This document shows positions 1 to 64,000 of a DNA stretch of 64,000 nucleotides, one piece after another. Source of the stretch: Patescibacteria group bacterium (GTDB lineage Bacteria > Patescibacteriota > Patescibacteriia > Patescibacteriales > UBA12465); contig JBAZZR010000002.1 in assembly GCA_041658665.1 (NCBI GenBank), positions 243,437 through 307,436 on the forward strand, in the 5' to 3' direction. The translations under genes and the position numbers were made by a program. The notes beneath the pieces are model-generated. The model searched no databases and had not been told where the DNA came from. It saw only the letters and a program-made list of their open reading frames with translations. How positions within the stretch are numbered: the first letter of the stretch is position 1; every line of letters starts with the position of its first letter.

Positions 1-488
1 TAGATATGTTTATTAATGGCAACCTCGCTATTATGTTCGGCTACTCATACAATTTACCGACCATTAAAGCGCGCGCGCCTAAATTAAATTTTTCAATAGC
101 AAAGTTACCGCAAATTGAAGGCAATCCTCCAACTAATATTAATTTCGCCAATTATTGGGTAGAAACCGTGGCTAAAAAAAGCCCTCATCAAAACGAGGCC
201 TGGGATTTTATCCAATTTATGACTAAACAAGAACAAGCTAAAAGCTACCTCCAGGTAACCAATTACCCTACGGCTTTAAGAGCGCTTATTACTTCAAATA
301 GTAATGACGAAACTAAAGTATTTACTGAGCAGGTTCTCACCGCTAAAAGTTGGTACCGAGGACGTAATGCTCAAGCGGCCGAAGAGGCTCTAAAAGAAAT
401 GATCGACACTATCGCTAAGAGTACGGCTGATCAAATTCAAAATATTATTAACATGACTGCAGCTAAAATTCAACAGACTATCGATTAA
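1..488 (+). CDS. C-terminal fragment (5' end outside window) of an extracellular solute-binding protein of an ABC transporter
   Basis: ORF runs in from the window edge. The C-terminal region has the composition and pattern of sugar-type SBP family proteins (YWVET...WDFIQFMT...YLQ). No start codon context is available. Confidence 0.45.
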   Translation, partial: DMFINGNLAIMFGYSYNLPTIKARAPKLNFSIAKLPQIEGNPPTNINFANYWVETVAKKSPHQNEAWDFIQFMTKQEQAKSYLQVTNYPTALRALITSNSNDETKVFTEQVLTAKSWYRGRNAQAAEEALKEMIDTIAKSTADQIQNIINMTAAKIQQTID

Positions 489-502
489 TCTCTTTAATAT
501 TT

Positions 503-919
503 ATGAACAAAAACTTACTAAAAATTACCAGCCGGCTACTAGGCCTAATATTCATTTTTAATATCTGCTTGATCTGGCCGGCCCAAGCGGCGACCGGAAC
601 CCCTGCTTCTATAATAGACCCCACGGCTTCGGCTTACCAATCAGGCAATTATCAACTTAATGATTTTACTCTTTTAGCGATCAGAATATCCCAAATGATT
701 TTAGGCATAGTTGGTTCTTTGGCTCTAGTGATGTTTGTTTACGGCGGTTTTATGTTTCTCATTTCTTCTGGCTCGTCAGAAAAAATAAAAACCGCTCAAA
801 ATATCCTAGTCGCAGCCGTCATCGGATTAATAATTGTTTTTGCTAGTTATTTAATTATCCAAACTGCCCTTAAGGCGATCGGGCTTTCCTGGGATGGTGG
901 TTTACTGAAAATTAAGTAA
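503..919 (+). CDS. VirB2/TrbC-like (T4SS-pilin-like) small secreted membrane protein, distant seventh paralog of the array at 6815-9345
   Basis: N-terminal signal peptide (LIWPAQAATG), variable ectodomain, then TM helix, short loop (SSGSSEKIKTAQ), second TM helix. Same architecture and loop position as the six tandem genes downstream, but with a divergent loop. Confidence 0.55.
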   Translation: MNKNLLKITSRLLGLIFIFNICLIWPAQAATGTPASIIDPTASAYQSGNYQLNDFTLLAIRISQMILGIVGSLALVMFVYGGFMFLISSGSSEKIKTAQNILVAAVIGLIIVFASYLIIQTALKAIGLSWDGGLLKIK

Positions 920-957
920 TCCCGAAATTATTCAACAAATAGTTAAATCCATAAAAA

Positions 958-1617
958 ATGCCAATTTTTATTCCTAAAAAACTGCCGCTCGAAGAGACTA
1001 TCGGCGAACAACTGAGGAGAGCCAGACAATATAAAAATTTAGGACTAGAAGAAATAGCCCAAAAACTAAATATCAGAAAAGAATATTTATCCGCCATGGA
1101 AGAAGAAAATTTTGATAAATTACCAAGCGGTTTATACGGACGAAAATTTTTAAAAAAATATATCAATTTTTTAAAAGTAGAGACGAAAGGAATAAATGAT
1201 CAACAAAAAACTGGTCACGCCCCCGCCAGCAACGACAATCCTTTTTCTCAAAAAATAGTCAAAAAAAATAGTTTTATAATATTTCCCCAAATAATTAAAA
1301 ATATCCTGATCGTCGGCGGCATCCTAATTTGTTTTTTATATCTCATATTTTATTTCCAAAAAATAGTCACGCCGCCAAAATTAATAATTTATCAACCGGA
1401 AAAAAATACTCTCACTAAAAATAAATCTATTTTAGTTAGCGGGCAAACCGAAGCGGAATCAGAAATAAAGATTAATAACCAAATTGTTTTAAGCGACCAA
1501 AATGGCTCTTTTTCTCAGACGGTTAATCTTAAAAAGGGGCTCAACACTATAATAATCAGCGCCCAAAAAAAATATAGCCAAGCCCAAATAATTACTAGAG
1601 AAATATTAGCTGAATAA
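958..1617 (+). CDS. RodZ-like membrane protein with N-terminal helix-turn-helix domain
   Basis: N-terminus GEQLRRARQYKNLGLEEIAQKLNIRKEYLSAMEEENFDKLPSGLYGRKFLKKYINFL matches the RodZ HTH_25 pattern. It is followed by one TM helix and a C-terminal beta-rich domain. Confidence 0.5.
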   Translation: MPIFIPKKLPLEETIGEQLRRARQYKNLGLEEIAQKLNIRKEYLSAMEEENFDKLPSGLYGRKFLKKYINFLKVETKGINDQQKTGHAPASNDNPFSQKIVKKNSFIIFPQIIKNILIVGGILICFLYLIFYFQKIVTPPKLIIYQPEKNTLTKNKSILVSGQTEAESEIKINNQIVLSDQNGSFSQTVNLKKGLNTIIISAQKKYSQAQIITREILAE

Positions 1618-1619
1618 AT

Positions 1620-2171
1620 ATGAATCGCATTAAAAGAACCGCCCTATTTGACATTGAAGCTATTTTGAGTAAAATAGGCGTAGAGGAGGGTCAAAAAGTT
1701 GCTGAGTTAGGCTGTGGAAATTTCGGCTTTTTCGTCTTTCCCTTAGCCCACCTAACCGGCCGCTACGGCAAGGTTTACGCTGTTGATATCTTAAAATCTA
1801 CGCTAGAAGAAATCGGCCGAGAGGCAAAAAAAGAGAACCTACCACAAATTACTCCGATTTGGAGCAATTTAGAAATATTTAAAGCCACTAAAATAGAAAC
1901 GAGTAGTTTAGATAGCGCTTTATTAGTCAATATTCTTCACCAATCAGACAAAAAAATAGAAATTCTTCGGGAAGCTATCCGCCTCTTAAAAAGAGGAGGG
2001 AAATTACTAATTATGGAATGGAAAAACAGTGACTTGCCTTTCGGCCCCAGTAAAGATAGACGCGTCAAACTTGAAGCACTAAAAACAGCCATTCCTAAAA
2101 TCGGCCTTAGCGTGCTAGAAGAATTCGAAGCCGGACCATACCATTACGGCTTAATCCTGATTAAGTTATAA
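1620..2171 (+). CDS. Class I SAM-dependent methyltransferase
   Basis: Motif I VAELGCGNFGF and a later acidic motif (YAVDIL), with a Rossmann-like layout. The substrate is unknown. Confidence 0.6.
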   Translation: MNRIKRTALFDIEAILSKIGVEEGQKVAELGCGNFGFFVFPLAHLTGRYGKVYAVDILKSTLEEIGREAKKENLPQITPIWSNLEIFKATKIETSSLDSALLVNILHQSDKKIEILREAIRLLKRGGKLLIMEWKNSDLPFGPSKDRRVKLEALKTAIPKIGLSVLEEFEAGPYHYGLILIKL

Positions 2172-2196
2172 TAAATAAATATTCAAAAGACACTAT

Positions 2197-2580
2197 ATGA
2201 AAATTTTTCTAACCTTAAACTATTGGTTTAATCTTCGTCCGGAACCGTTAACCCCTTTGGCCGAAAAAATCTTTGATTCCTCAATTATCGCTTTACTTCT
2301 AATAACCATAATTTTAGCCTTTACTAAACGACGCGGCGGATTATACCGGGGGACTTTAAATAGCTTTTATAATTTTAGCCTCACTAATACTCTTATCGGC
2401 TTATTCATCTTTTTTTCCAATTATGAGCTAATCCCCTTCTTCGCGGCTCGCTTCTGGTTCGCTATTTGGGCTCTTCTTATGTTAATTTGGTTAATCTTCA
2501 TCTTTAAAAAATTAAAAACCATCCCCCGAGCTAAACAACAAATAGAAAAAGAAAAAGAATTAAAAAAATACTTGCCTTAA
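2197..2580 (+). CDS. Hypothetical small integral membrane protein
   Basis: Three or four predicted hydrophobic helices and a Lys-rich C-terminus. Followed by an intrinsic terminator. Confidence 0.35.
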   Translation: MKIFLTLNYWFNLRPEPLTPLAEKIFDSSIIALLLITIILAFTKRRGGLYRGTLNSFYNFSLTNTLIGLFIFFSNYELIPFFAARFWFAIWALLMLIWLIFIFKKLKTIPRAKQQIEKEKELKKYLP

Positions 2581-2615
2581 AAAAATTCTAGTCTAAAATT
2601 ACTCTTAACCAAACA

Positions 2616-2638
2616 AAGCCTCGTCCGGGGCTTTTTTG
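2616..2638 (+). terminator. Rho-independent terminator (GCCUC/GGGGC stem plus U6)
   Basis: aagcctcgtccggggcttttttg seen directly. Lies downstream of the CDS at 2197-2580. Confidence 0.55.
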
Positions 2639-2643
2639 TCTTT

Positions 2644-3003
2644 ATGAATAACAAAAAACAAATTGGTCAACAAGGAGAATTACTAGCAGAAAAATATTTA
2701 AAACAACAAGGATACGAAATTATTGCTAAAAATTATCGTCTCGGTCGTTTAGAATTAGATATCATCAGTAAATATAAAAATAACTTGATATTCGTAGAAG
2801 TCAAAACTCGACAAAAAACCAGCGCCAGCCGGTTTGATAATAATCTCGGTCATCAACAAATAAATAATCTAAAACGAGCTTTAACAACTTTTTGTTTGAC
2901 GAAACACTATAACTTAGAAACCGCTCGGCTAGATCTTATTGTAATTATGATTGATCAGCCGACCGGAGTTTACACGCTTAAGCATTATCCCGACATTTTC
3001 TAA
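2644..3003 (+). CDS. YraN-family (UPF0102) putative endonuclease
   Basis: GQQGELLAEKYLKQQGYEIIAKNYR...ELDIIS...LIFVEVKTR is the characteristic UPF0102/YraN signature. Confidence 0.6.
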   Translation: MNNKKQIGQQGELLAEKYLKQQGYEIIAKNYRLGRLELDIISKYKNNLIFVEVKTRQKTSASRFDNNLGHQQINNLKRALTTFCLTKHYNLETARLDLIVIMIDQPTGVYTLKHYPDIF

Positions 3004-3733
3004 TTTTTTTAAGCCGCCGCCTAAAAGATAAGAGATTCTTTAAAAAAATTAGACTATCCCGAAACAATTTTACTTTACTCTGGCGGCGACCAAATCTATT
3101 TTCTTGCCAATTAACCGGGACTTCTTTAACCCGATAACCTAAAAATTGCGATAACACTACCAACTCGGTGTCAAAAAACCAATAATTATCTCGCAAAAAC
3201 GGCCGAATCTTCAAAAAAGTCTCCCGACGAATAGCTTTAAAACCGCATTGTAAATCAGTAATATCCTGATTAAGTATTATTCGCGATAAGAAGCTATAAG
3301 CCCGAGAAATTACTTCTCGGCCTAAAGATCTTTTAGTTTCTGCGCCTGACACAAAACGCGAACCGACTGCTAAATCTTGTTTATTCTTAATTAAAGGATC
3401 AACCAGACCAAAAATATTATCTAACGATACGGCTAAATCAGCGTCCATATAAACTAAAAGATCCGCCGGACTAGTCGACCAATATTGTTTTAACGCTCCC
3501 CCACGCCCCGGTTCTTTTATCTCCATAAAATCTAGCTCTTGTGGAAAACGTAACTTAAAATCGGTCAAAATTAATCGCGACGAATCCGTCGAGCCGTTAA
3601 GGACGCCAATTATTCGCCAAATAAAGGGAAAATTAGACTGGCGGCAATAAATCAATAATTTATCCAAACTATTTTTTAGAATAAGCTCCTCATTTTTTAT
3701 CGGCAAACAAAAATCAACTAACATATAACTCAA
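2978..3733 (-). CDS. Family 2 glycosyltransferase, Dpm1/polyprenol-phosphate-sugar synthase-like
   Basis: GT2 fold motifs including a DXD motif (YMDADL). Size and organisation resemble dolichol/polyprenol-phosphate mannosyltransferases. The short C-terminal basic tail is consistent with membrane association. Confidence 0.65.
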   Translation of the reverse strand: MSYMLVDFCLPIKNEELILKNSLDKLLIYCRQSNFPFIWRIIGVLNGSTDSSRLILTDFKLRFPQELDFMEIKEPGRGGALKQYWSTSPADLLVYMDADLAVSLDNIFGLVDPLIKNKQDLAVGSRFVSGAETKRSLGREVISRAYSFLSRIILNQDITDLQCGFKAIRRETFLKIRPFLRDNYWFFDTELVVLSQFLGYRVKEVPVNWQENRFGRRQSKVKLFRDSLIFLKNLLSFRRRLKKIRKCRDNA

Positions 3734-3742
3734 GCTAATCTC

Positions 3743-5134
3743 TTATTTCTTAAATAAAACAACGGCGCCATAAAAACTGGCCACTGGCTGATAATTTTGT
3801 TTAATATAATTATCAACCACATTATCCTGATTATAATGATACTTCTCTACCCCCCGATAATACAAGACCGCACAGTCGGGGTCATTCTTTCTAATTTCTT
3901 GGCTCGTTTGCAAAAATTGTTCAGCGGTATGGTGGTTCGTAATCAGCCAATGGAAAGACGAAGCCGATAACTTTCTGGTCTCTAAATAAATAAAGGGCAA
4001 AAACGGGCCAGCATAAATAAAACGACTATGACAATTACTTTTAAGAAAAGTAATAAAATCATCGGGTTGCTGTTCGCGCGAATAAACTAATGGGGCAATA
4101 ATATTATAAAAGTTTATTAGTAAAACAAAAGCTACCATAGTCGTCGTGAAACTAACCAGTAAACCGAGTCGATTAAGCGGCCACCAACTCGCTTTTTGCC
4201 AGCCTTCTAAAAATAAAAAAGAGAAGATTATCAAAAAGGGAGCGATAATAAAAGATATATGGTAATAGTCCGGCAGAGAATAAGTAGTTAATAGAAGGCC
4301 AGCTTGAATATAAAATAAAAAATTTAACACTAAAATATTCCGGCGGCTAGTCCTCAGCCAGCTAAATATTAATATGCCAAGAAGCGTCAACCAAATTAAA
4401 TAATTATTGTCTAAAGTTTTAGTATATTGAAAAAAGGGAAATTCAATAAGATATTTAAACAATAAAACAGGTGACCATTTAAAGAATAAAAGACTGACCG
4501 GCCCTGCCGCTAGAGGTAAAAACCAAATTAATACCGTTTTTAGCGTTCGGTCCTTAAAATAAAAAAATAAAAGCCAAAAAAATAAAAAGAAAGTTAGTGC
4601 CAAGCCAATCGTTTGCAGAAAAATAATGGCTATTCCCGACAAAAGAGCACTTAACAATATCCGCCACCGACTAGCCACTAAAAACCCCTTAATAAATAAA
4701 TAAATGGCGCCGAAAACAAAAAGTAAAACATAATTATGAGAGGTCATTATCGGCCAATAAATAGTCGAACAAACAAATAGACCGGCCGCCAAATAAGCGG
4801 CTCGGTTACTAAGCATTTGCGCTAACTTAAAAACTAAAATAGTCGATAAAAATAAAGACAAGATAGAAATTATCAAAACCGTTATATAACTAACCCCCCA
4901 TAATTGCCAAATTATCCAAATCATATAAAAAGTTCCGGGAGCCGTGAAAGCAAAAAAATCTTGATAAATCTCTTGACCGTTGAATAAGCCCCAAGCGCCG
5001 CTCAAAAATAATCCATTATCAGAATCGAAACGATTAGAAAAAAAATGCAAAATAACTAATAATAACAAAATCAATGACCAAAAAATTAAAAAAAATACGC
5101 GTTTATTTTTTAACATAAATAGTACTAACGTCAT
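3743..5134 (-). CDS. Large polytopic membrane protein, GT-C-like (PMT/ArnT-type) glycosyltransferase candidate
   Basis: About 11 predicted TM helices followed by a soluble domain of about 120 aa. It is adjacent to, and on the same strand as, the Dpm1-like GT2. The family assignment is inference from topology and context only. Confidence 0.35.
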   Translation of the reverse strand: MTLVLFMLKNKRVFFLIFWSLILLLLVILHFFSNRFDSDNGLFLSGAWGLFNGQEIYQDFFAFTAPGTFYMIWIIWQLWGVSYITVLIISILSLFLSTILVFKLAQMLSNRAAYLAAGLFVCSTIYWPIMTSHNYVLLFVFGAIYLFIKGFLVASRWRILLSALLSGIAIIFLQTIGLALTFFLFFWLLFFYFKDRTLKTVLIWFLPLAAGPVSLLFFKWSPVLLFKYLIEFPFFQYTKTLDNNYLIWLTLLGILIFSWLRTSRRNILVLNFLFYIQAGLLLTTYSLPDYYHISFIIAPFLIIFSFLFLEGWQKASWWPLNRLGLLVSFTTTMVAFVLLINFYNIIAPLVYSREQQPDDFITFLKSNCHSRFIYAGPFLPFIYLETRKLSASSFHWLITNHHTAEQFLQTSQEIRKNDPDCAVLYYRGVEKYHYNQDNVVDNYIKQNYQPVASFYGAVVLFKK

Positions 5135-6692
5135 CTTTAAATAGGGTTGACCAATCAGGGGACGACTCTAAATATTCCCTTAAATAATTACGGCTACGCA
5201 AGTCTTCTTCTTTAATCCCAAAAATTATTTTTTCCCAATTCTCGGCCTTGATCTCCTTATCTTTAGTGGGGATTAAAACTAAAGCGATCTGATAATTTTT
5301 TAGCTTAGCTCTGATATCAATCTCTTGCCTAAAAAAATCTAAATACTCTTCTAAATAGGTCTGCCCTGCTAACTCTACTTGGGGTAAACGGCCGTCAATA
5401 AATAATGAGCGGCGGGAGTCAACCCAAATAAAATAGCCCCCCCAAGCATAACTATTAAATAGCCGCTGCGAATAATAATCAGGCCGCGCCTGTAAAAACT
5501 TAACGGCCGAACAAGGATAATCGTTACAAAAAGATAAAAAAGGATCATTAGTAATTTTTGTTTGGAGCAACTGAGTCGTGGCCGCTAACAATAAGCAAGC
5601 GAACAGAAATAATTTTAACCAATAATTTAAGCGGGTTCTGACAAACGAACCCAATAAAACCCCATATACCTCCACCACGAAAGGAAAACTAGCGATAAAC
5701 ATTAAGGGAAAATGACGACGAGATTTAAAGCTTAAGACAATAAACAAAATAACTACAAATAAATTCCATAAATTAATTTTAAAATATTTCCGGCGCGCTA
5801 AGGCATAATATAAATATAACAACAAGGCTAAGGCGACTAAAGCTAAATAAAAGAGCTGACCGTAATAAAAAGGGAAGAAAAATTGAGAAAGCCATTCTTG
5901 AATATAGGACTGATAAGCGGTATTCCCATAACCCTTTAAAAAAGAATAAAGACCTAATTTATACGGAGTAAACCAAGTAACGACAAACGATAAAAAAAAT
6001 ATTCCTGTCGCGCTTAATAATTCTTTAGCTGATAAAACGCCGGCGGAATCCAGCCAGACTTTCGGCCAATATCGCCAAATTAGCGCCTCGATATTCTTAA
6101 TGAATAACCAAGCACCTAATAAAAATAACGCAATTAAAAAACTAGCATGTAAGCAAGCCCAAAGATAAATAAACCAGGGTAAAAATAATAAGATATATAA
6201 ACGCCTCTTTTGAGTATAACTCTGCAAAATAATAAGCAATAATAATAAAAATAACAAAGCTATTTCTTGTATCCTAACGCCTAAATGCGGTAAAGAAGCA
6301 ACGATGCCAAAAGTTTGAAAAACACTAATTAAAAAAAAGGTATTAGGAGCCCGTAACGAACCTACGAAAAAATTTAATATTATTAAAGTAAAAATTACTA
6401 ATAAGGCGAAAGCTATTGATAAAACAATATATCCGCTTTTTTCGTAAACTAAAAAAGTTAGAAAATTACTTAGCCATTCATGGTCGACCCAATCCCCAGT
6501 AAAACTATAATTAAAATTATTGTTCTGAGGTACGAGAGCGGTGCGAGCAATATCTTGACCGACTTTTAAGTGCCAGCCAAAATCTGGGTCTAAATAACCA
6601 AAAGAATTTCTTAGTAAAAGACAAAAAATAAAAAAATACAAGAAAAACCAAAAAATATAACGAAAATTGACAATCTTTAAAAATTTACCCAT
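5103..6692 (-). CDS. Large polytopic membrane protein (GT-C/Wzy-like) with C-terminal soluble domain
   Basis: More than 10 hydrophobic helices in the N-terminal 360 aa, then a hydrophilic domain of about 170 aa. Overlaps the downstream CDS by 32 nt on the same strand, suggesting an operon. Confidence 0.35.
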   Translation of the reverse strand: MGKFLKIVNFRYIFWFFLYFFIFCLLLRNSFGYLDPDFGWHLKVGQDIARTALVPQNNNFNYSFTGDWVDHEWLSNFLTFLVYEKSGYIVLSIAFALLVIFTLIILNFFVGSLRAPNTFFLISVFQTFGIVASLPHLGVRIQEIALLFLLLLLIILQSYTQKRRLYILLFLPWFIYLWACLHASFLIALFLLGAWLFIKNIEALIWRYWPKVWLDSAGVLSAKELLSATGIFFLSFVVTWFTPYKLGLYSFLKGYGNTAYQSYIQEWLSQFFFPFYYGQLFYLALVALALLLYLYYALARRKYFKINLWNLFVVILFIVLSFKSRRHFPLMFIASFPFVVEVYGVLLGSFVRTRLNYWLKLFLFACLLLAATTQLLQTKITNDPFLSFCNDYPCSAVKFLQARPDYYSQRLFNSYAWGGYFIWVDSRRSLFIDGRLPQVELAGQTYLEEYLDFFRQEIDIRAKLKNYQIALVLIPTKDKEIKAENWEKIIFGIKEEDLRSRNYLREYLESSPDWSTLFKDDVSTIYVKK

Positions 6693-6745
6693 AAAAATTA
6701 GCTAATAACAGCCAGATATAGATATTTTAGCATAGCTAAATATAT

Positions 6746-6774
6746 TTGTCTTGTTTAAATTAATATGCTAAAAT
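6746..6774 (+). promoter_or_regulatory. Candidate sigma70-type promoter for the pilin-like array (TTGTCT-17-TAAAAT)
   Basis: -35-like and -10-like hexamers with 17-nt spacing, seen directly. A strong SD (AAGGTGGTGA) follows 8 nt before the ATG at 6815. Confidence 0.4.
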
Positions 6775-6814
6775 TAAACTATAAAATTTTTTAAAACTAG
6801 AAAGGTGGTGAAAT

Positions 6815-7201
6815 ATGAAAAAAATCTCTAAGCATCTTATATCTTTAGCAATTATTTCTTTGCTCGCTCTTCCTTTATTAGTAGTGCCGGCTCACGCTGT
6901 AGAATTTGACCCAGGTTTAAACCAGGTCAGTAACGGCCTAGGCGGCTCTTTAACTAATAGTGATCCTCGAACAATTATCGGTAGAGTGATTAATGTCGCT
7001 CTTGGATTCTTGGGCGTGATTGCTGTTTGCATCATCTTATTAGGCGGTTTCAAATGGATGACAGCCGGAGGCAATGAAGAAAAGACTGGTGAAGCTAGAC
7101 AACTTTTAGGCGCTGGCGTTATCGGATTAGTTATTATAATGGCTTCTTGGGGCATCGCCAATTTTGTTATCAACTCTCTTAATTCAGCCGTAGCTAATTA
7201 A
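6815..7201 (+). CDS. VirB2/TrbC-like pilin-family protein, paralog 1 (strongest RBS in the array; candidate major subunit)
   Basis: Signal peptide (ALPLLVVPAHA), variable region, TM1, conserved loop WMTAGGNEEK, TM2. Preceded by a perfect SD. Confidence 0.65.
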   Translation: MKKISKHLISLAIISLLALPLLVVPAHAVEFDPGLNQVSNGLGGSLTNSDPRTIIGRVINVALGFLGVIAVCIILLGGFKWMTAGGNEEKTGEARQLLGAGVIGLVIIMASWGIANFVINSLNSAVAN

Positions 7202-7236
7202 GAATATAAAAAGTGATTCTCATTAAACAATGGGGA

Positions 7237-7276
7237 TCACTGTCCTGAATGCAAATTATTGTTTCCAGGACAGTGA
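7237..7276 (+). promoter_or_regulatory. Perfect 11-bp stem-loop (18-nt loop) between pilin paralogs 1 and 2, overlapping the SD region of paralog 2
   Basis: tcactgtcctg...caggacagtga seen directly, with no following U-run. Candidate mRNA processing/stability or translational attenuation element. Confidence 0.5.
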
Positions 7277-7284
7277 ATAACACT

Positions 7285-7671
7285 ATGAAAAAACCAATTT
7301 TTTTGCTATTGCTATTTATTTGGAGCGCGTTAATTTTTGGGACAATAACAGTGAGCGCCCAAACCGATCCTAGTTACGGTCTTAATGACACGGCCGGCAA
7401 AGTCGGCGCCTTTCAGGGTAGTTTAGGAAAAGACTATACTAATTTTTTAAGTACAAAAACCGGACAAATTATCGGAGTTATCTTATCTTTCGTCGGTGTC
7501 TTATTTTTAGGGTTAATGATTTATGCCGGTCTAATGTGGATGACTTCTAACGGCAATGAACAACTGGTTACTAAAGCGAAGGATCTCATAATTAACTCTG
7601 TTATCGGCATTATTATAGTCTTTGCGGCTTATGCCCTCACTTCATTCTTAGGACAAGAAGTTATTAAATAA
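7285..7671 (+). CDS. VirB2/TrbC-like pilin-family protein, paralog 2
   Basis: MKKPIFLLLLF... signal peptide (VSAQT), TM1, loop WMTSNGNEQ, TM2. The ORF track offers an upstream ATG at 7249, but 7285 gives the family-typical MKK signal peptide. Confidence 0.6.
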   Translation: MKKPIFLLLLFIWSALIFGTITVSAQTDPSYGLNDTAGKVGAFQGSLGKDYTNFLSTKTGQIIGVILSFVGVLFLGLMIYAGLMWMTSNGNEQLVTKAKDLIINSVIGIIIVFAAYALTSFLGQEVIK

Positions 7672-7674
7672 CCG

Positions 7675-8058
7675 ATGTTCAAACTAAAAAATAAAAATTA
7701 TATTATAGTTGGCGCGCTGCTTTTTATCTTAAGTAGTGCTAGCGTCTATGCGGCCGGATCTTATGATTTTATAGAAAAAAGCGGCTTAAAAAATACGGCC
7801 GATAACGCCGGATATGAAACCGCCGCCGCCACCACCATAAACGGAATAATGAGCCAGGTAATTTATGTTTTTTTAGGTTTAATAGCAATCGCCTTCTTCG
7901 GCCTACTCCTCTATGGCGGCTTGATGTGGATGACGGCTCGTGATAACGCAGAAAAGGTAAAAAAGGCTAATGGTATTATTATGAATGCCTTAATCGGATT
8001 TATTGTTACTCTATCAGCTTATGTAATCAGCTACTTTATTATTAAATATTTTAATTAA
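7675..8058 (+). CDS. VirB2/TrbC-like pilin-family protein, paralog 3
   Basis: Signal peptide (SVYAAGS), TM1, loop WMTARDNAEK, TM2. A 3-nt gap separates it from paralog 2. Confidence 0.6.
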   Translation: MFKLKNKNYIIVGALLFILSSASVYAAGSYDFIEKSGLKNTADNAGYETAAATTINGIMSQVIYVFLGLIAIAFFGLLLYGGLMWMTARDNAEKVKKANGIIMNALIGFIVTLSAYVISYFIIKYFN

Positions 8059-8118
8059 AAATAGGATCTTTTATCGCCAGTGGCCTAATATTTAAACCAA
8101 CTACCCATTAATATCGCT

Positions 8119-8511
8119 ATGAAAAAGACACTGCTCTCACTAATTATAATAACGTTCATATTTATATTATATCCCGCCTATTCTAGTAGAGCTAACCTAA
8201 TTACTCCTGACAAAAAACAAGATTTTACTAGCAATATCACTAATGCGGCTACCTCAAGTTATGATACTAACCGCGACTTAAACTCTACTTTAGCTAAAGT
8301 AATCCAATTAGTCCTGTCTGTTTTAGGCATGATATTCCTAGTTTTAATGTTCTTAGCCGGTAATGATTGGATGCAAGCGGCCGGCAATGAAGAAAAGGTA
8401 AAAAAATCTCAAGAAGTAATTCGTAATCTGCTAATCGGCCTAGTCATAGTCCTTGTGGCTTACGCTATGAGTTCCGGATTTAGCACAGTATTAAAAACTT
8501 TGGTAAAATAG
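8119..8511 (+). CDS. VirB2/TrbC-like pilin-family protein, paralog 4
   Basis: Signal peptide, Ser/Thr-rich variable region, TM1, loop WMQAAGNEEK, TM2. Confidence 0.6.
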   Translation: MKKTLLSLIIITFIFILYPAYSSRANLITPDKKQDFTSNITNAATSSYDTNRDLNSTLAKVIQLVLSVLGMIFLVLMFLAGNDWMQAAGNEEKVKKSQEVIRNLLIGLVIVLVAYAMSSGFSTVLKTLVK

Positions 8512-8518
8512 ACTATTT

Positions 8519-8914
8519 ATGAGAAAAAAAATCTTATCTCTATCATCTATCGCCGTCACTATAGGAAGCTTCTTGTTAACTTGGTCGGCTAAAGCAGCTG
8601 ATCCAAAATCCGATACTCTTTTAAACAGGCTTACTAACGTCGCTGGCCAGGGCGGTTACGAAACTAACCCCGCTATAGCTTCGACGCCAATAATCATTGG
8701 GACAGTAGTAGGCGCTTTTATAAACTTTTTAGGTATAACTTTTATTATCTTAATAATTATCGCCGGCTACCACTGGATGACAGCTAACGGCAGCGAAGAA
8801 AAAGTCGAAAAAGCTAAAGAGACTATTAAACAAGCCCTAATCGGCTTAGCCGTAGCCATTGCCGCCTGGGCGATGTGGCGGTTTATATTCGAAGCCTTAA
8901 TTTTGAAAAAATAA
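8519..8914 (+). CDS. VirB2/TrbC-like pilin-family protein, paralog 5
   Basis: Signal peptide (SAKAADP), TM1, loop WMTANGSEEK, TM2. Confidence 0.6.
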   Translation: MRKKILSLSSIAVTIGSFLLTWSAKAADPKSDTLLNRLTNVAGQGGYETNPAIASTPIIIGTVVGAFINFLGITFIILIIIAGYHWMTANGSEEKVEKAKETIKQALIGLAVAIAAWAMWRFIFEALILKK

Positions 8915-8919
8915 TACAT

Positions 8920-9345
8920 ATGAAAAAGATAATCACAACTTGTTTATTCCTCTTTCTCTTCTTTTTCTCTGTTAATTTAGTCGAGGCCCAAACCAGCGGC
9001 GGAATATTAAATAATACTGCCCTTCTCGGCGGTCTAACCACCCAAACCGCTCATAGCGCCAATTTTGGTGATATGTCTTTAGGCGATGTACTCGCTCTAA
9101 TAATTCAAATCGTTTTAGGATTTTTAGGGACTGTCTTCATTATTTTAATGATTATCAGCGGTTTTCGTTTAATGACTGCTGGCGGTAACGAAGAACAAGT
9201 ACAAAAAGCTACCGAAACTATTAGAACAGCAATCATCGGACTAATCATTGTAATATCAGCTTATGCTATTACCTATTTCGTCATCTATTACCTACCATTT
9301 AGCAGTACCGGGGCGGAAAACATGGGGACTCTAGCCCCCGGTTAA
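8920..9345 (+). CDS. VirB2/TrbC-like pilin-family protein, paralog 6
   Basis: MKKIITTCLFLFLF signal peptide (LVEAQT), TM1, loop LMTAGGNEEQ, TM2. Start chosen at 8920 rather than the track's 8875, which overlaps paralog 5. Confidence 0.6.
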   Translation: MKKIITTCLFLFLFFFSVNLVEAQTSGGILNNTALLGGLTTQTAHSANFGDMSLGDVLALIIQIVLGFLGTVFIILMIISGFRLMTAGGNEEQVQKATETIRTAIIGLIIVISAYAITYFVIYYLPFSSTGAENMGTLAPG

Positions 9346-9373
9346 AAAACGACTTATTATATTCTAAATAATA

Positions 9374-9406
9374 AAAAGGCTGTCGGATTAATGACAGCCT
9401 TTTTTA
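9374..9406. terminator. Bidirectional intrinsic terminator (GGCUGUC/GACAGCC stem flanked by A-run and U-run)
   Basis: aaaaaggctgtcggattaatgacagcctttttt seen directly. Sits between the convergent pilin array (+) and the lipoprotein gene (-). Confidence 0.6.
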
Positions 9407-9434
9407 AAAGAACGAAATTTTTAGAGAGCCATTT

Positions 9435-10172
9435 TTAAGGGCGCAAAGTCGCCTTAAGGGCATACTTTTTCCCTCCGTCATAATAATTGACTCCTGGCGC
9501 CACCTTCATAGACAGCGATCTAGACTGCCCCTCATAGCGCCCCTGAGTTCGACAGGTAATCGTATACCAACCAGGCGTTGGTAAAACAAATTCCGGACTC
9601 TTACGATTATCCTTATTATCAAGGATAAAATAAACATGAAACCCGAATGAGTTACTTACCTCAACCGACAAAGTCTCAACATTAGGATTAGCATTTTCGA
9701 TAATCCCAATTAAAGAATCTTGGCGATTCCCCTGGCTTAAATATTTAATGTTCATGTACGCTCCAGCAATTTCGCTAGGATTATCCCCTGTTAGGCGTAC
9801 ATAATCATCCTCCATCGTAGATTGAGTTAGTAGAGAGTTGATTTTCTCCGTTAGCTCTCCTACTTTTGTCTGATAGAAACGAACTAGCGAATCATTTTCG
9901 CTAATTATAATCCCAGCCCGATTTACCAATACTTTATTACCGAGAACTGAGTCTCTATCAGCCAGCTCTTGCAACTCTCCCTCCTCTACACGCAATTTTT
10001 TGATTTTTGACTCGTAATTATTAATCTCTTGAGTCAAAATATCGATTGTCTTTTGAATATCCCCCGAACTTTTTTGACCGAAACCCATATAAGATAGCGG
10101 GGTAGAGGAACAACCGATGGAAAAAAATGCTAACAAGGCAACAAACACGGACAATAAACTGAACTTTTTCAT
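9435..10172 (-). CDS. Putative lipoprotein with coiled-coil region
   Basis: N-terminal signal peptide with a lipobox (FFSIGC). The central region is heptad-rich. No recognisable catalytic motif. Confidence 0.45.
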   Translation of the reverse strand: MKKFSLLSVFVALLAFFSIGCSSTPLSYMGFGQKSSGDIQKTIDILTQEINNYESKIKKLRVEEGELQELADRDSVLGNKVLVNRAGIIISENDSLVRFYQTKVGELTEKINSLLTQSTMEDDYVRLTGDNPSEIAGAYMNIKYLSQGNRQDSLIGIIENANPNVETLSVEVSNSFGFHVYFILDNKDNRKSPEFVLPTPGWYTITCRTQGRYEGQSRSLSMKVAPGVNYYDGGKKYALKATLRP

Positions 10173-10433
10173 TTTAGATCTCCTAAAGATTAATTGATAT
10201 TTATTATTATTAAAAAACTAATTATATTATCTATAATTCATTTTGATTCGATGATTTATACTAACATGATTAATAAATACTGTCAATAATCTTATCCCCA
10301 AACAATCCCCAGCTACTATTGACTAATAACAAAGGAAGTGCTAAACTGATTAGTCAAGAAAATCCCTGCTTTAATATCATGTATTTTCATTATGATAGAG
10401 TAGGGGTTTTTTAATTTAGCTAATACGTAATAT

Positions 10434-11060
10434 ATGAAGATTCTTAAAATAATACAGGAGGAAATAGTGCCTCTCAGTAGTAGGCAGAATATCATTTTAT
10501 TAGTAATAATTGCCTGTCTCTTTCAATTTGTCCTCTTTTATACCCCAGTTTTAGCCGCTACAGCGGTCGCGACGGCTAATGCCGATAATTCTGAACTGAT
10601 TATCACTGACCAACTAACAAAGTCGCTTCTACCAGCCGAAGGGCTAACTAACGCAGTCCCGAACAAAGCTGAAGACAATATTATTAAAGACACTCCTAGC
10701 GACATAGTCGATATAAAAAACGACGCCACGCCCAAAACGGCGCCTGAACCAAAAATAATTAGGGTCAGCACTCATGTAATAACGGCTTATAACTCGGAAG
10801 TAGCCCAAACCGATAGCGACCCTTGTACAACTGCTAACGGATTTAATCTTTGTAAAAATAATCAAGAAGACACGGTCGCCGCTAACTTCTTGAAATTCGG
10901 TACTAAAATAAAAATACCAGAGTTATTTGGCGATAAAGTTTTTGTGGTCCGCGACAGAATGAACAAAAGACATAGTAATCGTTTAGACGTTTGGATGAAA
11001 AATCACCAAGATGCAATTAATTTCGGCGTTAAAACGGCGCAAATACAGGTTCTAGAATAA
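10434..11060 (+). CDS. 3D-domain protein (MltA/YuiC-like cell-wall-binding, lytic-transglycosylase-like) with N-terminal membrane anchor
   Basis: C-terminal ...VITAYNSEVAQTDSDPCTTANG...VVRDRMNKRHSNRLDVWM... carries the three conserved Asp residues of the 3D domain. One N-terminal TM helix. Confidence 0.55.
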   Translation: MKILKIIQEEIVPLSSRQNIILLVIIACLFQFVLFYTPVLAATAVATANADNSELIITDQLTKSLLPAEGLTNAVPNKAEDNIIKDTPSDIVDIKNDATPKTAPEPKIIRVSTHVITAYNSEVAQTDSDPCTTANGFNLCKNNQEDTVAANFLKFGTKIKIPELFGDKVFVVRDRMNKRHSNRLDVWMKNHQDAINFGVKTAQIQVLE

Positions 11061-11080
11061 ATTAATAATTTTTAAATCAC

Positions 11081-11116
11081 AAAATACCCTCGGCCTAAAA
11101 ACCGAGGGTATTTTGA
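11081..11116. terminator. Bidirectional intrinsic terminator (9-bp stem UACCCUCGG/CCGAGGGUA)
   Basis: aaataccctcggcctaaaaaccgagggtatttt seen directly. Sits between the convergent 3D-domain gene and ppsA. Confidence 0.6.
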
Positions 11117-11143
11117 TTAAGTAAACGTTCGCTTGCTAATAAC

Positions 11144-13555
11144 CTAAAAAAATAAATTAAGAATTCCCCGGCTTCGCCTCAATTCTTTTTCTTTCTTAAC
11201 AATTGCTAAAGTAGTAGCAATAACCGTATCCGGATTTAAGGACAGACTATCAATTCCCTCGGCCACTAAAAATTCAGCGAAGTCGGGAAAATCGCTCGGG
11301 CCCTGGCCACAAATTCCTACTTTACGACGATATTTTTTAGCCGTTTTAATTAATTGGTGAATTAATTCCTTAACCGCTTCATTTTTCTCATTAGCGACGC
11401 CGGCCACACCTAGTAGACCACCTGAATCACGATCTATTCCTAAAGTTAACTGCGTCAAATCGTTAGAGCCAATAGAAAAACCATCAAAAATCTGACAAAA
11501 TTTCTCCGCCAAGATAATATTAGAAGGAATTTCCGCCATGACATAAATCTCTAAACCATTATGGCCGCGTCGTAAACCATTTTGCGCCATTATTTCCTGA
11601 ACTTTTTTGCCCTCTTCAATGGTTCGACAAAAAGGTACCATAATCTTCAAATTTTTAAGACCCATATCCTCTCGCACCTTTTTAATAGCTCGGCATTCTA
11701 ACTCAAAGGCCGGTAAAAACTGGGGAGAATAATACCGACTAGCGCCGCGCCAACCAATCATCGGGTTTGATTCTAGCGGCTCATAAGCTTTTCCGCCAAT
11801 CAAATTAGCATATTCGTTCGTCTTGAAATCACTTAAACGCAAAATAACATCTTTCGGATAATAAGCGGCGGCAATAGTCGCCACGCCCTGTACTAAACGA
11901 TCAACAAAATATTGAGACTTATCTTGATAACCAACCGTTAAATTAGCAATTTCTTTTTTTACTTTCTGATCAGTTAAACGCTGATAATTAATCAGGGCTA
12001 AGGGATGAATTTTAATATAACTATTAATAATAAACTCTAAACGAGCTAAACCGACGCCATCATTAGGGATAAAAGAATTAGTGAAAGCTAAATCGGGCTC
12101 AGCAATATTCATCATTATTTTGGTTTTAGGTTTTTTAAAACCTTTAATATCGGTTTTTTTAATTTGAAAAGGCAGCTTACCCTCATAAACTATAGCCTCC
12201 TCACCGCCGGAGCAATCTACTGTGACTAATTGTCCACTTTTTATTTTTAATGAAGCTCTCCCCGTCCCCACTACACAGGGAATACCTAATTCTCTAGAAA
12301 TAATAGCCGCATGACAAGTCCGGCCGCCTTTATCCGTTACGATAGCCGAAGCAATTTTCATAATCGGCTCCCAGTCTGGATCAGTCATATCCGTTACTAA
12401 AATTTGGCCCGCTTTAAATTTACTAATATCCTTAACACTTATTAAACGATTAGCTGCCCCCGAAGCTATTTTACTGCCAACGCTTTGGCCGGTGATAATT
12501 ACCTTTCCTTTCTTCTCTAAGTGATAACTTTCAATAAATTGATAATTTCTCTGGCTCTGAACAGTTTCTGGACGAGCCTGAATAATATAGATATCTTGGG
12601 TCTGCCCATCAACCGCAAATTCAATATCCATCGGCCGCTTGTAATGTTCCTCAATCAACATTCCCCACTGAGCGAGCCGAACAACCTGCTTATCGCTTAA
12701 AGAGGGCTTTAATTGTTCACTAGGAGTAACCGGCACATTTTTAACAGGCGTCTTTCCTTTTAAGTTATAAACCATTTTAATATTTTTCCGGCTTAAACTC
12801 CGAGAAATAATAGCCTTAGTTGGCTTAAAAAAATAAAATTCATCAGGCGTAACGTGCCCCTGGACAATATTCTCCCCTAAACCAAAAATGGAGTTGATTA
12901 AAACAACGTTTTTGAAGCCAGATTCTGTATCAATAGTAAACATGACGCCAGATGAACCTAAATCTGAGCGCACCATTTTTTGAACACCCACTGATAAAGC
13001 AATAGAGAAATGATTAAATTTTTTATCAACTCGGTAGGAAATCGCCCGATCGGTGAATAAAGAAGCCACGCATTTTCTCACCGCTAATAATAAATCTCGC
13101 TCGCCGCTTACATTTAAAAAAGTTTCCTGTTGTCCGGCGAAAGAGGCATCTGGCAAATCTTCAGCCGTCGCACTGGAGCGAACAGCGACCGCTAAATTTT
13201 TAGTTTTATATTCACGAGAGAGCTTTTGATAAGCTTGAGCGACTGCCTGTTGTAAATTAAGTGGCAATTCGGTAGAAATAATTAATTTTCTGATCGCCGC
13301 TCCCCGCTTAGCCAAATCCTTAACATCCCTTTTATCCAAACCAGACAGAATCTTCCTTATTTTTTGTTTAAGACCAGTCGATTCTAAAAAGTATCGATAA
13401 GCGGCGGCACTGGTTGCAAAACCATTCGGGACTTTAATCCCCTGCTTACTTAAATGACTATACATTTCACCGAGCGAAGCATTTTTCCCGCCAACAACCG
13501 GGACGTCTTTAAGTGATAATTCCTTAAAAAAATAAAGCAACTTTTGATTAAACAT
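11144..13555 (-). CDS. ppsA: Phosphoenolpyruvate synthase (pyruvate, water dikinase)
   Basis: N-terminal VGGKNASLGEM, phosphohistidine mobile-domain motif GGRTCHAAIISRELGIPCVVG, and a C-terminal PEP-utilising TIM-barrel domain. The 803-aa length fits PpsA rather than PPDK. Confidence 0.85.
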   Translation of the reverse strand: MFNQKLLYFFKELSLKDVPVVGGKNASLGEMYSHLSKQGIKVPNGFATSAAAYRYFLESTGLKQKIRKILSGLDKRDVKDLAKRGAAIRKLIISTELPLNLQQAVAQAYQKLSREYKTKNLAVAVRSSATAEDLPDASFAGQQETFLNVSGERDLLLAVRKCVASLFTDRAISYRVDKKFNHFSIALSVGVQKMVRSDLGSSGVMFTIDTESGFKNVVLINSIFGLGENIVQGHVTPDEFYFFKPTKAIISRSLSRKNIKMVYNLKGKTPVKNVPVTPSEQLKPSLSDKQVVRLAQWGMLIEEHYKRPMDIEFAVDGQTQDIYIIQARPETVQSQRNYQFIESYHLEKKGKVIITGQSVGSKIASGAANRLISVKDISKFKAGQILVTDMTDPDWEPIMKIASAIVTDKGGRTCHAAIISRELGIPCVVGTGRASLKIKSGQLVTVDCSGGEEAIVYEGKLPFQIKKTDIKGFKKPKTKIMMNIAEPDLAFTNSFIPNDGVGLARLEFIINSYIKIHPLALINYQRLTDQKVKKEIANLTVGYQDKSQYFVDRLVQGVATIAAAYYPKDVILRLSDFKTNEYANLIGGKAYEPLESNPMIGWRGASRYYSPQFLPAFELECRAIKKVREDMGLKNLKIMVPFCRTIEEGKKVQEIMAQNGLRRGHNGLEIYVMAEIPSNIILAEKFCQIFDGFSIGSNDLTQLTLGIDRDSGGLLGVAGVANEKNEAVKELIHQLIKTAKKYRRKVGICGQGPSDFPDFAEFLVAEGIDSLSLNPDTVIATTLAIVKKEKELRRSRGILNLFF

Positions 13556-13667
13556 AAAAATTATTTTAATTTAATTTCCTAAGTGAATTATAACACAAAC
13601 TTTACTTTATAAAAATAATTGTTTAAGATAGAATAGATTGATAGGGTAAAAATAAATAAGAAAAATT

Positions 13668-13749
13668 GCGGACGTGGCGAAACTGGTAGACGCACTTGGC
13701 TTAGGACCAAGCGGGGCAACTCTTGAGAGTTCGAGTCTCTCCGTCCGCA
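13668..13749 (+). tRNA. tRNA-Leu (anticodon UAG)
   Basis: Manual fold: 7-bp acceptor gcggacg/cgtccgc, anticodon loop cuUAGga, 13-nt variable arm, T-loop ttcgagt. CCA is not encoded. A hairpin terminator follows at 13758-13780. Confidence 0.8.
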
Positions 13750-13818
13750 CTAAAAAATAGAGGCAACTGGCCTCTATTTTGTTTGCTAGCCCCAGGGCTA
13801 ATCTGCTAAAATTAAAAT

Positions 13819-14646
13819 ATGTTTAACTTACTACATAATTTTCATCCCCAAGCCTTAATTTTCTCTAGTGGCTTTCTTAGAATCCATTGGTATGGTCTAT
13901 TTATGGTGTTAGGAATCCTAGCGGCCTTGGCTCTAATTTTTTATCTTAATAAATATTACCAACTCAACAAAGACAAACTCTTTGATCTCGGATTCTGGCT
14001 AATAATTTGGGGGTTAGTAGGAGCCAGGCTATATGATATCGGCTTGCAGCTGCCTTATTATCTCAACCATCCCGCCCAGATGGTTAAAGTTTGGGAAGGG
14101 GGGCTAGCCATCCACGGCGCTATCATTGCCGGAACGATCGTCACCCTAATTTTTGCCTATCGTCAAAAAATTAATTTTTGGAAATTAAGTTCCTTGTTAG
14201 TCCCTGGCTTAGCCCTCGCCCAAGCTTTCGGTCGTTGGGGAAACTATTTTAATCAGGAAATATTCGGCCAACCAACCAGTCTCCCTTGGGGAATCCCTAT
14301 TGATTTAGTGAACCGCCCTCTAGACTACTTAAACTATAATTACTTTCACCCGACTTTTCTCTACGAAAGTTTAGGTTGTCTCATTATCAGTATAATCCTC
14401 ATCTATTCAAACCTAAAAATGATAAAAAAGCACCGCTTGAATAAACTTTTTTTTGTTTGGTCAACTGCTTTATATATGATATTATATTCTATATTGAGGT
14501 TTACTCTCGAATTTATCCGTTTAGACGAAACCCCTCTCATTCTCGGGATACGTTGGCCCCAAATAATCAGCTTAATCTTAATTTTACTATCTATCTTTTT
14601 ATTATTATATTTCAAAAACCATGCTAAAACAAAAGAAAACTGTTAA
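13819..14646 (+). CDS. lgt: Prolipoprotein diacylglyceryl transferase
   Basis: HWYGLFMVLGI..., GARLY, and the Lgt signature WEGGLAIHGAIIAG in a polytopic membrane protein. Confidence 0.75.
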   Translation: MFNLLHNFHPQALIFSSGFLRIHWYGLFMVLGILAALALIFYLNKYYQLNKDKLFDLGFWLIIWGLVGARLYDIGLQLPYYLNHPAQMVKVWEGGLAIHGAIIAGTIVTLIFAYRQKINFWKLSSLLVPGLALAQAFGRWGNYFNQEIFGQPTSLPWGIPIDLVNRPLDYLNYNYFHPTFLYESLGCLIISIILIYSNLKMIKKHRLNKLFFVWSTALYMILYSILRFTLEFIRLDETPLILGIRWPQIISLILILLSIFLLLYFKNHAKTKENC

Positions 14647-15802
14647 AAAAAATAAAAAACAGTTAAGCACTCTATACTTTTTGGGTCTATTGCTGGCGAT
14701 TTCGAGCGCCTTACCCGCCTATATTCAATCAAATTTCCTAGGGGAATTTGTCAGCGTCTCCGTCGCTAGTTTATTTTTTGTTCTCGCTAATGGGCTCAGT
14801 GTTCTCGCTATTCTCTTTTTCCCTAAATTAATCGAAAAACTCAGTAATTATTTTCTCACTCAAGTAATTCTCATTCTCCACACTACCGCTCTTCTCGGCT
14901 TAAGCATCGCCGATAACTCCATCTTTGCTTTAATTTCCATCGTTCTTTTTTCGGTTAGTTCGAATCTTATTTGGATAAACATGGATATCTTAGTAGAAAG
15001 TTTCTCCGCCAATAACTCGACCGGTCGAACAAGGACTATTTATTTTACCTTCATCAACGCGGGTTGGATTTTATCTCCCGCTCTAACGACTTATCTCATC
15101 GGCAAAGGTAATTATTCTCTTTCTTTTTTAATTGCCGCCGCTCTCAGCCTTCCCTTCTTTTTTATTCTTCTGCGCCAAGGCCGCCAGCTTAAAGATAAAA
15201 TTAAATATAAAAAAGAAAATTTGATGATCACTTTCAAAAAAATGTGGGGTAATAAAAATTTACGGGGCATTTTTTTTATTTCTATTTTAATCCAATTATT
15301 TTACAGTTCGGCCGTTCTATACGTTCCCCTCTATTTAATACAAAACATGGGAATGAGCTGGACAGTTTTAGGGCCAATATTTTCCGTAATGCTCATCCCC
15401 TTTCTCGTCTTAGAAATACCGGCTGGCATACTGGCTGATAAATATATCGGGGAAAAGGAAATATTATTTGGGGGATTCCTAATTTTAATAATTTCTCTAT
15501 TTTTATTTTATTATATTAAAACGGCGGACATTTGGCTCTGGACAATCGTATTATTTGCCAGTCGCGTCGGCGCGGCTTTAGTAGAAGCGATGAAAGAAAC
15601 CTACTTTTTCAAAATAGTAGACGCCGAAAATGTTGCTTGTATTAATATTTTCCGCACCGCCACCCCTTTAGCTTATGTCCTGGGCTCTTGCTTAGCGATA
15701 ATTACCCTGATGTTCTTCCCTCTTAACTACTTGTTTCTACTACTATCCATCATTATGTTACTTGGATTTGGCTTTGTCGCCGCGATTAAAGATACCAAAT
15801 AA
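14621..15802 (+). CDS. MFS-family transporter
   Basis: About 12 predicted TM helices in a 6+6 arrangement with a central basic loop. Overlaps lgt by 26 nt. Confidence 0.55.
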   Translation: MLKQKKTVKKNKKQLSTLYFLGLLLAISSALPAYIQSNFLGEFVSVSVASLFFVLANGLSVLAILFFPKLIEKLSNYFLTQVILILHTTALLGLSIADNSIFALISIVLFSVSSNLIWINMDILVESFSANNSTGRTRTIYFTFINAGWILSPALTTYLIGKGNYSLSFLIAAALSLPFFFILLRQGRQLKDKIKYKKENLMITFKKMWGNKNLRGIFFISILIQLFYSSAVLYVPLYLIQNMGMSWTVLGPIFSVMLIPFLVLEIPAGILADKYIGEKEILFGGFLILIISLFLFYYIKTADIWLWTIVLFASRVGAALVEAMKETYFFKIVDAENVACINIFRTATPLAYVLGSCLAIITLMFFPLNYLFLLLSIIMLLGFGFVAAIKDTK

Positions 15803-15879
15803 TAATTGACTTACCGGATATTTTTTTATATTATAATCAAGCATCTGGTTAAAGAGACTGATCGAGATTAATTAATTAG

Positions 15880-15954
15880 GCGGGTATCGTATAGTGGTTA
15901 TTATGTCAGCCTTCCAAGCTGAAGATGGCGGTTCGATTCCGCTTGCCCGCTCCA
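15880..15954 (+). tRNA. tRNA-Gly (anticodon UCC), CCA encoded
   Basis: Manual fold: acceptor gcgggta/tgcccgc, anticodon loop cuUCCaa, T-loop ttcgatt, 3' tcca. A bidirectional terminator follows at 15971-15992. Confidence 0.8.
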
Positions 15955-16015
15955 CTGACCTCAAACAAAAATAGGCTTAAAAGCCTATTTTTGCTATAAC
16001 GAATAACTATCATCT

Positions 16016-16720
16016 TTAATATTTACCAAAATCATACTTAACAATTTTCTTCTTAATCTTAATATTAAATAAAGTAAAAATACCCATACTGAACCATTTA
16101 AAACATAACTTAAGCTCTCCCTCTTTCTCTAGCCGTCGCGCTGAAAACAGAATACGGCTAGAGCTAATCATTCGAAATTTTCCTTGAGTCGCTAGACGAT
16201 TACAATAATCAAAATCTTCCGCTACATAAATTCCGACATCAAACCCCTTAATCGCTTCATGCCCGGATTTTTTTGCTAATATAGCGGCGCCGGCTCCTAC
16301 CGGAGAAAAATATTGTCGCGCCCTGGAAAAAATATTAAAAAGAGTAGAATAAATATAGTAATGGGTTTTACTAGGATTAAAACGAATATAAAAAGCGGCG
16401 CCTATTAAATCTAAAGCAATAAATTCTTTTAAAGATTTAGCTAAAAAATTTTCTGGCAAAACGGAATCGGCATCCAAAAATAATAAAATATCTCCCTGAG
16501 CCACCGCCGCGCCATTATTCCTTTGCCAAGCGGGATGATGATGTTCGGTGTCCGTTATAAATAAACAATTATTATCCAAAGCAATCTGTTTAGTTTTGTC
16601 TAAAGATCCTCCGTCAGAAACAATAATTTCGTAGTCTAAAAAATTTTGGGCTCGAATAGAGGCGAGTAATCGAGGCAAATATTTTTCTTCATTTAAAGTA
16701 GGGATAATGATTGATAACAT
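16016..16720 (-). CDS. Family 2 glycosyltransferase
   Basis: N-terminal LSIIIPTLNEEKYLPRLLASI and a DXD motif (LDADSVL). Confidence 0.7.
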   Translation of the reverse strand: MLSIIIPTLNEEKYLPRLLASIRAQNFLDYEIIVSDGGSLDKTKQIALDNNCLFITDTEHHHPAWQRNNGAAVAQGDILLFLDADSVLPENFLAKSLKEFIALDLIGAAFYIRFNPSKTHYYIYSTLFNIFSRARQYFSPVGAGAAILAKKSGHEAIKGFDVGIYVAEDFDYCNRLATQGKFRMISSSRILFSARRLEKEGELKLCFKWFSMGIFTLFNIKIKKKIVKYDFGKY

Positions 16721-16725
16721 AAAAA

Positions 16726-17766
16726 TTACTTAAAAATTCCCCTCGCTAACTCCCAATAACTTTTATCACCATTTTTATATTGATAATACCACCATTCTAC
16801 GCCCCATAAATAAGTTTTCTGAAAATTAATATTAATGGCGTACTGCAAGTTAGCTTTAAATTGTGACAAACTAAATGATTTTTTAATTTCTGCCGGCGAC
16901 AAATAAATAATATTCCCGTTAGGTACCCAAGGCTCAGCTTGTAGCTCAATAACGAGACGTTTATCCGGCTTAATTCCCGCCAAATAAGCTTTAAATTGAT
17001 AAAACCAGGCCGGGATTGGATAACGCAGATAACCTAATTTAGAACTCCAAACAACGCGATAGACTGTACTACCGAATATATCCGCATATTTAGCTTCTTG
17101 GCGCCAATAACTTAATTCCCCCGTAGCGGAAACTATAATTGGCCGGCTATCTAATTGTTTAACTAAATCAAATTCCCGCTTAAAAAAATCTTCATCACCG
17201 GCCGGACAAACGCCAAAGGCATCAAAAAACGGTTCATTTTCCAACTGCCAAGAAATAATTGCCGCTTCATTTTTATAATGACTCACAACCTGTCCCAACA
17301 TACTTAGCGCCCTGGCTTGAGTAGCCGCCAAACTTTTTTTCTGAGCCCATTGAGGAGCATGACATTCTGGCCAGCGCGGTAGACGCCAACCAATATTTAC
17401 AATAAAACGGACATTACGCTTAGCGCCCTCCCTAATAATATAATCATACTGTGAAAAATCATAATTATCCCTTACCTTTTCAATTTCATCCCAATAAATC
17501 GGCAACCTAATTTCTTTCACCTGCAGATCGTCTAAAATAGCCGAATATACTTCTTTCCAGTCTAGGCCTATTTCCGAACAAAACTTAGTAGAAAAAGTTA
17601 CCCCAAAAAAATCTGAGCGATGCTTTAAATCCTGCGCCAGTGGATAGTTACTGGCTAGTTTAAAAAAATAAATCAACAAAATAAAAAAAATAAACCCCGT
17701 TATTGGCCAAAATTTAAAAAAATTTTTTATTCTCTGAATATTTTTTAACTGAATATCTTTTAACAT
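16726..17766 (-). CDS. GH5-like glycoside hydrolase with N-terminal membrane anchor
   Basis: (beta/alpha)8-type motifs including the catalytic acid/base NEP (SWQLENEPF). One N-terminal TM helix. The exact family is uncertain. Confidence 0.4.
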   Translation of the reverse strand: MLKDIQLKNIQRIKNFFKFWPITGFIFFILLIYFFKLASNYPLAQDLKHRSDFFGVTFSTKFCSEIGLDWKEVYSAILDDLQVKEIRLPIYWDEIEKVRDNYDFSQYDYIIREGAKRNVRFIVNIGWRLPRWPECHAPQWAQKKSLAATQARALSMLGQVVSHYKNEAAIISWQLENEPFFDAFGVCPAGDEDFFKREFDLVKQLDSRPIIVSATGELSYWRQEAKYADIFGSTVYRVVWSSKLGYLRYPIPAWFYQFKAYLAGIKPDKRLVIELQAEPWVPNGNIIYLSPAEIKKSFSLSQFKANLQYAININFQKTYLWGVEWWYYQYKNGDKSYWELARGIFK

Positions 17767-17767
17767 A

Positions 17768-18703
17768 TTAATTAATTATACAATACAGTCCTAACCCAAT
17801 AATCACTACGGCGCTCAATTTTTTGAAAAAGACTGGCCAGGAAAAAGTTTCTTTCAATAACTTAGGTGATAAAAGGGCCAACCCGGTACCGATAATCAAT
17901 AAAAAAGCATATTGCGCCCCCTGCAAAGCATTGACTAAGGCGACGGAACCTAAAAAAATAGCGTAATTTTGCAAAAGGAAACCCAGGGAGCCAAGTAATT
18001 GATTAAAAAAAACCAAAACCTGGTTCCGACGAGAGGCGCTCTTATAAAACTGACTTATAATTATTCGGCGCTCCGACTTTGATATCAAAAAAAGTATTAC
18101 TAGTAAAGCCGCTCCTAAACGATTCCACATAAAGACACTTAGAAACGGTTGCGTACTATATAAAAATTTAGTACTCAGAAAATACGTCGAATAGGCTAAA
18201 GCCGCTAATACGGCGAAACCAAAACCGCCAATTTTTATTTCTTGAGTCAATCGTAATTTATTAAATACTCGACTCGCATAACTCCGCTGGACTGGTAAAA
18301 AAGCGACAATTAATATCCCTATCAACAAAAACAGAAAGCCTAAAAACTGCCAGGCTGAAAAATGTTCTTTAAAAAATAACAGAGAAAATAGAATAGAAAA
18401 AACCGGCGTTAAACCGCCGACTAATATTAATATCCGAGACGCTTCGCCACGATATAAAGCTTCAAATAAAAACCAAATAGCTAAAGCAAAAATTGCCCCC
18501 GCCATCAGATCGCCAAAAAATAACCCCCAACCTGGCCAACTTAAAAACCAAGGCGCCAACAAAAAAACTAGCAAACCAAAGACACAAACAATAAAAGCGT
18601 AGGCACGGGAACTTTTAACCACCTGATCGACTAAAAATTTATCTAATAAATTAGCAAAAGCTAAAATTAAATAAGCGCTAAGAGCAATAAAAATCCAAGA
18701 CAT
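17768..18703 (-). CDS. DMT/EamA-like polytopic membrane protein (10 TM helices)
   Basis: Two repeated 5-TM halves. Sits within a glycosyltransferase cluster, possibly a sugar/lipid-linked intermediate transporter. Confidence 0.4.
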   Translation of the reverse strand: MSWIFIALSAYLILAFANLLDKFLVDQVVKSSRAYAFIVCVFGLLVFLLAPWFLSWPGWGLFFGDLMAGAIFALAIWFLFEALYRGEASRILILVGGLTPVFSILFSLLFFKEHFSAWQFLGFLFLLIGILIVAFLPVQRSYASRVFNKLRLTQEIKIGGFGFAVLAALAYSTYFLSTKFLYSTQPFLSVFMWNRLGAALLVILFLISKSERRIIISQFYKSASRRNQVLVFFNQLLGSLGFLLQNYAIFLGSVALVNALQGAQYAFLLIIGTGLALLSPKLLKETFSWPVFFKKLSAVVIIGLGLYCIIN

Positions 18704-18706
18704 AAA

Positions 18707-19984
18707 TTATAATTGACCTAACAATTTTTCAATCTTATAAGTACCTTGAGACTCCGCATTCAAAAATCCATCAACCGCGGCGTGAGCCAAGCGACCACTC
18801 TCTAATAAATCAGGCAACCACTCATTAATATATTCCGGGGCCGGGACGTCTAAGCCAGCGCCAATAGACAGTAACCAATCCTTATTAAACTCTTCTTGAG
18901 AACCAACGGGTGGCGAAATAATAATCGGCAAACCCAAAGCGCAATAAAAAGAAAGCTCCGAGGGTTTAGTCCATAAAATATCCGTGCGTCGTAAACAAGT
19001 ATTAAATTTTTTAAAATAATCTAGTTTATCAGGCGCAAAAATAATATCCAACCCTAACCCTATTTTTAAGCCAACCGCTTGGGCTTCCGATTCAAAATAA
19101 TTTTTAATCTCTAAACGATTACCAGCGACTAAATTCAAATGGATTTTTTTATTTTTAATCTGACTGGCTAACTGATTTAAAATTACCGAACCAATCTCTT
19201 TTTGGGCCCCCGCACCACCAACGGCGTAAGTAATAGCTAAAATCTTCGTATTATCACTAACTAATCCAGAGGCCAAATCTTTTAATAAGGGGGCATAATG
19301 TTCCTGATAACTGCCCCCTCTATCTAAAATAGCCACTCGGCGTGCTAAATCAACTTTTAATAATTCCTGGAGAGAGCCAATATTTTCTTTAGGCAAGGGG
19401 AAACCGGATATTATAATATTATTCTCACGAACTCCGTACATCAACAGGCGATCCTTAACTTTTTCACTAGGCACTAAAAATTTAGTTCGGCTACTTTGAG
19501 GATGTAGCGGCGCCCAGGCTCTCGAAGCATCGGTATCGCAAACCACACAATAAATATCGCCCGCATAATTATAGTATTCCGCCACATAAGCGGCCACGAA
19601 AAAAGTAGTAACTAAGGGTAAGCCACTCGGCTGTAAACGTTCTATTAAATCCCGTCCCAAACCCTTTTTTATTGCTCTAAAAAAATATCTCTGCTGAATA
19701 GTTATTTTAGACAAATCTCGAAAAGGATATAAAGGCGGAATTTTTTGAAAAAAATCCATCACCGAAAAAATAAGCGAGCCTAAAATCGGCACTTTTTTAA
19801 AACGCGATAATCGCTCATAAGAACCTAAAGTTTTTAACCAATATCTTTTTTCCCAATCCGGTATACCTAAATAATTATTAATAGTAATAATTTCGCCGCC
19901 GGCCAAATCTAAAAGAGGATAAGCGGCTCGCTGATGACCATAACCCATATCCGCCGCTACTAAATTTATTTTTTTGGGTGTCAT
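18707..19984 (-). CDS. GT28/MGDG-synthase (UgtP-like) family glycosyltransferase
   Basis: N-terminal LVAADMGYGHQRAAYPL resembles the MGDG-synthase/UgtP N-terminal glycine motif. GT-B two-domain size. Confidence 0.45.
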   Translation of the reverse strand: MTPKKINLVAADMGYGHQRAAYPLLDLAGGEIITINNYLGIPDWEKRYWLKTLGSYERLSRFKKVPILGSLIFSVMDFFQKIPPLYPFRDLSKITIQQRYFFRAIKKGLGRDLIERLQPSGLPLVTTFFVAAYVAEYYNYAGDIYCVVCDTDASRAWAPLHPQSSRTKFLVPSEKVKDRLLMYGVRENNIIISGFPLPKENIGSLQELLKVDLARRVAILDRGGSYQEHYAPLLKDLASGLVSDNTKILAITYAVGGAGAQKEIGSVILNQLASQIKNKKIHLNLVAGNRLEIKNYFESEAQAVGLKIGLGLDIIFAPDKLDYFKKFNTCLRRTDILWTKPSELSFYCALGLPIIISPPVGSQEEFNKDWLLSIGAGLDVPAPEYINEWLPDLLESGRLAHAAVDGFLNAESQGTYKIEKLLGQL

Positions 19985-20067
19985 AATAAAAATAAGCTTA
20001 ACAAAAACAATCTTAACAGAAAGCCTTTACTTTATTATAACAAATTATAGAGATTCTTGGCTATCAG

Positions 20068-20982
20068 TTAAAATTTATTTAACTGTAAATATTGATAAGC
20101 ACTCAAGGCGGCCGTAGTCGCTTGCCCCATAGCAATAGTAAGCTGTTTAAACTCACAGTCCGTAACATCTCCAGCGGCAAATAAACCCGGGGTTTTAGTT
20201 TCTCCTTTACTATTAGCGAGAATTTGATTTTTTTGATCTCTATCAGCTAAATCCGCGATTAAATCTGTGCTAGCAATACGCCCTACTTCGATAAAAACAC
20301 CATCAAGTGATATTTCAGTTACAGTATTAGTCAAGCTATTTAAAACTTTAATCTTTTCGACCTTATCCTTACCCTCGATACTCTTAATTGTTGTATTCAA
20401 TAATATACTAATATTGGATTTAGACTTAACCTCTTCTAAAAGGGCCTCAAAAGCCTTTAACTTATCATTATAATGAATGAGATAAACTTGGCTGCCTATT
20501 TTAGACATAACTTCGGCCGCATCTAAAGCGGAATTTCCGCCACCGATAACCGCTACTATTTTATTCTTAAAAAATGGTCCATCACAATTAGCACAATACG
20601 ATACTCCTCGGCCGTTAAATTCCACCTCTCCGGGAACAGCCAAACGACGCGGCGAAAGACCTATAGCTACTATCACTGCTTTAGCCTCAAAAGATTCGCG
20701 ACCAGTATAAAGTAAAAATGTTCCGCGAACTGTCTTTTCAATCCTTTTAACCTCATCATCTTTAAACTCAACACCACAACCTAAAGTCTGCTGTTTAATC
20801 TTGTCAATCAATTCAAAGGCATTAATTTTATTAAAACCCGGATAATTCTCAATTTCACTAGCCCAAACTAACTGTCCTCCGACTTCCCTGCCGATAATTA
20901 AAGTTTTCATCTCACGACGAGCAGCATAAATACCCGCTGTCATTCCGGCCGGACCGGAACCAATAATTATTAGATCATACAT
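20068..20982 (-). CDS. trxB: Thioredoxin-disulfide reductase
   Basis: FAD motif IIGSGPAGMTAGIYAARR, redox-active CANCDG, and NADPH motif VIGGGNSALDAAE. Confidence 0.85.
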   Translation of the reverse strand: MYDLIIIGSGPAGMTAGIYAARREMKTLIIGREVGGQLVWASEIENYPGFNKINAFELIDKIKQQTLGCGVEFKDDEVKRIEKTVRGTFLLYTGRESFEAKAVIVAIGLSPRRLAVPGEVEFNGRGVSYCANCDGPFFKNKIVAVIGGGNSALDAAEVMSKIGSQVYLIHYNDKLKAFEALLEEVKSKSNISILLNTTIKSIEGKDKVEKIKVLNSLTNTVTEISLDGVFIEVGRIASTDLIADLADRDQKNQILANSKGETKTPGLFAAGDVTDCEFKQLTIAMGQATTAALSAYQYLQLNKF

Positions 20983-21275
20983 AAAGTTAACTGATTTTTA
21001 TTATAGATTAAATTATTAAGCTTTATATAAAATAAACACATAAGATTATCAAACTAATTCAATTATAAATATATTTTGATTTTAAAGCAAACTAAAAAAT
21101 AACTTCAATTACTTAATAAAAAATGAAATAATATTAGCAATAATATATCTATACTAACACTTTTTCCACAATAATTATATATAAATAATATAACTAATAT
21201 TAGCTAAATTATATCAAAAAGTCTAAGTTTTAGTAGACTTAAAGTATCGCTATGTTAATATAAAATTATCAATTC

Positions 21276-21620
21276 ATGGCATTGACAAAATATAATAATA
21301 AATTAATAATATTAGTATCAACTTACCAGAAGGATTGTAGAATGAAAAAACAAAGTATTTTAACAATAACCATAACCTTTATCACTACAAAATTTTGGAT
21401 CTGGTTTATACCGCCAATAATTTTTAAAGTGATATCGGGCGATTTCTATAGTAGCGCAAAAATAATTGCTCCGCTCTTGATAGTCTTGCAACTAGCAAAT
21501 AAATATAACCTACCTTATTATTTATTATTGCTTATAACGACAGTACTACTTATTTACGCTATATATAAAACATCGGAAAGGCTATTTAACCGTACAAAAA
21601 AAGAGTTAGATCTTTTTTAA
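21276..21620 (+). CDS. Small hypothetical membrane protein in an AT-rich island (real start may be the internal Met at codon 23)
   Basis: Two hydrophobic helices. The ORF ends 3 nt before a clean intrinsic terminator (21624-21649), which supports transcription. Confidence 0.3.
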   Translation: MALTKYNNKLIILVSTYQKDCRMKKQSILTITITFITTKFWIWFIPPIIFKVISGDFYSSAKIIAPLLIVLQLANKYNLPYYLLLLITTVLLIYAIYKTSERLFNRTKKELDLF

Positions 21621-21650
21621 AAGCCAGTTAGTTAAAAACTGGTTTTTTTA
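21621..21650 (+). terminator. Intrinsic terminator (CCAGUU/AACUGG plus U7)
   Basis: aagccagttagttaaaaactggttttttt seen directly. Confidence 0.55.
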
Positions 21651-21737
21651 TTTTTTAATCTGAATAACTTATATACAACTATAGTTAAATATGTATAACT
21701 TTTATTTTTAAAAATAGCAACGTGACATTGCATTCTT

Positions 21738-21770
21738 TTTAAAAAAATCTCGCTTGTACGAGATTTTTTA
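21738..21770. terminator. Bidirectional hairpin terminator (AAAUCUCG/CGAGAUUU) downstream of tRNA-Ala on the minus strand
   Basis: aaaaaaatctcgcttgtacgagatttttta seen directly. Confidence 0.5.
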
Positions 21771-21775
21771 TTTAG

Positions 21776-21849
21776 TGGACCATAAGGGACTTGAACCCTT
21801 GACCTCTTCCATGCCATGGAAGCGCTCTAGCCAACTGAGCTAATGGCCC
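21776..21849 (-). tRNA. tRNA-Ala (anticodon GGC)
   Basis: Reverse complement gggccattagctcagttggctagagcgcttccatggcatggaag...atggtcca, with the G3:U70 identity pair and anticodon loop auGGCau. Confidence 0.8.
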
Positions 21850-21858
21850 TTTATAAAA

Positions 21859-21913
21859 ATGTTCTTTGAGGAACATTCTATCAATAAATATAAAATTGTT
21901 CTATGAAGAACAT
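21859..21913. promoter_or_regulatory. Two related palindromes, TGTTC-N6-GAACA (21859-21876) and TGTTCT-N4-AGAACA (21896-21913), in the spacer between two minus-strand tRNA genes
   Basis: atgttctttgaggaacat and ttgttctatgaagaacat seen directly. Candidate operator pair or RNA hairpins. Confidence 0.3.
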
Positions 21914-22076
21914 TAGACTAATAAATACTATCAGTATAAAGAAACGTCAAAAATACAATAATATAAGCTATAAACTATAATAATATATATAAAATAAAAG
22001 TCAAGTAACAAAACACCATTTTTTTATATATACGTCAAATAATTGACAAAATAAATATAAAATTGCAATAAAAATG

Positions 22077-22148
22077 TGTCCCCGCCAGGAATCGAACCTG
22101 GATTTAGAACTTAGGAGATTCTCGTTCTATCCATTGAACTACGAGGAC
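22077..22148 (-). tRNA. tRNA-Arg (anticodon CCU)
   Basis: Reverse complement gtcctcgtagttcaatggatagaacgagaatCTCCTAAgttct...ttcgattcctggcggggaca, anticodon loop cuCCUaa. Confidence 0.75.
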
Positions 22149-22330
22149 ATAGCACAAACAGATCGCCTAGATTAATAAGTCTAAAAACAGATCAAGCGGC
22201 TAGACATATATTATAACAATATAATTTTTTTTACAATCTAATAATAAAAATCTTTGACAAAGGGTGAGGATTAGACTAAAATAAAAACAGATTTCTCTTA
22301 TTTTGTTTATTTTTACTTAAAATTAACTAT

Positions 22331-22735
22331 ATGTTTAGTAAAGACAGCCGGTTAGAAAAAATAAAAGATGCCGAAACTATAATCGGCGCTTCTATTAAGG
22401 TAAAGGGGAATTTCCAGGGGCAGGGGAATATTATTATCGAAGGAGCGCTCGAGGGATCGCTCAAAACGGACGCTAGTATTTTTATAGGCGATAAAGCTAA
22501 AATAGTTGCTAGTATTGAAGCCAAAGATGTTATAGTAAACGGGGAAGTCCGTGGAAATATTAAAGGCAAAAATTATTTAGCAATTGGTGGCACTGCAAAA
22601 ATATTTGGTGATTTGCAATATGGAGAAATATCGGTAGAAAAAGGCGCTACCATCAACGGCCAACTATTAATGCTCTCCGAAGAACATAAACAAAATATAA
22701 AAAATAAACCGGAAGACAGTCCTAGCGAAAAATAA
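22331..22735 (+). CDS. Bactofilin (polymer-forming cytoskeletal protein, DUF583/CcmA family)
   Basis: Repetitive beta-helix pattern (IKVKGNFQGQGNIIIEGALEGSLKTDASIFIGDKAKIVASIEAKDVIVNGEVRGNIKG...) typical of bactofilins. Confidence 0.7.
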   Translation: MFSKDSRLEKIKDAETIIGASIKVKGNFQGQGNIIIEGALEGSLKTDASIFIGDKAKIVASIEAKDVIVNGEVRGNIKGKNYLAIGGTAKIFGDLQYGEISVEKGATINGQLLMLSEEHKQNIKNKPEDSPSEK

Positions 22736-22753
22736 AGACTAGTTAATTATACT

Positions 22754-23494
22754 ATGCACGTCTATATTTACGACGATTTCTTAGATAAAGGAAAATACAA
22801 TAAGATCATTAACCGAATTGAAATACGCCTTACTGACCTTGGCCTTAATGGCAAAATCATCCGACTCAGCGGCATAAAAAATATTAAAGGAGCTGTACAA
22901 AACGAAGTAAAACTAGGCGCTAAAACAATTATTGCTGTCGGAGACAATCAAACAATTAATAAAATTATTGGCGCCATTATCGACACGGATATATACGGCG
23001 ACTTTCAAAAAAAGACTTTACTAGGAATAATACCAGTCGGTGATGATAATTCTATCGCCGCCTCTTTCGGTGTCAAAAATGAAATGGACGCTTGTAATAT
23101 CCTTCTAGCCAGACGCATTGAACAAATCGATTTAGGCTTAGCCGGTAAATATTATTTTTTAAATCAAGCCAGTATCCAAAGCCTTAATACCGTGTTAAAA
23201 ATTAAAGATTATTCTTTAGAAGTTCAAGAAAAGGGCGAAATTAAAATTATCAATCTACTGAGCGGCCCCGCCCTAAATCTACTAAAATCTAACCCTCACG
23301 ACGGTCTACTGGATATTTATATTAAAACCAGAAAAAGAGACGAAAGTGTTTTAAAAATAGATAAGATAAAAATTTCTAACCCGGAGAATAAACTATTAAT
23401 TGACGGGGTTATGGAAATAGATACTCCCGTAGAATTAAGTGTTTTAAAAAATCAAGTTAACGTAATCGTCGGACGTGATCGCGCTTTTGAATAA
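22754..23494 (+). CDS. DAGK_cat-family (YegS/BmrU-like) lipid kinase homolog with degenerate nucleotide-binding glycine motif
   Basis: IIAVGDNQTINKI in place of the GGDGT motif, and GIIPVGDDNS in place of GxxPxGTGN. The fold is assigned by motif spacing. Possibly non-catalytic. Confidence 0.4.
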   Translation: MHVYIYDDFLDKGKYNKIINRIEIRLTDLGLNGKIIRLSGIKNIKGAVQNEVKLGAKTIIAVGDNQTINKIIGAIIDTDIYGDFQKKTLLGIIPVGDDNSIAASFGVKNEMDACNILLARRIEQIDLGLAGKYYFLNQASIQSLNTVLKIKDYSLEVQEKGEIKIINLLSGPALNLLKSNPHDGLLDIYIKTRKRDESVLKIDKIKISNPENKLLIDGVMEIDTPVELSVLKNQVNVIVGRDRAFE

Positions 23495-23497
23495 AAA

Positions 23498-23621
23498 AAG
23501 ACCAACTTAAACGGGTAGGCAAGAAAATTTCTTCTAGGCACTTTCGAGCCGTAAAGCCGGAAAAATCCTAGCAAGAAAATCCCCATGCTTGTCGTGCCTG
23601 ACCCGTTTAAACTGGTCTTTT
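23498..23621. repeat. 124-bp element bounded by about 24-bp imperfect inverted repeats (aagaccaacttaaacgggtaggca / tgcctgacccgtttaaactggtctt)
   Basis: Seen directly: 22 of 24 positions complementary, enclosing 73 nt, followed by UUUU. Lies immediately 3' of the CDS at 22754-23494. MITE-like, or a long structured terminator/ncRNA. Confidence 0.5.
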
Positions 23622-23699
23622 AATATCCTGTAGAGAACTATTCAATATATCATAAGTATATATACTTGTCAATAGAGTTATCCACAATTTCTCAACAAA

Positions 23700-23732
23700 C
23701 AAAAAAGACTGTTCAAAACAGTCTTTTTTTAT
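23700..23732. terminator. Bidirectional intrinsic terminator (AGACUGUU/AACAGUCU) downstream of rnj
   Basis: aaaaagactgttcaaaacagtcttttttt seen directly. Confidence 0.6.
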
Positions 23733-23746
23733 AAAACCCTAAAAAT

Positions 23747-25597
23747 TTACACTCTAATGACAACCGGCAAAACCATAGGGCGACGTTTCGTCGAATTAAA
23801 TAAAAACTGACCAATATCATTTCTTATTTTATTCTTTATATAATCATCGTCAGCGGGAGTCATAGGATTCTTGTCTTTAACGATTGTCTTAACTCTCGTC
23901 CGCGTTTTCTCAATTAAATCTCGATTCTCTTTCATGTGAACAAAGCCTCGAGAAATCAAATCCGGATTACCAATAATGGCCCCCGTCTTGGCATCGATAG
24001 TCGCAATTACCACAATCATTCCATCGTCAGCCATCATCCTTCTATCTCTCAAAACAATTTCCGAAACATCACCGATACCAAGTCCATCAACCATCACGTA
24101 GTCAGTGTTAGCTTTCTCCTTTAAAACTGCAGGTTGGCGGCCTTTTTGAAATTTTATAATATTACCGTTATCCAGCACAAAAATTTGATCTGCTCGGAAA
24201 CCTTCACGCAGTGCTAATTTTTTAGCTTCCACCAACATATAATGATTGGCGTATACCGGTAAAAAATAATCTGGTTTAATTTGCTTTAAGATGGTTTTAA
24301 TATCATCCACGTTGGCATGGCCGCCGGAATGGACATCCATAATACTGCTATGAATAACGTGGTCGCTTAAACGATAAATCTGATCTTTAACTTTCTGGAC
24401 AGAACGTTCATTGCCTGGAATAACGGAAGAGGAAAAAATAACCACATCCGATTTTTTAATATTAATGTAGCGATGATTACCATTAACAATTCGTGAAAAC
24501 ACCGCGTTGGATTCCCCCTGAGCGCCGGTGCAAATAACCACAATTTTGTTTTCGGGATATTTACTAATCTCTTCAACCGGAATCAGGGTATGTTTATGAG
24601 CTGGGATATAACCTAATTCCTGAGCAATCTTCACATTCATCTTCATGCCATAACCATCCAAAATTACTTTTTTACCAATTTTTTCAGAATATTCTAACAA
24701 ACTAGTAACCCGTTCTAATTGAGAAGCAAAAGTGCCAATAATTACGCGTCCTGGAGCTTCACTAATTAATTTTTCCAGATTACCTTGGCTAGTTTTAATG
24801 GGGACTCTTTCTTTAGAGTAGGCCACGCCCAGGCTTTCTAGCATTAAAATCCGGGGTGAGGGAAGTTTGGCCAATTCTTCATAGCCGACAACTCCGCCCT
24901 CCATCGGATCGCCTTCAATCATCCAGTCACCGGGATGAATGATGGTGCCGTGTGGAGTTTGAATAATTACTCCAACCGCGTCAATAATAGAGTGTTCAAC
25001 TTTAAAGAAACTAATTTGAAATTTTCCTAAACTAATTTTCTGATCAATGGAGTTAATAACAATTGTTTTTAAATTCTTGGTTGTGCCGCGTTTATAGTCT
25101 TCTTGTCGATGTTTAATCATCGCTAAGGTTAACTGGCGACCAATAATCGGCGGATTGCCTAATTGTTCTAATAAAATTGGCGCAGCCCCGATATGGTCAA
25201 GATGGCCATGGCTAAAAATAACACCCCGAATATTTTTTTCTTTACCTCGTAAAGAAGCCACGTTGGGTATAATATAATCAATCCCGGGCATGTCTTCATC
25301 GGCAAACTGCAAACCCATATCGAGAATAATAATATCATTATCATACTCAAAGACCGTACAATTACGTCCAACTTCTTCCTGCCCACCCAGCGGACAAATC
25401 TTTAAACTGGAACCGCCCGAAAAGACCGAGGGATTAGGAGAAAAATTAGGATGATACGGTTTCGCTGAAGAGGCTGGCCGAGATTTTATAATAGTTCGTG
25501 ATTCTGACCCTCGCCCCGGCTCATTACGCCGCGGTGGACGATTAGAAAAATTTTTTCGAGGCAAAGCCGTCGAAACATTCTGTTGTTTTACTAACAT
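23747..25597 (-). CDS. rnj: Ribonuclease J (metallo-beta-lactamase/beta-CASP) with an N-terminal Arg/Pro/Ser-rich extension of about 105 aa
   Basis: HGHLDHIGAAP zinc-binding motif plus beta-CASP and C-terminal domain. The first ~105 residues are low-complexity (RKNFSNRPPRRNEPGRGSESR...). Confidence 0.85.
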   Translation of the reverse strand: MLVKQQNVSTALPRKNFSNRPPRRNEPGRGSESRTIIKSRPASSAKPYHPNFSPNPSVFSGGSSLKICPLGGQEEVGRNCTVFEYDNDIIILDMGLQFADEDMPGIDYIIPNVASLRGKEKNIRGVIFSHGHLDHIGAAPILLEQLGNPPIIGRQLTLAMIKHRQEDYKRGTTKNLKTIVINSIDQKISLGKFQISFFKVEHSIIDAVGVIIQTPHGTIIHPGDWMIEGDPMEGGVVGYEELAKLPSPRILMLESLGVAYSKERVPIKTSQGNLEKLISEAPGRVIIGTFASQLERVTSLLEYSEKIGKKVILDGYGMKMNVKIAQELGYIPAHKHTLIPVEEISKYPENKIVVICTGAQGESNAVFSRIVNGNHRYINIKKSDVVIFSSSVIPGNERSVQKVKDQIYRLSDHVIHSSIMDVHSGGHANVDDIKTILKQIKPDYFLPVYANHYMLVEAKKLALREGFRADQIFVLDNGNIIKFQKGRQPAVLKEKANTDYVMVDGLGIGDVSEIVLRDRRMMADDGMIVVIATIDAKTGAIIGNPDLISRGFVHMKENRDLIEKTRTRVKTIVKDKNPMTPADDDYIKNKIRNDIGQFLFNSTKRRPMVLPVVIRV

Positions 25598-25662
25598 TTT
25601 TTTAATTATTAAATTTTTTGAGTTATATAAATCTAGCGTTAAGAAACTCTAAAATAAAGCTC

Positions 25663-27441
25663 TTACCAGATTATTTTTTTCTTAGTTTTTAGATACCAAT
25701 CACTTACTCCGCTAAAACGATCCGCCGGATTGACGATCATTGTTCCGGAAAATCCTTGGAGTTTAGAGCTTTGGATATATGGATAAGCCGGTGAATATAA
25801 AAATATCACTGGCAAATCATTGGTAATTATTTCTTGAAATTTTTTATAACGACTAATTCTAGAATCTAAATCAGTAAGTGCCCTCGCCTCTGATAATAAC
25901 TTATCAACAGCCGGATTATTATAATTAGCTAAATTTAAACCACGGGAACCAATCTGACTGGAATGCCAAAAAGCATAGACATCAGGATCGCCTCCGACAA
26001 ATTCCCCATATAATAAAATTTCAAAATTACGATCTTTAATTATATTAGCCGCTTCTTCAGCTGAAATTACTTGCAGACTTATTTTAACGCCAATTTTTTC
26101 CCAGAAATCCTTGATCTCTTCGGCCACTAACATATTACTCCCCGTGTCAACGACAGTTAAAATAGCGGCTAATGGTTTCTTAGAAATAATGGCAGCCGCT
26201 TCAAGCGCGGAATAGCCGTAAACTGTCAAAGCGTCGTTATAAGCAAAATTTTGTTTTAAGATCGGGCCATCGGCTACTTGGTATGTATTATTAAAAACGT
26301 CATTAATAATCTGATCTTTATTAATCGCTTTCGCTAAAGCCACTCGGATCTCTTTGTCGGCCAAGGCCTTATTCTTAGTATTATTAAAAAATAAAGAAAC
26401 AATTCGCGGTTGAATTAGTTCATGAAAAAATAAGGAGTCTTTAGCTAATAAATCTTTACGAAAATCAAAAGGTAAATAGTTCAAACCCATTATTTTATTA
26501 TCGTTTAAAGCTTTAATGGCCTCAGGATAATCAGTAAAAAATTTAAAATTAATGCCGCTAATATAAGGAACTCGCCCGTAATAATCTTTACTCGCCTCCA
26601 AATAATATTCCTTCAAATCACCGCTGGTATTTTTAACTAATGATTTAAACTTAAAAGGTCCAGAACCGACTGGTTTTAAATTTAAATCCGATAAAACGGC
26701 GGCACCCGGACTAGTATTTTCCCATAAACTCTTAGGCATGATACCAAAAGTCAAAAGTTCTAAAAACGGAGCATAGGGCTCAGACAAACTAAATTTAATA
26801 GTACTATCATCTACTTTTATCGCCTCGACCTTAGTCAGCGCTAAACGTAGCGGGGAACGGAAATCAGGGTTCTTAATCAAGTCAAAAGTAAATAAGACGT
26901 CCTCAATGGTTAGTTTAGAACCATTATGCCATTTCACATTTTTTTTAATTTTAACTGAATAGTCTAAATTATTGGCGCTAATACTAACGCTACCCGCTAA
27001 ATCATTAACCAAGCGACCAAGATTATCATACTGAAATAAACTAGAGTATACCAAACGACTGATATCGCTATCAACATCACGATTGACGGCATATAACGGA
27101 TTAATATTTTTAGGATAAGCAACCACCCCTTCGCTATATACTCCGCCCGGCAGTGGCGAATATTGAATATGCTTACTAATAAGAACAAAAACTAAATAGG
27201 CGGCATTAATTATTACTACCAATAAACAAATTTTCACAATTAAAAATTCTCGAGGATTTAAAAATTTATTGAGGTGTTTTATCTGGCGCGGGCTGGGAAT
27301 TTTACGTGAAGAAAGATCGTAAATCAACCTTTTATCTAAATCCTCCTGATCAACCGCCGGCTTTTTACGAAAACGTAAAAAAGACCAAGTATTCCTCAGC
27401 TGCTTCCATAAAGAAGTAGTTTTAATTGAGATTAGGCCCAC
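25663..27441 (-). CDS. ABC transporter substrate-binding protein, family 5 (OppA/DppA-like), anchored by an N-terminal TM helix
   Basis: SBP_bac_5-like length and motifs. The N-terminal ~60-aa cytoplasmic segment plus a TM helix replaces a lipoprotein anchor. Confidence 0.65.
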   Translation of the reverse strand: MGLISIKTTSLWKQLRNTWSFLRFRKKPAVDQEDLDKRLIYDLSSRKIPSPRQIKHLNKFLNPREFLIVKICLLVVIINAAYLVFVLISKHIQYSPLPGGVYSEGVVAYPKNINPLYAVNRDVDSDISRLVYSSLFQYDNLGRLVNDLAGSVSISANNLDYSVKIKKNVKWHNGSKLTIEDVLFTFDLIKNPDFRSPLRLALTKVEAIKVDDSTIKFSLSEPYAPFLELLTFGIMPKSLWENTSPGAAVLSDLNLKPVGSGPFKFKSLVKNTSGDLKEYYLEASKDYYGRVPYISGINFKFFTDYPEAIKALNDNKIMGLNYLPFDFRKDLLAKDSLFFHELIQPRIVSLFFNNTKNKALADKEIRVALAKAINKDQIINDVFNNTYQVADGPILKQNFAYNDALTVYGYSALEAAAIISKKPLAAILTVVDTGSNMLVAEEIKDFWEKIGVKISLQVISAEEAANIIKDRNFEILLYGEFVGGDPDVYAFWHSSQIGSRGLNLANYNNPAVDKLLSEARALTDLDSRISRYKKFQEIITNDLPVIFLYSPAYPYIQSSKLQGFSGTMIVNPADRFSGVSDWYLKTKKKIIW

Positions 27442-27447
27442 AAAATT

Positions 27448-27669
27448 TTAAAATTTTATGAAGAAAACGCCTAAAGATAAGAGTAAAAAAATAAGCGCTA
27501 AAATAATAGTGGCAATAAAAAGCTTTTTTTCCAAACCGCGTTTAGTTAAATATACTCCGCCGGAACCACCAAAAACATTACCAAGACCGGTACCGCGATT
27601 CTGCATTAAAATAGCCAGCATTAATAAGATAGCAACCACGGCTTGAGTAATTTTAACCCAAAAAATCAT
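27448..27669 (-). CDS. secG: Preprotein translocase subunit SecG
   Basis: 73 aa with two TM helices and the SecG-like pattern LLMLAILMQNRGTGLGNVFGGSGG...TKRG. Confidence 0.5.
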   Translation of the reverse strand: MIFWVKITQAVVAILLMLAILMQNRGTGLGNVFGGSGGVYLTKRGLEKKLFIATIILALIFLLLSLGVFFIKF

Positions 27670-27673
27670 AAGA

Positions 27674-28021
27674 TTATTTCTTGATAGTAGCGATTAAAGC
27701 CGCTAAAACCTCTTTATCTTTTACCGCCAAATCCGCTAATATTTTTCGATCAATTTCTACCTTATTTTTCTTTAAGAGATCAATAAAGCGTGAGTAAGAC
27801 AAGTCATGATTACGGACAAAAGCATTTATCTTAATTTGCCATAAACCACGCATAGTTCTTTTTTTCTTACGACGATCAGTATAGGCATGCGCCCCTGCTT
27901 TAGTCCGAGCGGTTTTTGCTAATTTAATTAATTTTTTGCGACCCCATTTATAACCCTTAACATCTTTCAGGATGTTCTTTCTTCTTTTGACATGGATCAT
28001 TCCACGCTTTACTCTAGGCAT
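27674..28021 (-). CDS. rplT: 50S ribosomal protein L20
   Basis: MPRVKRGMIHVKRRKNILK...GYKWGRKK...ARTKAGAHAY matches L20. Confidence 0.9.
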   Translation of the reverse strand: MPRVKRGMIHVKRRKNILKDVKGYKWGRKKLIKLAKTARTKAGAHAYTDRRKKKRTMRGLWQIKINAFVRNHDLSYSRFIDLLKKNKVEIDRKILADLAVKDKEVLAALIATIKK

Positions 28022-28087
28022 AGGATTAAATTATTGAAAGACTGAAAAATCAATTTAGCACTGTAAACAATTTTTCAATTCTATATT

Positions 28088-28285
28088 CTAATTATAAGGT
28101 GTTAAAAATTTAATGGTTTTTTCTAAAGTTTTAGTAGTTGAGATATCTAAACGTTTCTTTCTGGTAGTGTTCCCCGTTTCCCGAGAATTAAAATGATCCT
28201 GACCGGCTTTTCTCTGGGTCAATTTATTTTTTCCAGTCTTCTTAAAACGTTTTACTGTAGCTTGATGAGTCTTAATTTTTGGCAT
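28088..28285 (-). CDS. rpmI: 50S ribosomal protein L35
   Basis: MPKIKTHQATVKRFKKTGKNKL...RKAGQDHFN matches L35. Located between infC and rplT. Confidence 0.85.
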   Translation of the reverse strand: MPKIKTHQATVKRFKKTGKNKLTQRKAGQDHFNSRETGNTTRKKRLDISTTKTLEKTIKFLTPYN

Positions 28286-28406
28286 ATTCTTTTGGCTAAT
28301 ACTAACCGCCCTATTGAGAAAATTAATTCCCCCTTGATCGTCTCCTCGCTAGTTAGTAGATTTCCAGATTAAAAAACAGGTTAATACCTGATTGGAGTTT
28401 ATTACT

Positions 28407-28961
28407 TTATTTCTTATTGATCAATATCATAGTAAATCTTCCGCCCTGATTTGTCAAGGGTTGTTCAATTTCAATATTAAAATCAGGGTTAGTCTGCAAC
28501 TTAGCGGCAAAATTTCTAACTATTTCAGCCGCTTTTTGCGGATATTGACGCTCGCGCCCTCTTAAAATAAGCTCTATTTTAATTTTATTATCTTTAGATA
28601 AAAATTTTCCCGCTTGAATTTGTCTCATTTCTCGGTCGTGCTCACTGATTCGGAAAGACAAACGAATATTCTTGGTTTCAGTCTTCTTTTGCTGCATTTT
28701 CTGCTTATGAGCTTGTTTTTCACGCTCATACTTTAATTGACCGAGATTAACAATCTTAACCACCGGCGGTTCCGCCTTAGGATTAACTTCCACTAAATCG
28801 AGGCCCGCTTCTTCGGCCATCGCGATCGCTTGAATAGTAGTCAATTTACCGATTGCTTCATTATTCTCGTCAATCAAAAAAACTTCAGGAACGCGGATCT
28901 GATTATTAGCCCGAAAACTAGGCGCTTCTTTACGTTCGACGCGATGGAATTTAATACGCAT
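28407..28961 (-). CDS. infC: Translation initiation factor IF-3
   Basis: INNQIRVPEVFLIDENNEAIGKLTTIQAIAMAEEAGLDLVEVNPKAEPPVVKI... shows both the IF3 N and C domains. Conserved infC-rpmI-rplT order. Confidence 0.85.
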   Translation of the reverse strand: MRIKFHRVERKEAPSFRANNQIRVPEVFLIDENNEAIGKLTTIQAIAMAEEAGLDLVEVNPKAEPPVVKIVNLGQLKYEREKQAHKQKMQQKKTETKNIRLSFRISEHDREMRQIQAGKFLSKDNKIKIELILRGRERQYPQKAAEIVRNFAAKLQTNPDFNIEIEQPLTNQGGRFTMILINKK

Positions 28962-29055
28962 TTTAGTATTTAAAAAATTATCTTTTATTAGGTGAGATTA
29001 TTATATATGTTTTATAGCTTAAAATAAGCAAAAAGTCAAAGATGAAAATGAAAAA

Positions 29056-30198
29056 CTATTTGAATTGAGAGATGGCCATTTCAATAAAACCAAACCCAAT
29101 ATCTTTTAAACCCGCTTCATTAGACTCTAAAATAACCACATCATGATCTTCAATAATTTCCTTAATATTTAAAGCTCCTTTATCTAAAGGCAAAAAAGTA
29201 TTGGCGGGATATTGAGAATTTTTGCTAAAGTAATAATAAAAATTTGAATCGCCAATAATTTTAGCTTCTTTAACAACACGCAGTATATTCCAAATAAAAC
29301 TCCCCCCGACGATAAGTAGCCGGGGACGATAAGTAGAGTTATTAATTATTCGTGGCCGAGGGTAGGGTAGTGGTTCATAAAATATTTCTTCTTGCCAAAT
29401 ATTTATTAAATCGGCTAAATCTCTGTCTTCTTTACGCGCCGACTGTAAAATTTCTATATCAGTGCAAGAAATCTGAGGCCAATTTGGATCACTTTCATCT
29501 AAATTATAAAATAACTGGGCAGAAACTAAGCAGGCGCCCAAATAATTCCAATGAATACCCCCTTTGGCGAAAAGAACATAGGGGCTAGATTGTTTAAGGC
29601 TCGATAGATAAACATGACTGTCAAAATAAGACACTTTATATTTATCTAATAAATCGCGATAAATATTATAATTCGTTAATTTATCACCCTGATACTTCGT
29701 AACACCAAGCGGCAAATATTCTGGATAAATGGCCGCCTTACTCGGGCTGAGCAAAACCATAAACTTTTTTCCTCGAGACTCGACTAAATTCTGTAATACT
29801 TTTATATTTTTTACTTTATTTTCAATATCTCCAGGCGCCATAATCTCAGGAGACTCATAATCATCGATATATCCTTTTTCATACAACTGATTATTTCTCC
29901 CGATAACAATCGGAGCATTAGTCTTCTGACTTATTTCTTGAAACAAAGAAAAATTCAATTGATTGTCAGTTTTAACAAAATAAGCGCGTAGTCCTAGATG
30001 ATTACCCAACCACTCGTCAAAATATTTTTGGAAATCACCAGTGAACCAACTCGACCAAGAAAAATTAAAAACCTTGTCTTCGAACACTACTCCGTTTAAG
30101 GATGTCTCCGGCAAAAACGGCCATAACGTCTGTACGAACGGCAAACTAATCAGAAAAAAGAAGGCGGTTAAGAAAATAATTTTAATATATTTAGACAT
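29056..30198 (-). CDS. Secreted/membrane-anchored protein partnered with the MBOAT acyltransferase (AlgX/AlgJ/DltD-like accessory candidate)
   Basis: N-terminal signal/TM. Sits 12 nt downstream of the MBOAT gene on the same strand. The family assignment is by context only. Confidence 0.3.
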   Translation of the reverse strand: MSKYIKIIFLTAFFFLISLPFVQTLWPFLPETSLNGVVFEDKVFNFSWSSWFTGDFQKYFDEWLGNHLGLRAYFVKTDNQLNFSLFQEISQKTNAPIVIGRNNQLYEKGYIDDYESPEIMAPGDIENKVKNIKVLQNLVESRGKKFMVLLSPSKAAIYPEYLPLGVTKYQGDKLTNYNIYRDLLDKYKVSYFDSHVYLSSLKQSSPYVLFAKGGIHWNYLGACLVSAQLFYNLDESDPNWPQISCTDIEILQSARKEDRDLADLINIWQEEIFYEPLPYPRPRIINNSTYRPRLLIVGGSFIWNILRVVKEAKIIGDSNFYYYFSKNSQYPANTFLPLDKGALNIKEIIEDHDVVILESNEAGLKDIGFGFIEMAISQFK

Positions 30199-30210
30199 GG
30201 CCGTAAATTT

Positions 30211-31698
30211 TTAAAAACGAAAATAGATAAAAGGGTTAAACTGCGAATTAGTTAAAGACATCAGGGAAAGGAGTAAAATTAGAAAACTAAAAAAATACTT
30301 AACTATTAATTGCTCAGAAATAAAACGATGGGTTAATTTATCAACTAAACGTTCAAATAACTTAGTGGCGGGGAAAAAACTTACAAAAATAGCTAAAATA
30401 AAAATAAATAATTGCCGGTGACTATATAAATCTAAACTACTAACTATCTCTGTTAGTCTAAAGGCTGAAAAATTAAATAAACTTCTTAAATAACGCCAGG
30501 CTAAAGACAGATCTTCTATTCTAAAAAATACCCAACTTAAATTAATAGCTAAAAAAGTTAAAAAAATATTTATTCCCCTGTTCAGACGACTACTTATTTT
30601 CAACCAGAACAAACGATCAATCGTTAAAAATAAGCCATGAATCGCCCCCCAAATTATAAAATTCCAATTAGCGCCATGCCATAACCCCGAGAGCAAAAAA
30701 ACCAACCAAAGATTAATATAAGTCCGAGTAGTAGAGATTCTATTTCCGCCCAAAGGAATATACAAATATTCTCGCATCCAAGTTGATAAAGAAATATGCC
30801 AGCGGCGCCAAAACTCCGTAATATTTTGTGAAATATAAGGATAATTAAAATTTTCTTTAAAGTGAAAGCCTAATAAACGAGCGAGACCGATGGCCATATC
30901 CGAATAACCAGAAAAATCAAAATAAATTTGTAAAGCATAACCAATAATACCCAGCCAAGCATAAACCAAAGGCAAGGGAGCGACCGCCGATAAATTAAAA
31001 ATCCGATCGGCAAATTCGCCTAAAGAATTAGCCAACAAAACTTTTTTACCTAATCCTAAAGAGAAACGATAAACGCCATAACTTAAATTTTCTAAAGAAT
31101 GGCGACGTGATTTTAATTCTTCGGCAATATCGCTGTAGCGAACAATCGGACCGGCAATAACGTGAGGAAAGAGCATAAGATAGGCGGCAAAATCTATTAA
31201 GCTACGCGCCGGCCTAAGGTTCCCCCGATAAACTTCAAAAATATAACTCAGTTCTTGAAAAATAGTAAAAGATATCCCAATCGGCAAGAGAACTGGCGAC
31301 CAGGCAATTGCTGAGAAACCAAATCCACTTAGTAGAGTATTAAACTGATCCACAAAAAAATTACTGTATTTAAAATAAGCTAACAACCCCAAATTCATTA
31401 AAATCGAAATAATAAAAAGAATTTTTGGGGCCAATTTAACTAAATAATTTAAACTAACCCCATATAGCTGTCTACCGGCTAACCGTCCAAACTTCAATTC
31501 AAATATAAGTAAGCTCACTAAATAATCAGCGGTAATAGTCCCCAATAATAAAAAGGCAAAACGGGGAGCACCCCAAGAATAAAAAAAATAACCACCAATC
31601 AAAATAAATAAATTCTTAAAACGACCGGGCGTAAGATAGTACAAAGCCAGAAAAATCGGTAGAAATAAAAAAATGAATATTGTAGAACTAAAAACCAT
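30211..31698 (-). CDS. MBOAT-family membrane O-acyltransferase (AlgI/DltB/PatA-like)
   Basis: Polytopic membrane protein with the MBOAT signature WRRWHISLSTWMREYLYIPLGGNR, containing the conserved His. Confidence 0.8.
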   Translation of the reverse strand: MVFSSTIFIFLFLPIFLALYYLTPGRFKNLFILIGGYFFYSWGAPRFAFLLLGTITADYLVSLLIFELKFGRLAGRQLYGVSLNYLVKLAPKILFIISILMNLGLLAYFKYSNFFVDQFNTLLSGFGFSAIAWSPVLLPIGISFTIFQELSYIFEVYRGNLRPARSLIDFAAYLMLFPHVIAGPIVRYSDIAEELKSRRHSLENLSYGVYRFSLGLGKKVLLANSLGEFADRIFNLSAVAPLPLVYAWLGIIGYALQIYFDFSGYSDMAIGLARLLGFHFKENFNYPYISQNITEFWRRWHISLSTWMREYLYIPLGGNRISTTRTYINLWLVFLLSGLWHGANWNFIIWGAIHGLFLTIDRLFWLKISSRLNRGINIFLTFLAINLSWVFFRIEDLSLAWRYLRSLFNFSAFRLTEIVSSLDLYSHRQLFIFILAIFVSFFPATKLFERLVDKLTHRFISEQLIVKYFFSFLILLLSLMSLTNSQFNPFIYFRF

Positions 31699-31815
31699 AA
31701 TGATAAAACAAAAAATGCTTCAATATCATACTAAACTCATCATAAACATTATAGCATTAAAATATTAAGCGGCTAAAGCCGACTCCGACTCAAAATTAAC
31801 CGCTTATTTTACCTC

Positions 31816-31844
31816 TTGACAAGGAAATTAGATTAATATAAAAT
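31816..31844 (+). promoter_or_regulatory. Consensus sigma70-like promoter (TTGACA-17-TAAAAT), candidate rRNA promoter about 220 nt upstream of the 16S
   Basis: Hexamers and spacing seen directly. Confidence 0.5.
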
Positions 31845-31973
31845 GAATTTATTAAAAATAAAACAAAATAGTTTCATAAAAGCAAGATATGTTTTATATC
31901 TCTGTTTTTTTCTGTCTATTTTGGCACCTTAAAAAATCAATAAACACAATCATGGTGATGGTTAAATTTTGAT

Positions 31974-31991
31974 GCTAATTGGCATCAATTC
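31974..31991 (+). other. 5' arm of the 16S rRNA processing stem
   Basis: ctaattggcatcaattcg is perfectly complementary (18/18) to cgaattgatgccaattag at 33631-33648, flanking the 16S on both sides. Confidence 0.6.
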
Positions 31992-32064
31992 GAAAAAAAA
32001 ATTTTGTCCGTTTTTTAAACGGAATCATATACGAAAACGCAAGTTTTCAATTAGAGTCAATCAA

Positions 32065-33547
<1,483 letters not shown>

Positions 33548-33630
33548 TAGGGAGAAAATTTCTTACTTCTTCGGAAATAAGAAATAGTCGCCTCCGGCAT
33601 GACGCTGGAGTGGTTATCGCGAGATAACAA

Positions 33631-33648
33631 CGAATTGATGCCAATTAG
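33631..33648 (+). other. 3' arm of the 16S rRNA processing stem
   Basis: Complement of 31974-31991, seen directly. Confidence 0.6.
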
Positions 33649-33674
33649 ACTTGAAATGCATTATCATGATATAC

Positions 33675-33701
33675 AAAAAAACCGCTTGCAAGCGGTTTTT
33701 T
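33675..33701. terminator. Bidirectional intrinsic terminator serving the 16S (+) and trpS (-)
   Basis: aaaaaaaccgcttgcaagcggtttttt seen directly. No 23S or spacer tRNA follows. Confidence 0.6.
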
Positions 33702-33823
33702 AGTTTTTTTTAACTTAGGTCAAAACTTATTCAATAATTACTGCTGTGCCATAACACAAAACTTCAGTCACTCCGCCCATTACTTCCGTGGCATCATAAA
33801 ATTTAAAAATTATTATTTAAAAT

Positions 33824-34813
33824 TTATTTAACCCCAATTAATTTTCTCACCACCTCTAATTTTTTCTGAGCGATGGCTTCGGCTTTCTCGCGGCCATTCT
33901 CTAATATTTCTAAAACCTCTTCGTCACTAATATTTTCATATTTTTTCTGAAAATCTCCTAAAAATTTAGCGACGACTTCGGCTAAATCTTTCTTAAAATC
34001 ACCGTAACCTCTGCCTTTATAATCTTTAACTAGGCGCGGAATTTCACGATTGCCCAAAACCGCATAAATTGTTAAAAGATTGGAAAGAGCTGGCTTATTT
34101 TCTATATCATAGTCGATCTCATCGCCTGAATCAGTGATCGCGCGCATTATTTTTTTTCTCGCTGCTTCTAGATCATCTAATAAACCGATACAATTATTTT
34201 GATTTTCATCACTCTTACTCATTTTCTTGGCCGGATCAAGCAACGACATTATTCGCGAACCCTCTCGACGGGCGACGGCCTGAGGGATTTTAAAAATACT
34301 ACCAAAATCTTTATTAAAACGCCGCGCAATATCGCGAGTTAATTCAACATGTTGCTGTTGATCCGCCCCAATCGGCACAATATCAGTATCATACAATAAT
34401 ATATCAGCCGCCATTAAAACCGGATAATCATACAAACCAACGCTCACCGCTTCCTGATTTTTGCCAGCTTTATCCTTAAACTGAGTCATCTTATTTAAGT
34501 CAGCAATATAGGCTCCATAACAATTAAAGATCCAAGCTAGTTCGGTATGCGCCGGAATGGCCGATTGTTGGAAAATAATGGATTTTTTCGGATCAATACC
34601 GGCCGCTAAATAAATTTTAGCGACTTCGATAATTCGTTTTCTTAATGCTGTCGGATCTTGCTTAACGGTAATTGCGTGATAATCGACAATCGAAAAAATA
34701 CAATCATATTCTTTTTGCATTTTCACCCATTGAGAAATCGCTCCGATATAATTACCAATATTCAAGCGACCGCTAGGCTGAATACCAGAAAAAATAATTT
34801 TGGTAGTAGTCAT
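33824..34813 (-). CDS. trpS: Tryptophan--tRNA ligase
   Basis: Class I HIGH-like motif (GIQPSGRLNIGNYIGA) and KMSKS. Length 329 aa. Confidence 0.9.
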   Translation of the reverse strand: MTTTKIIFSGIQPSGRLNIGNYIGAISQWVKMQKEYDCIFSIVDYHAITVKQDPTALRKRIIEVAKIYLAAGIDPKKSIIFQQSAIPAHTELAWIFNCYGAYIADLNKMTQFKDKAGKNQEAVSVGLYDYPVLMAADILLYDTDIVPIGADQQQHVELTRDIARRFNKDFGSIFKIPQAVARREGSRIMSLLDPAKKMSKSDENQNNCIGLLDDLEAARKKIMRAITDSGDEIDYDIENKPALSNLLTIYAVLGNREIPRLVKDYKGRGYGDFKKDLAEVVAKFLGDFQKKYENISDEEVLEILENGREKAEAIAQKKLEVVRKLIGVK

Positions 34814-34861
34814 ACAAACAGCATAAATAATTAATCTCTTACTTTTATTGTACTGAAAATA

Positions 34862-36091
34862 CTAGCGAAAAGCAATTTCGCCATATTTTTCTTCAATATA
34901 ATCCAGGTCTTTATCACCTCTCCCCGATAAATTAACAATAATTATTTGGTCAGAACTTAATTTAGGGGCAGTCTTGATCGCCTGAGCAATAGCATGAGCG
35001 CTTTCTAGAGCCGGGATAATCCCCTCTAAGCGAGAAAGTAAAACGAAGGCTTCTACGGCTTCTTGATCGCTGACTGTTGTATATTCAACTCGTCCCGTGT
35101 CTTTTAAAAAAGAATGAATTGGACCAATCCCGGGATAATCTAACCCGGAAGCAATAGAATGGACCGGTTGAGGCTGACCATTTTTATCCTGTAACAAATA
35201 AGTATGCATACCATGCAAAGTGCCCGGCTGGCCATAAGTCAGTGTCGCGGCATGTTCACCAACGCCACGGCCTCGTCCACTCGGCTCAGCGCCAATCATC
35301 TTTACAGTCGCTTCATCTAAAAATTCGTAAAATAGGCCGAGGGCATTAGACCCGCCCCCAACACAACCGATCAAAACGTCGGGTAAACGATTTTCTTTAT
35401 CTAGTATTTGTTGTTTAGCTTCCCGACCAACAATACTTTGGAAATAGGCGACTAATGAGGGGTAGGGATGGGGGCCGACGACCGAACCAATGGCGAAAAA
35501 AGTCGTTTGGTACTCTTTCATATAAGTCATAAAGGCACTATCAACTGCGTCTTTAAGTGATTGTCCACCCGATTCTACTTCGACTACCGTGGCCCCCAAT
35601 AATTTCATTCGCTTAACATTTTCTTGCTGTTTCTTAATATCAATCGCGCCCATATGAATTTCGCATTCAAGTCCCATCACGGCTGCAGCCGTAGCGAGCG
35701 CCACGCCATGCTGGCCCGCTCCGGTTTCAGCCAACACTTTTTTCTTTCCTAAGCGCTTCGCTAACAATGTTTCGCCTAAACAGTGATTAATTTTATGAGC
35801 TCCAGTATGATTAAGATCTTCTCGCTTCAAATAGATTTTAGCACCACCCAACTTCTTAGTTAAATTTTTCGCGTAGTAAAGCGGGGAAGGACGACCGACA
35901 TAATCACGTAATAAAGATTGATACTCTGCTAAAAACAAGGGGTCTCTTTTAGCTTCGCTAAAAGCGGCTTCGACTTCACGCAAAGCGGGAATTAATTCTG
36001 CGGGGACAAACTGACCGCCATAAGGGCCATAAAAGCCGTCTTTATCAGGCAAACTATGATAAGATTCCTTAAAAATTATTTTATTAGACAT
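34862..36091 (-). CDS. trpB: Tryptophan synthase beta chain (stand-alone; no trpA in window)
   Basis: PLP-lysine region LKREDLNHTGAHKINHCL, GAGQHGVALA, GGGSNALG and SGRGDKD give high similarity to canonical TrpB1 throughout. Confidence 0.85.
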   Translation of the reverse strand: MSNKIIFKESYHSLPDKDGFYGPYGGQFVPAELIPALREVEAAFSEAKRDPLFLAEYQSLLRDYVGRPSPLYYAKNLTKKLGGAKIYLKREDLNHTGAHKINHCLGETLLAKRLGKKKVLAETGAGQHGVALATAAAVMGLECEIHMGAIDIKKQQENVKRMKLLGATVVEVESGGQSLKDAVDSAFMTYMKEYQTTFFAIGSVVGPHPYPSLVAYFQSIVGREAKQQILDKENRLPDVLIGCVGGGSNALGLFYEFLDEATVKMIGAEPSGRGRGVGEHAATLTYGQPGTLHGMHTYLLQDKNGQPQPVHSIASGLDYPGIGPIHSFLKDTGRVEYTTVSDQEAVEAFVLLSRLEGIIPALESAHAIAQAIKTAPKLSSDQIIIVNLSGRGDKDLDYIEEKYGEIAFR

Positions 36092-36591
36092 ATAATTAGT
36101 TTAAATTTATTAAATAAGGTTCAATAAAACTGCCGATATTAATTATCGACTGAAACAGGTATAGTTTCGCCAAGAATGATTGGTGCGATTGTAAAAATAA
36201 AATTTATCCATAAATTAGTAGTCGGGCCTATTCTGGTATATCTCAGCTCACCCTAATAAAAAAGACCCCAAGGGGGGCCAGCCAAAAACCTTGTTCACCG
36301 TCTCCATTAATTATGACAACGGTTATCCTATGATTACGGAGGAAGCCGAATCTCCACTAACGCAGAGACTATCCCCCGGTCGAACACTATTATGCTCGCC
36401 GGTGTTTATGCCCAACCCCGGTAAATCCGGGACATAAACTAAGATTTTAGAATTGTAATTTGTACTAATAATGACAATATAGCTCACGAATCTAAAAGTG
36501 TCAATACTAAAAATAATTAAAATGGCTCCTTGAAAAATAAATTTTTTGTGTTAATATACAATCGAGGAAGATTCTCCTTTTTTTATTAGTT
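36092..36591 (-). ncRNA. About 500-nt ORF-free structured leader upstream of trpB on the minus strand (candidate regulatory RNA; identity unresolved)
   Basis: No ORF on either strand. The minus-strand RNA contains the GC hairpin GGCCCCCCUUGGGGUC plus U6, followed by AUUAGGGUG (partial T-box-like). Other local hairpins are present. Confidence 0.25.
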
Positions 36592-36662
36592 CGGGCTGTA
36601 GTATAATGGTAGTACGCGTGCATGGGGTGCATGTAGCCCCGGTTCGATTCCGGGCAGCCCGA
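36592..36662 (+). tRNA. tRNA-Pro (anticodon GGG)
   Basis: Manual fold: acceptor cgggctg/cagcccg, anticodon loop auGGGgu, T-loop ttcgatt. Confidence 0.7.
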
Positions 36663-36690
36663 CACTCTCAAAAAACAAGGAAATTAACAA

Positions 36691-36763
36691 GGGCTTGTAG
36701 CTCATCTGGTAGAGCGCTGCATTCGCATTGCAGAGGTAAGGGGTTCGAGTCCCCTCAAGTCCA
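36691..36763 (+). tRNA. tRNA-Ala (anticodon CGC)
   Basis: gggcttgtagctcatctggtagagcgctgcatTCGCATtgcag..., G3:U70 pair present, anticodon loop uuCGCau. Confidence 0.8.
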
Positions 36764-36829
36764 CCTTGACTCGCCGTAACTTTAGCTCGCTTCGCCTACG
36801 AAGCGAAGCAAGCGAAGACGGTGAATAAG

Positions 36830-36901
36830 CGGGCTGTGGTATAAAGGCTATTATACACGCTTCGGGTGCGTGTGATCCCAGTTCAATTCTGGGCAGCCCG
36901 A
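36830..36901 (+). tRNA. tRNA-Pro (anticodon CGG), CCA encoded
   Basis: The acceptor/T arms are near-identical to the tRNA-Pro(GGG) gene, the anticodon loop is uuCGGgu, and the 3' end is ...cagcccgacca. Confidence 0.75.
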
Positions 36902-36948
36902 CCATAATAATATACTCCCTAATTATTCTAGGAATTTGTTTTTTATTT

Positions 36949-38412
36949 ATGATAGATTTCAAAAAAAAAATAGAAGAAGATGAACGCTCCGCCGGCTACC
37001 AAAATAAACAGACGGATTATGAATACGAGAATATAATCATAAACAATAAAAAACGAAAACGATTAGTGACTTATGCTATTGCTATTCTTACTATCGCTTT
37101 AATATTCTCCGGAAAAATCTTGATGTCTAGTCAAAGCGCGACGACATGGTTCTCAGAAAATATTTTATTCAAAGGGCTAAAACATTTAGTACCCAGCGTC
37201 ACTAAACAAATAAACGGTGAGGAAACAGACCGAGTTAATATTCTTCTGTTAGGAATTGGCGGCGAAGGACACGACGGCGCTTATCTTACCGACACGATAA
37301 TACTAGCCAGCCTTAAACCATCGACTAAACAAGTCTCTTTAATATCTATCCCTCGTGATTTAGTTTCGCCGGTCAGCAATTGGCGAAAAATTAATAGTGT
37401 TAGTGCTCTAGCCGAACAACAGTTACCCGGTAGCGGTAGCGAAGCAACCGCACGAGCAATCGCGGAATTATTACAAATTCCTATTCATTATTATGTCCGG
37501 GCCGACTTCCAGGGATTTATTAATATTATCGATCAACTAGGCGGCGTAACTATTAATGTCGAAAATCAACTAGACGATTATTCTTATCCCATATTAGGCC
37601 GGGAAGATAACCCGAATTATTATTCTCGCTACGAGCATCTCCATATCGAAAAGGGCGAACAAACGATGGACGGATCATTAGCTTTAAAATATGCCCGGAG
37701 TCGTCATGCTCTAAATTCGGAAGGCTCTGATTTTGCTAGAGCACGACGGCAACAGTTAGTTTTAGAGGCTGTAAAAAACAAATTACTTTCCACTAAGACG
37801 CTGCTCAACCCCGTCATGATTAGTAAATTAATCGGAGAATTTAACAAAAATGTCGCCACTAGTTTAAATGCCTGGGAGATGCTAAGATTGTGGGACCTCT
37901 TTAAAGATATTGACCGGTCGCAAATTATTAATAAAGTTTTAAGCGATGCTCCAGATGGCCTATTAATTTCCGGCCGGGGAGAAGATGGCGCTTATATATT
38001 GACCCCTCGCTCCGGTAATTTCGCAGCTATCAGAAATTTAGTCCGAGACATCTTTGAGGTTAACGGTGTAATAGATAAACCGGCCGAAATAGAAATGATC
38101 CGAGATCATTCTAACGTAGTTATCCTAAACGGCACTTGGGTCAGCGGTTTAGCCGGAAAAGTAGCGGTCGATTTAGAACAAGTAAAATTCCAAATCAACA
38201 AAATCGGCAATGCGCCGACCAGAAATTATTCTCAAACAATAATTTATCCTTTATCGACTAGTACTAGCGCCCACTCTCTAAAAATTTTAACATCGACTAC
38301 CCAGGGTCTATTTTCTAACGAGCTGCCAGAATGGGCCAAAATTTATTACTCTAGCAGTTCTGAACCGGCTTTTCTCCTCATCTTAGGAAGTGACGCTAAT
38401 CAAAAAGATTAA
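36949..38412 (+). CDS. LytR-CpsA-Psr (LCP) family cell-envelope polymer transferase with C-terminal LytR_C-like domain
   Basis: N-terminal TM helix. LCP core VNILLLGIGGEGHDGAYLTDTIILASL...SIPRDL, with the conserved Arg/Asp residues. Confidence 0.75.
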   Translation: MIDFKKKIEEDERSAGYQNKQTDYEYENIIINNKKRKRLVTYAIAILTIALIFSGKILMSSQSATTWFSENILFKGLKHLVPSVTKQINGEETDRVNILLLGIGGEGHDGAYLTDTIILASLKPSTKQVSLISIPRDLVSPVSNWRKINSVSALAEQQLPGSGSEATARAIAELLQIPIHYYVRADFQGFINIIDQLGGVTINVENQLDDYSYPILGREDNPNYYSRYEHLHIEKGEQTMDGSLALKYARSRHALNSEGSDFARARRQQLVLEAVKNKLLSTKTLLNPVMISKLIGEFNKNVATSLNAWEMLRLWDLFKDIDRSQIINKVLSDAPDGLLISGRGEDGAYILTPRSGNFAAIRNLVRDIFEVNGVIDKPAEIEMIRDHSNVVILNGTWVSGLAGKVAVDLEQVKFQINKIGNAPTRNYSQTIIYPLSTSTSAHSLKILTSTTQGLFSNELPEWAKIYYSSSSEPAFLLILGSDANQKD

Positions 38413-38414
38413 AT

Positions 38415-39815
38415 ATGAATAAACAGTTAGACAATAAATTACCTCTAGTAGCGATTTGTGGACGTACTAATGTCGGCAAATCGACGCTTTTTAATTGCCT
38501 AACAGAAAAAAGACAAGCTCTGGTTTCTGATATCCCCGGCACCACGAGAGATAGTAATTTAGGCCTAGTCGAGTGGGCTAATAGCGCCTTTAATTTAGTT
38601 GATACAGCCGGAATAATTGATAAGCGCTGTCTTCAGACGGATAGAATAACCGCCGAAGATATTGATAGCCAAACCCAGAAACAAGCCAGAGCTTATTTAG
38701 ACCAAGCCGATCTCATTATCCTTTTACTAGATAATAAAAGCGGCTTACTGCCCGAAGACAGACAGTTAGCTTTAGGCTTAAAACGCCAGAAAAATTTACA
38801 ACAAAAAACTATCATCGTGGCTAATAAAGTAGATAATTTTAAACAAGCCGGCGAAGCCGCCCAATTTAATAAATTAGGTTTAGGAGAGCCCTTAATAGTC
38901 TCCGCCGCAAGTGGCCTGGGTACCGGCGATCTTTTAGATTCTATTGTCAACCGGATTGATAAAAACCGAAAAAATGAGAAAAAAATAGTTGAAGAAGGCG
39001 ATGATAATATCCGGGTCTGTATTATCGGGAGACCTAATGTTGGGAAGTCATCCCTCCTCAACTCTATCCTCGGCTATGAAAGAGTAATCGTCAGTCCATT
39101 ACCTCATACCACGCGTGAACCACAAAACACCGAAATAAATTACCAAAATAAAAAAATCACTTTAATTGATACCGCGGGGATTTCTAAACAAGGTAAAAAG
39201 ACTAAAGGGTTAGAAAAATATGGAATTTTTAAGACTCTCGAATCGCTAGCTAAAGCGGATGTGGCTTTGTTAGTGCTCGATTTGAGCGAACCTATTAGCC
39301 ACCAAGATGCTAAGCTTATTCAAGAAATAGTGGAACGACAAAAAAGTTTAATTTTTATTGCTAATAAATGGGATAAAATAGAAATTCGTAACACGAAAAA
39401 ATGGACCGAAGTCATCTATGATAAATTGCCTTTTGTCGCCTGGGCGCCAATTCAATTTATTTCTGCTAAAACCGGAGAAAAAGTAAAAAAAATTCTAGAT
39501 TTAATAATTCTCACCGCCGAACAAAGACGTCTAAGCCTCAGTGATTCGCAAACTGATAAATTTATGAAAGCGGTTATTAAACTCCATAAACCGGCTAAAG
39601 GTAGCGGTTTAAAAGCCCCTCATATTTATGAGTTCCGCCAAATAAAAAGTAGCCCGCCCTCTTTTATCGTTCGCATTAGACCAGACGACGATCTTCATTT
39701 CTCTTATGTGCGTTTTTTAGAAAACCGTTTACGTGAACGCCACGGATTTATTGGTACACCAATAAAGATCAAGGTAACTAAAGACAAAAAATCACATACC
39801 ACCTATAATAATTAA
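38415..39815 (+). CDS. der: Ribosome-associated GTPase Der/EngA (tandem GTPase domains plus KH-like domain)
   Basis: Two G1 motifs (GRTNVGKSTLFN and GRPNVGKSSLLN), two DTAG motifs and a C-terminal KH-like domain. Confidence 0.9.
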   Translation: MNKQLDNKLPLVAICGRTNVGKSTLFNCLTEKRQALVSDIPGTTRDSNLGLVEWANSAFNLVDTAGIIDKRCLQTDRITAEDIDSQTQKQARAYLDQADLIILLLDNKSGLLPEDRQLALGLKRQKNLQQKTIIVANKVDNFKQAGEAAQFNKLGLGEPLIVSAASGLGTGDLLDSIVNRIDKNRKNEKKIVEEGDDNIRVCIIGRPNVGKSSLLNSILGYERVIVSPLPHTTREPQNTEINYQNKKITLIDTAGISKQGKKTKGLEKYGIFKTLESLAKADVALLVLDLSEPISHQDAKLIQEIVERQKSLIFIANKWDKIEIRNTKKWTEVIYDKLPFVAWAPIQFISAKTGEKVKKILDLIILTAEQRRLSLSDSQTDKFMKAVIKLHKPAKGSGLKAPHIYEFRQIKSSPPSFIVRIRPDDDLHFSYVRFLENRLRERHGFIGTPIKIKVTKDKKSHTTYNN

Positions 39816-39819
39816 ACCT

Positions 39820-40362
39820 ATGAAAATTATTGTCGGCCTCGGTAATCCGGGTAACCAATATCAAAACACCCGCCATAATATCGGCTGGCTCGCTTTAGAT
39901 AATATTCTCGGCCCAGTCCGTTGGACGGAAAATAAAAAATTCTCGGCCCTAATCTATGAAGAGGGCGAATTTTTATTTGTTAAACCCCTTACCTTCATGA
40001 ATAACTCCGGGCAAAGTGTGCAAAAAATACTAGATTACTATAAATTAAGACCAAAAATCTTAGGCGTTCTTAATAAAAAAGAAATAGACTTAAACGATGT
40101 TTTAACCGTTGTCCAAGATGATTTGGATTTAAATTTTGGCGACTATCGTATCGCTTCTAACTCTAGTAGTGCCGGACACCGCGGCGTCCAATCAATCATT
40201 GATTATTTAAAAACCAAAAAATTCAAACGCTTCCGCCTCGGCATAAAAAACGAACTGCTCAAGACCAATATCCCGCCCGACCAATTCGTGACTCAAGCTT
40301 TCAGCGCCGAAGAACAGAAAAAATTACCCGCCCTCTTTGCTCAATTAAATATAAAAAACTAA
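39820..40362 (+). CDS. pth: Peptidyl-tRNA hydrolase
   Basis: MKIIVGLGNPGNQYQNTRHNIGW... matches the Pth signature. Confidence 0.85.
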   Translation: MKIIVGLGNPGNQYQNTRHNIGWLALDNILGPVRWTENKKFSALIYEEGEFLFVKPLTFMNNSGQSVQKILDYYKLRPKILGVLNKKEIDLNDVLTVVQDDLDLNFGDYRIASNSSSAGHRGVQSIIDYLKTKKFKRFRLGIKNELLKTNIPPDQFVTQAFSAEEQKKLPALFAQLNIKN

Positions 40363-40410
40363 CTCTAACATAAAATCCTCCTAAAAAATTTAGGAGGATT
40401 TTATTTTTAT

Positions 40411-41598
40411 ATGATAATCGCTAATAAAAATACGCCACTTCAAGCGACCCCGGATTGCTCCGATACTATTTACTATTTAGCCTTCAGTTATTTTCCCGCT
40501 ATCGGACCGGTCACCATCCTGAAGTTAAAAAATCATTTTGCTAATTTACAAGAAGCTTTCTACTCGTCTGGCCACGAGCTAAAAATAGCCGGATTGAAAG
40601 AATCTGTAACTAGCGATTTTTGCTATTGGCGACGAACCTTCGACTTAAATCAAAAATTATCTGATTTAAAGAAAGAGGGAATTAATTACGTAGGTTTAGG
40701 TGATCATGCTTATCCCGCTATCTTAAAAAATATTGCCGATCCGCCTATTATTTTATATTATAAGGGCAGCCTTTCTTCTGAACTAAAAAATCGTTTAGCG
40801 GTAGTTGGTTCGAGAACTCCTAGCGCCTATGCGGAAAAAATAATTAACTCGCTCTTGCCGCCGCTCATTAAAGCTAAGATCGAAATAATTAGTGGTTTAG
40901 CAATTGGCACCGATACTCTCGCCCATCAAACTAGTCTGAATTACCAGGGGCTAACCTCGGCCGTACTAGGCTCAGGGCTTAGTTCTAGAAATATCTATCC
41001 AGCTAGTAATCAGAAATTAGCTCAACAAATTATCGCCCAAGGAGGGGCAATAATTTCCGAATTTCCGCCCGACATGCCGCCGTTAAAACAGAATTTTCCG
41101 AGACGCAATCGCCTGATTTCTGGCCTCACGCAAGCTACCTTGATCATCGAAGCTAAAGCTCGATCAGGGACACTTATTACGGCTCATTATGCCTTAGAAC
41201 AGGGACGCGAAGTCTTAGCCGCTCCTGGTAATATTTTTTCTTTAACTTCCGAAGGAACCAATAATCTAATCAAGGAGGGGGCTAGCCCAGTAACTAGAGC
41301 CCAAGATATTTTAGAAATATTTAAGTTGGAAGATACTCTCGATCAAGATAAAGATTTGCCTGACCGACAAGAAATGAAATCTCATACCGCAATCAATAGA
41401 AATAACCAATTTGCTAACGCCACCGAACGCTTAATTTATAATATAATCAGTCGATCGTCTGAGCGGGCGGAAACTATTTGCCCCGATGAAATTATTAAAA
41501 AAACAAAACTTAATACTTCAGTAGTTAATAGTTCCCTGAGTCTGCTAGAAATTAAAGGACTTGTTAAAAATACCGAATCCGGCTATGATTTAAATTAA
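40411..41598 (+). CDS. dprA: DNA-processing protein DprA (Smf)
   Basis: Rossmann-like core AVVGSRTPSAYAEK...ISGLAIGTDTLAHQ and a C-terminal winged-helix extension. Conserved dprA-topA synteny. Confidence 0.8.
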   Translation: MIIANKNTPLQATPDCSDTIYYLAFSYFPAIGPVTILKLKNHFANLQEAFYSSGHELKIAGLKESVTSDFCYWRRTFDLNQKLSDLKKEGINYVGLGDHAYPAILKNIADPPIILYYKGSLSSELKNRLAVVGSRTPSAYAEKIINSLLPPLIKAKIEIISGLAIGTDTLAHQTSLNYQGLTSAVLGSGLSSRNIYPASNQKLAQQIIAQGGAIISEFPPDMPPLKQNFPRRNRLISGLTQATLIIEAKARSGTLITAHYALEQGREVLAAPGNIFSLTSEGTNNLIKEGASPVTRAQDILEIFKLEDTLDQDKDLPDRQEMKSHTAINRNNQFANATERLIYNIISRSSERAETICPDEIIKKTKLNTSVVNSSLSLLEIKGLVKNTESGYDLN

Positions 41599-41609
41599 AT
41601 TATCAATTT

Positions 41610-43838
41610 ATGAGCCTCATCATCGTCGAATCGCCTACCAAGGCTAAAACTATCAGTAAATTCCTAGATAAAAAATATCAGGTCGAATCTTCATTCGGCC
41701 ATATTCGAGATCTGCCAAAAAGTGAAATGGGGATTGATATTGAAAAAGACTTTACCCCGCGCTATATCATCCCCACTAAAGCAAAAAAAATAGTTTCCGC
41801 TCTTAAGGCGGCAGCCAAAAAAACCGACGAAGTAATTCTGGCCTCTGATGAAGACCGCGAAGGAGAAGCCATTGCTTGGCATTTAGCTCAGGCTCTCGGG
41901 CTAAAAGAAGATAAAATAAAAAGGATTGCTTTTCACGAAATAACCAAAGGAGCAATTTTAGCCGCTTTAAAAAATCCCCGTCCCATTGACTATAATATGG
42001 TCGACGCCCAACAAGCGCGTCGTATCTTAGACCGCTTAGTTGGCTACGAGCTGTCTCCTTTTCTTTGGAAAAAAGTCGCTAAAGGCCTATCGGCCGGCCG
42101 AGTGCAAAGCGTCGCCACTCGACTTATTGTCGAGAGAGAAAAAGAAATTAAAAATTTCATTAGCGAGGAATACTGGACGATATCCGCCGCCCTCGCCGAA
42201 AATAAAAAAACGGAAGTATTTCAAGCCGACCTTTATAAAATCAATAAAAAAACCTTCAATAAACTTAGCCTGAAAAAAGACCAAGCCGCGGAGTTAAAAG
42301 AGAGTCTGTCCTCCGCTGAATATCAAATACAAAAAATAGAAGATAAACAAATCCATAAAAATTCATCAGCCCCTTTCACTACTTCGACTCTTCAACAATC
42401 GGCTAACCGCCATCTGGGTTTCAGCGCCAAACAAACGATGTCAGTCGCCCAAAAATTATACGAACAGGGCTATATTACCTACATGCGTACCGACGCGCTT
42501 AATCTTTCCCCCAAATTTATTCAAGAAACTCAAATTTGGCTAGATAAAAATCTAGGAAAAGACTATACTCTAGAGGGTGGACGCGCTTTTAAAAATAAAA
42601 ATAAAAATGCCCAAGAAGCTCACGAAGCTATTCGTCCGACAGAGGTCAATATCACGCCAGAGGACCTTAGTAGTAAACTAGACAAAAACCAAGAGCGTTT
42701 ATATCGTCTAATCTGGCAGAGAGCGGTGGCCAGCCAGATGCCAGCCGCCAAATTAGCCGCCACAGTAATCGACGTCAGCGCTACTCAAAACTCGACGGAA
42801 TACATCTTCCGCGCTAATGGACAAACTCTACTCTTTCCTGGCTATCTAAAAATATGGCCAGAAAAAACTAAAGAACAAATATTACCAAAACTCTCAGAAG
42901 GACAAAAATTAGAATTAATAGCCATCCGTAGCGAAGTCCATACCACTAATCCTCCCGCCCGTTATTCCGACGCCAGCTTAGTAAAAGAATTAGAAAAATA
43001 CGGTATCGGCCGCCCTTCTACTTATGCCCCGACTATTAATACGATTATTGTTCGCAACTACGCCAGTCGGGATGAAAATAAAAAATTAAAACCTAGTGAC
43101 ATTGCCTTCGTCGTCACGGATTTATTAATTAAACATTTTCCCGAAATAGTCGATTATAGTTTTACCGCTAAAATGGAAGATAATTTAGATCTTATTGCGA
43201 CGGGCGAAAAAAAATGGCAACCGGTCATCAGAGATTTTTACGAGGGGTTCCATCACAATTTAACTAATAAATACGAAGAAATTAAAAAAAGCGATATTAT
43301 GCCCGAAGAACAATCAAACGAAATTTGTGACAAATGCGGCGCTAAAATGGTTGTTAAAACCGGCCGCTACGGTAAATTTTTGGCTTGCAGCGCCTTTCCA
43401 GATTGCCGTAACATAAAAAAAGTAGCCGGCGAGAATGGGGAATACGCCCAGAAAGAAGCTGATCCTAAAACTCAGGAATTAGAAAAAAAATATGCAGGAG
43501 AAATTTGTGACAAATGCGGGTCAGCTATGAAAGTAAAAACTGGTAAATTCGGACCGTTTTTAGCTTGTTCCGCTTATCCGAAATGTAAAAACATTAAAAA
43601 CATTAATCAGTCAGGCAGTGGGAAAGAAGTCGCTTGTCCGGCCTGTGGCGAGGGGAAAATAGTCAAAAAATTCAGTCGCCGAGGAGTTTTCTATGCTTGT
43701 AGTGCTTATCCGAAATGTAAAAATGCTTATTGGGGCGAACCAACGGGAGAAAAATGCCCTCATTGCCAATCGCTTTTAGTCACTGATAAAAGCGGCGAAA
43801 TAAAATGCAGTGATAAGAGCTGCGGCTATAGTAAATAA
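41610..43838 (+). CDS. topA: DNA topoisomerase I with four C-terminal zinc-ribbon CxxC pairs
   Basis: TOPRIM start MSLIIVESPTKAKTISKFL, the active-site Tyr region, and repeated C-x2-C...C-x2-C zinc ribbons at the C-terminus. Confidence 0.9.
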   Translation: MSLIIVESPTKAKTISKFLDKKYQVESSFGHIRDLPKSEMGIDIEKDFTPRYIIPTKAKKIVSALKAAAKKTDEVILASDEDREGEAIAWHLAQALGLKEDKIKRIAFHEITKGAILAALKNPRPIDYNMVDAQQARRILDRLVGYELSPFLWKKVAKGLSAGRVQSVATRLIVEREKEIKNFISEEYWTISAALAENKKTEVFQADLYKINKKTFNKLSLKKDQAAELKESLSSAEYQIQKIEDKQIHKNSSAPFTTSTLQQSANRHLGFSAKQTMSVAQKLYEQGYITYMRTDALNLSPKFIQETQIWLDKNLGKDYTLEGGRAFKNKNKNAQEAHEAIRPTEVNITPEDLSSKLDKNQERLYRLIWQRAVASQMPAAKLAATVIDVSATQNSTEYIFRANGQTLLFPGYLKIWPEKTKEQILPKLSEGQKLELIAIRSEVHTTNPPARYSDASLVKELEKYGIGRPSTYAPTINTIIVRNYASRDENKKLKPSDIAFVVTDLLIKHFPEIVDYSFTAKMEDNLDLIATGEKKWQPVIRDFYEGFHHNLTNKYEEIKKSDIMPEEQSNEICDKCGAKMVVKTGRYGKFLACSAFPDCRNIKKVAGENGEYAQKEADPKTQELEKKYAGEICDKCGSAMKVKTGKFGPFLACSAYPKCKNIKNINQSGSGKEVACPACGEGKIVKKFSRRGVFYACSAYPKCKNAYWGEPTGEKCPHCQSLLVTDKSGEIKCSDKSCGYSK

Positions 43839-43851
43839 CCGACCCTCCAAT

Positions 43852-43886
43852 TAAAAAAACTATTCAACTAGAATAGTTTTTTTAAT
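43852..43886. terminator. Bidirectional intrinsic terminator (AACUAUUC/GAAUAGUU)
   Basis: aaaaaaactattcaactagaatagttttttt seen directly. Confidence 0.6.
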
Positions 43887-43907
43887 TTTAAACAGTTTAA
43901 GCAAAAA

Positions 43908-44204
43908 CTATTTTTTCTTACTGGTAGTCGTTTTTTTCTCTCGCTTTTCTTTAACAAACTCCATGGCCTTTTTCGCGATCTCCCCTAAAATCATAAAATA
44001 AGCGGCACTATTCTTTAATTTATCTTTAGCAATATCAAGGATCTCTTCCGCTTTAGTCACGCCCGCTTCAATTCGTTTAACTAACCGAAAAATTCGTTGC
44101 ACGCTGGCCACGAAATAATAAATCGCCCAACATAGGAAAAAAGTAAGCGCGACCAAACAAACGGACAGTACTAAATTTAAAACATCGCTCGAAGTAGTAA
44201 ACAT
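43908..44204 (-). CDS. Small membrane-anchored coiled-coil protein (hypothetical), last gene of the valS-pheST operon
   Basis: One N-terminal TM helix, then a charged helical region with a Lys-rich tail. Confidence 0.35.
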   Translation of the reverse strand: MFTTSSDVLNLVLSVCLVALTFFLCWAIYYFVASVQRIFRLVKRIEAGVTKAEEILDIAKDKLKNSAAYFMILGEIAKKAMEFVKEKREKKTTTSKKK

Positions 44205-44240
44205 ATATTTAGAATATTTTTATATTAATTGTGTTAACTT

Positions 44241-46670
44241 TTAAAAATCCCGCAATTGCGCCGCAAATTTTCGACTTAAATGACTAATTAATTCCTGCTG
44301 AATTTTATCAACTTCCCCAGCAGTTAAAGTTTTCTCCTCTGACTGAAAAATTAAATGGAAAGCCAAGCTCTTCTGTCCACTAGTTAATCGACTACCGTTA
44401 TAAACATCGAATAATTCCACATCCTTAATCAACGGATGAAAATTGGCGATATCTTTTCTTAAATCATTATACAATATTTTATCATTAACGACAAAAGCTA
44501 AGTCGCGACTGAGCGCCGGATATTTGGCCGCTTCCCGAAAACGAAAAGATGATAATTTAGTAATTAAATCAAATAACCGACTGAAGTTAATTTCCGCGAG
44601 AACGACTTTCTTCTTCAAATTCATATTACTAGCCACTATGGGATTTAAAAGGGCCAATTGACCGATTTCTTGATCAAGAAAAATAATACCAGCGGTCATT
44701 TGCTCATCCGCCCAACCCGGTTTATTATCGATAACAATGAAACTAACCTCTAAGTTATAATTAGTGATAGTTTGTAGTAACCCCTTCACAATTCCCTTTA
44801 AATGACTAAATAAATCGCGTTCATCACTTGACCAAGCTAATCCTAAATGTTTTTCTTGATGGGGTAGAGAGCTATCATTAGTTTCATCTTTTTTAAGACC
44901 ACCGGGAGAACCAAAAAAAACGTTACCGATTTCAAAAAATCCTAAATTAATATTGCGTGCCTGATTGGTTTTAATATTTGTTAATAACCCCGGGACTAAA
45001 GATTGACGTAGTAAAGATTGGAAATCCGAAAGAGGATTAACTAATCTAAGATAATGAGAGAAATCAATTTGATTTTTTTTGAGTTGTTCCTCCCCGACAA
45101 AAGAATAGTTATAAACCTCATTTAAATCATATTTAAAAGCTAAAACGTTTTTGATTTTTCGCTCTAGTTGTCGCTCTTGATTCGCGGCCGGAATACTCAA
45201 CACTTGGACGGGCATTTTTGATGCAATATTGCTATAACCATAAAAACGTAAAACTTCTTCAACTAAATCTTCACGTGTTCTAATATCTTTAGTCGCTCGC
45301 CAAGAAGGAATAGTTATTCGAAGAATCTCGGCTTGACAATCTTGAACCTTAAAACCTAATTTGTCGAAAATACTCAGAATCTGCTCTCGAGGAATTTCTT
45401 GACCAATTTTAAGAGCCAACCAATTCAGCGCTAAATCAATTTCTAAAATACTCGGCGGAATATTATTAATATCGACTAAATTGCTCGCTATTTGAAAATC
45501 CGGGCAAACATCTTTTAATAAAAATATGAATCTTTTAATCGCGAGTTCGGTTAAAATCGGATCTAATGACTTCTCAAAACGGCTAGAGGCTTCCGAACGT
45601 AAAGCTAATTTCTGACTAGTTTTACGAATGGCGGTCGCCTTAAAATTAGCTGACTCTAAAATAATTTCTTTAGTTTCTAAACGAACTTCACTGGCCACTC
45701 CGCCCATAATACCGGCCAGCGCTACCGCTCCGTGACTACTAGCAATAACTAAATCCTCGTCACTTAGAAGACGCTCTCGACCGTCTAAAGTCTCCAAGCT
45801 TTCCCCTGGAGCGGCGCGCCGCACTATTATTTTATCAACTCTAGCGGCGTCAAAAGCATGGAGGGGTTGGCCGATATCTAACATAACATAATTAGTCAAA
45901 TCGACAATATTATTAATTGGCCTCTGCCCGACAGCGATGAGGCGTTGTTTGAGCCAAGCCGGAGAATCCTTCACCACGATATTACTTATTTTAATGGCGC
46001 TATAACGAGGACATAAATCTTTATCTTCAATTTTAACCTCTAATTCTTTTTTAGGCCCACTCACCGCAATAATTTTAGCTAAAAATTTTTCAAATGGTTT
46101 TAAACTAACCCCTAAAATGACCGATAATTCCCGGGCTATCCCATAATGGCATAACAAATCCGGCCGATTAGACAAGGATTTATTATCAACCTCAAAAATA
46201 ATATCATCCGCTTTTAAATATTTGGCGAAAGAGGCTCCGATTTTAGCGTCGGCGCCCAGAACTATAATTCCTTCATGGTTTTTTCCCAAACCAAGTTCAT
46301 CTTCCGCACAAATCATTCCGCCCGATTTCTCGCCTCGAATTTCCGACTCTTTAATTTCTAAACCATTTGGCAACACGGCTCCTATTAAAGCGACTGGCAC
46401 TAATTGTCCAACGGCGAGATTAGGAGCGCCACAAACAATCCGCAGTTTTTCTTTTTTCACATCAACGAGGGCCAAACGTAAACGATCAGCATTAGGATGT
46501 TTACTGACCTCTAAAACCTGTCCGATCACTACTCGATTAAATTGGTCGGCCTGTCGATTAACCCCCTCCACTTCGACGGTTTGATTGGTTAATTGAGCAG
46601 CCAGCTCTTCCGGACTTAATTTAGCCGGTACTTTGATAAAATCTTTTAACCAATTATAGGAAATATACAT
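44241..46670 (-). CDS. pheT: Phenylalanine--tRNA ligase beta subunit
   Basis: N-terminal MYISYNWLKDFIKVPAKLSPEEL..., followed by B3/4, B5 and anticodon-binding domains. Length 809 aa. Confidence 0.9.
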   Translation of the reverse strand: MYISYNWLKDFIKVPAKLSPEELAAQLTNQTVEVEGVNRQADQFNRVVIGQVLEVSKHPNADRLRLALVDVKKEKLRIVCGAPNLAVGQLVPVALIGAVLPNGLEIKESEIRGEKSGGMICAEDELGLGKNHEGIIVLGADAKIGASFAKYLKADDIIFEVDNKSLSNRPDLLCHYGIARELSVILGVSLKPFEKFLAKIIAVSGPKKELEVKIEDKDLCPRYSAIKISNIVVKDSPAWLKQRLIAVGQRPINNIVDLTNYVMLDIGQPLHAFDAARVDKIIVRRAAPGESLETLDGRERLLSDEDLVIASSHGAVALAGIMGGVASEVRLETKEIILESANFKATAIRKTSQKLALRSEASSRFEKSLDPILTELAIKRFIFLLKDVCPDFQIASNLVDINNIPPSILEIDLALNWLALKIGQEIPREQILSIFDKLGFKVQDCQAEILRITIPSWRATKDIRTREDLVEEVLRFYGYSNIASKMPVQVLSIPAANQERQLERKIKNVLAFKYDLNEVYNYSFVGEEQLKKNQIDFSHYLRLVNPLSDFQSLLRQSLVPGLLTNIKTNQARNINLGFFEIGNVFFGSPGGLKKDETNDSSLPHQEKHLGLAWSSDERDLFSHLKGIVKGLLQTITNYNLEVSFIVIDNKPGWADEQMTAGIIFLDQEIGQLALLNPIVASNMNLKKKVVLAEINFSRLFDLITKLSSFRFREAAKYPALSRDLAFVVNDKILYNDLRKDIANFHPLIKDVELFDVYNGSRLTSGQKSLAFHLIFQSEEKTLTAGEVDKIQQELISHLSRKFAAQLRDF

Positions 46671-46679
46671 ATAAAAAAA

Positions 46680-47720
46680 TTAAAATTGTTCTAAGAATTT
46701 AAGATCACCACTATTAAACAGGCGAATATCATTGATATTATATTTAAGCATAGCTAAACGATTCAAACCGAAACCAAAAGCTAATCCCGAATAAACATTA
46801 GGATCAATCCCCCCCGCTCTTAAGACCTCGGGGTGGACCAAACCCGCTCCTACAATTTCTAACCAACCGCTATATTTACAAACGCGGCAGCCCTGACCGG
46901 CACATAAAAAACAACTATATTCTCCATTATTTCCTGGTTCGACAAAAGGATAATACTTCGGTCGCATACGTAACTTAGTACTAGGACCAAATAATTTCTG
47001 GCCCACAATTTCTAATAAGTTTTTTAAATTCGCGAAATTAATATCCTTATCGACCACTAAACCCTCTAATTGATAAAAAGTATGCTCGTGACGAGCATCA
47101 GTCGCCTCGTTACGAAAACAGCGTCCCGGGATAATCACTTTTAGTGGCGCACCATATTTTTGCATAGTACGAATTTGCACTGGGGAAGTATGAGGCCGCA
47201 TGACTAAATCATATTGTTTGTTTCTATTAGGTAAATCGACGTAAAAAGTATCCTGCATATCGCGAGCTGGGTGATAAGGGGGAATATTCAAAGCCGTAAA
47301 ACTAAAATAGTCACTTTCTAATTCTGGACCATCGGCCACCATAAACCCTAGAGAACTAAACAAATCCTCTAACTCGCTCTGGATAATAGTAATCGGGTTT
47401 AAATGCCCACTAGCCAAATTTTCTCCCGGTAAAGTAACGTCAACCGATTCTTTTTTAGTCGAATAATTATTAAGTTTCTGACTAACCTCCAAAAATTTTT
47501 CCTGTAATTCACCTTTAATACTATTAGCTAACTCACCAACCTCTTGACGCAACTCGAGACTAAGATCTTTTAAGCCGTGTAAAACCTGACTGAGTTCGCC
47601 TTTACGAGATAAATATTTTATCTCCAATTCACGCAAATATTCATTATCTTGGACTCGAGCGAGCTGTTGCAAAAATTCTTCCCGTAATTTATTTAATTTA
47701 TCTTTCATATATTTAACCAA
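46680..47720 (-). CDS. pheS: Phenylalanine--tRNA ligase alpha subunit
   Basis: Class II motifs (…FRNEATDARHEHTFYQLEG…, GAGLVHPEVL) and an N-terminal coiled-coil. Confidence 0.9.
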   Translation of the reverse strand: MVKYMKDKLNKLREEFLQQLARVQDNEYLRELEIKYLSRKGELSQVLHGLKDLSLELRQEVGELANSIKGELQEKFLEVSQKLNNYSTKKESVDVTLPGENLASGHLNPITIIQSELEDLFSSLGFMVADGPELESDYFSFTALNIPPYHPARDMQDTFYVDLPNRNKQYDLVMRPHTSPVQIRTMQKYGAPLKVIIPGRCFRNEATDARHEHTFYQLEGLVVDKDINFANLKNLLEIVGQKLFGPSTKLRMRPKYYPFVEPGNNGEYSCFLCAGQGCRVCKYSGWLEIVGAGLVHPEVLRAGGIDPNVYSGLAFGFGLNRLAMLKYNINDIRLFNSGDLKFLEQF

Positions 47721-47723
47721 CTA

Positions 47724-48104
47724 TTAAGAAGTTTTTTTCAAGCTTATTAAAAATAACTCTAAAATCGTAAAAATAATTAGCAACAACCCGAGATTAAGCC
47801 AAGTAAATAAAGACTGGGACTTTAAAATTAAAAGAATAATAATAAAACAAGAAAACAGAAATGATTGACGAAAAGAATTCCGTACTAAATTAAAGGCTAA
47901 TTCTTTTTTCAGAGCCACAAAACGCAACACGAATCCCAAGAGAGCGACCGTGCCGACTAAAGCGATAAATAAGGCGGCATAAAATAGAAAAAAACCTAAC
48001 CAATTCGTAGTATCGGGATTAACTAAGTCGGCCACAAACAGAAATACTCCCCAACAAATAATGGTTAGTCCGCCCATAACTAATAAATATTTCTTTAAAG
48101 TCAT
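47724..48104 (-). CDS. Hypothetical membrane protein (4 TM helices) within the aaRS operon
   Basis: Hydrophobic helices. The stop of valS overlaps its start by 4 nt. Confidence 0.35.
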   Translation of the reverse strand: MTLKKYLLVMGGLTIICWGVFLFVADLVNPDTTNWLGFFLFYAALFIALVGTVALLGFVLRFVALKKELAFNLVRNSFRQSFLFSCFIIILLILKSQSLFTWLNLGLLLIIFTILELFLISLKKTS

Positions 48105-50722
48105 AAATTATTAATCAAATCGACAATTTTTTTTAATTCTAGGGCATACTGATCTAATTTTTCTTTTTCTCCCGTAACTATTTTTTCCGGGGCGCGACTC
48201 ATAAATTCAGCATTAGCTAATTTTTGAGATTGTTTATCCAACAATTTCTCTAAATTACTCTTTTCTTTAATTAAACGGTCTTTTTCTTGGGCGACATCAA
48301 CAGACACCAATAAATAAATCTCCATTTCACCAATAACTATCGCCAGCGCCCCCTTAATCTTCTCTCCCTTTTCTTTGATTTCTAAAGAACTAAGGCCAGT
48401 CCGCAAACCGCTAATTAAATCTCGATTACTCTCTAGCTTAGCCGTACGGCTATGACCATAAATCACGGCCATGAGCTTCTGGGACGCTTCAATTTTATTA
48501 GCGCTACGCGCATTACGAATAGCGACGATGACTTCTTGTAGATAATTAAAATCGTCAGTCACACTAACCCGCAAAGACTTATCAGGTTGCGGCCACCCGG
48601 CAACCATCAACAGAGAATCATTAAAACTAGCCCAGATAGTTTCGGTGACATAAGGAATAAAAGGATGCCACAGAATGAGAATATTTCTTAAAACATAAAT
48701 TAATATTTGTTCCTTATCTTTTTCAATTTTCGCTATCTCTAAATACCAATCCGCTAATTTATTCCAAGTGAAATCAAACAAATCCTCAGCCGCTAAAGAA
48801 AATTCAAAATTATTTAAGCGGGCGGTCGTTCTCCTAATCAAATCGTCCAATTCTTTAATAATCCAGGCATCCGCCTCGGTCCGGACGATCGGCCAAATTT
48901 CTAACGAGGACGCAAAAAACTTTTCGTCGACAGCGCCCAGAATAAATCTAGAAATATTCCAAAATTTATTAATAAAATTACGTTTCGCTGCGACTTTGTC
49001 TTCACTATAACGAGAATCATTACCTGGGGTAGAGCCCATTAACAGGGCCAGCCTTAAAGAGTCAGCTCCATATTTTTCAATGACTTCTAAAGGATCAACG
49101 CCATTACCCTTGGACTTAGACATTTTCTTGCCATCTTTATCTAAAATAGTGCCATGTAAATAAACATGCTCAAAAGGTATTTCATTAAGAGCAAAAAATG
49201 ACATCATAATCATCCGCGACACCCAGAGAGTCAAAATTTCATAACCAGTTTCTAAAACTTGCGTTGGGTGAAACCTAGCTAAATCACCAGTTTTTACACC
49301 ATCTTTTAAATTATCCGGCCAACCTAACGTCGAAAATGTCCACATACCCGAAGAAAACCAAGTATCTAAAGTATCTTCGTCTTTAATCCAACCCTCTCCG
49401 GTAGGTGCATTTTCTCCAACATAAACATCGTCATTTTTATACCAAACCGGTAATTCGTGCCCAAACCAAATCTGACGAGAAATACACCAATCGTGTAAAT
49501 TAGTCATCCAGTCTTTAAAACTCTTATTAAATCTCTCTGGTAAAAATTCAATGTCTCTTTTTTCGACCGCCTCTAGAGCCTTTTCTTTCAGGGATTTATT
49601 TCCAAGACGTTCTAACTTTTTATCAACACTAATAAACCATTGCTTCGAAGGCAATGGTTCAATAACCGTATCACAACGATAACAAACCGCCGCACTATGC
49701 TCATAATTTTCATCAATATGATCAATAAATCCCATTGAGAGCATGTCCTCCACAATTGCCTCCCTGGCTTCTTTAGTTGTTAATCCAGCATATTTTCCGC
49801 AATTATCCATCATTCTTCCGTCTTCATTAATAATTTTTTTACTAGGCAAATTATGTCTCTGGGCAATTTCATTGTCAATAAAGCTGTGAGCAGGAGTTAC
49901 TTTAATTGCCCCGGATCCAAAATCCATATCGACGGCGTAATCAGCAACTACAACAACCTTAAAAGAACCAAGAACTCCTTCGATGTCTAGCTCTTGACCA
50001 ATATATTTTTTATATCGTTCGTCACTAGGGTGGACAGCGACCGCGGTGTCGCCAAGCTTAGTTTCCGGGCGAGAAGTGGCTAAAATAAACGGACCATATT
50101 TTATCCAATATAGTTTTGCTGTTTCGTCTTTATGTTCTACCTCATCATCAGCTAAAGTCGAGTGACAGCGCGGGCACCAATTAATCACTCTTTCCCCGCG
50201 ATAAATAACCCCCTCATTATACATGCTAATAAACATCGTGCTGACTGCTTTTTGACGTTGTTCGTCTAAAGTAAAGGCCAAACGAGACCAATCAAGGGAA
50301 GACCCCATCTTTTTAGTCTGATTAAGAATAACCCCTTGGGTTTCCTTAACAAATTTCCAAACTTCAGCTAAAAATTTCTCCCGTCCTAAATCATGCCTAG
50401 TTTTCCCGCTTTCCTTTAATATTTTCTTCTCGACTACGCTTTGCGTGGCAATCGCCGCGTGATCGGTCCCAGGCAGCCAAAGAGCCCGCTCGCCTAAAAG
50501 ACGATGATAGCGGATTAACAAATCCTCAATCGCCAACATCGCGCTATGCCCGATATGTAATTTCGCGGTAATGTTTGGCGGGGGAAGAATAATGGTATAA
50601 TTTTTGGCGTCAGACGCTAATGACAAATTATCTGGATTAAAATAACCAGTATTTTCCCATTTCTGATAGATTTTATCTTCATGTTCGGCCGAATTATAGG
50701 CCTTAGAGAGTTCACATTTCAT
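48101..50722 (-). CDS. valS: Valine--tRNA ligase
   Basis: HIGH motif (PPNITAKLHIGHS), KMSKS (KMSKSKGN), an editing domain and a C-terminal coiled-coil. Length 873 aa. Confidence 0.9.
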   Translation of the reverse strand: MKCELSKAYNSAEHEDKIYQKWENTGYFNPDNLSLASDAKNYTIILPPPNITAKLHIGHSAMLAIEDLLIRYHRLLGERALWLPGTDHAAIATQSVVEKKILKESGKTRHDLGREKFLAEVWKFVKETQGVILNQTKKMGSSLDWSRLAFTLDEQRQKAVSTMFISMYNEGVIYRGERVINWCPRCHSTLADDEVEHKDETAKLYWIKYGPFILATSRPETKLGDTAVAVHPSDERYKKYIGQELDIEGVLGSFKVVVVADYAVDMDFGSGAIKVTPAHSFIDNEIAQRHNLPSKKIINEDGRMMDNCGKYAGLTTKEAREAIVEDMLSMGFIDHIDENYEHSAAVCYRCDTVIEPLPSKQWFISVDKKLERLGNKSLKEKALEAVEKRDIEFLPERFNKSFKDWMTNLHDWCISRQIWFGHELPVWYKNDDVYVGENAPTGEGWIKDEDTLDTWFSSGMWTFSTLGWPDNLKDGVKTGDLARFHPTQVLETGYEILTLWVSRMIMMSFFALNEIPFEHVYLHGTILDKDGKKMSKSKGNGVDPLEVIEKYGADSLRLALLMGSTPGNDSRYSEDKVAAKRNFINKFWNISRFILGAVDEKFFASSLEIWPIVRTEADAWIIKELDDLIRRTTARLNNFEFSLAAEDLFDFTWNKLADWYLEIAKIEKDKEQILIYVLRNILILWHPFIPYVTETIWASFNDSLLMVAGWPQPDKSLRVSVTDDFNYLQEVIVAIRNARSANKIEASQKLMAVIYGHSRTAKLESNRDLISGLRTGLSSLEIKEKGEKIKGALAIVIGEMEIYLLVSVDVAQEKDRLIKEKSNLEKLLDKQSQKLANAEFMSRAPEKIVTGEKEKLDQYALELKKIVDLINNL

Positions 50723-50874
50723 AGCTTAAAATTACCAAAAAAATAGGCCAAAGTCAATTCACCAAGTAATTGTTTTTTATATTAAATCGGCTTTAAGTCA
50801 AGATTGACTAGGTCATAAAATAATTATATAGTTAATCATTAAACTAATATTATTCCCGGGCTTATCTAGACCAC

Positions 50875-52017
50875 ATGCTCAACTTAGAACAACAAATTTT
50901 CCAACAATTAGAAAAATCGCAAAATATTCTAATCGTATTCGCGACTAATTGGGGGGGTGATTCTATGGCGGCCGCCCTCGCCTTTTTTTTATTTCTCAAA
51001 AAAATGGATAAAAATGTCGAAATCGCCACCACTAAAGATAGTAATAAATTAGAACAATTATCTTTTTTACCCGCTTACGCCGAAATTAAAAATGATTTGA
51101 ATAATTTACAGAAATTTATAGTCTCGCTCAATATTAGCCAAGCGAAAATAAACCAAATAAAATATACCGTCGACAATAACCAGCTTAATTTTATAATTTC
51201 CCCTTCGAGCGGTTGGTTCGAACCAGAAGACGTTAGTATGCGTGCCGGCGAATTTAAATATGATCTAATTATTACTCTAGGCGCCAATGACTTAGAATCT
51301 TTAGGAAAAATTTATGATGATAATATTAATTTTTTCTATAAAACCACCATTATTAATATCAGCTGCCAATCGGCTAATGAAAGTTTTGGACAAATTAATT
51401 TAATCGACTTAAACGCAATCGCCGATTCAGAAATTCTCTTTTCGCTCTTCAAAAATAATAAAGCCGAATTACTGAGCGAGGATATTGCCACCTGCCTCTT
51501 GGCCGGTATAATCCAAAAAACTCGAAACTTCAAAAATACCAATCTCACTCCCCGCGTTCTTTCAGATACAGCCGAACTAATATTCAAAGGCGCTAGACGA
51601 GAAGAAATAATCACTCATTTATATCGTTCTCGCAACATTAACTCTCTAAAACTTTGGGGAAAAATACTTAATAATCTAAAATCGGAAAATAACGAAGAGT
51701 TTTTATGGTCTGTCCTTCGCACTAACGATTTTATAGACACGGGCGCGACCGATGAAGACTTAGATAATATCATCGAGGAGCTTATTGCGAGTATCCCTAA
51801 AGCCAAAATAATAGTCATTCTGCGTGAAGAAGAAATTAATAAAACTAAACTGATTACTTATTCTTTAAAAAACATTAACGCCTTAGAATTTACTCAAGAA
51901 TATAACCCGACCGGAACTATTAGATGCGCCCAGGCTAGCCTAGCCCTAGATCTCCAAACGGCTATCGTGGAAATTATTGTGACCTTAAAGCGTCGGCTTG
52001 ATAAATTAACTTCATAA
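50875..52017 (+). CDS. DHH/DHHA1-like (NrnA-like) phosphoesterase homolog with degenerate catalytic motifs
   Basis: The N-terminal pattern ILIVFATNWGGDSMAAALAFFLF aligns to the NrnA HxxPDGDAxGS motif, but the His/Asp residues are replaced. No DHH triad is found later. Confidence 0.35.
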   Translation: MLNLEQQIFQQLEKSQNILIVFATNWGGDSMAAALAFFLFLKKMDKNVEIATTKDSNKLEQLSFLPAYAEIKNDLNNLQKFIVSLNISQAKINQIKYTVDNNQLNFIISPSSGWFEPEDVSMRAGEFKYDLIITLGANDLESLGKIYDDNINFFYKTTIINISCQSANESFGQINLIDLNAIADSEILFSLFKNNKAELLSEDIATCLLAGIIQKTRNFKNTNLTPRVLSDTAELIFKGARREEIITHLYRSRNINSLKLWGKILNNLKSENNEEFLWSVLRTNDFIDTGATDEDLDNIIEELIASIPKAKIIVILREEEINKTKLITYSLKNINALEFTQEYNPTGTIRCAQASLALDLQTAIVEIIVTLKRRLDKLTS

Positions 52018-52080
52018 TGTTATAAAATAATTGTTACTTACCAAACGCTTGCAATATCCACTAGTGATAATTATAATGTA

Positions 52081-52154
52081 GGGCATATAGCTCAGTTGGT
52101 TAGAGCACCGCTCTTATAAAGCGGGGGTCGATGGTTCAAGTCCATCTATGCCCA
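52081..52154 (+). tRNA. tRNA-Ile (anticodon UAU)
   Basis: gggcatatagctcagttggttagagcaccgctcTTATAAagcgggggtcgatggttcaagtccatctatgccca gives a clean cloverleaf. The body resembles tRNA-Ile and the anticodon loop is cuUAUaa. Confidence 0.7.
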
Positions 52155-52170
52155 CGACTAATAAAATAAA

Positions 52171-52244
52171 GGGCTCGTAGCTCAGTTGGTTAGAGCGTTA
52201 CGTTGACATCGTAAAGGTCGCCCGTTCGAATCGGGCCGGGCCCA
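52171..52244 (+). tRNA. tRNA-Val (anticodon GAC)
   Basis: gggctcgtagctcagttggttagagcgttacgtTGACATcgtaa..., anticodon loop uuGACau. Confidence 0.8.
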
Positions 52245-52331
52245 CTAAGAGATACGTTTTTAAAAAACGTATTTTTTATTACTTATTTACTTTTTTATCA
52301 ATTATTGATAAATTATAAGAGAAATAATAAT

Positions 52332-52748
52332 ATGATTTTCCGTAAAAAAGGAGAGGACAACCATTTAATAACAAAGACCAGTCCGTCCATTACGGAGTGG
52401 CTTGATTACGAGGAACCAGAATCAGAGGGTCAATTAGCGATTGATGTTTACCAAACCGACAAAAAAATTATTATTCAATCGACTATCGCCGGCGCTAAAC
52501 CGGAAGATTTAAAGATCTCTTTACATAATGATTTACTGACTATTCGCGGGACTCGTTTAAGTGGTGGGGAAATTAATAATAATGATTACTTATATCGAGA
52601 ATGCTATTGGGGGGCTTTCTCTCGTTCCATTATCTTGCCGGCCGAAGTCGACAGTAAACACGTGGAAGCGGAACTTGAGAATGGCGTTTTGACCATCACG
52701 CTCTACAAACATCAACCCGACAAAATTGAAATAAAAATAAAGGATTAA
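52332..52748 (+). CDS. Hsp20/alpha-crystallin family small heat-shock protein
   Basis: Alpha-crystallin domain (LAIDVYQTDKKIIIQSTIAGAKPEDLKISLHNDLLTIRG...ENGVLTITL). The track's start at 52305 is a TTG, so the ATG at 52332 is preferred. Confidence 0.75.
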   Translation: MIFRKKGEDNHLITKTSPSITEWLDYEEPESEGQLAIDVYQTDKKIIIQSTIAGAKPEDLKISLHNDLLTIRGTRLSGGEINNNDYLYRECYWGAFSRSIILPAEVDSKHVEAELENGVLTITLYKHQPDKIEIKIKD

Positions 52749-52766
52749 ACACCGACTTTAAAATAT

Positions 52767-54677
52767 ATGAAATTAGAGGCGCGCCTAGCAGGAATTATTA
52801 TTATCATATTTTCTTTGCTGATAGCCTCTTTTTTGATATTTTCTTATTTTACTTGGTCACAACAATACCAGCAACGAATTTACCCCGGCGTCTACCTAGG
52901 AGATTTAGACTTGGGTGGTAAAACCTCTCAACAAGCGGAAGCCCTACTTAATGAACGTCTAGAGACTATTCAAAATAACGGCTTAACCTTTACCGACAAT
53001 AAAAAATCGGCTATTTTAATGGCCGACGTGGTCTCTTTTGATTCTGATTTATCCCGTCCCGCCTTCTTATTCAACAAACAAGAAACTCTCGCCGCCATTT
53101 ACGGAAACGACTCCGACCGCACTTTTCTACACTATTTAATAAACTCAATAAAAACAAAAAAGCGTAAACAAGTTTTAGCTATTTACCAATTAAACGAAGA
53201 GATTATCATCTCCTTTTTAAAAGAAAATTTTCCGGAATTAAATATTGAAGCGAAAAACGCTTCTTTTACTGTCGCCGATAAACCAGCTAATCATAATTTA
53301 TTAAAAATAGCTCCGGAAACTCCCGGTAAAGAAATAAACTATGAACAAATTTGGCAAGAAATTAAAAATAAATTTAACAATTTAGAAACAGGAATAATTA
53401 TTGTTAAGACCCAATCGAAATATCCTTTAGTCCGAGCGACTGATTTAATAAATATTTCTCCCGAAGCAGAAAAAATAATCAACCGTGGCAATTTAACTTT
53501 ACTACTACCCGCTGAGATCGGAACATCGACTAGAAAAAGCTGGGTGGTAACACCCCAAAAAATAGTTACCTGGTTAAGCCTTCAAGATTCACAAAATCAA
53601 AAGATTATTTTTCTCGACTACGAAAAAATTAAATCCTATTTAACGAGTGTCATCGCCCCACAAGTAAATTTAGAGGCGAGTTTACCAAGATTTGAAATAA
53701 AAAACGGCAAAGTATCGAGCTGGCAAAAAGGACAAAGCGGACAAAAATTAGAATTAGAAAATAATGCTATCAACATTAGTCAAGAATATCTCAGCGGACG
53801 TAGCGAAGTCTCTTTATTAATGACAGAAATCTCAGCTGAAGAACCAGTTGGAGAAAATATGCAAATTAAAGAAATCCTCGGCACTGGGCATTCAAATTTT
53901 ACAGGCTCACCGGCTAATCGCCGACATAATATTCAAACGGGAGCTAACGCCCTCCACGGATTATTAATCAAACCCGGCGAGGAATTTTCTCTATTAAAGA
54001 CTATTGGTGAGGTTAATGCTCAGACGGGGTACCTAACGGAATTAGTTATTAAAGGCGACAAAACAATACCCGAATTCGGGGGCGGCTTATGCCAAATCGG
54101 AACTACTATTTTTCGTTCCGCTCTTTCCTCTGGACTCCCTATTACCATGAGACAAAACCATTCTTATCGAGTTTCTTATTACGAGCCCGCGGGAACTGAT
54201 GCCACTATCTATATCCCCAATCCAGATTTTCGTTTTCTTAATGATACTGGTAATTATATTTTAATTCAGTCTCGTTTGGTAAAAAATGACTTATATTTTG
54301 ATCTTTGGGGGGTAAAAGATGGCCGCTTAGCCACTACGACCTATCCGGTAATTTATAATATCGTCGAACCGGAACCGACTAAATTAGTAGAGAGTAATGA
54401 CTTAAAACCCGGTGAAAAAAAATGCACCGAAAAATCTCATAACGGCGCCGACGCCTACTTTGATTACACCGTTATCTATCCTAGTACTAGTACTACACCC
54501 AACGTTAAAGAAAGAAGATTTAAATCTCATTACGTTCCCTGGAGAGCGGTCTGTTTAATCGGTAAATCAACATCAAGTTCGGCGATTATCTCAAGTTCAA
54601 CTCCCTCTAAATTAGGTACCAGTAGTCTGCCTAATGCTAGTTCCAGTTTGCAGGCTAGCTCTTCTTTAATAAATTAA
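52767..54677 (+). CDS. VanW-family protein with N-terminal TM anchor and Ser-rich C-terminal tail
   Basis: VanW core GGGLCQIGTTIFRSAL. The C-terminus is low-complexity (SSSAIISSSTPSKLGTSSLPNASSSLQASSS). Confidence 0.7.
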   Translation: MKLEARLAGIIIIIFSLLIASFLIFSYFTWSQQYQQRIYPGVYLGDLDLGGKTSQQAEALLNERLETIQNNGLTFTDNKKSAILMADVVSFDSDLSRPAFLFNKQETLAAIYGNDSDRTFLHYLINSIKTKKRKQVLAIYQLNEEIIISFLKENFPELNIEAKNASFTVADKPANHNLLKIAPETPGKEINYEQIWQEIKNKFNNLETGIIIVKTQSKYPLVRATDLINISPEAEKIINRGNLTLLLPAEIGTSTRKSWVVTPQKIVTWLSLQDSQNQKIIFLDYEKIKSYLTSVIAPQVNLEASLPRFEIKNGKVSSWQKGQSGQKLELENNAINISQEYLSGRSEVSLLMTEISAEEPVGENMQIKEILGTGHSNFTGSPANRRHNIQTGANALHGLLIKPGEEFSLLKTIGEVNAQTGYLTELVIKGDKTIPEFGGGLCQIGTTIFRSALSSGLPITMRQNHSYRVSYYEPAGTDATIYIPNPDFRFLNDTGNYILIQSRLVKNDLYFDLWGVKDGRLATTTYPVIYNIVEPEPTKLVESNDLKPGEKKCTEKSHNGADAYFDYTVIYPSTSTTPNVKERRFKSHYVPWRAVCLIGKSTSSSAIISSSTPSKLGTSSLPNASSSLQASSSLIN

Positions 54678-54757
54678 AAACGACCGGGACAGCGGCCGTT
54701 ATTTTAACTAGATAAAATATTCCAAAGAATTACTCGAATTTATCGTGATCAGACTAA

Positions 54758-55504
54758 TTAGCTAACAATTTCTCCATCAATAACCCCGGCGGCCTTAGAG
54801 CCGCTATTTTTTTTAAAAGTTAAACCCTGCTGTAAAGCGGTTAATAGAGTTAACACCAACCAATAAAGCGTCAGCCCGCCGGGCAGGGAAATACCAATAA
54901 AAATAGTTAGAGCGGGCATAAAATAAAGCATTTGTTTATTCATAATCGCCGCCATATTATCTTCTGCCCCTTTAATCGCGTTAACCGCTGGCTTATTAAT
55001 CATCATTTTCGCCTGCAAAAATTGAGCTAGACCGGCTAAAACCGCCAAATAAACACTCGGATGAGCTAAATCTAAAAAACCCAAAGATAGAGTATTAATA
55101 ATTGTTGGTCGACTAATAAAAGAGTAAGTCAGCTCTAATTGATTATTAATACTATTAGTAAAAACTCGATAAACAGCTAATAAAAATGGTAGTTGAATAA
55201 GTAGTGGCAAACAAGAAGAAAAGGGATTAACTTTATTTTCTTTATACAAATCCATGGTCGCACGGCTGAGCTCGGCCTTATTGTCAGCATGTCGTTTCTT
55301 CAGCTCCTCTATTTTCGGTTGCAAATCTTGCAGGGCTTTCTGGGACTTAATTGCTGTTCTGCCTAATGGCCAAAAAACTAATTTTATAACTACCGTTAAT
55401 AGAATAATAGCAATACCTAGATCCTGAAAAGAAATAGTATTATATAAAAAAATTAAAAGATTTAAAATCGGCTGGTAAAAAAGAATCGTAAAAATTTGCG
55501 ACAT
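54758..55504 (-). CDS. yidC: Membrane protein insertase YidC (short Gram-positive/Oxa1-type)
   Basis: Five-TM core with a conserved hydrophilic groove region (…KSQKALQDLQPKIEELKKRHADNKAELSRATMDLYKENKVNPFSSCLPLLIQLP…). Confidence 0.8.
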   Translation of the reverse strand: MSQIFTILFYQPILNLLIFLYNTISFQDLGIAIILLTVVIKLVFWPLGRTAIKSQKALQDLQPKIEELKKRHADNKAELSRATMDLYKENKVNPFSSCLPLLIQLPFLLAVYRVFTNSINNQLELTYSFISRPTIINTLSLGFLDLAHPSVYLAVLAGLAQFLQAKMMINKPAVNAIKGAEDNMAAIMNKQMLYFMPALTIFIGISLPGGLTLYWLVLTLLTALQQGLTFKKNSGSKAAGVIDGEIVS

Positions 55505-55609
55505 AAAATTTATCTATTTTATTAAATTTAAAAATATGTAATTAATCATTACAATATATATTATATCTCCCGTTCATTATAAATTATAAACAAAAAATAA
55601 GCCACTTAT

Positions 55610-55864
55610 TTATTTTAGAGGATCGTCGCCTCCTTTATTCCAGGGATTACAGCGCAAAACACGCCAAACCGCCAAAGAACCACCCTTAACCACACCATAC
55701 TTATCAATAGCTTCTAAACAATAAGTTGAACAACTGGGCGTAAAACGACAAAAGCCATAAGGGTAAAAAAATTTAAATAAACCATGATCGGGAGACAAGG
55801 TTTTTTGATAAACTTTTATTAGAAAAACTAATATTTTTCTAGGTATAAATAATATTTTTAACAT
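55610..55864 (-). CDS. yidD: Membrane protein insertion efficiency factor YidD
   Basis: YPYGFCRFTPSCSTYCLEAIDKYGVVKGGSLAVWRVLRCNPWNKGGDDP matches the YidD signature. Confidence 0.8.
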   Translation of the reverse strand: MLKILFIPRKILVFLIKVYQKTLSPDHGLFKFFYPYGFCRFTPSCSTYCLEAIDKYGVVKGGSLAVWRVLRCNPWNKGGDDPLK

Positions 55865-55884
55865 AAATAATATTAAATATTAGC

Positions 55885-56226
55885 CTAATTATAAAGTTTT
55901 AAGCGACTAAAACCAGATTTTAGGGATAATCTAATATCAGTAAAATTTTTATCTAATATTGGCGGAAGAACAATAATAACCAAATCTTTACCTGTTTTCA
56001 TTTTTTCCAGCTCTTCTTTAATAATAGATCTTATTCTTCGCTTAATAAGATTACGAACAGTGGCTTTTTTGCTAACTTTAGTACTAACTAATATTCCAAA
56101 ACGATTAACCCCTAAATTATTATCAACTGATTTAACCCCAATAAGTTTATCATAAAAAGATTGACCAAACTTAAAAGCTTGGTCAAAATCTTTATCAAAC
56201 TTAATTCGATTATTCTTCGCTAGCAT
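55885..56226 (-). CDS. rnpA: Ribonuclease P protein component
   Basis: Basic 113-aa protein with a conserved RnpA-type basic motif (…ATVRNLIKRRIRSII…). Lies between rpmH and yidD. Confidence 0.8.
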   Translation of the reverse strand: MLAKNNRIKFDKDFDQAFKFGQSFYDKLIGVKSVDNNLGVNRFGILVSTKVSKKATVRNLIKRRIRSIIKEELEKMKTGKDLVIIVLPPILDKNFTDIRLSLKSGFSRLKLYN

Positions 56227-56252
56227 TTACGCTATTCTAAGATTTACTTAAC

Positions 56253-56381
56253 TATTTTCTTACGACCTTTCTCGCGGCGACGGCGTAAAACCTCACGGCC
56301 ATCTTTAGTAGCCATTCTCTTTAAAAATCCATGTTTTGTTTTGGCTCGGCGCTTGTTTGGCTGGTAGGTTCTTTTAGGCAT
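56253..56381 (-). CDS. rpmH: 50S ribosomal protein L34 (not in the supplied ORF track)
   Basis: Manual translation of the minus strand gives [42 protein letters not shown], which is classic L34. It starts the rpmH-rnpA-yidD-yidC cluster. Confidence 0.75.
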
Positions 56382-56593
56382 AAATCACATTTTTAATTTA
56401 TTAATTCTTATATAAGATAACATCTTTATTTAATGAAGTCAATAATTTTTTTTACTTTAAATCTTATCTTATCCACTTGTTATCAACATCTTCTAAACAA
56501 ATACCCAGCTTGTTATAAAATTATTTATCTAATATAATTAGGTTTATAAATATACTCTAACCTAACTCCGATTTTTAACGTTAATCTATTGGT
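56382..56593. other. oriC part 1: rpmH-dnaA intergenic region with adjacent DnaA boxes
   Basis: cTTATCCACTtgTTATCAACAtc (two boxes, each 8/9 to the TTATCCACA consensus) in AT-rich DNA. Gene orientation switches here (minus-strand genes upstream, plus-strand genes downstream). Confidence 0.6.
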
Positions 56594-58024
56594 ATGACAA
56601 ACGAACAAATTTGGCAGGCTGCCCTCGGGGAAATCGAGGTAAATTTATCACGCGCTAATTTCATTACCTGGTTTAAAGATACTTTTATCTCGTCTTTTGA
56701 AAACGAACGAATTATTTTGTGTGTCCCCAACGCTTTCGTAAAAAAATGGCTAGAAGAAAAATATCACCGCAATATTATTAGTGCTTTAGAAAATATTACT
56801 AAACAAAAAATTAAGGAAATAATCTATAAAATAGAATTAAAAAAGAACTCTAGTAGTTCTCAATTTAATCCTAGTAAAAATACCGAAAAAAATGGTAACG
56901 AACAACCAACTGGAGGTTTGAATAAATTTCCTGGTCAAGCGGCAACTCTAGAAACGAGTGGGTCCTTAAATAACGGCAGCCAAACTGGATCAAATCAATA
57001 TGGTTTAAACCCCCGCTATGTTTTCGAAAACTTCATTGTTGGACGAGGCAATGAATTAGCTCATGCCGCCTGTTTAGCAGTAACCGAAAATCTTGGTAAA
57101 TCTTATAACCCTTTATTTATCTACGGCGGTGTTGGTTTAGGAAAAACTCATCTTCTCCAAGCGATTGGTAACGCGGTCAGCAAAAGAACCAATAAAATTT
57201 TATACGTCACTAGTGAGAAATTCACTAATAATTACATCCAATCTGTGAAGGGCGGCCGCGCTAAAGAATTTAAAAATTTATATCGCAATGTTGATCTCCT
57301 CTTAATAGACGACGTTCAATTTATGGGCGGAAAAGACGGCACTCAGGAAGAATTCTTTCATACTTTTAATGAACTACAGCAGAACGATAAACAAATTGTT
57401 TTGACTTCTGACCGCCCCCCAAAATCAATCCCCGCTATTGAAAGCCGCCTAATTTCTCGCTTTGAGTCGGGAATGGTCGCTGATGTCGGTAAACCAGACA
57501 TCGAAACAAAGGTGGCTATTTTAGAAAGAAAGGCAATCGAAAAAAACTATCCCCTAGATAAAGAGATTCTAATGTACATAGCCGAACATGTCCAAAATAA
57601 TATTCGTGAATTAGAGGGGGCTTTAATTAAAGTTATCGCTTCCCACCAATTCAAGGGGATAACCCCTAATCTAAAAAGTGTTAAAGATATTCTTAACGAT
57701 TATGTCTCGAATATTCAGACAAAATCTTTAACACCAAAAGAAATTATTGAGGCCACCGCAAAATTCTATAATTTAACTTATAAAGATCTAATCAGTAAAG
57801 GGAGAAAAAAAGAATTGGTTTGGCCAAGGCAAATAGCTATTTTCTTAATCCGGGAAGAAATCGGAACCTCCTATCCTAGCATCGGGGCGGAACTCGGCGG
57901 GAGAGATCATACTACCGCCATGCACTCTTATAATAAAATCTACCAAGAAGTAAAAGAAAATGGGAATGAAAAAATTAAACAAGAAGTGGAGTCTATCCGA
58001 CAATTATTTTCAAGCGCTTACTAA
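56594..58024 (+). CDS. dnaA: Chromosomal replication initiator DnaA
   Basis: Walker A motif GGVGLGKTHLLQAIGN, AAA+ sensor motifs, and a C-terminal DNA-binding domain (…TSYPSIGAELGGRDHTTAMHSYNKI). Variable low-complexity linker (domain II). Confidence 0.9.
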   Translation: MTNEQIWQAALGEIEVNLSRANFITWFKDTFISSFENERIILCVPNAFVKKWLEEKYHRNIISALENITKQKIKEIIYKIELKKNSSSSQFNPSKNTEKNGNEQPTGGLNKFPGQAATLETSGSLNNGSQTGSNQYGLNPRYVFENFIVGRGNELAHAACLAVTENLGKSYNPLFIYGGVGLGKTHLLQAIGNAVSKRTNKILYVTSEKFTNNYIQSVKGGRAKEFKNLYRNVDLLLIDDVQFMGGKDGTQEEFFHTFNELQQNDKQIVLTSDRPPKSIPAIESRLISRFESGMVADVGKPDIETKVAILERKAIEKNYPLDKEILMYIAEHVQNNIRELEGALIKVIASHQFKGITPNLKSVKDILNDYVSNIQTKSLTPKEIIEATAKFYNLTYKDLISKGRKKELVWPRQIAIFLIREEIGTSYPSIGAELGGRDHTTAMHSYNKIYQEVKENGNEKIKQEVESIRQLFSSAY

Positions 58025-58294
58025 AAATCTGGTTTATTTCTGTGTATGAGCTGTGTAAAAATTATGAATAAAGGTCTAATTAATGTGAATAAAAATTGTC
58101 GAGGTGTTGATAAATAACTAAATAAAAAAAGTTATTAACGCCCACTCGAAATAATTAACAAGAAAATCAACAAGCTATAAACAAACGAAATTAAACAAAA
58201 CCCTAATTAAATGATTAAAATCGCGATAAACAAAAATTTATCCACCCCCTTATTACTATTATTAATTATATAATTAATAATTATAAATAATAAT
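58025..58294. other. oriC part 2: dnaA-dnaN intergenic region with DnaA boxes and an AT-rich unwinding element
   Basis: TTATCCACC, TGTTGATAA and TGTGAATAA boxes. A 45-nt pure A/T tract lies immediately upstream of dnaN. Confidence 0.55.
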
Positions 58295-59422
58295 ATGCGC
58301 TTAATAAGTTTACAAGAAAATTTAAAAAGAGGCCTCAATATCGTCGGCCATATTACCACTAAAAATATTAATTTACCGATATTAAATAATATTTTGTTTA
58401 GGGTGGAAAATGGTAATATTGAATTAGTAGGGACTAACTTAGAGGTGGGGATCACTTATCAGTTGAGGGGGAAAATAGAAGGCGAAGGAGCCTTTACGGT
58501 CGACTCTAAACTCATTACCGAGTATGTAAATCTCCTAAGCTCGGGCGAAAAAGTTAAAATTGAAGAAAAGGAAAATGAACTAAAGGTTGAATGTGGTAGC
58601 TATAAAACTAAGATTAAAGGGGAATCGGCTAAAGAGTATCCGCTTATTCCGGCAATTTCCAAAGAGAAGTATTATAGTGGCCGTATTGATGATTTTAGAA
58701 AAGCGTTAAATAGTGTAATTTTCGCTGTCTCTACTAGTGAAAACAGAGTTGAATTAACTGGAGTACTTTTTTCTTTTTTCGAAGATAAGCTTTGTTTGGC
58801 AGCCACTGACAGTTATCGTTTAGCCGAAAAAGAGCTAGTCGTTCGAAATAATGGTTTAAGCGGTGAATATAAAGTCATTGTTCCAGCTAAGACTACTCAG
58901 GAACTACTTCGGATATTAAATAATTTAGAAACAATTTCTTTAGAACAAAATAATGGGGAGATTAAAATATATTTAAGTGATAACCAAATTTTATTTTCGG
59001 TTGATTCGGTTGATCTAATTTCCCGACTTATTAGTGGTCATTACCCCGATTATAAACAAATTATTCCTACTCAGAGTCAAACTAAAATTTTAGTCGATAA
59101 ACAAGAGTTACTCAGAGCGACTAAAGCCGCTGCCTTATTTTCGAAAACCGGTATTAATGATATTTCTCTGGGGTTTTATAAAAATAAAATTGTTGTTTCC
59201 TCGTTTTCTGGCGCTAGCGGTGAAAGTCAAATTGAAATAGAAGCAGAAATTGACGGTCCGGATAATGAAATCACGATAAATTATAGATTTTTATTAGATG
59301 GTTTAAATAATATTGATACGGACTTAGTTCGGATTTTTATTTTAAATACTAACTCCCCTTGTTTGTTAAAAACAGAAAAAGGAGAAGATTATTTATATAT
59401 TGTCATGCCGATAAAACAATAA
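58295..59422 (+). CDS. dnaN: DNA polymerase III beta sliding clamp
   Basis: 375 aa with a three-domain clamp pattern. N-terminal MRLISLQENLKRGLNIVGHITTKNINLPILNNILF. Confidence 0.85.
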   Translation: MRLISLQENLKRGLNIVGHITTKNINLPILNNILFRVENGNIELVGTNLEVGITYQLRGKIEGEGAFTVDSKLITEYVNLLSSGEKVKIEEKENELKVECGSYKTKIKGESAKEYPLIPAISKEKYYSGRIDDFRKALNSVIFAVSTSENRVELTGVLFSFFEDKLCLAATDSYRLAEKELVVRNNGLSGEYKVIVPAKTTQELLRILNNLETISLEQNNGEIKIYLSDNQILFSVDSVDLISRLISGHYPDYKQIIPTQSQTKILVDKQELLRATKAAALFSKTGINDISLGFYKNKIVVSSFSGASGESQIEIEAEIDGPDNEITINYRFLLDGLNNIDTDLVRIFILNTNSPCLLKTEKGEDYLYIVMPIKQ

Positions 59423-59439
59423 AATATTAGGAACAATTA

Positions 59440-59474
59440 TAAAAAAAGACCGGCCTAATAGGGTCGGTCTTTTG
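59440..59474. terminator. Bidirectional intrinsic terminator between dnaN and the PBP gene
   Basis: aaaaaaagaccggcctaatagggtcggtcttttg seen directly. Confidence 0.5.
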
Positions 59475-59491
59475 AAATTTGAGGTAGTCGC

Positions 59492-62341
59492 TTACTCTAC
59501 TAGTATTTTAAGTTCATTACTTTTTATTATTGTGCCATTCCAGTCAGCTAACTCAGAATAAAGGTACCAGGACCCGGTTGGTAGAATATTATTTAAGCTA
59601 ATATTAATATTTTTATTATCAATATTATCAAAGCCTCCCAGAGTCACCAGTTTACTAGTTGTTAGGGCCCGAGCCATTATTTTTATTTTAACTACCCGTT
59701 CTGGTATTTTAACTTGCAAGGCGATGTTTATTAGGGAACCGTCTTTTTTAAATTTTGTTTCACCGGCTGGTAAGCTTATTTTTAGGGAGTTAGTACTGGC
59801 GGAGATGGGATTATTTTTGATTAAGACATTAAAGTCGGCATTAGCGACGGTACAATTTTCTACGTCATCGCAGGCGTTCGCTTTCAAGGAGTGGTAGCCA
59901 TTATTCAAGAAACTAATATTTTTAGTAAAATTTTCTTGATTAGCATATTTTGTTTCCCAAAGATTACTATTGATATAGTAATCAATGCGAGTTATTCCTC
60001 TCGTTGAAGAAGCGGTCACCTGGACAGTTAGTTCGGAAATATTGATTATTTGGTTTTTTAGAGGAGAAATAATTACTATTTTTGGTAGATTTTCTGGGCG
60101 GTGGAGAGCTTCATCTGAAGAACTAGAGATTAATGATGAACTAGCGTTTTTTTCTGCCCAGCTTTTGATAACCTTTTCCCATAAATTAAATTGGGGATCG
60201 ATATTGGGGTCTAGGGGGGCTGATCCCAGAGGGTTGTCCTTGTCTACATAATACAAGATGCTGTGGTAAGCAGGAACGGCCCGCTCTTCGATTAATTCGG
60301 GAGGGGTAGAACTATCAGCCACGAATCCTGTTTCTTTATTCACACTGACCGTTTCTGAGGAGAGTCGCCCGTCGAGGATGTCTTTACCAGTTTTATAGTC
60401 ATCTGGTGCCGGAAAATTTTCTACCGGGGATTTGTCTAGAGCCTGGGCCATAAAATCATGCCAAATAGGAGCGGCCAAAACACTGCCGTCCGCTTTTCCT
60501 TTCATGGCCTGATTATTACTATTGCCGACCCAAACTCCGGCGACGAGAGACGGGGTATAGCCGATAGTCCAAGCATCATGGTAATCATTAGTTGTTCCTG
60601 TTTTAGCACCGACAGGACGGTTATTTAAAGTGAGGAAATTTTTAGCACCAAAAATATAAGTGCGTGCGTTATTATCACTTAAAATACTATTAATCATTTT
60701 AACGACCTTAGAATCTAAGGCTTTTCTCGCTGAGGGGGTGTATTCTTCGATAATGCGGCCATTCTTATCTTCTATTTTTAGGAGGCCAGTCACTTGATTA
60801 ACTTGACCGTCATTAGCAAAAACACTATAAGCATTTACATGCTCTAGTAATTTTACTTCCGCTCCGCCTAAAACTAGAGATAGCCCGAAACGGCTGCGCG
60901 GGTAGAGAGTTGAATAGCCGAGATTTTCTGCTAAATCTATAACACTATTTATGCCGGCCAGATAAATAGCTTTAACGGCCGGGATATTAAGTGATCCAGC
61001 TAAAGCTTGGCGAATAGAAACCGGCCCATATTCTTTATTGTTATAATTATGTGGTTCATATTTTTGTTTTTGGTCGGTAGAAAAATTAGTGACTACGTCA
61101 TAAAGAATAGTGTCGGGGGTATAGCCCTTTTCGAATAAGGCCGCATACACAATTGGTTTCATGGATGATCCCGGTTGTCTGGGACGCGTCGAGACATTTA
61201 CCTGACCGTCGATTGAATCATCGAAGTAATCTCGCGAGCCAACCATGCTTAATATTTGGCCGGTTTTGGGATCAATAGCTATGAGGGCCGCATTATTAGC
61301 GCCATATTTTTCCGAATAATTTTTTGTCCGAGTAGCAATAACTTCTTCGGCTATTTTTTGTTTGTCGAGGTCTAGCGTAGTATATATTTTCAGACCGCCC
61401 TGTTCAATAGTTTTTTCGCCATATTTTTCCGACAGCAGATCTTTAATATACATGATAAAATGAGGAGCAATAATATTAGTTTCCGGCCCCTTGAATTTTA
61501 TTTCCTGCTGTTTAGCTAAATCACGCTCCGTGGTTGAAATATATTTTTGTTCAACCATTAAGTCTAGGACATAATCCTTTCTGGCTAGAAGAATATCTTT
61601 ATTAGGACCATAAGGAGAGTAACGACTAGGAGTTTGAACAATTGCCGCGAGAATCGCTGCTTCCGCCAAAGAAACATTAGTTATACTTTTACCAAAGTAT
61701 TTCTGACTCGCTGCTTCAATTCCATAAGCATTAGAGCCATAAGGTATTTCGTTCAGATACATTTGGAGAATTTCGTCCTTAGAAAATTTTTTCTCGAGGC
61801 GATAGGAGAGAATTAATTCCTTTATTTTTCTGGCAATAGTTTTTTCTGGGCTCAAAACGGCATTTTTTATAAATTGTTGAGTCAGAGTAGAACCACCAGC
61901 GTTGCGGCTGAAGATTAAATTAGTAATTACTGTTCTAAACATGGCCCAAACACTAAAAGCGCCGTGGTTATAAAAATTTTTATCTTCAATGGCGATGGTG
62001 GCTTGTTTAACTTGGTTCGGAATATCTTTGAGGTCGATTAAGGTTCTTTTTTGGTCACCACTTATTTCATATAAAATATGCTCGCCCGTGCGGTCATAAA
62101 TTTTAGTACTTTGTGCTATTTCCCGATTAATTAGTTGGTTAGGGTTAGGGAGGTCCCGGGAAATCCAAAAAGCATAAATTGAGCCTAAGACAGCGAGGGA
62201 AAGACAGATAAGTATCCCTGCTAAAAAGATTCTTTTTAATAAACGTCCTTTCTCTTTCCGGCTGCCAGCTTTTATCCCACGCGCGTTTTTATATTCGCTC
62301 CAAGCGTCGGAGTGACTTTTTTTGAGTTGTTTAATTGGCAT
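59492..62341 (-). CDS. Class A penicillin-binding protein (transglycosylase plus transpeptidase) with C-terminal extension of about 250 aa
   Basis: GT51 motifs (RNAGGSTLTQQFIKN), transpeptidase SSMKP (SxxK), SLN and KTGT. N-terminal TM anchor. Confidence 0.85.
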   Translation of the reverse strand: MPIKQLKKSHSDAWSEYKNARGIKAGSRKEKGRLLKRIFLAGILICLSLAVLGSIYAFWISRDLPNPNQLINREIAQSTKIYDRTGEHILYEISGDQKRTLIDLKDIPNQVKQATIAIEDKNFYNHGAFSVWAMFRTVITNLIFSRNAGGSTLTQQFIKNAVLSPEKTIARKIKELILSYRLEKKFSKDEILQMYLNEIPYGSNAYGIEAASQKYFGKSITNVSLAEAAILAAIVQTPSRYSPYGPNKDILLARKDYVLDLMVEQKYISTTERDLAKQQEIKFKGPETNIIAPHFIMYIKDLLSEKYGEKTIEQGGLKIYTTLDLDKQKIAEEVIATRTKNYSEKYGANNAALIAIDPKTGQILSMVGSRDYFDDSIDGQVNVSTRPRQPGSSMKPIVYAALFEKGYTPDTILYDVVTNFSTDQKQKYEPHNYNNKEYGPVSIRQALAGSLNIPAVKAIYLAGINSVIDLAENLGYSTLYPRSRFGLSLVLGGAEVKLLEHVNAYSVFANDGQVNQVTGLLKIEDKNGRIIEEYTPSARKALDSKVVKMINSILSDNNARTYIFGAKNFLTLNNRPVGAKTGTTNDYHDAWTIGYTPSLVAGVWVGNSNNQAMKGKADGSVLAAPIWHDFMAQALDKSPVENFPAPDDYKTGKDILDGRLSSETVSVNKETGFVADSSTPPELIEERAVPAYHSILYYVDKDNPLGSAPLDPNIDPQFNLWEKVIKSWAEKNASSSLISSSSDEALHRPENLPKIVIISPLKNQIINISELTVQVTASSTRGITRIDYYINSNLWETKYANQENFTKNISFLNNGYHSLKANACDDVENCTVANADFNVLIKNNPISASTNSLKISLPAGETKFKKDGSLINIALQVKIPERVVKIKIMARALTTSKLVTLGGFDNIDNKNINISLNNILPTGSWYLYSELADWNGTIIKSNELKILVE

Positions 62342-62512
62342 ATCATAAATTTATATGAGTATTATATCATAGTTAGGCTTTTCTAGCAGGATTTATTGGG
62401 ATGACTAGTCACGGCGGGGGAGAGCTGTCTAAATTTTTTAGATTATTATATAATATTTAGGCGACGAGTTAAATATTTGTCTGATAATTTTACGGAAAGT
62501 TAGTCTAATAAT

Positions 62513-63307
62513 ATGAATTTTATTAGTAGTTTTGATAATCCAACAATTAAGAAGATTAGCCGACTCCAGAAAAACGGTGAAAGTAGTAAGCAGGGGATAT
62601 TTCTGGTCGACGGTGAGCGGGAAATTTTTTTAGCCCTCCAGGCGAAGTTTGAATTGGTTAATTTATTTTATTGTCCGGAGTTAAATCCTCATACTGATAA
62701 GTTTATTAAGTTATCTAAGGCTATTTCCCCGTCAGATATTATTCAGGTTTCGAGCGGTGTTTTTAAGAAAATATGTTATAAGGAAAAGCCAGAGGGATTT
62801 TTAGCTAGTTTTAAGCGGAAAACACTAAGCATCGCCGATCTCAAATTAACCAAAGATCCTTTAGTGATTGTTTTAGAAAAAGTAGAAAAGCCGGGGAACT
62901 TAGGGGCTATTTTACGGACTGCCTACGCCGCTGGTAGCAAAATTATCATTCTTAATGACAGTCAGACGGACATTTATAATCCTAACGTAATTAGGGCCAG
63001 CGAAGGATATGTTTTTTTCGAACAAATTATTAACCTCCCTTTGGCAGAAACCACTAGCTGGTTGAAGAAGAATAAAATTACTAGTCTGGCGGCGGCAACT
63101 AGCGGTCGGGTAAATTATACCAACGCTAATTTAGCTGGTGCCGTAGCTCTTATTTTTGGTTCTGAAGCGACGGGGTTAAGTCGCCAGTGGCTTAAGTTAG
63201 CCGACACACTTATTAAAATACCCATGTCTAAAGGCGTCGATTCTTTAAACGTTTCCGTCTCAGCGGCCATTATTATTTTTGAGTCTTTAAGACAAAGAAA
63301 TTTGTAA
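62513..63307 (+). CDS. SpoU/TrmH-family RNA 2'-O-methyltransferase (RlmB-like)
   Basis: SPOUT motifs LVIVLEKVEKPGNLGAILRTAYAAGS, LIFGSEATGLS and IPMSKGVDSLNVSVSAAIIIFE. Confidence 0.8.
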   Translation: MNFISSFDNPTIKKISRLQKNGESSKQGIFLVDGEREIFLALQAKFELVNLFYCPELNPHTDKFIKLSKAISPSDIIQVSSGVFKKICYKEKPEGFLASFKRKTLSIADLKLTKDPLVIVLEKVEKPGNLGAILRTAYAAGSKIIILNDSQTDIYNPNVIRASEGYVFFEQIINLPLAETTSWLKKNKITSLAAATSGRVNYTNANLAGAVALIFGSEATGLSRQWLKLADTLIKIPMSKGVDSLNVSVSAAIIIFESLRQRNL

Positions 63308-63420
63308 TTTTATTTAAAATATCATAAATTTTAGTAATTTATAATTGGCAGTAAATAATTGACAATAAATTTGATTTTTATTAATATGAGAAATAATTAT
63401 ATCTTTTATAATTATTTTTT

Positions 63421-63492
63421 GCGCCCGTAGTTCAGCGGATAGAACGGGAGCCTTCTAAGCTCTAGACGAGGGTTCGACTCCCCCCGGGCGTA
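63421..63492 (+). tRNA. tRNA-Arg (anticodon UCU)
   Basis: gcgcccgtagttcagcggatagaacgggagcCTTCTAAgctct..ttcgact..cgggcgta, anticodon loop cuUCUaa. There is one mismatch in the T stem. Confidence 0.7.
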
Positions 63493-63518
63493 CGTTTCTT
63501 CGAGAAACGAATAAGTAT

Positions 63519-63590
63519 GGTGCCTATGGTTTAATGGTAGAACGGCGGGTTGTGGTCCCGCTAGCCTGGGTCCGATTCCCAGTAGGCACC
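63519..63590 (+). tRNA. tRNA-His (anticodon GUG) with genomically encoded G-1 opposite C73
   Basis: g-gtgcctatggtttaatggtagaacggcgggtTGTGGTcccgc...ccagtaggcacc, anticodon loop uuGUGgu. The extra 5' G pairs with the discriminator C. Confidence 0.8.
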
Positions 63591-63610
63591 CCGATATAAA
63601 AATAAGCTAT

Positions 63611-64000
63611 GGCTAAAAAATCATTATTAACTAATTTCACCTTCTGGCGGTATTTAATTAATTTCTGGTCGCTTTTATTTTGGTCATTAATTATTTATGA
63701 TTTTTTAGGCGGTAGTTCGGGGAGCGCTGTTTTAGATGTTGTTTCGATGATTTATATTGGGGTTTTGGCTATTTATGTTAGTAATAAAGAATTCGAGCGC
63801 TGGTATGATCAGCATAGTGAAAAACATCCCGGCGAAGTTTTTGTTATTATTTGGTCAATTCTAGTTTTTAGTTTGATTATTCCCGATATTTTCCAGATTA
63901 AGTCCTATCATCTGCCGAGCGCTGTTGTCTCGGCCTATATTGCGGTATTAACGCTTTTAGCGGTTACTAGAAAATCTAAACAAATTTATCAGCGCCGGCA
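63611..64000 (+). CDS. Hypothetical membrane protein, N-terminal fragment (runs off the window end)
   Basis: The ATG at 63611 opens a frame that stays open to the window edge. Several hydrophobic helices. Absent from the ORF track because it has no stop. Confidence 0.3.

What the first reader, a model, noticed from the sequence alone, without database searches (positions are those of the whole stretch)
2978..6692. Lipid-linked glycosylation module (Dpm1-like GT2 plus two large GT-C/Wzy-like polytopic proteins) directly next to the pilin array
A polyprenol-phosphate-sugar synthase-like GT2 is followed by two 460-530-aa proteins, each with 11 or more TM helices and a soluble C-terminal domain. 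That is the architecture of PMT/ArnT/oligosaccharyltransferase-type enzymes, which move sugars from lipid carriers to periplasmic acceptors. They lie immediately upstream of, and divergent from, pilin genes with Ser/Thr-rich ectodomains. Together this suggests a pilin or surface-protein O-glycosylation system, analogous to Ppm1/Pmt or PglL-type systems but built from unrelated parts.
Basis: inference. Interest (0 to 1): 0.6.

Follow-up and report, generated by a model that had tools for sequence, protein, structure and literature searches.

The report
Sugar-transfer genes beside secretion-type pilin array
An uncultured ultrasmall bacterium (Patescibacteria) carries three genes for lipid-linked sugar transfer outside the cell, and across distant relatives they stay next to six conjugation-type (VirB2-like) pilin genes, so these pilins are probably sugar-coated, which has not been reported before.

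Summary
Three minus-strand genes form a tight operon: ORF-C (5103-6692), ORF-B (3743-5134) and a GT2 (2978-3733). It diverges from six pilin genes (6815-9345).

The GT2 is closest to polyprenyl-phosphate sugar synthases (DPMS, ArnC). Structure prediction shows both polytopic proteins have the GT-C fold. ORF-B resembles ArnT. ORF-C resembles DPY19 and oligosaccharyltransferases, matches no Pfam, NCBIfam or PDB sequence, and has an invariant D-P-D motif in its first outer loop. Neither is Wzy-like.

The pilins are VirB2/TrbC-like T4SS pilins (PF18895), not type IV pilins. Their ectodomains are only about 1.8-fold enriched in Ser/Thr.

- 55 of 64 related loci keep the divergent array.
- The whole module recurs at 28-46% identity in an unrelated neighbourhood beside dnaA.
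- Relatives at about 30% identity sit inside pilin operons, once about 4 kb from VirB4.
- Proteobacterial plasmid relatives form GT2-methyltransferase-GtrA-GT-C cassettes.

Most likely this is a lipid-linked glycosylation system whose favoured acceptor is the pilins. The acceptor is inferred only: no conserved acceptor residue was found, and about two-thirds of distant relatives have no pilin neighbour. New variant of a known kind; interest about 0.6.

The parts
2978..3733 (-). GT2 glycosyltransferase (251 aa), a probable polyprenyl-phosphate sugar synthase. It has a DAD motif at residues 97-99 and no predicted TM helix.
   Evidence: PF00535 at 5.9e-16. Best NCBIfam matches are AglJ, Dol-P-hexose transferase, ArnC and PpgS, all below their equivalog cut-offs. 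Best PDB sequence matches are DPMS 5mlz at 3.3e-9, then ArnC. No hydrophobic segment found. A homologue lies within 3.5 kb downstream of ORF-C in most related loci.
3743..5134 (-). ORF-B, an ArnT/PMT_2-like GT-C glycosyltransferase (463 aa). It has an invariant S38-D39-x-G41 motif in the first outer loop and a C-terminal soluble domain. It is an accessory member of the module.
   Evidence: PF13231 PMT_2 at 23.9 bits, below the gathering score of 26.1. Seven of its 10 homologues carry PF13231. AF2 pLDDT 81.2. Top Foldseek match is ArnT 5f15 (2e-5, TM 0.58), then STT3, ALG12 and PglB. Present in only 11 of 80 genome loci, but also in the transposed module in L169/L170.
5103..6692 (-). ORF-C, a GT-C-fold glycosyltransferase of an undescribed family (529 aa). 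It has 11 TM helices and a C-terminal alpha/beta domain from about residue 384. Invariant residues: D35-P-D37-x-G-W-H41, W68-x-D-H-E-W73, R140/Q142, H182, E266-W267, R326, Y415-x-W-G418, F431-I-D-G-R-x-P-Q438.
   Evidence: No Pfam or NCBIfam hit. No PDB sequence hit at E<=10. AF2 pLDDT 91.8, pTM 0.91. Foldseek matches are DPY19 7zlg, AglB, STT3, PglB, AftA and ALG9 (E 7e-6 to 1e-1, TM 0.40-0.58). Invariant columns, retained in relatives at 23-34% pairwise identity. Profile search finds 2,521 cluster representatives at E<=1e-30.
6693..6814 (.). 122-bp AT-rich divergent intergenic region between ORF-C and the first pilin gene. A strong Shine-Dalgarno sequence (AAAGGTGGTG) precedes the pilin start codon.
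   Evidence: Sequence read. Back-to-back promoter-like sites with extended -10 TG lie on both strands (6752-6724 on minus, 6746-6774 on plus). The total count of promoter-like sites is not above shuffles, so this is weak evidence.
6815..7201 (+). Pilin p1: signal peptide, about 30-aa ecto-segment, two TM helices joined by a W-M-T-A-G-G-N-E-E-K loop. The most conserved paralogue.
   Evidence: PF18895 at 37.4 bits. Positional orthologue in 51 of 51 arrays. 68% identical to L169 p1, where ORF-C is only 38% identical.
7249..7671 (+). Pilin p2. The likely true start is the ATG at 7285 (MKKPIF...).
   Evidence: PF18895 at 32.2 bits. Positional orthologue in 47 of 51 arrays.
7675..8058 (+). Pilin p3.
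   Evidence: PF18895 at 34.6 bits. Positional orthologue in 46 of 51 arrays.
8119..8511 (+). Pilin p4.
   Evidence: PF18895 at 30.3 bits. Positional orthologue in 31 of 51 arrays.
8519..8914 (+). Pilin p5.
   Evidence: PF18895 at 35.2 bits. Positional orthologue in 37 of 51 arrays.
8875..9345 (+). Pilin p6. The likely true start is the ATG at 8920 (MKKIITT...).
   Evidence: PF18895 at 36.0 bits. Positional orthologue in 48 of 51 arrays.
9373..9404 (.). 12-bp-stem hairpin flanked by A/T runs, lying just after the array. Terminator-like.
   Evidence: A consensus scan only.
503..919 (+). Seventh, distal pilin gene. It lies about 2 kb beyond the GT2 end of the operon.
   Evidence: PF18895 at 33.5 bits. 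A pilin gene is present at the equivalent position in 56 of 58 loci. It best-matches the window's distal pilin in 37 of 37 cases.

Best explanation
This is a lipid-linked, extracytoplasmic glycosylation module of the three-component type. The proposed steps are:
1. On the cytoplasmic face, the soluble GT2 (DPMS/ArnC-like) loads one sugar from a nucleotide sugar onto polyprenyl phosphate.
2. The lipid-linked sugar is flipped by an unidentified flippase. No GtrA is encoded in the window.
3. On the outer face, ORF-C transfers the sugar to an acceptor. ORF-C is a GT-C enzyme with 11 TM helices and a D35-P-D37 motif right after TM1, the position where GT-C enzymes carry their catalytic or metal-binding acidic residues. 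Its conserved C-terminal domain probably holds the acceptor.
4. ORF-B, an ArnT/PMT_2-like GT-C found in a minority of loci, adds a second sugar or serves a second site.

The most likely acceptor is the roughly 25-30-residue N-terminal ecto-segment of the VirB2-like pilins encoded divergently next door. That would give a glycosylated T4SS-type pilin set.

Status of each step:
- Shown: gene structure, folds, conserved motifs, conserved linkage.
- Inferred from family knowledge: the monosaccharide-phosphate-lipid donor and the topology.
- Inferred from gene neighbourhood only: the pilin acceptor.
For: Fold and motifs:
- Both polytopic proteins match only GT-C structures with confidence. The models are high quality.
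- The acidic outer-loop-1 motifs are invariant: D35/D37 in ORF-C and D39 in ORF-B. The ORF-C motif persists in a set of distant relatives with 23-34% pairwise identity, in distant relatives that are 28-31% identical to ORF-C, and in Proteobacteria.

Donor:
- The GT2's nearest relatives are all polyprenyl-phosphate monosaccharide synthases.
- Distant ORF-C relatives sit in canonical GT2-methyltransferase-GtrA-GT-C cassettes on proteobacterial plasmids. Profile scores for these relatives are 4.5e-53 to 3.5e-60.
- One metagenomic relative sits beside a GtrA_DPMS_TM gene.

Linkage to pilins:
- 55 of 64 loci with at least 3 kb upstream have the divergent adjacent array, median six genes.
- Where the surrounding synteny is lost, 12 of 17 loci still keep the array and 10 of 12 keep the GT2.
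- L169 and L170 carry the whole module: six pilins divergent from ORF-C (37-38% identity), ORF-B (28-29%) and GT2 (40-46%). There it lies between Tig/H+-PPase/NusA and PBP/DnaN/DnaA. None of those flanks the module in the window.
- Relatives at 28-31% identity lie co-directionally inside pilin operons (L088, L090, L099, L129). In a Levybacteria contig (L084) the relative lies among pilin genes about 4 kb from a VirB4-like ATPase and PrgI.

Precedent: P. aeruginosa TfpW is a GT-C enzyme with 11 TM helices. It is encoded next to pilA and glycosylates pilin Ser/Thr from a polyprenyl-phosphate sugar (bioRxiv 10.1101/2020.04.19.049825).
Against: - There is no experimental evidence of glycosylation.
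- No acceptor residue (S/T, N-x-S/T or W) is conserved across the pilin ecto-segments. The best positions reach about 40% S/T occupancy. The most conserved paralogue, p1, has no conserved S/T there.
- The window's own clade is broadly syntenic. Neighbouring housekeeping genes are conserved in 53-76% of loci, so much of the headline co-occurrence is shared ancestry.
- Among distant relatives with at least 4 kb on both sides, only 7 of 20 have a pilin gene within 4 kb and 6 of 20 a GT2.
- Some proteobacterial cassettes have no pilin nearby.
- Five otherwise syntenic loci lack the GT2 nearby.
- No flippase was identified, and no T4SS machinery lies within the 64-kb window.
- No genomic background rate for pilin genes was measured. 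Enrichment is argued from the decline with distance and from reported array frequencies (PMC12102498).
Confidence: 0.5

Rival explanations
1. The biochemistry is the same, but the acceptor is a cell-envelope glycopolymer or lipid: a teichoic-acid-like polymer, peptidoglycan or a lipoglycan. This would resemble the CsbB/GtcA/YfhO system for lipoteichoic acid or the GtrABC system for O-antigen. The pilin adjacency would then reflect co-regulated envelope genes and inherited gene order.
For: - Three-component GT2/GtrA/GT-C systems classically modify glycopolymers (PMC8035078, PMC7389260; listed).
- Proteobacterial family members occur as GT2-methyltransferase-GtrA-GT-C cassettes, some with no pilin nearby.
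- One relative lies beside a GT2-MptA_B fusion typical of lipoglycan synthesis.
- About two-thirds of distant relatives lack pilin neighbours.
- The window encodes other envelope-polymer genes: LytR-CpsA-Psr, an MBOAT plus AlgX-like pair, and a second GT2/GH5 cluster.
- Background synteny is high in the window's clade.
Against: - The module and the array relocated together to a different chromosomal neighbourhood.
- Relatives are embedded co-directionally within pilin operons in several unrelated arrangements.
- Linkage persists where flanking synteny is lost.
Confidence: 0.28
2. ORF-C and/or ORF-B is a broad-specificity protein O-glycosyltransferase, working like actinobacterial Ppm1/Pmt. It would modify many secreted or membrane proteins. 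The pilins would be only its most abundant clients.
For: - The fold is close to protein-modifying GT-C enzymes: DPY19, the oligosaccharyltransferases, and more weakly Pmt4.
- No strict sequon is conserved in the pilins, as expected for PMT-like enzymes.
- Many family members are unlinked to pilins.
Against: General glycosylation systems are usually not kept in such tight, repeatedly re-created linkage with one substrate family. No PMT (PF02366) or MIR domain was detected.
Confidence: 0.15
3. The polytopic proteins are not glycosyltransferases. They would be transporters, or pilin chaperone or assembly factors that happen to share a GT-C-like helical bundle.
For: Other VirB2-type systems use dedicated membrane maturation factors (own knowledge: TraQ, TraX, TraF). 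No enzymatic assay exists for this family.
Against: - Transporter structures match only at E>=0.5 with TM scores of about 0.1, whereas GT-C structures reach probability 1.0.
- The invariant acidic motif sits at the canonical GT-C catalytic position.
- The family is consistently partnered with a DPMS-like GT2 and, elsewhere, with GtrA.
Confidence: 0.05

Closest known systems
P. aeruginosa TfpW with the D-Araf genes (group IV pilin arabinosylation)
   Same: A GT-C enzyme with 11 TM helices and a C-terminal extracytoplasmic domain. It is encoded directly beside the pilin gene and uses a polyprenyl-monophosphate sugar to modify pilin Ser/Thr. It has an acidic GT-C motif in an outer loop (bioRxiv 10.1101/2020.04.19.049825).
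   Different: - The TfpW substrate is a type IV pilin. Here the neighbours are VirB2/TrbC-like T4SS pilins.
- ORF-C has no TPR domain and no detectable sequence similarity to any solved GT-C.
- TfpW works with a GtrA-like protein. None is encoded in this window.
Three-component glycosylation systems (GtrA/GtrB/GtrC for O-antigen; CsbB/GtcA/YfhO for lipoteichoic acid)
   Same: A GT2 makes a polyprenyl-phosphate sugar, and a GT-C transfers it outside the membrane. Proteobacterial ORF-C relatives sit in GT2-methyltransferase-GtrA-GT-C cassettes.
   Different: - There is no GtrA gene in the window's module.
- The GT2 lacks the C-terminal TM helices usual for GtrB/CsbB.
- The linked candidate acceptor is a protein family, not a glycopolymer.
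- Two GT-C enzymes are in tandem.
Actinobacterial Ppm1/Pmt protein O-mannosylation and eukaryotic Dpm1/PMT
   Same: A DPMS-type GT2 plus a GT-C protein glycosyltransferase that uses a lipid-monophosphate sugar. The closest solved relative of the GT2 is a Dol-P-Man synthase.
   Different: - No PMT (PF02366) or MIR domains are present.
- ORF-B hits only the ArnT-like PMT_2 model, below threshold.
- ORF-C ranks Pmt4 low (E 1.7).
- In the Ppm1/Pmt systems the genes are not linked to a substrate gene.
DPY19 C-mannosyltransferase and STT3/AglB/PglB oligosaccharyltransferases
   Same: These are the best structural matches to ORF-C (E 7e-6 to 1e-3, TM 0.43-0.58). They are protein-modifying GT-C enzymes with a D/E motif in outer loop 1 and a C-terminal outer domain.
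   Different: - No sequence-level relationship.
- The C-terminal domain is much smaller.
- The WWDYG motif is replaced by Y-x-W-G-G-Y.
- The adjacent GT2 points to a monosaccharide donor, not an en-bloc oligosaccharide.
- No outward-facing conserved Trp was found in the pilins.
VirB2-like pilin arrays of Patescibacteria (Microb Genom 2025, PMC12102498; Southlakia T4SS, PMC10633639)
   Same: The window's array is one of the reported tandem arrays of 2-11 divergent PF18895/TrbC-like genes. Paralogues are about 19-27% identical, in line with the reported mean of 25%.
   Different: - Neither of those two papers mentions an associated glycosyltransferase.
- This array is not next to virB4 within 64 kb.
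- The six paralogues are positionally orthologous across genomes. That argues against simple antigenic-variation-style turnover.

Membership tests
GT-C glycosyltransferase superfamily (ORF-C) | Polytopic membrane protein with 8-13 TM helices, N-terminus inside | tested here: met
   11 long helices in the AF2 model and 11 hydrophobic segments. The N-terminus is K-rich.
GT-C glycosyltransferase superfamily (ORF-C) | Conserved acidic motif (DxD, DD or ExD) in the first extracytoplasmic loop | tested here: met
   D35-P-D37 lies directly after TM1. It is invariant in 51 sequences. It is kept as DPD, or as DTD in one sequence, in relatives with 23-34% pairwise identity and in Proteobacteria.
GT-C glycosyltransferase superfamily (ORF-C) | Structural similarity to solved GT-C enzymes | tested here: met
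   Foldseek against the PDB: 16 matches at E<=1e-3, all GT-C (DPY19, AglB, STT3). PglB, AftA and ALG9 follow at E 1.1e-3 to 0.12, and transporters appear only from E>=0.5.
GT-C glycosyltransferase superfamily (ORF-C) | Uses a polyprenyl-phosphate-linked sugar donor | not testable with these tools
   Inferred from the adjacent DPMS-like GT2 and from GtrA neighbours of relatives.
Oligosaccharyltransferase STT3/PglB/AglB (GT66) | WWDYG motif in the C-terminal domain, and sequence membership | tested here: not met
   No WWD motif. The conserved motif is Y-x-W-G-G-Y. Profile searches against PDB sequences give no hit at E<=10. No STT3 Pfam hit.
ArnT/PMT_2 family PF13231 (ORF-B) | Match to PF13231 above the gathering score | tested here: inconclusive
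   23.9 bits against a cut-off of 26.1 for the window protein. Seven of 10 homologues carry PF13231 in precomputed annotation. The best structural match is ArnT 5f15.
Protein O-mannosyltransferase PMT (GT39) | PMT domain PF02366 with MIR domains | tested here: not met
   No such Pfam hits for ORF-B or ORF-C. PMT structures rank low.
Wzy_C / O-antigen ligase / PglL-type O-oligosaccharyltransferase | Wzy_C domain (PF04932) or WaaL/PglL-like fold | tested here: not met
   No Pfam hit. No ligase or polymerase structures appear among the fold matches.
Polyprenyl-phosphate glycosyltransferase GT2 (DPMS/GtrB/ArnC type) | GT-A GT2 domain with a DxD motif, closest to polyprenyl-phosphate sugar synthases | tested here: met
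   PF00535 at 59.3 bits. DAD motif at residues 97-99. Best NCBIfam and PDB matches are AglJ, Dol-P-hexose transferase, ArnC, PpgS and DPMS 5mlz. All NCBIfam scores are far below the equivalog cut-offs, so the sugar is unknown.
Polyprenyl-phosphate glycosyltransferase GT2 (DPMS/GtrB/ArnC type) | C-terminal TM helices anchoring the enzyme (GtrB, type III DPMS) | tested here: not met
   No hydrophobic segment found. There is only a basic amphipathic C-terminus. It resembles TM-less DPM1/Ppm1-type catalytic subunits (own knowledge).
Three-component glycosylation system | GtrA-family flippase (PF04138) encoded with the GT2 and the GT-C | tested here: not met
   No PF04138 hit among the window ORFs scanned. 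GtrA is present beside family members elsewhere.
T4SS pilin (VirB2/TrbC-like, PF18895) | Pfam match above the gathering score; signal peptide plus two TM helices with a charged loop | tested here: met
   All seven genes score 30.3-37.4 bits against a cut-off of 26.6. Architecture confirmed.
T4SS pilin (VirB2/TrbC-like, PF18895) | Encoded with T4SS machinery (VirB4 and others) | tested here: not met
   No VirB4 or other T4SS component among the window's ORFs. In Levybacteria locus L084 the pilins, the ORF-C relative, VirB4 and PrgI are clustered.

The most novel reading that the evidence does not exclude
ORF-C founds an undescribed GT-C family with no Pfam model. The family is widespread in Patescibacteria and also occurs in proteobacterial plasmid cassettes. 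In Patescibacteria its dedicated job would be to glycosylate VirB2-like T4SS pilins. That would be the first glycosylated conjugation-type pilus. It would act on a fixed set of six (plus one) anciently diverged pilin paralogues, which more likely form a heteromeric or functionally partitioned surface filament than an antigenic-variation array.
Probability: 0.4. Interest if true: 0.75.

Novelty: new variant of a known kind. Interest (0 to 1): 0.62.

Why it matters
VirB2-like pilin arrays are among the few envelope features of Patescibacteria reported as essential for epibiotic growth (Southlakia; PMC10633639). Their role is unknown, because Gram-positive-type T4SSs normally lack pili (PMC12102498).

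A dedicated, co-inherited sugar-transfer module would mean these pilins are decorated. That bears on host recognition, on phage and immune evasion, and on filament stability in a very large and mostly uncultured part of bacterial diversity.

It would also give a testable function to a large protein family that has no annotation. The family has 2,521 cluster representatives at E<=1e-30. It would extend pilin glycosylation from type IV pili to T4SS-type pilins.

The positional orthology of the six paralogues also challenges the view that these arrays are simply variation cassettes.

Tried and rejected
- **Sequence searches against solved structures.** Profiles of ORF-C, its distant relatives and ORF-B gave nothing useful.
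- **ORF-B against ORF-C.** hhalign found only a weak C-terminal-domain similarity (probability 27.6%). They are not close paralogues.
- **Acceptor site.** I looked for a conserved Ser/Thr, N-x-S/T or outward-facing Trp in 415 pilins and within each orthologue group. Only scattered, paralogue-specific S/T positions turned up, and none in p1.
- **T4SS machinery and GtrA flippase in the window.** None found.
- **The 127-aa three-TM protein at 2197-2580.** It is conserved near the GT2 in 44 of 58 loci. It has no GtrA match. No homologue is annotated within the L169/L170 loci, whose GT2 is followed directly by a PBP gene. It stays a candidate flippase only.
- **Convergent lipoprotein at the array's far end.** Tested as a possible conserved module part. 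Only 13 of 53 loci have one, and they are not homologous. Rejected.
- **Divergent promoters.** Promoter-like sites are not above shuffled expectation.
- **The 'novel CPR pilus' preprint (Pam system).** It concerns an unrelated donor-strand-exchange pilus.
- **Flp-pilin adjacency in Phyllobacterium.** It is not seen in a Pararhizobium cassette, so it is treated as suggestive only.

Full report
**1. What is there**

The window has low G+C (about 0.36) and comes from an uncultured member of the Patescibacteria (CPR). The closest relatives of its proteins are from 'Patescibacteria group' and Candidatus Falkowbacteria MAGs.

- ORF-C at 5103-6692 (529 aa)
- ORF-B at 3743-5134 (463 aa)
- GT2 at 2978-3733 (251 aa)

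ORF-C overlaps ORF-B by 32 bp, and ORF-B ends 9 bp before the GT2 start. The three read as one operon.

A 122-bp AT-rich spacer separates ORF-C from six plus-strand genes of 127-141 aa (6815-9345). A seventh similar gene lies at 503-919.

**2. The pilins**

All seven small proteins match Pfam PF18895 (T4SS_pilin) above the gathering threshold, and more weakly TrbC/VirB2. NCBIfam gives 'Mbov_0395 family pilin-like conjugal transfer protein', just below its 40-bit cut-off, for the two (p1, p2) that were scanned. Each has four parts:
- a signal peptide
- an ecto-segment of about 25-30 residues
- two TM helices joined by a W-M-T-A-G-G-N-E-E-K loop
- a short tail

They are VirB2-like T4SS pilins, not type IV pilins. 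Arrays of 2-11 such genes are already described in Patescibacteria (PMC12102498). They are reported as essential in Southlakia (PMC10633639). Neither paper mentions glycosylation.

The ecto-segments have S+T of 0.21, against 0.116 for the window's other proteins. That is a modest enrichment.

**3. The GT2**

The protein matches PF00535 at 5.9e-16. Its best NCBIfam matches are AglJ, Dol-P-hexose transferase, ArnC and PpgS. The best solved relatives by sequence are P. furiosus Dol-P-Man synthase 5mlz (3.3e-9) and ArnC.

Every one of these makes a polyprenyl-monophosphate sugar. The scores are far below the equivalog cut-offs, so the identity of the sugar is open. The protein has a DAD motif and no TM helix.

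**4. The two polytopic proteins**

*ORF-C.*
- It has no Pfam, NCBIfam or PDB sequence match.
- An AlphaFold2 model built from 51 homologues is very confident (pLDDT 91.8, pTM 0.91). It shows 11 TM helices and a C-terminal alpha/beta domain.
- Foldseek against the PDB returns only GT-C enzymes at E<=1e-3: DPY19 C-mannosyltransferase, AglB and STT3. PglB, AftA and ALG9 follow at E 1.1e-3 to 0.12. TM scores for these GT-C matches are 0.40-0.58. Transporters appear only at E>=0.5 with TM scores of about 0.1.
- Invariant residues include D35-P-D37-x-G-W-H directly after TM1, which is the canonical position of the GT-C catalytic acidic motif. Others are W-x-D-H-E-W (68-73), R140/Q142, H182, E266-W267 and R326. 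In the outer domain, Y-x-W-G-G-Y and F-I-D-G-R-x-P-Q are invariant.
- The same motifs survive in a set of distant relatives with 23-34% pairwise identity (28-31% to ORF-C).

*ORF-B.*
- It gives a sub-threshold PMT_2 hit. Seven of its 10 homologues carry PF13231.
- Its model (pLDDT 81.2) best matches ArnT, then STT3, ALG12 and PglB.
- It has an invariant D39 in outer loop 1.

Both proteins are therefore GT-C enzymes. Neither resembles Wzy, WaaL or PglL. They are not close paralogues of each other.

**5. Size of the ORF-C family**

A profile search of 1.84 billion cluster representatives finds 2,521 at E<=1e-30 and 14,155 at E<=1e-10. The weaker tier may include compositional matches between membrane proteins. 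Ten of the most distant listed members also lack any Pfam match.

The family reaches Microgenomatia-type lineages (Daviesbacteria, Levybacteria). It also reaches proteobacterial plasmids, where profile scores are 4.5e-53 to 3.5e-60 and the D-P/T-D-x-x-W-H, W-x-N-L-H, N-P-Y-G and F-I/V-D-G-R motifs are kept.

**6. Is the link to the pilins more than chance or ancestry?**

*Within the window's clade.*
- Among 80 genome loci encoding ORF-C relatives, 55 of the 64 with at least 3 kb upstream have the divergent adjacent array, with a median of six genes.
- A homologue of the GT2 lies within 3.5 kb downstream in 41 of 51 loci with long downstream flanks.
- ORF-B is present in only 11 loci.
- This clade is broadly syntenic, though. 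Unrelated neighbours (RodZ-like, methyltransferase, YraN, PpsA, Lgt) are conserved in 53-76% of loci. Raw co-occurrence therefore overstates the case.

*Three controls rescue it.*
- (a) Where flanking synteny is lost, 12 of 17 loci still keep the array and 10 of 12 keep the GT2.
- (b) L169 and L170 carry the complete module in a different neighbourhood. It comprises six pilins divergent from ORF-C (37-38% identity), ORF-B (28-29%; profile 1e-117 and 3e-106) and GT2 (40-46%). There it lies between Tig/H+-PPase/NusA and PBP/DnaN/DnaA. The module moved, or was retained, as a unit.
- (c) Relatives at 28-31% identity sit in quite different arrangements:
  - pilin-pilin-ORF-C with a convergent 310-aa GT2 (L088)
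  - five pilins followed by ORF-C (L090)
  - pilin-pilin-ORF-C-pilin (L099)
  - four pilins, ORF-C, then a pilin (L129)
  - in a Levybacteria contig, ORF-C among four pilin genes about 4 kb from a VirB4-like ATPase and PrgI (L084)

*Limits of the link.*
- It is not universal. Among distant loci with at least 4 kb on both sides, 7 of 20 have pilins within 4 kb and 6 of 20 have a GT2.
- Pilin density falls with distance from ORF-C: 33 genes within 0-4 kb against 12 within 4-7.8 kb over 50 flanks.
- I could not measure a genome-wide background rate.

**7. Support for the lipid-linked mechanism from outside the phylum**

On Phyllobacterium, Pararhizobium, Sulfuricystis and Azospira plasmids, the ORF-C relatives form the last gene or genes of GT2-SAM methyltransferase-GtrA-GT-C cassettes. 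A metagenomic relative lies beside a GT2-MptA_B fusion and a GtrA_DPMS_TM gene. This is the classic three-component layout.

Three contexts are worth noting:
- The Phyllobacterium cassette follows two Flp type IVb pilin genes.
- The Sulfuricystis and Azospira cassettes lie in the TraG region of the transfer genes (with TraH in Sulfuricystis) of plasmids typed MOBH.
- The Pararhizobium cassette has no pilus genes nearby.

This hint of a wider pilus connection is therefore only suggestive.

**8. Mechanism proposed**

The GT2 makes a polyprenyl-phosphate sugar on the inner face. An unidentified flippase moves it across the membrane. ORF-C, using D35/D37, transfers the sugar to an extracytoplasmic acceptor. 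ORF-B is an optional second transferase.

Gene linkage makes the pilin ecto-segments the favoured acceptor. I rate the biochemical class at about 0.85 and the pilin acceptor at about 0.5.

The main weakness is that no acceptor residue is conserved. Across 415 pilins the best ecto-segment positions reach about 40% S/T. Within orthologue groups only p2 and p3 have an ecto-segment S/T conserved at 90% or more, and p1 has none.

The rivals are glycopolymer or lipid acceptors, as in CsbB/GtcA/YfhO, and a broad PMT-like protein glycosylation system.

**9. Comparison and novelty**

Functionally the nearest precedent is P. aeruginosa TfpW. It is a GT-C enzyme with 11 TM helices, encoded next to pilA, that glycosylates pilin Ser/Thr from a polyprenyl-phosphate sugar. 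Architecturally the module is a three-component-type system without GtrA.

ORF-C fails the tests for membership of the OST, PMT and Wzy_C families. It passes those for the GT-C superfamily.

Three things appear to be new:
- the ORF-C family itself
- its repeated, module-level coupling to VirB2-like pilin arrays
- the implication that T4SS-type pilins are glycosylated

Three full-text searches and targeted reading of four papers did not find this.

**10. Side result**

The six pilins are positionally orthologous across 51 arrays. Matches by position are:

| Position | Loci matching |
|---|---|
| p1 | 51/51 |
| p2 | 47/51 |
| p3 | 46/51 |
| p4 | 31/51 |
| p5 | 37/51 |
| p6 | 48/51 |
| distal seventh | 37/37 |

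p1 is 68% identical between the window and L169, where ORF-C is only 38% identical. The array is a fixed set of ancient paralogues, not a rapidly turning-over cassette.

**Verdict**

This is a new variant of a known kind. Interest is about 0.6.

Noticed in passing
window 6815-9345 and 503-919; loci L001-L080, L169, L170: The six array pilins and the distal seventh are positionally orthologous across 51 arrays (p1 51/51 through p6 48/51; distal 37/37). p1 is far more conserved than ORF-C: 68% against 38% identity to L169. This fits a fixed heteromeric or functionally partitioned set better than antigenic-variation-style turnover.
   Followed up: yes
L171 (Phyllobacterium plasmid NZ_CP104971.1), L172 (Sulfuricystis pSTJ1), L173 (Pararhizobium plasmid), L174 (Azospira pAZI09): ORF-C-family proteins, annotated 'hypothetical', end GT2-SAM methyltransferase-GtrA-GT-C cassettes on proteobacterial plasmids. 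One cassette lies directly after two Flp type IVb pilin genes. Two lie beside PRTRC and TraG genes (plus TraH in Sulfuricystis) on plasmids typed MOBH, with the GT-C tandemly duplicated. One has no pilus genes nearby.
   Followed up: partly
window 2197-2580 (+): A 127-aa protein with three predicted TM segments and no family match. It is conserved near the GT2 in 44 of 58 related loci, but no homologue is annotated within the L169/L170 loci. It is a possible but unsupported flippase or accessory candidate.
   Followed up: partly
window 56594-62341; L169/L170 11.6-17.5 kb: dnaA, dnaN and a class A PBP lie at 56.6-62.3 kb, where the GC skew changes sign. This is the probable replication origin. 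In L169/L170 the pilin/GT-C module sits directly beside the same PBP-dnaN-dnaA trio, whereas in the window it is about 50 kb away.
   Followed up: partly
window 9435-10172 (-); L169 4524-5207; L170 4623-5252: A lipoprotein gene (lipobox ...IGC) converges on the far end of the pilin array. Non-homologous lipoproteins occupy the same position in L169 and L170, but in only 13 of 53 related loci.
   Followed up: partly
window 16016-19984, 29056-31698, 36949-38412: Other envelope-glycan genes are present: a second GT2 with a GH5-like protein, an EamA transporter and DUF6938; an MBOAT plus AlgX-like SGNH pair; and a LytR-CpsA-Psr ligase. These point to glycopolymers that could be alternative acceptors.
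   Followed up: no
window 32065-33546 (+): A complete 16S rRNA gene stands alone. No 23S or 5S rRNA gene is found anywhere in the 64-kb window, so the rRNA operon is unlinked.
   Followed up: no
L147 1308-4485; L157 2020-6336: Some metagenomic contigs carry two ORF-C-family genes in tandem or close together. This echoes the two-GT-C layout of the window and the tandem pair on the Sulfuricystis plasmid.
   Followed up: no
window 958-1617 (+): A RodZ-like protein: an HTH_25 domain, a TM segment and a Glucodextran_B-like beta domain. It gives a faint match to the CPR pilus protein PamR model and is conserved beside the module in 44 of 58 loci.
   Followed up: no

Follow-up and report, generated by a model that had tools for sequence, protein, structure and literature searches.

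The window considered here is the whole 64,000-nucleotide stretch of DNA analysed, from a CPR (Patescibacteria) contig, and unless stated otherwise every feature described below lies on its minus strand. At the locus of interest, a gene for a TrpB1-type tryptophan synthase beta chain (trpB, 34862..36091) lies 48 nt upstream of, and on the same strand as, the tryptophan–tRNA ligase gene trpS (33824..34813), as the preliminary description had it. TrpB reaches 569.1 bits against TIGR00263 (cut-off 392) but only 190 bits against the TrpB2-type model TIGR01415 (cut-off 519), which bears out its earlier classification as canonical and TrpB1-like; TrpS scores 369 bits against TIGR00233. trpB has no Shine-Dalgarno sequence and no adjoining trpA, and a Pfam scan of the 20 suitably sized ORFs of the 64-kb window revealed no trpA, trpC, trpD, trpE, trpF or trpG, in agreement with the earlier claim that no trpA partner is present nearby; the non-CPR trpB loci likewise lack adjoining trp genes. 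Close TrpB homologues (70–95% identity) are plentiful in CPR MAGs, and trpB and trpS are neighbours in at least ten relatives, including L021, L081, L085, L086, L089, L091, L093, L133 and L137. Both this synteny and the gene content of the 64 kb fit the Trp-salvage unit proposed earlier, a fit assessed at the local level. The locus resembles the stand-alone, TrpA-independent TrpB used for indole salvage in organisms that keep only trpB or trpBA, in that a TrpB1-type enzyme lacks an adjoining trpA, and is here coupled to trpS; the absence of trpA and the rest of the pathway refers to the 64-kb window and the flanks of the relatives. A literature search on tryptophan synthase, CPR and indole returned nothing relevant. 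The findings on its leader, described below, suggest that Trp/indole salvage is a tightly regulated part of metabolism in these reduced, host-dependent bacteria.

Upstream of trpB lies a 500-nt spacer (36092..36591), bounded on its far side by tRNA-Pro(GGG) on the plus strand. A sequence scan placed a sigma-70-type promoter at 36476..36504, in which TTGACA (36504..36499) and TATATT (36481..36476) are separated by 17 nt and match 11 of 12 consensus positions, and the pattern TTGAC(A/T)-17-TATAnT recurs at the equivalent position in L081, L084, L085, L086, L091, L093 and L133. With a strong promoter inside the spacer and kept in relatives, the transcribed part would be about 380 nt rather than the roughly 500-nt leader first described; it is also not free of ORFs, as it contains a 22-codon ORF (36211..36143) that has been kept as coding sequence in 21 distinct relatives. 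The leader thus has three parts, namely the promoter, a 156-nt structured RNA, and a GC hairpin with a U6 run derived from Stem III, with the short ORF following. A small 5′ hairpin read from the sequence (AUUGU...ACAAU, 36452..36478) precedes the conserved domain, and equivalent hairpins of differing sequence are present in L081 and L088.

The first lead to the origin of the structured RNA was a 29-nt match to the leader of L009, the sole blastn result when the window leader was compared with the first 80 loci. A metagenome pattern scan then yielded 39 stretches, 29 of which carry the motif with UGG; combined with loci fetched earlier, these give 28 distinct family members. In 20 of the 28, the core is followed after 105–165 nt by GGUGG(C/U)ACC(G/A)CG and a terminator. 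We built a 151-position model, R1, using only 14 T-box-bearing relatives and leaving out the clade to which the window belongs. This model matched the window over its full length (positions 1–151 against 36449..36294; 122.6 bits, E = 9.4e-28) and found 30 of the 40 loci searched. In alignment A1, 94.5% of the cells at paired positions are paired and 21 pairs are altered on both sides; the covariation score was 0.389, whereas shuffles scored 0.197 and slid controls no more than 0.105. The 156-nt region is thus homologous to the part that decodes tRNA in a T-box family of uncultured bacteria, a Trp-specific family that has not been annotated.

The T-box-derived domain (36294..36449) begins with a closing helix, P0 (36445..36442 with 36375..36372), which encloses Stem I and a variable hairpin, P2 (36402..36376). 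Stem I consists of a 7-bp helix with covariation support, P1 (36439..36433 with 36410..36404), and an inner hairpin (36432..36416). It is followed by the Stem II hairpin (36370..36349), by Stem IIA with an F-box-like CCGUAA (36348..36334), by the IIB pseudoknot partner AGGA (36329..36326) and by a further helix, P5 (36323..36297). Covariation backs P0, P1, Stem II, the IIB pseudoknot and P5; the UCCU × AGGA pairs of IIB, for example, covary as UUCU/AGAA, CCCU/AGGG and UCCC/GGGA. The domain thus contains Stem II and a IIA/B pseudoknot with an F-box, a module that is optional in T-boxes, and in the Rfam alignment the corresponding stretch of the sister leader L093, CGGCUUCCUCCGUAA, falls in the Stem IIA/F-box columns at high posterior probability; the window is identical there.

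On the 3′ side of Stem I is a bulge, UUGGG (36411..36415), containing a candidate specifier UGG (36414..36412) with a purine next to it. The bulge motif YUGGG is invariant in every aligned member and holds the only invariant UGG outside the helices, so the UGG specifier loop that the preliminary description had proposed to seek by folding has a candidate, and its codon agrees with the downstream genes trpB-trpS. UAGUGGA was also considered as a specifier and was rejected because a compensatory change in L137 places its UGG inside the Stem II helix. When the NNN triplet was left free in the metagenome pattern, the non-UGG matches were unrelated, GC-rich, apparently coding sequences lacking the family motifs, and all matches bearing the remaining motifs of the family keep UGG; neither the window nor the 40 loci held copies of the domain beyond those known, nor any with a different specifier.

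The nearest known T-boxes (RF00230) are those that combine a short Stem I with a Stem II, for example that of actinobacterial ileS. Likenesses include the display of codon UGG on the 3′ side of Stem I with a purine after it, a Stem II hairpin followed by a compact IIA/B pseudoknot with the F-box-like CCGUAA, a purine-rich linker into Stem III, and, in the 20 relatives, the joining of the domain to a canonical UGGNACC antiterminator and terminator. The family differs in that its Stem I has no K-turn, distal platform or canonical GAA/AGUA specifier-loop motifs, and in two additional helices, P5 and, inside the three-way junction that P0 closes, P2; the window clade differs further in having no discriminator. 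Even complete members fall below the Rfam gathering threshold of 93 bits: RF00230 scores 52.9 bits (E = 7e-11) against L093, with high posterior probability in the F-box/Stem IIA, Stem III and T-box columns, and 32.4 bits against L009. Literature searches for T-boxes in CPR/Patescibacteria and for discriminator-less T-boxes found nothing relevant. The family adds to the record a T-box subfamily of uncultured CPR-type bacteria whose Stem I is non-canonical and whose scores lie below the Rfam threshold.

The T-box sequence, antiterminator and terminator present in the 20 relatives are deleted in the window and in eight close relatives (L133, L137, L081, L084, L085, L086, L088 and L097), a loss common to all nine and amounting in the window to about 90 nt in alignment with sister T-boxes. 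At the gathering threshold (93 bits for the T-box model), Rfam reports only tRNAs and rRNA in the window, and its T-box model finds no match in 36040..36620 at E ≤ 10; the covariance search suggested earlier for the leader therefore gave neither a T-box nor another riboswitch. Neither GGTGGNACCGCG nor GGUGGNACCGCG was found in the leader within two mismatches, and solely the hairpin derived from Stem III is left. The UGGNACC bulge and helix A2 are absent from the window leader, no canonical discriminator was seen elsewhere in the leaders of clade members, and no competing terminator or Shine-Dalgarno sequestrator was found, the sole hairpin with a U-run (36279..36258) having no antiterminator partner conserved in the clade. 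Two long-range antiterminator pairings (AAGGNC/GUCUU, and Stem I GGGGUU with GGCCCC) can be drawn in the window clade but were weak and showed no covariation, and we do not claim them.

What remains at the deletion is the GC hairpin GGCCCC(CCUU)GGGGUC with its U6 run (36258..36279), terminator-like in our scan and found where the preliminary description had placed it. It aligns with the upper Stem III of the T-box-bearing L091, L093 and L096 and now occupies the position where a terminator would be expected. The hairpin with U6 is also found inside the complete T-boxes of these three loci, where it therefore cannot be an efficient terminator, and it may be a mere pause site. The CUGGCC at its base contains UGG in nine of nine discriminator-less members, whereas T-box-bearing sisters read UGACC or CGACC. 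We considered a pairing of UGGC, which occurs both at this base and in the short ORF, with the G73-CCA end of tRNA(Trp); this stays speculative, as the single tRNA(Trp) recovered, that of L098, carries A73. Behind the hairpin, the spacer 36212..36257 is a degenerate remnant of the Stem III 3′ strand and T-box. It carries AUUAGGGUG (36257..36249), the 9-nt T-box match reported earlier; the 9-mer is indeed present, but the closest relative, L133 (TrpB 95% identical), has UUUUUGGCG in its place, it is absent in L081, L084, L085, L086, L088 and L137, and the stretch aligns only weakly with UUUUUUGUAGGGUAAGAAAGGUGGUACC of L093. It is a non-conserved relic, standing after the hairpin and not before a terminator.

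Selection on the decoding domain can be gauged against the adjoining gene. Between the window and clade members, identity at four-fold degenerate sites of trpB is 34–42%, which is saturated, whereas identity in the RNA domain is 74–96%; the domain is therefore still under selection. Within the discriminator-less clade, P2, Stem II (L137) and the GC hairpin (C-G to U-A in L086) all show compensatory changes. As judged from these patterns, the domain is under strong purifying selection after the loss of the discriminator. We know of no T-box that functions without a discriminator, so the case for a function of the remaining domain is made by its conservation. Retention of the decoding half implies either a new coupling of tRNA binding to expression or a decoding module with another function. 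The discriminator is considered essential and is essentially identical in all known T-boxes (PMC7583486). T-boxes are described as needing three parts, among them an invariant discriminator that senses aminoacylation, and the discriminator-less lineage departs from that description.

Downstream of the relic spacer is the leader ORF, MDKFYFYNRTNHSWRNYTCFSR*, with 22 codons (36143..36211) and a single Trp codon at position 14 (36172..36170). The start codon and TGG-14 are invariant in 21 distinct short ORFs from CPR trpB leaders, with peptide consensus MxKFxFxN[R/H]xxx[S/F/Y]W[R]. Entropy is highest at third codon positions (1.02, compared with 0.64 and 0.77 at first and second positions), and synonymous codons are exchanged at Arg9 (CGN and AGA) and Ser13 (TCN and AGC), a clear coding signature from which we conclude that the ORF is kept as coding sequence. 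The base 3′ of UGG is always C, with residue 15 being R, Q, P or H. The ORF occurs only upstream of CPR-type trpB, and there it stands behind three kinds of first-tier sensor: a complete T-box, a truncated T-box, or a WW leader-peptide attenuator. The conserved Trp-codon leader peptide, which accompanies stand-alone trpB in different CPR lineages, is a candidate for a new regulatory peptide.

Structure also recurs at this ORF. The 45 nt from the Trp codon onward fold better than shuffles (mean z of -1.6 across the 21 loci), the start of the first hairpin lies between -1 and +4 nt from UGG in 17 of them, and a U-rich tail occurs in about half. In the window, a small GAAAC/GUUUC hairpin directly after the Trp codon, beginning 4 nt past UGG, stands ahead of a second terminator-like hairpin found by scan (GUCGAUAAUUAAUAUCGGC then AGUUUUAUU, 36123..36150), whose 5′ arm contains the ORF stop codon; a U-rich tail is present behind the second hairpin only. 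Across loci, the stop falls between 9 and more than 60 nt after UGG and 40–90 nt ahead of the trpB ATG. Given this variable stop position and the hairpin layout of the window, a simple scheme in which a stalled ribosome melts a terminator fits some loci better than the window. No conserved alternative (antiterminator) pairing was found at the ORF.

Taken together, these observations make it reasonably probable that the trpB-trpS operon of this Falkowbacteria-like CPR bacterium is preceded by a two-tier Trp-responsive leader. In the first tier, transcription would start at the promoter 36504..36476, and the RNA would form a Stem I that displays UGG, followed by Stem II, the IIA/B pseudoknot and the extra helix. 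In sister lineages the domain leads into Stem III, then the antiterminator of a canonical T-box and lastly a terminator; in the window clade, deletion of the discriminator has left the upper Stem III hairpin and U6 directly behind the decoding domain. Given the strong purifying selection on this domain, we infer that tRNA(Trp) binding has been retained and that the domain influences pausing or termination at the hairpin. In the second tier, read-through transcripts would carry the 22-codon ORF for the conserved peptide with its single Trp codon 14, and a ribosome awaiting Trp-tRNA(Trp) there would keep the hairpin or hairpins at and after the codon unfolded, such that transcription (or translation) would continue into trpB-trpS when tryptophan is scarce. 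Counting against the second tier are the single Trp codon, without a tandem pair, and the lack of a conserved antiterminator alternative. One may postulate a more specific scenario, possible if rather unlikely, in which the decoding module works without the canonical discriminator. Docked on Stem I/Stem II, tRNA(Trp) would act directly on the terminator derived from Stem III, for example by invading the CUGGCC at the base of this hairpin with its 3′ end, and the conserved 14-residue nascent peptide of the short ORF would be a new arrest peptide, turning one Trp codon (or else free Trp or indole) into a sensitive switch. If true, Trp salvage and charging in CPR bacteria would be under a minimal form of control, based on tRNA and a peptide, that has not been known before.

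Other explanations of the leader can be weighed against the same evidence. [quoted passage not shown] It therefore qualifies neither as a divergent T-box nor as a translational one. Moreover, the 9-mer is altered in L133 and missing from seven other clade members, and the nearest sister T-boxes align the stretch to the Stem III 3′ strand (GUAGGGUAAG) and not to the T-box. This reading is largely refuted and extremely improbable: the earlier guess of a T-box-related leader sensing tRNA(Trp) was right in direction, through the 156-nt homology, but wrong in its basis. The decoding domain might instead be a non-functional relic, with any regulation coming from the short ORF or from a promoter or repressor that escaped notice. 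In favour of this, the essential discriminator has been lost, the T-box region has progressively decayed in the spacers of the window and L133, and the ORF tier also stands with other first-tier sensors, yet the contrast between the conserved RNA and the saturated four-fold sites, the compensatory changes that keep helices in P2, L137 and L086, and the conserved promoter ahead of the domain make this reading quite unlikely.

A compact RNA of about 210 nt, bounded by a strong promoter and a terminator-like end, could also be an independent small RNA gene, for example one encoding a trans-acting tRNA(Trp) binder, with trpB-trpS transcribed from its own downstream promoter; AT-rich promoter-like sites do occur downstream, such as 36105..36078 (9 of 12 matches). 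We consider this unlikely given that the domain is contiguous with a discriminator controlling the next gene in 20 relatives, that its orientation and distance to the short ORF and trpB are constant in every clade member, and that the downstream site is weak and overlaps the trpB start. The short ORF, for its part, may be an arrest peptide of the TnaC kind sensing free tryptophan or indole in the tunnel, or may be untranslated, with UGGC acting as an RNA signal. In favour of these versions, conservation extends over 14 residues and not to the Trp codon alone, all of them inside the exit tunnel while the ribosome decodes codon 14; only one Trp codon is present, and C always follows UGG despite a varying residue 15. 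Indole is also a substrate of TrpB, and an indole-inducible system would therefore be plausible. The peptide nevertheless has no similarity to TnaC and no W12-D16-P24 pattern, the synonymous changes at Arg9 and Ser13 point to translation, and the A73 of L098 mismatches UGGC, such that we regard these versions as very unlikely.

The two tiers have a precedent in Bacillus subtilis rtpA. In the work of Chen and Yanofsky, rtpLP reportedly has three Trp codons and a stop codon at the rtpA Shine-Dalgarno sequence. The CPR leaders differ in their single Trp codon, conserved peptide, lack of a Shine-Dalgarno sequence, variable distance to trpB and hairpin starting from the Trp codon, in a stop 40–90 nt before the trpB ATG rather than one masking a downstream ribosome-binding site, and, in the window, in a first tier without a discriminator. 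According to the passage of PMC10327191 that cites Chen & Yanofsky 2003, 2004, Bacillus subtilis rtpA (anti-TRAP) combines tRNA(Trp) T-box control with control at the level of translation, and the likeness to that account lies in two successive sensors of tRNA(Trp) charging, an RNA and then a Trp-codon short ORF before the regulated gene (PMC10327191).

Leader peptides offer two further comparisons. TnaC follows the pattern W12...D16...P24-stop and arrests at the stop codon on free Trp. The short ORF shares with such arrest peptides a short conserved leader peptide, an essential Trp and conservation along the exit-tunnel part of the chain, but its consensus differs, with no sequence similarity, its stop position varies, and its genes serve salvage and charging where TnaC-type genes are catabolic. 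It resembles leaders of the Escherichia coli trpL type as a short ORF preceding trp genes, with Arg encoded directly after Trp and with a hairpin and U-rich stretch downstream. Differences from that type are the one Trp codon, a conserved 2:3 antiterminator not having been found, and a conserved amino-acid sequence of the peptide, something that classical leaders can do without. The regulatory codon itself appears to be in place, with TGG-14 in 21 of 21 ORFs that carry the coding signature, and related CPR trpB leaders have a true WW leader peptide and terminator as their first tier.

The leader of the trpB-trpS pair, within the spacer 36092..36591 (-), combines a derivative of a T-box with a leader peptide. 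As the preliminary description had it, trpB (34862..36091, -) and trpS (33824..34813, -) are separated by a gap of 48 nt. TrpB matches the TrpB1 equivalog TIGR00263 with 569 bits (cut-off 392) and scores far under the cut-off of the TrpB2-like model, and TrpS matches TIGR00233; a Pfam scan of the 20 window ORFs of suitable size found no further trp genes in the 64-kb window. The spacer ends at a tRNA-Pro gene of opposite orientation (+). Within the spacer lies a strong promoter, TTGACA-17-TATATT (36504..36476, -), which is conserved in relatives and from which a transcript would reach the first codon of trpB after ~380 nt.

A T-box had been suspected in this leader. Searched with Rfam covariance models, however, it gave no T-box or other riboswitch match: no family reached its gathering threshold, and none appeared at E<=10. 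We gathered relatives through a TrpB genome scan, a protein search with contig look-ups, and a single scan of metagenomes for a motif of the leader. The order der - lytR - tRNAs - leader - trpB - trpS is kept in close relatives (TrpB 74-95% identical), and their leaders form a series. In three relative leaders (L091, L093 and L096) a 5' domain of the window type is followed by a U-run hairpin, a canonical T-box AAGAAAGGUGG[C/U]ACCGCG with terminator, and a short ORF. The Rfam T-box model scores 52.9 bits (E 7e-11) on L093 (contig FLOH01000015.1 of GCA_900089805.1) and 32.4 bits on another relative, L009, with high posterior probability in the columns of the F-box/Stem IIA, Stem III and the T-box; both stay under the 93-bit threshold because their Stem I is non-canonical. 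The family comprises 28 distinct members, which L133 and L137 joined afterwards, and 20 members have the T-box sequence and a terminator 105-165 nt past the core.

We placed a structure by hand on an alignment of 21 sequences (A1). Its elements are the closing helix P0; Stem I, which is 7 bp long, contains an inner hairpin and has YUGGG as an invariant bulge on its 3' side; the variable hairpin P2; the hairpin of Stem II (GAUYUC / loop UGCGYUAGUG / GARAUC); Stem IIA (CGG/CCG, with CCGUAA); the IIB pseudoknot UCCU x AGGA; and a helix P5. With this structure, paired cells make up 94.5%, both partners change in 21 pairs, and covariation scores 0.389, compared with 0.197 for shuffles (0/500 reach 0.389) and <=0.105 with slid partners. 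A covariance model of this decoding domain (R1), trained only on 14 T-box-bearing members, matches the window at 36449..36294 (-) over its full length with 122.6 bits (E ~1e-27), and it detected no second copy of the domain in the window. The sole invariant UGG outside a helix is that of the Stem I bulge (36414..36412, -), which supplies the candidate specifier that the preliminary description had proposed seeking; as in T-box specifiers, it lies on the 3' side with a purine next. A different UGG, in UAGUGGA, was considered as specifier and rejected: it is part of the Stem II helix, and L137 replaces it by compensation. In the metagenome scan the triplet of UAGNNNA was unconstrained, and every match bearing the family's remaining conserved motifs had UGG there; matches with other triplets all fell in unrelated sequence that is apparently coding.

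What the window leader lacks is the discriminator. Alignment with the sister T-boxes places a ~90-nt deletion here that takes out T-box sequence, antiterminator and terminator. Nine leaders share this state (the window, L133, L137, L081, L084, L085, L086, L088 and L097), each consisting of the 5' domain, a hairpin with U6 and a short ORF, with no element between hairpin and ORF; as the loss is common to all nine, it is old. We know of no T-box that functions without a discriminator, and a literature search found nothing on T-boxes of CPR (Patescibacteria-type uncultured) bacteria, nor on derivatives lacking the discriminator. The review PMC7583486 describes this part as essential and as practically the same in every known T-box, so the window RNA is not itself a T-box; of the original suggestion, the ancestry holds and the membership does not.

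As first described, the window contains a GC hairpin plus U6 (36279..36258, -) and, directly 3' of it, AUUAGGGUG (36257..36249, -). The match of AUUAGGGUG to the T-box consensus, however, is unconserved: L133 (TrpB 95% identical; carried by the SRR25490523 series) has UUUUUGGCG, and the other members lack the motif. Its best alignment is to GUAGGGUAAG in L093, which belongs to the lower helix of Stem III (3' strand) and lies immediately before the real T-box. We read the stretch after U6, including AUUAGGGUG, as a decaying relic. The preceding RNA presents a different picture. Four-fold degenerate trpB sites of the window and the clade of discriminator-less leaders are 34-42% identical, which is near saturation (66% for the very close L133), whereas the decoding domain RNA is 74-96% identical; compensatory changes occur in P2, in Stem II (L137) and in the hairpin (L086). 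Together with the conserved promoter, this argues that decoding domain and hairpin are both still under selection, and it is surprising that a decoding module should be selectively kept without its discriminator. At the hairpin base (window 36283..36274), CUGGCC occurs in 9/9 discriminator-less leaders and UGACC or CGACC in L091, L093 and L096; the UGG in CUGGCC is a single derived change coinciding with the loss of the T-box bulge.

Contrary to the preliminary description, the leader is also not ORF-free. Between the hairpin and trpB lies a 22-codon sORF (36211..36143, -; ATG GAT AAA TTT ... TGG CGA ... TAA) encoding MDKFYFYNRTNHSWRNYTCFSR*, with homologues before trpB in 21 distinct leaders. 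Its ATG and TGG-14 are invariant at constant spacing, codon entropy is 1.02 at position 3 compared with 0.64 and 0.77 at the others, and synonymous codons are mixed (CGN and AGA for Arg9, TCN and AGC for Ser13); at the level of sequence comparison, these features are evidence that the sORF is translated and selected as a peptide. It was not found before the non-CPR trpB loci, and a conserved Trp leader peptide specific to CPR trpB is likewise surprising. The first tier ahead of it is of three kinds: the T-box in complete form, the T-box in truncated form, or a leader peptide of the classical WW type with its terminator, the last ~250-100 nt upstream of trpB (L003, L004, L006, L007, L008 and L011). 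These WW leaders carry tandem Trp codons (e.g., MVKKVNYMNAAWWTTHICG*) and an intrinsic terminator replacing the T-box domain, then the same sORF, with 15 codons; L010 has a WW leader and an upstream TrpR-like ORF, without the sORF. The sORF of L005, located ~120 nt upstream of trpB, has no stop codon and continues in frame into that gene; that of L008 ends in a stop codon overlapping the ATG of trpB (ATGA).

The 45 nt from the Trp codon on fold better than shuffles (mean z -1.6), the first hairpin beginning within -1 to +4 nt of the UGG in 17/21 loci, with a U-rich tail in about half. The window has two hairpins here; the stop codon of the sORF lies within the second (36150..36132), and AGUUUUAUU comes after that hairpin. 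The base 3' of the UGG is C in 21/21 loci (window 36172..36169) while residue 15 is R, Q, P or H, and Arg15, unlike Arg9, is never AGA; the UGGC suggests that the nucleotides themselves, or their decoding, are constrained there.

The established parts are the promoter, the T-box-derived domain under selection, the U6 hairpin, the conserved Trp-codon ORF and the hairpins at the Trp codon, and we infer that they could act in two tiers. In the first, the decoding domain would still bind tRNA(Trp) and affect pausing or termination at the hairpin; against this, the same U-run hairpin occurs inside complete T-boxes of sister lineages and so cannot be an efficient terminator there. In the second, scarce Trp-tRNA(Trp) would stall the ribosome at codon 14 and the downstream hairpin(s) would be kept from forming, allowing expression to continue into trpB-trpS; the single Trp codon and the lack of a conserved antiterminator speak against this tier, and conservation of the peptide may reflect an arrest-peptide mechanism. 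Among known systems the nearest is the Bacillus subtilis rtpA leader, in which, according to PMC10327191 and the Chen & Yanofsky papers it cites, a T-box for tRNA(Trp) acts in tandem with a leader peptide containing Trp codons.

The genes behind complete T-boxes of the family include trpB and those for a TrpD-like phosphoribosyltransferase (PF00591), for a member of the BtpA family and for several proteins without characterisation. At L095, L106, L111, L112, L125 and L126 the genes behind them are not obviously trp (BtpA family, a PPDK_N-domain protein, a conserved unannotated protein with a GYELSACQLE motif), and they may represent an unrecognised Trp-related regulon in uncultured bacteria. 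The contig of L098, which bears a family T-box with bulge UGGC, also encodes a tRNA-Trp(CCA) with A73 (1330..1405, -); bacterial tRNA-Trp usually has G73, and the fourth bulge base thus mismatches the discriminator base in L098.

The window comes from a CPR bacterium; its 16S rRNA is 94.1% identical to that of the Candidatus Falkowbacteria MAG L021, with which the window has the order trpB-trpS-16S in common. The 16S rRNA gene (32065..33546, +) has no linked 23S gene, and trpS follows on the opposite strand. A terminator-like hairpin, GGCGAAAUUGCUUUUCGCU then GUAUUUU (34863..34883, -), overlaps the trpB stop codon and might partially uncouple trpS from trpB. The closest non-CPR TrpB homologues (L012-L080; Acinetobacter, Neptuniibacter, Halomonas and others) show ~60% identity, and no same-strand trpA adjoins trpB in the four of these loci inspected; this lineage of TrpB may thus be a stand-alone paralogue elsewhere too. 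Elsewhere in the window, a tRNA-Ile with anticodon UAU (52081..52155, +) adjoins a tRNA-Val(GAC); such an isoleucine tRNA is unusual in bacteria, where AUA is mostly read by a lysidine-modified CAU tRNA. The segment 54758..59422 carries yidC and rnpA (-) as well as dnaA-dnaN (+); the origin region of the chromosome probably falls within the window.
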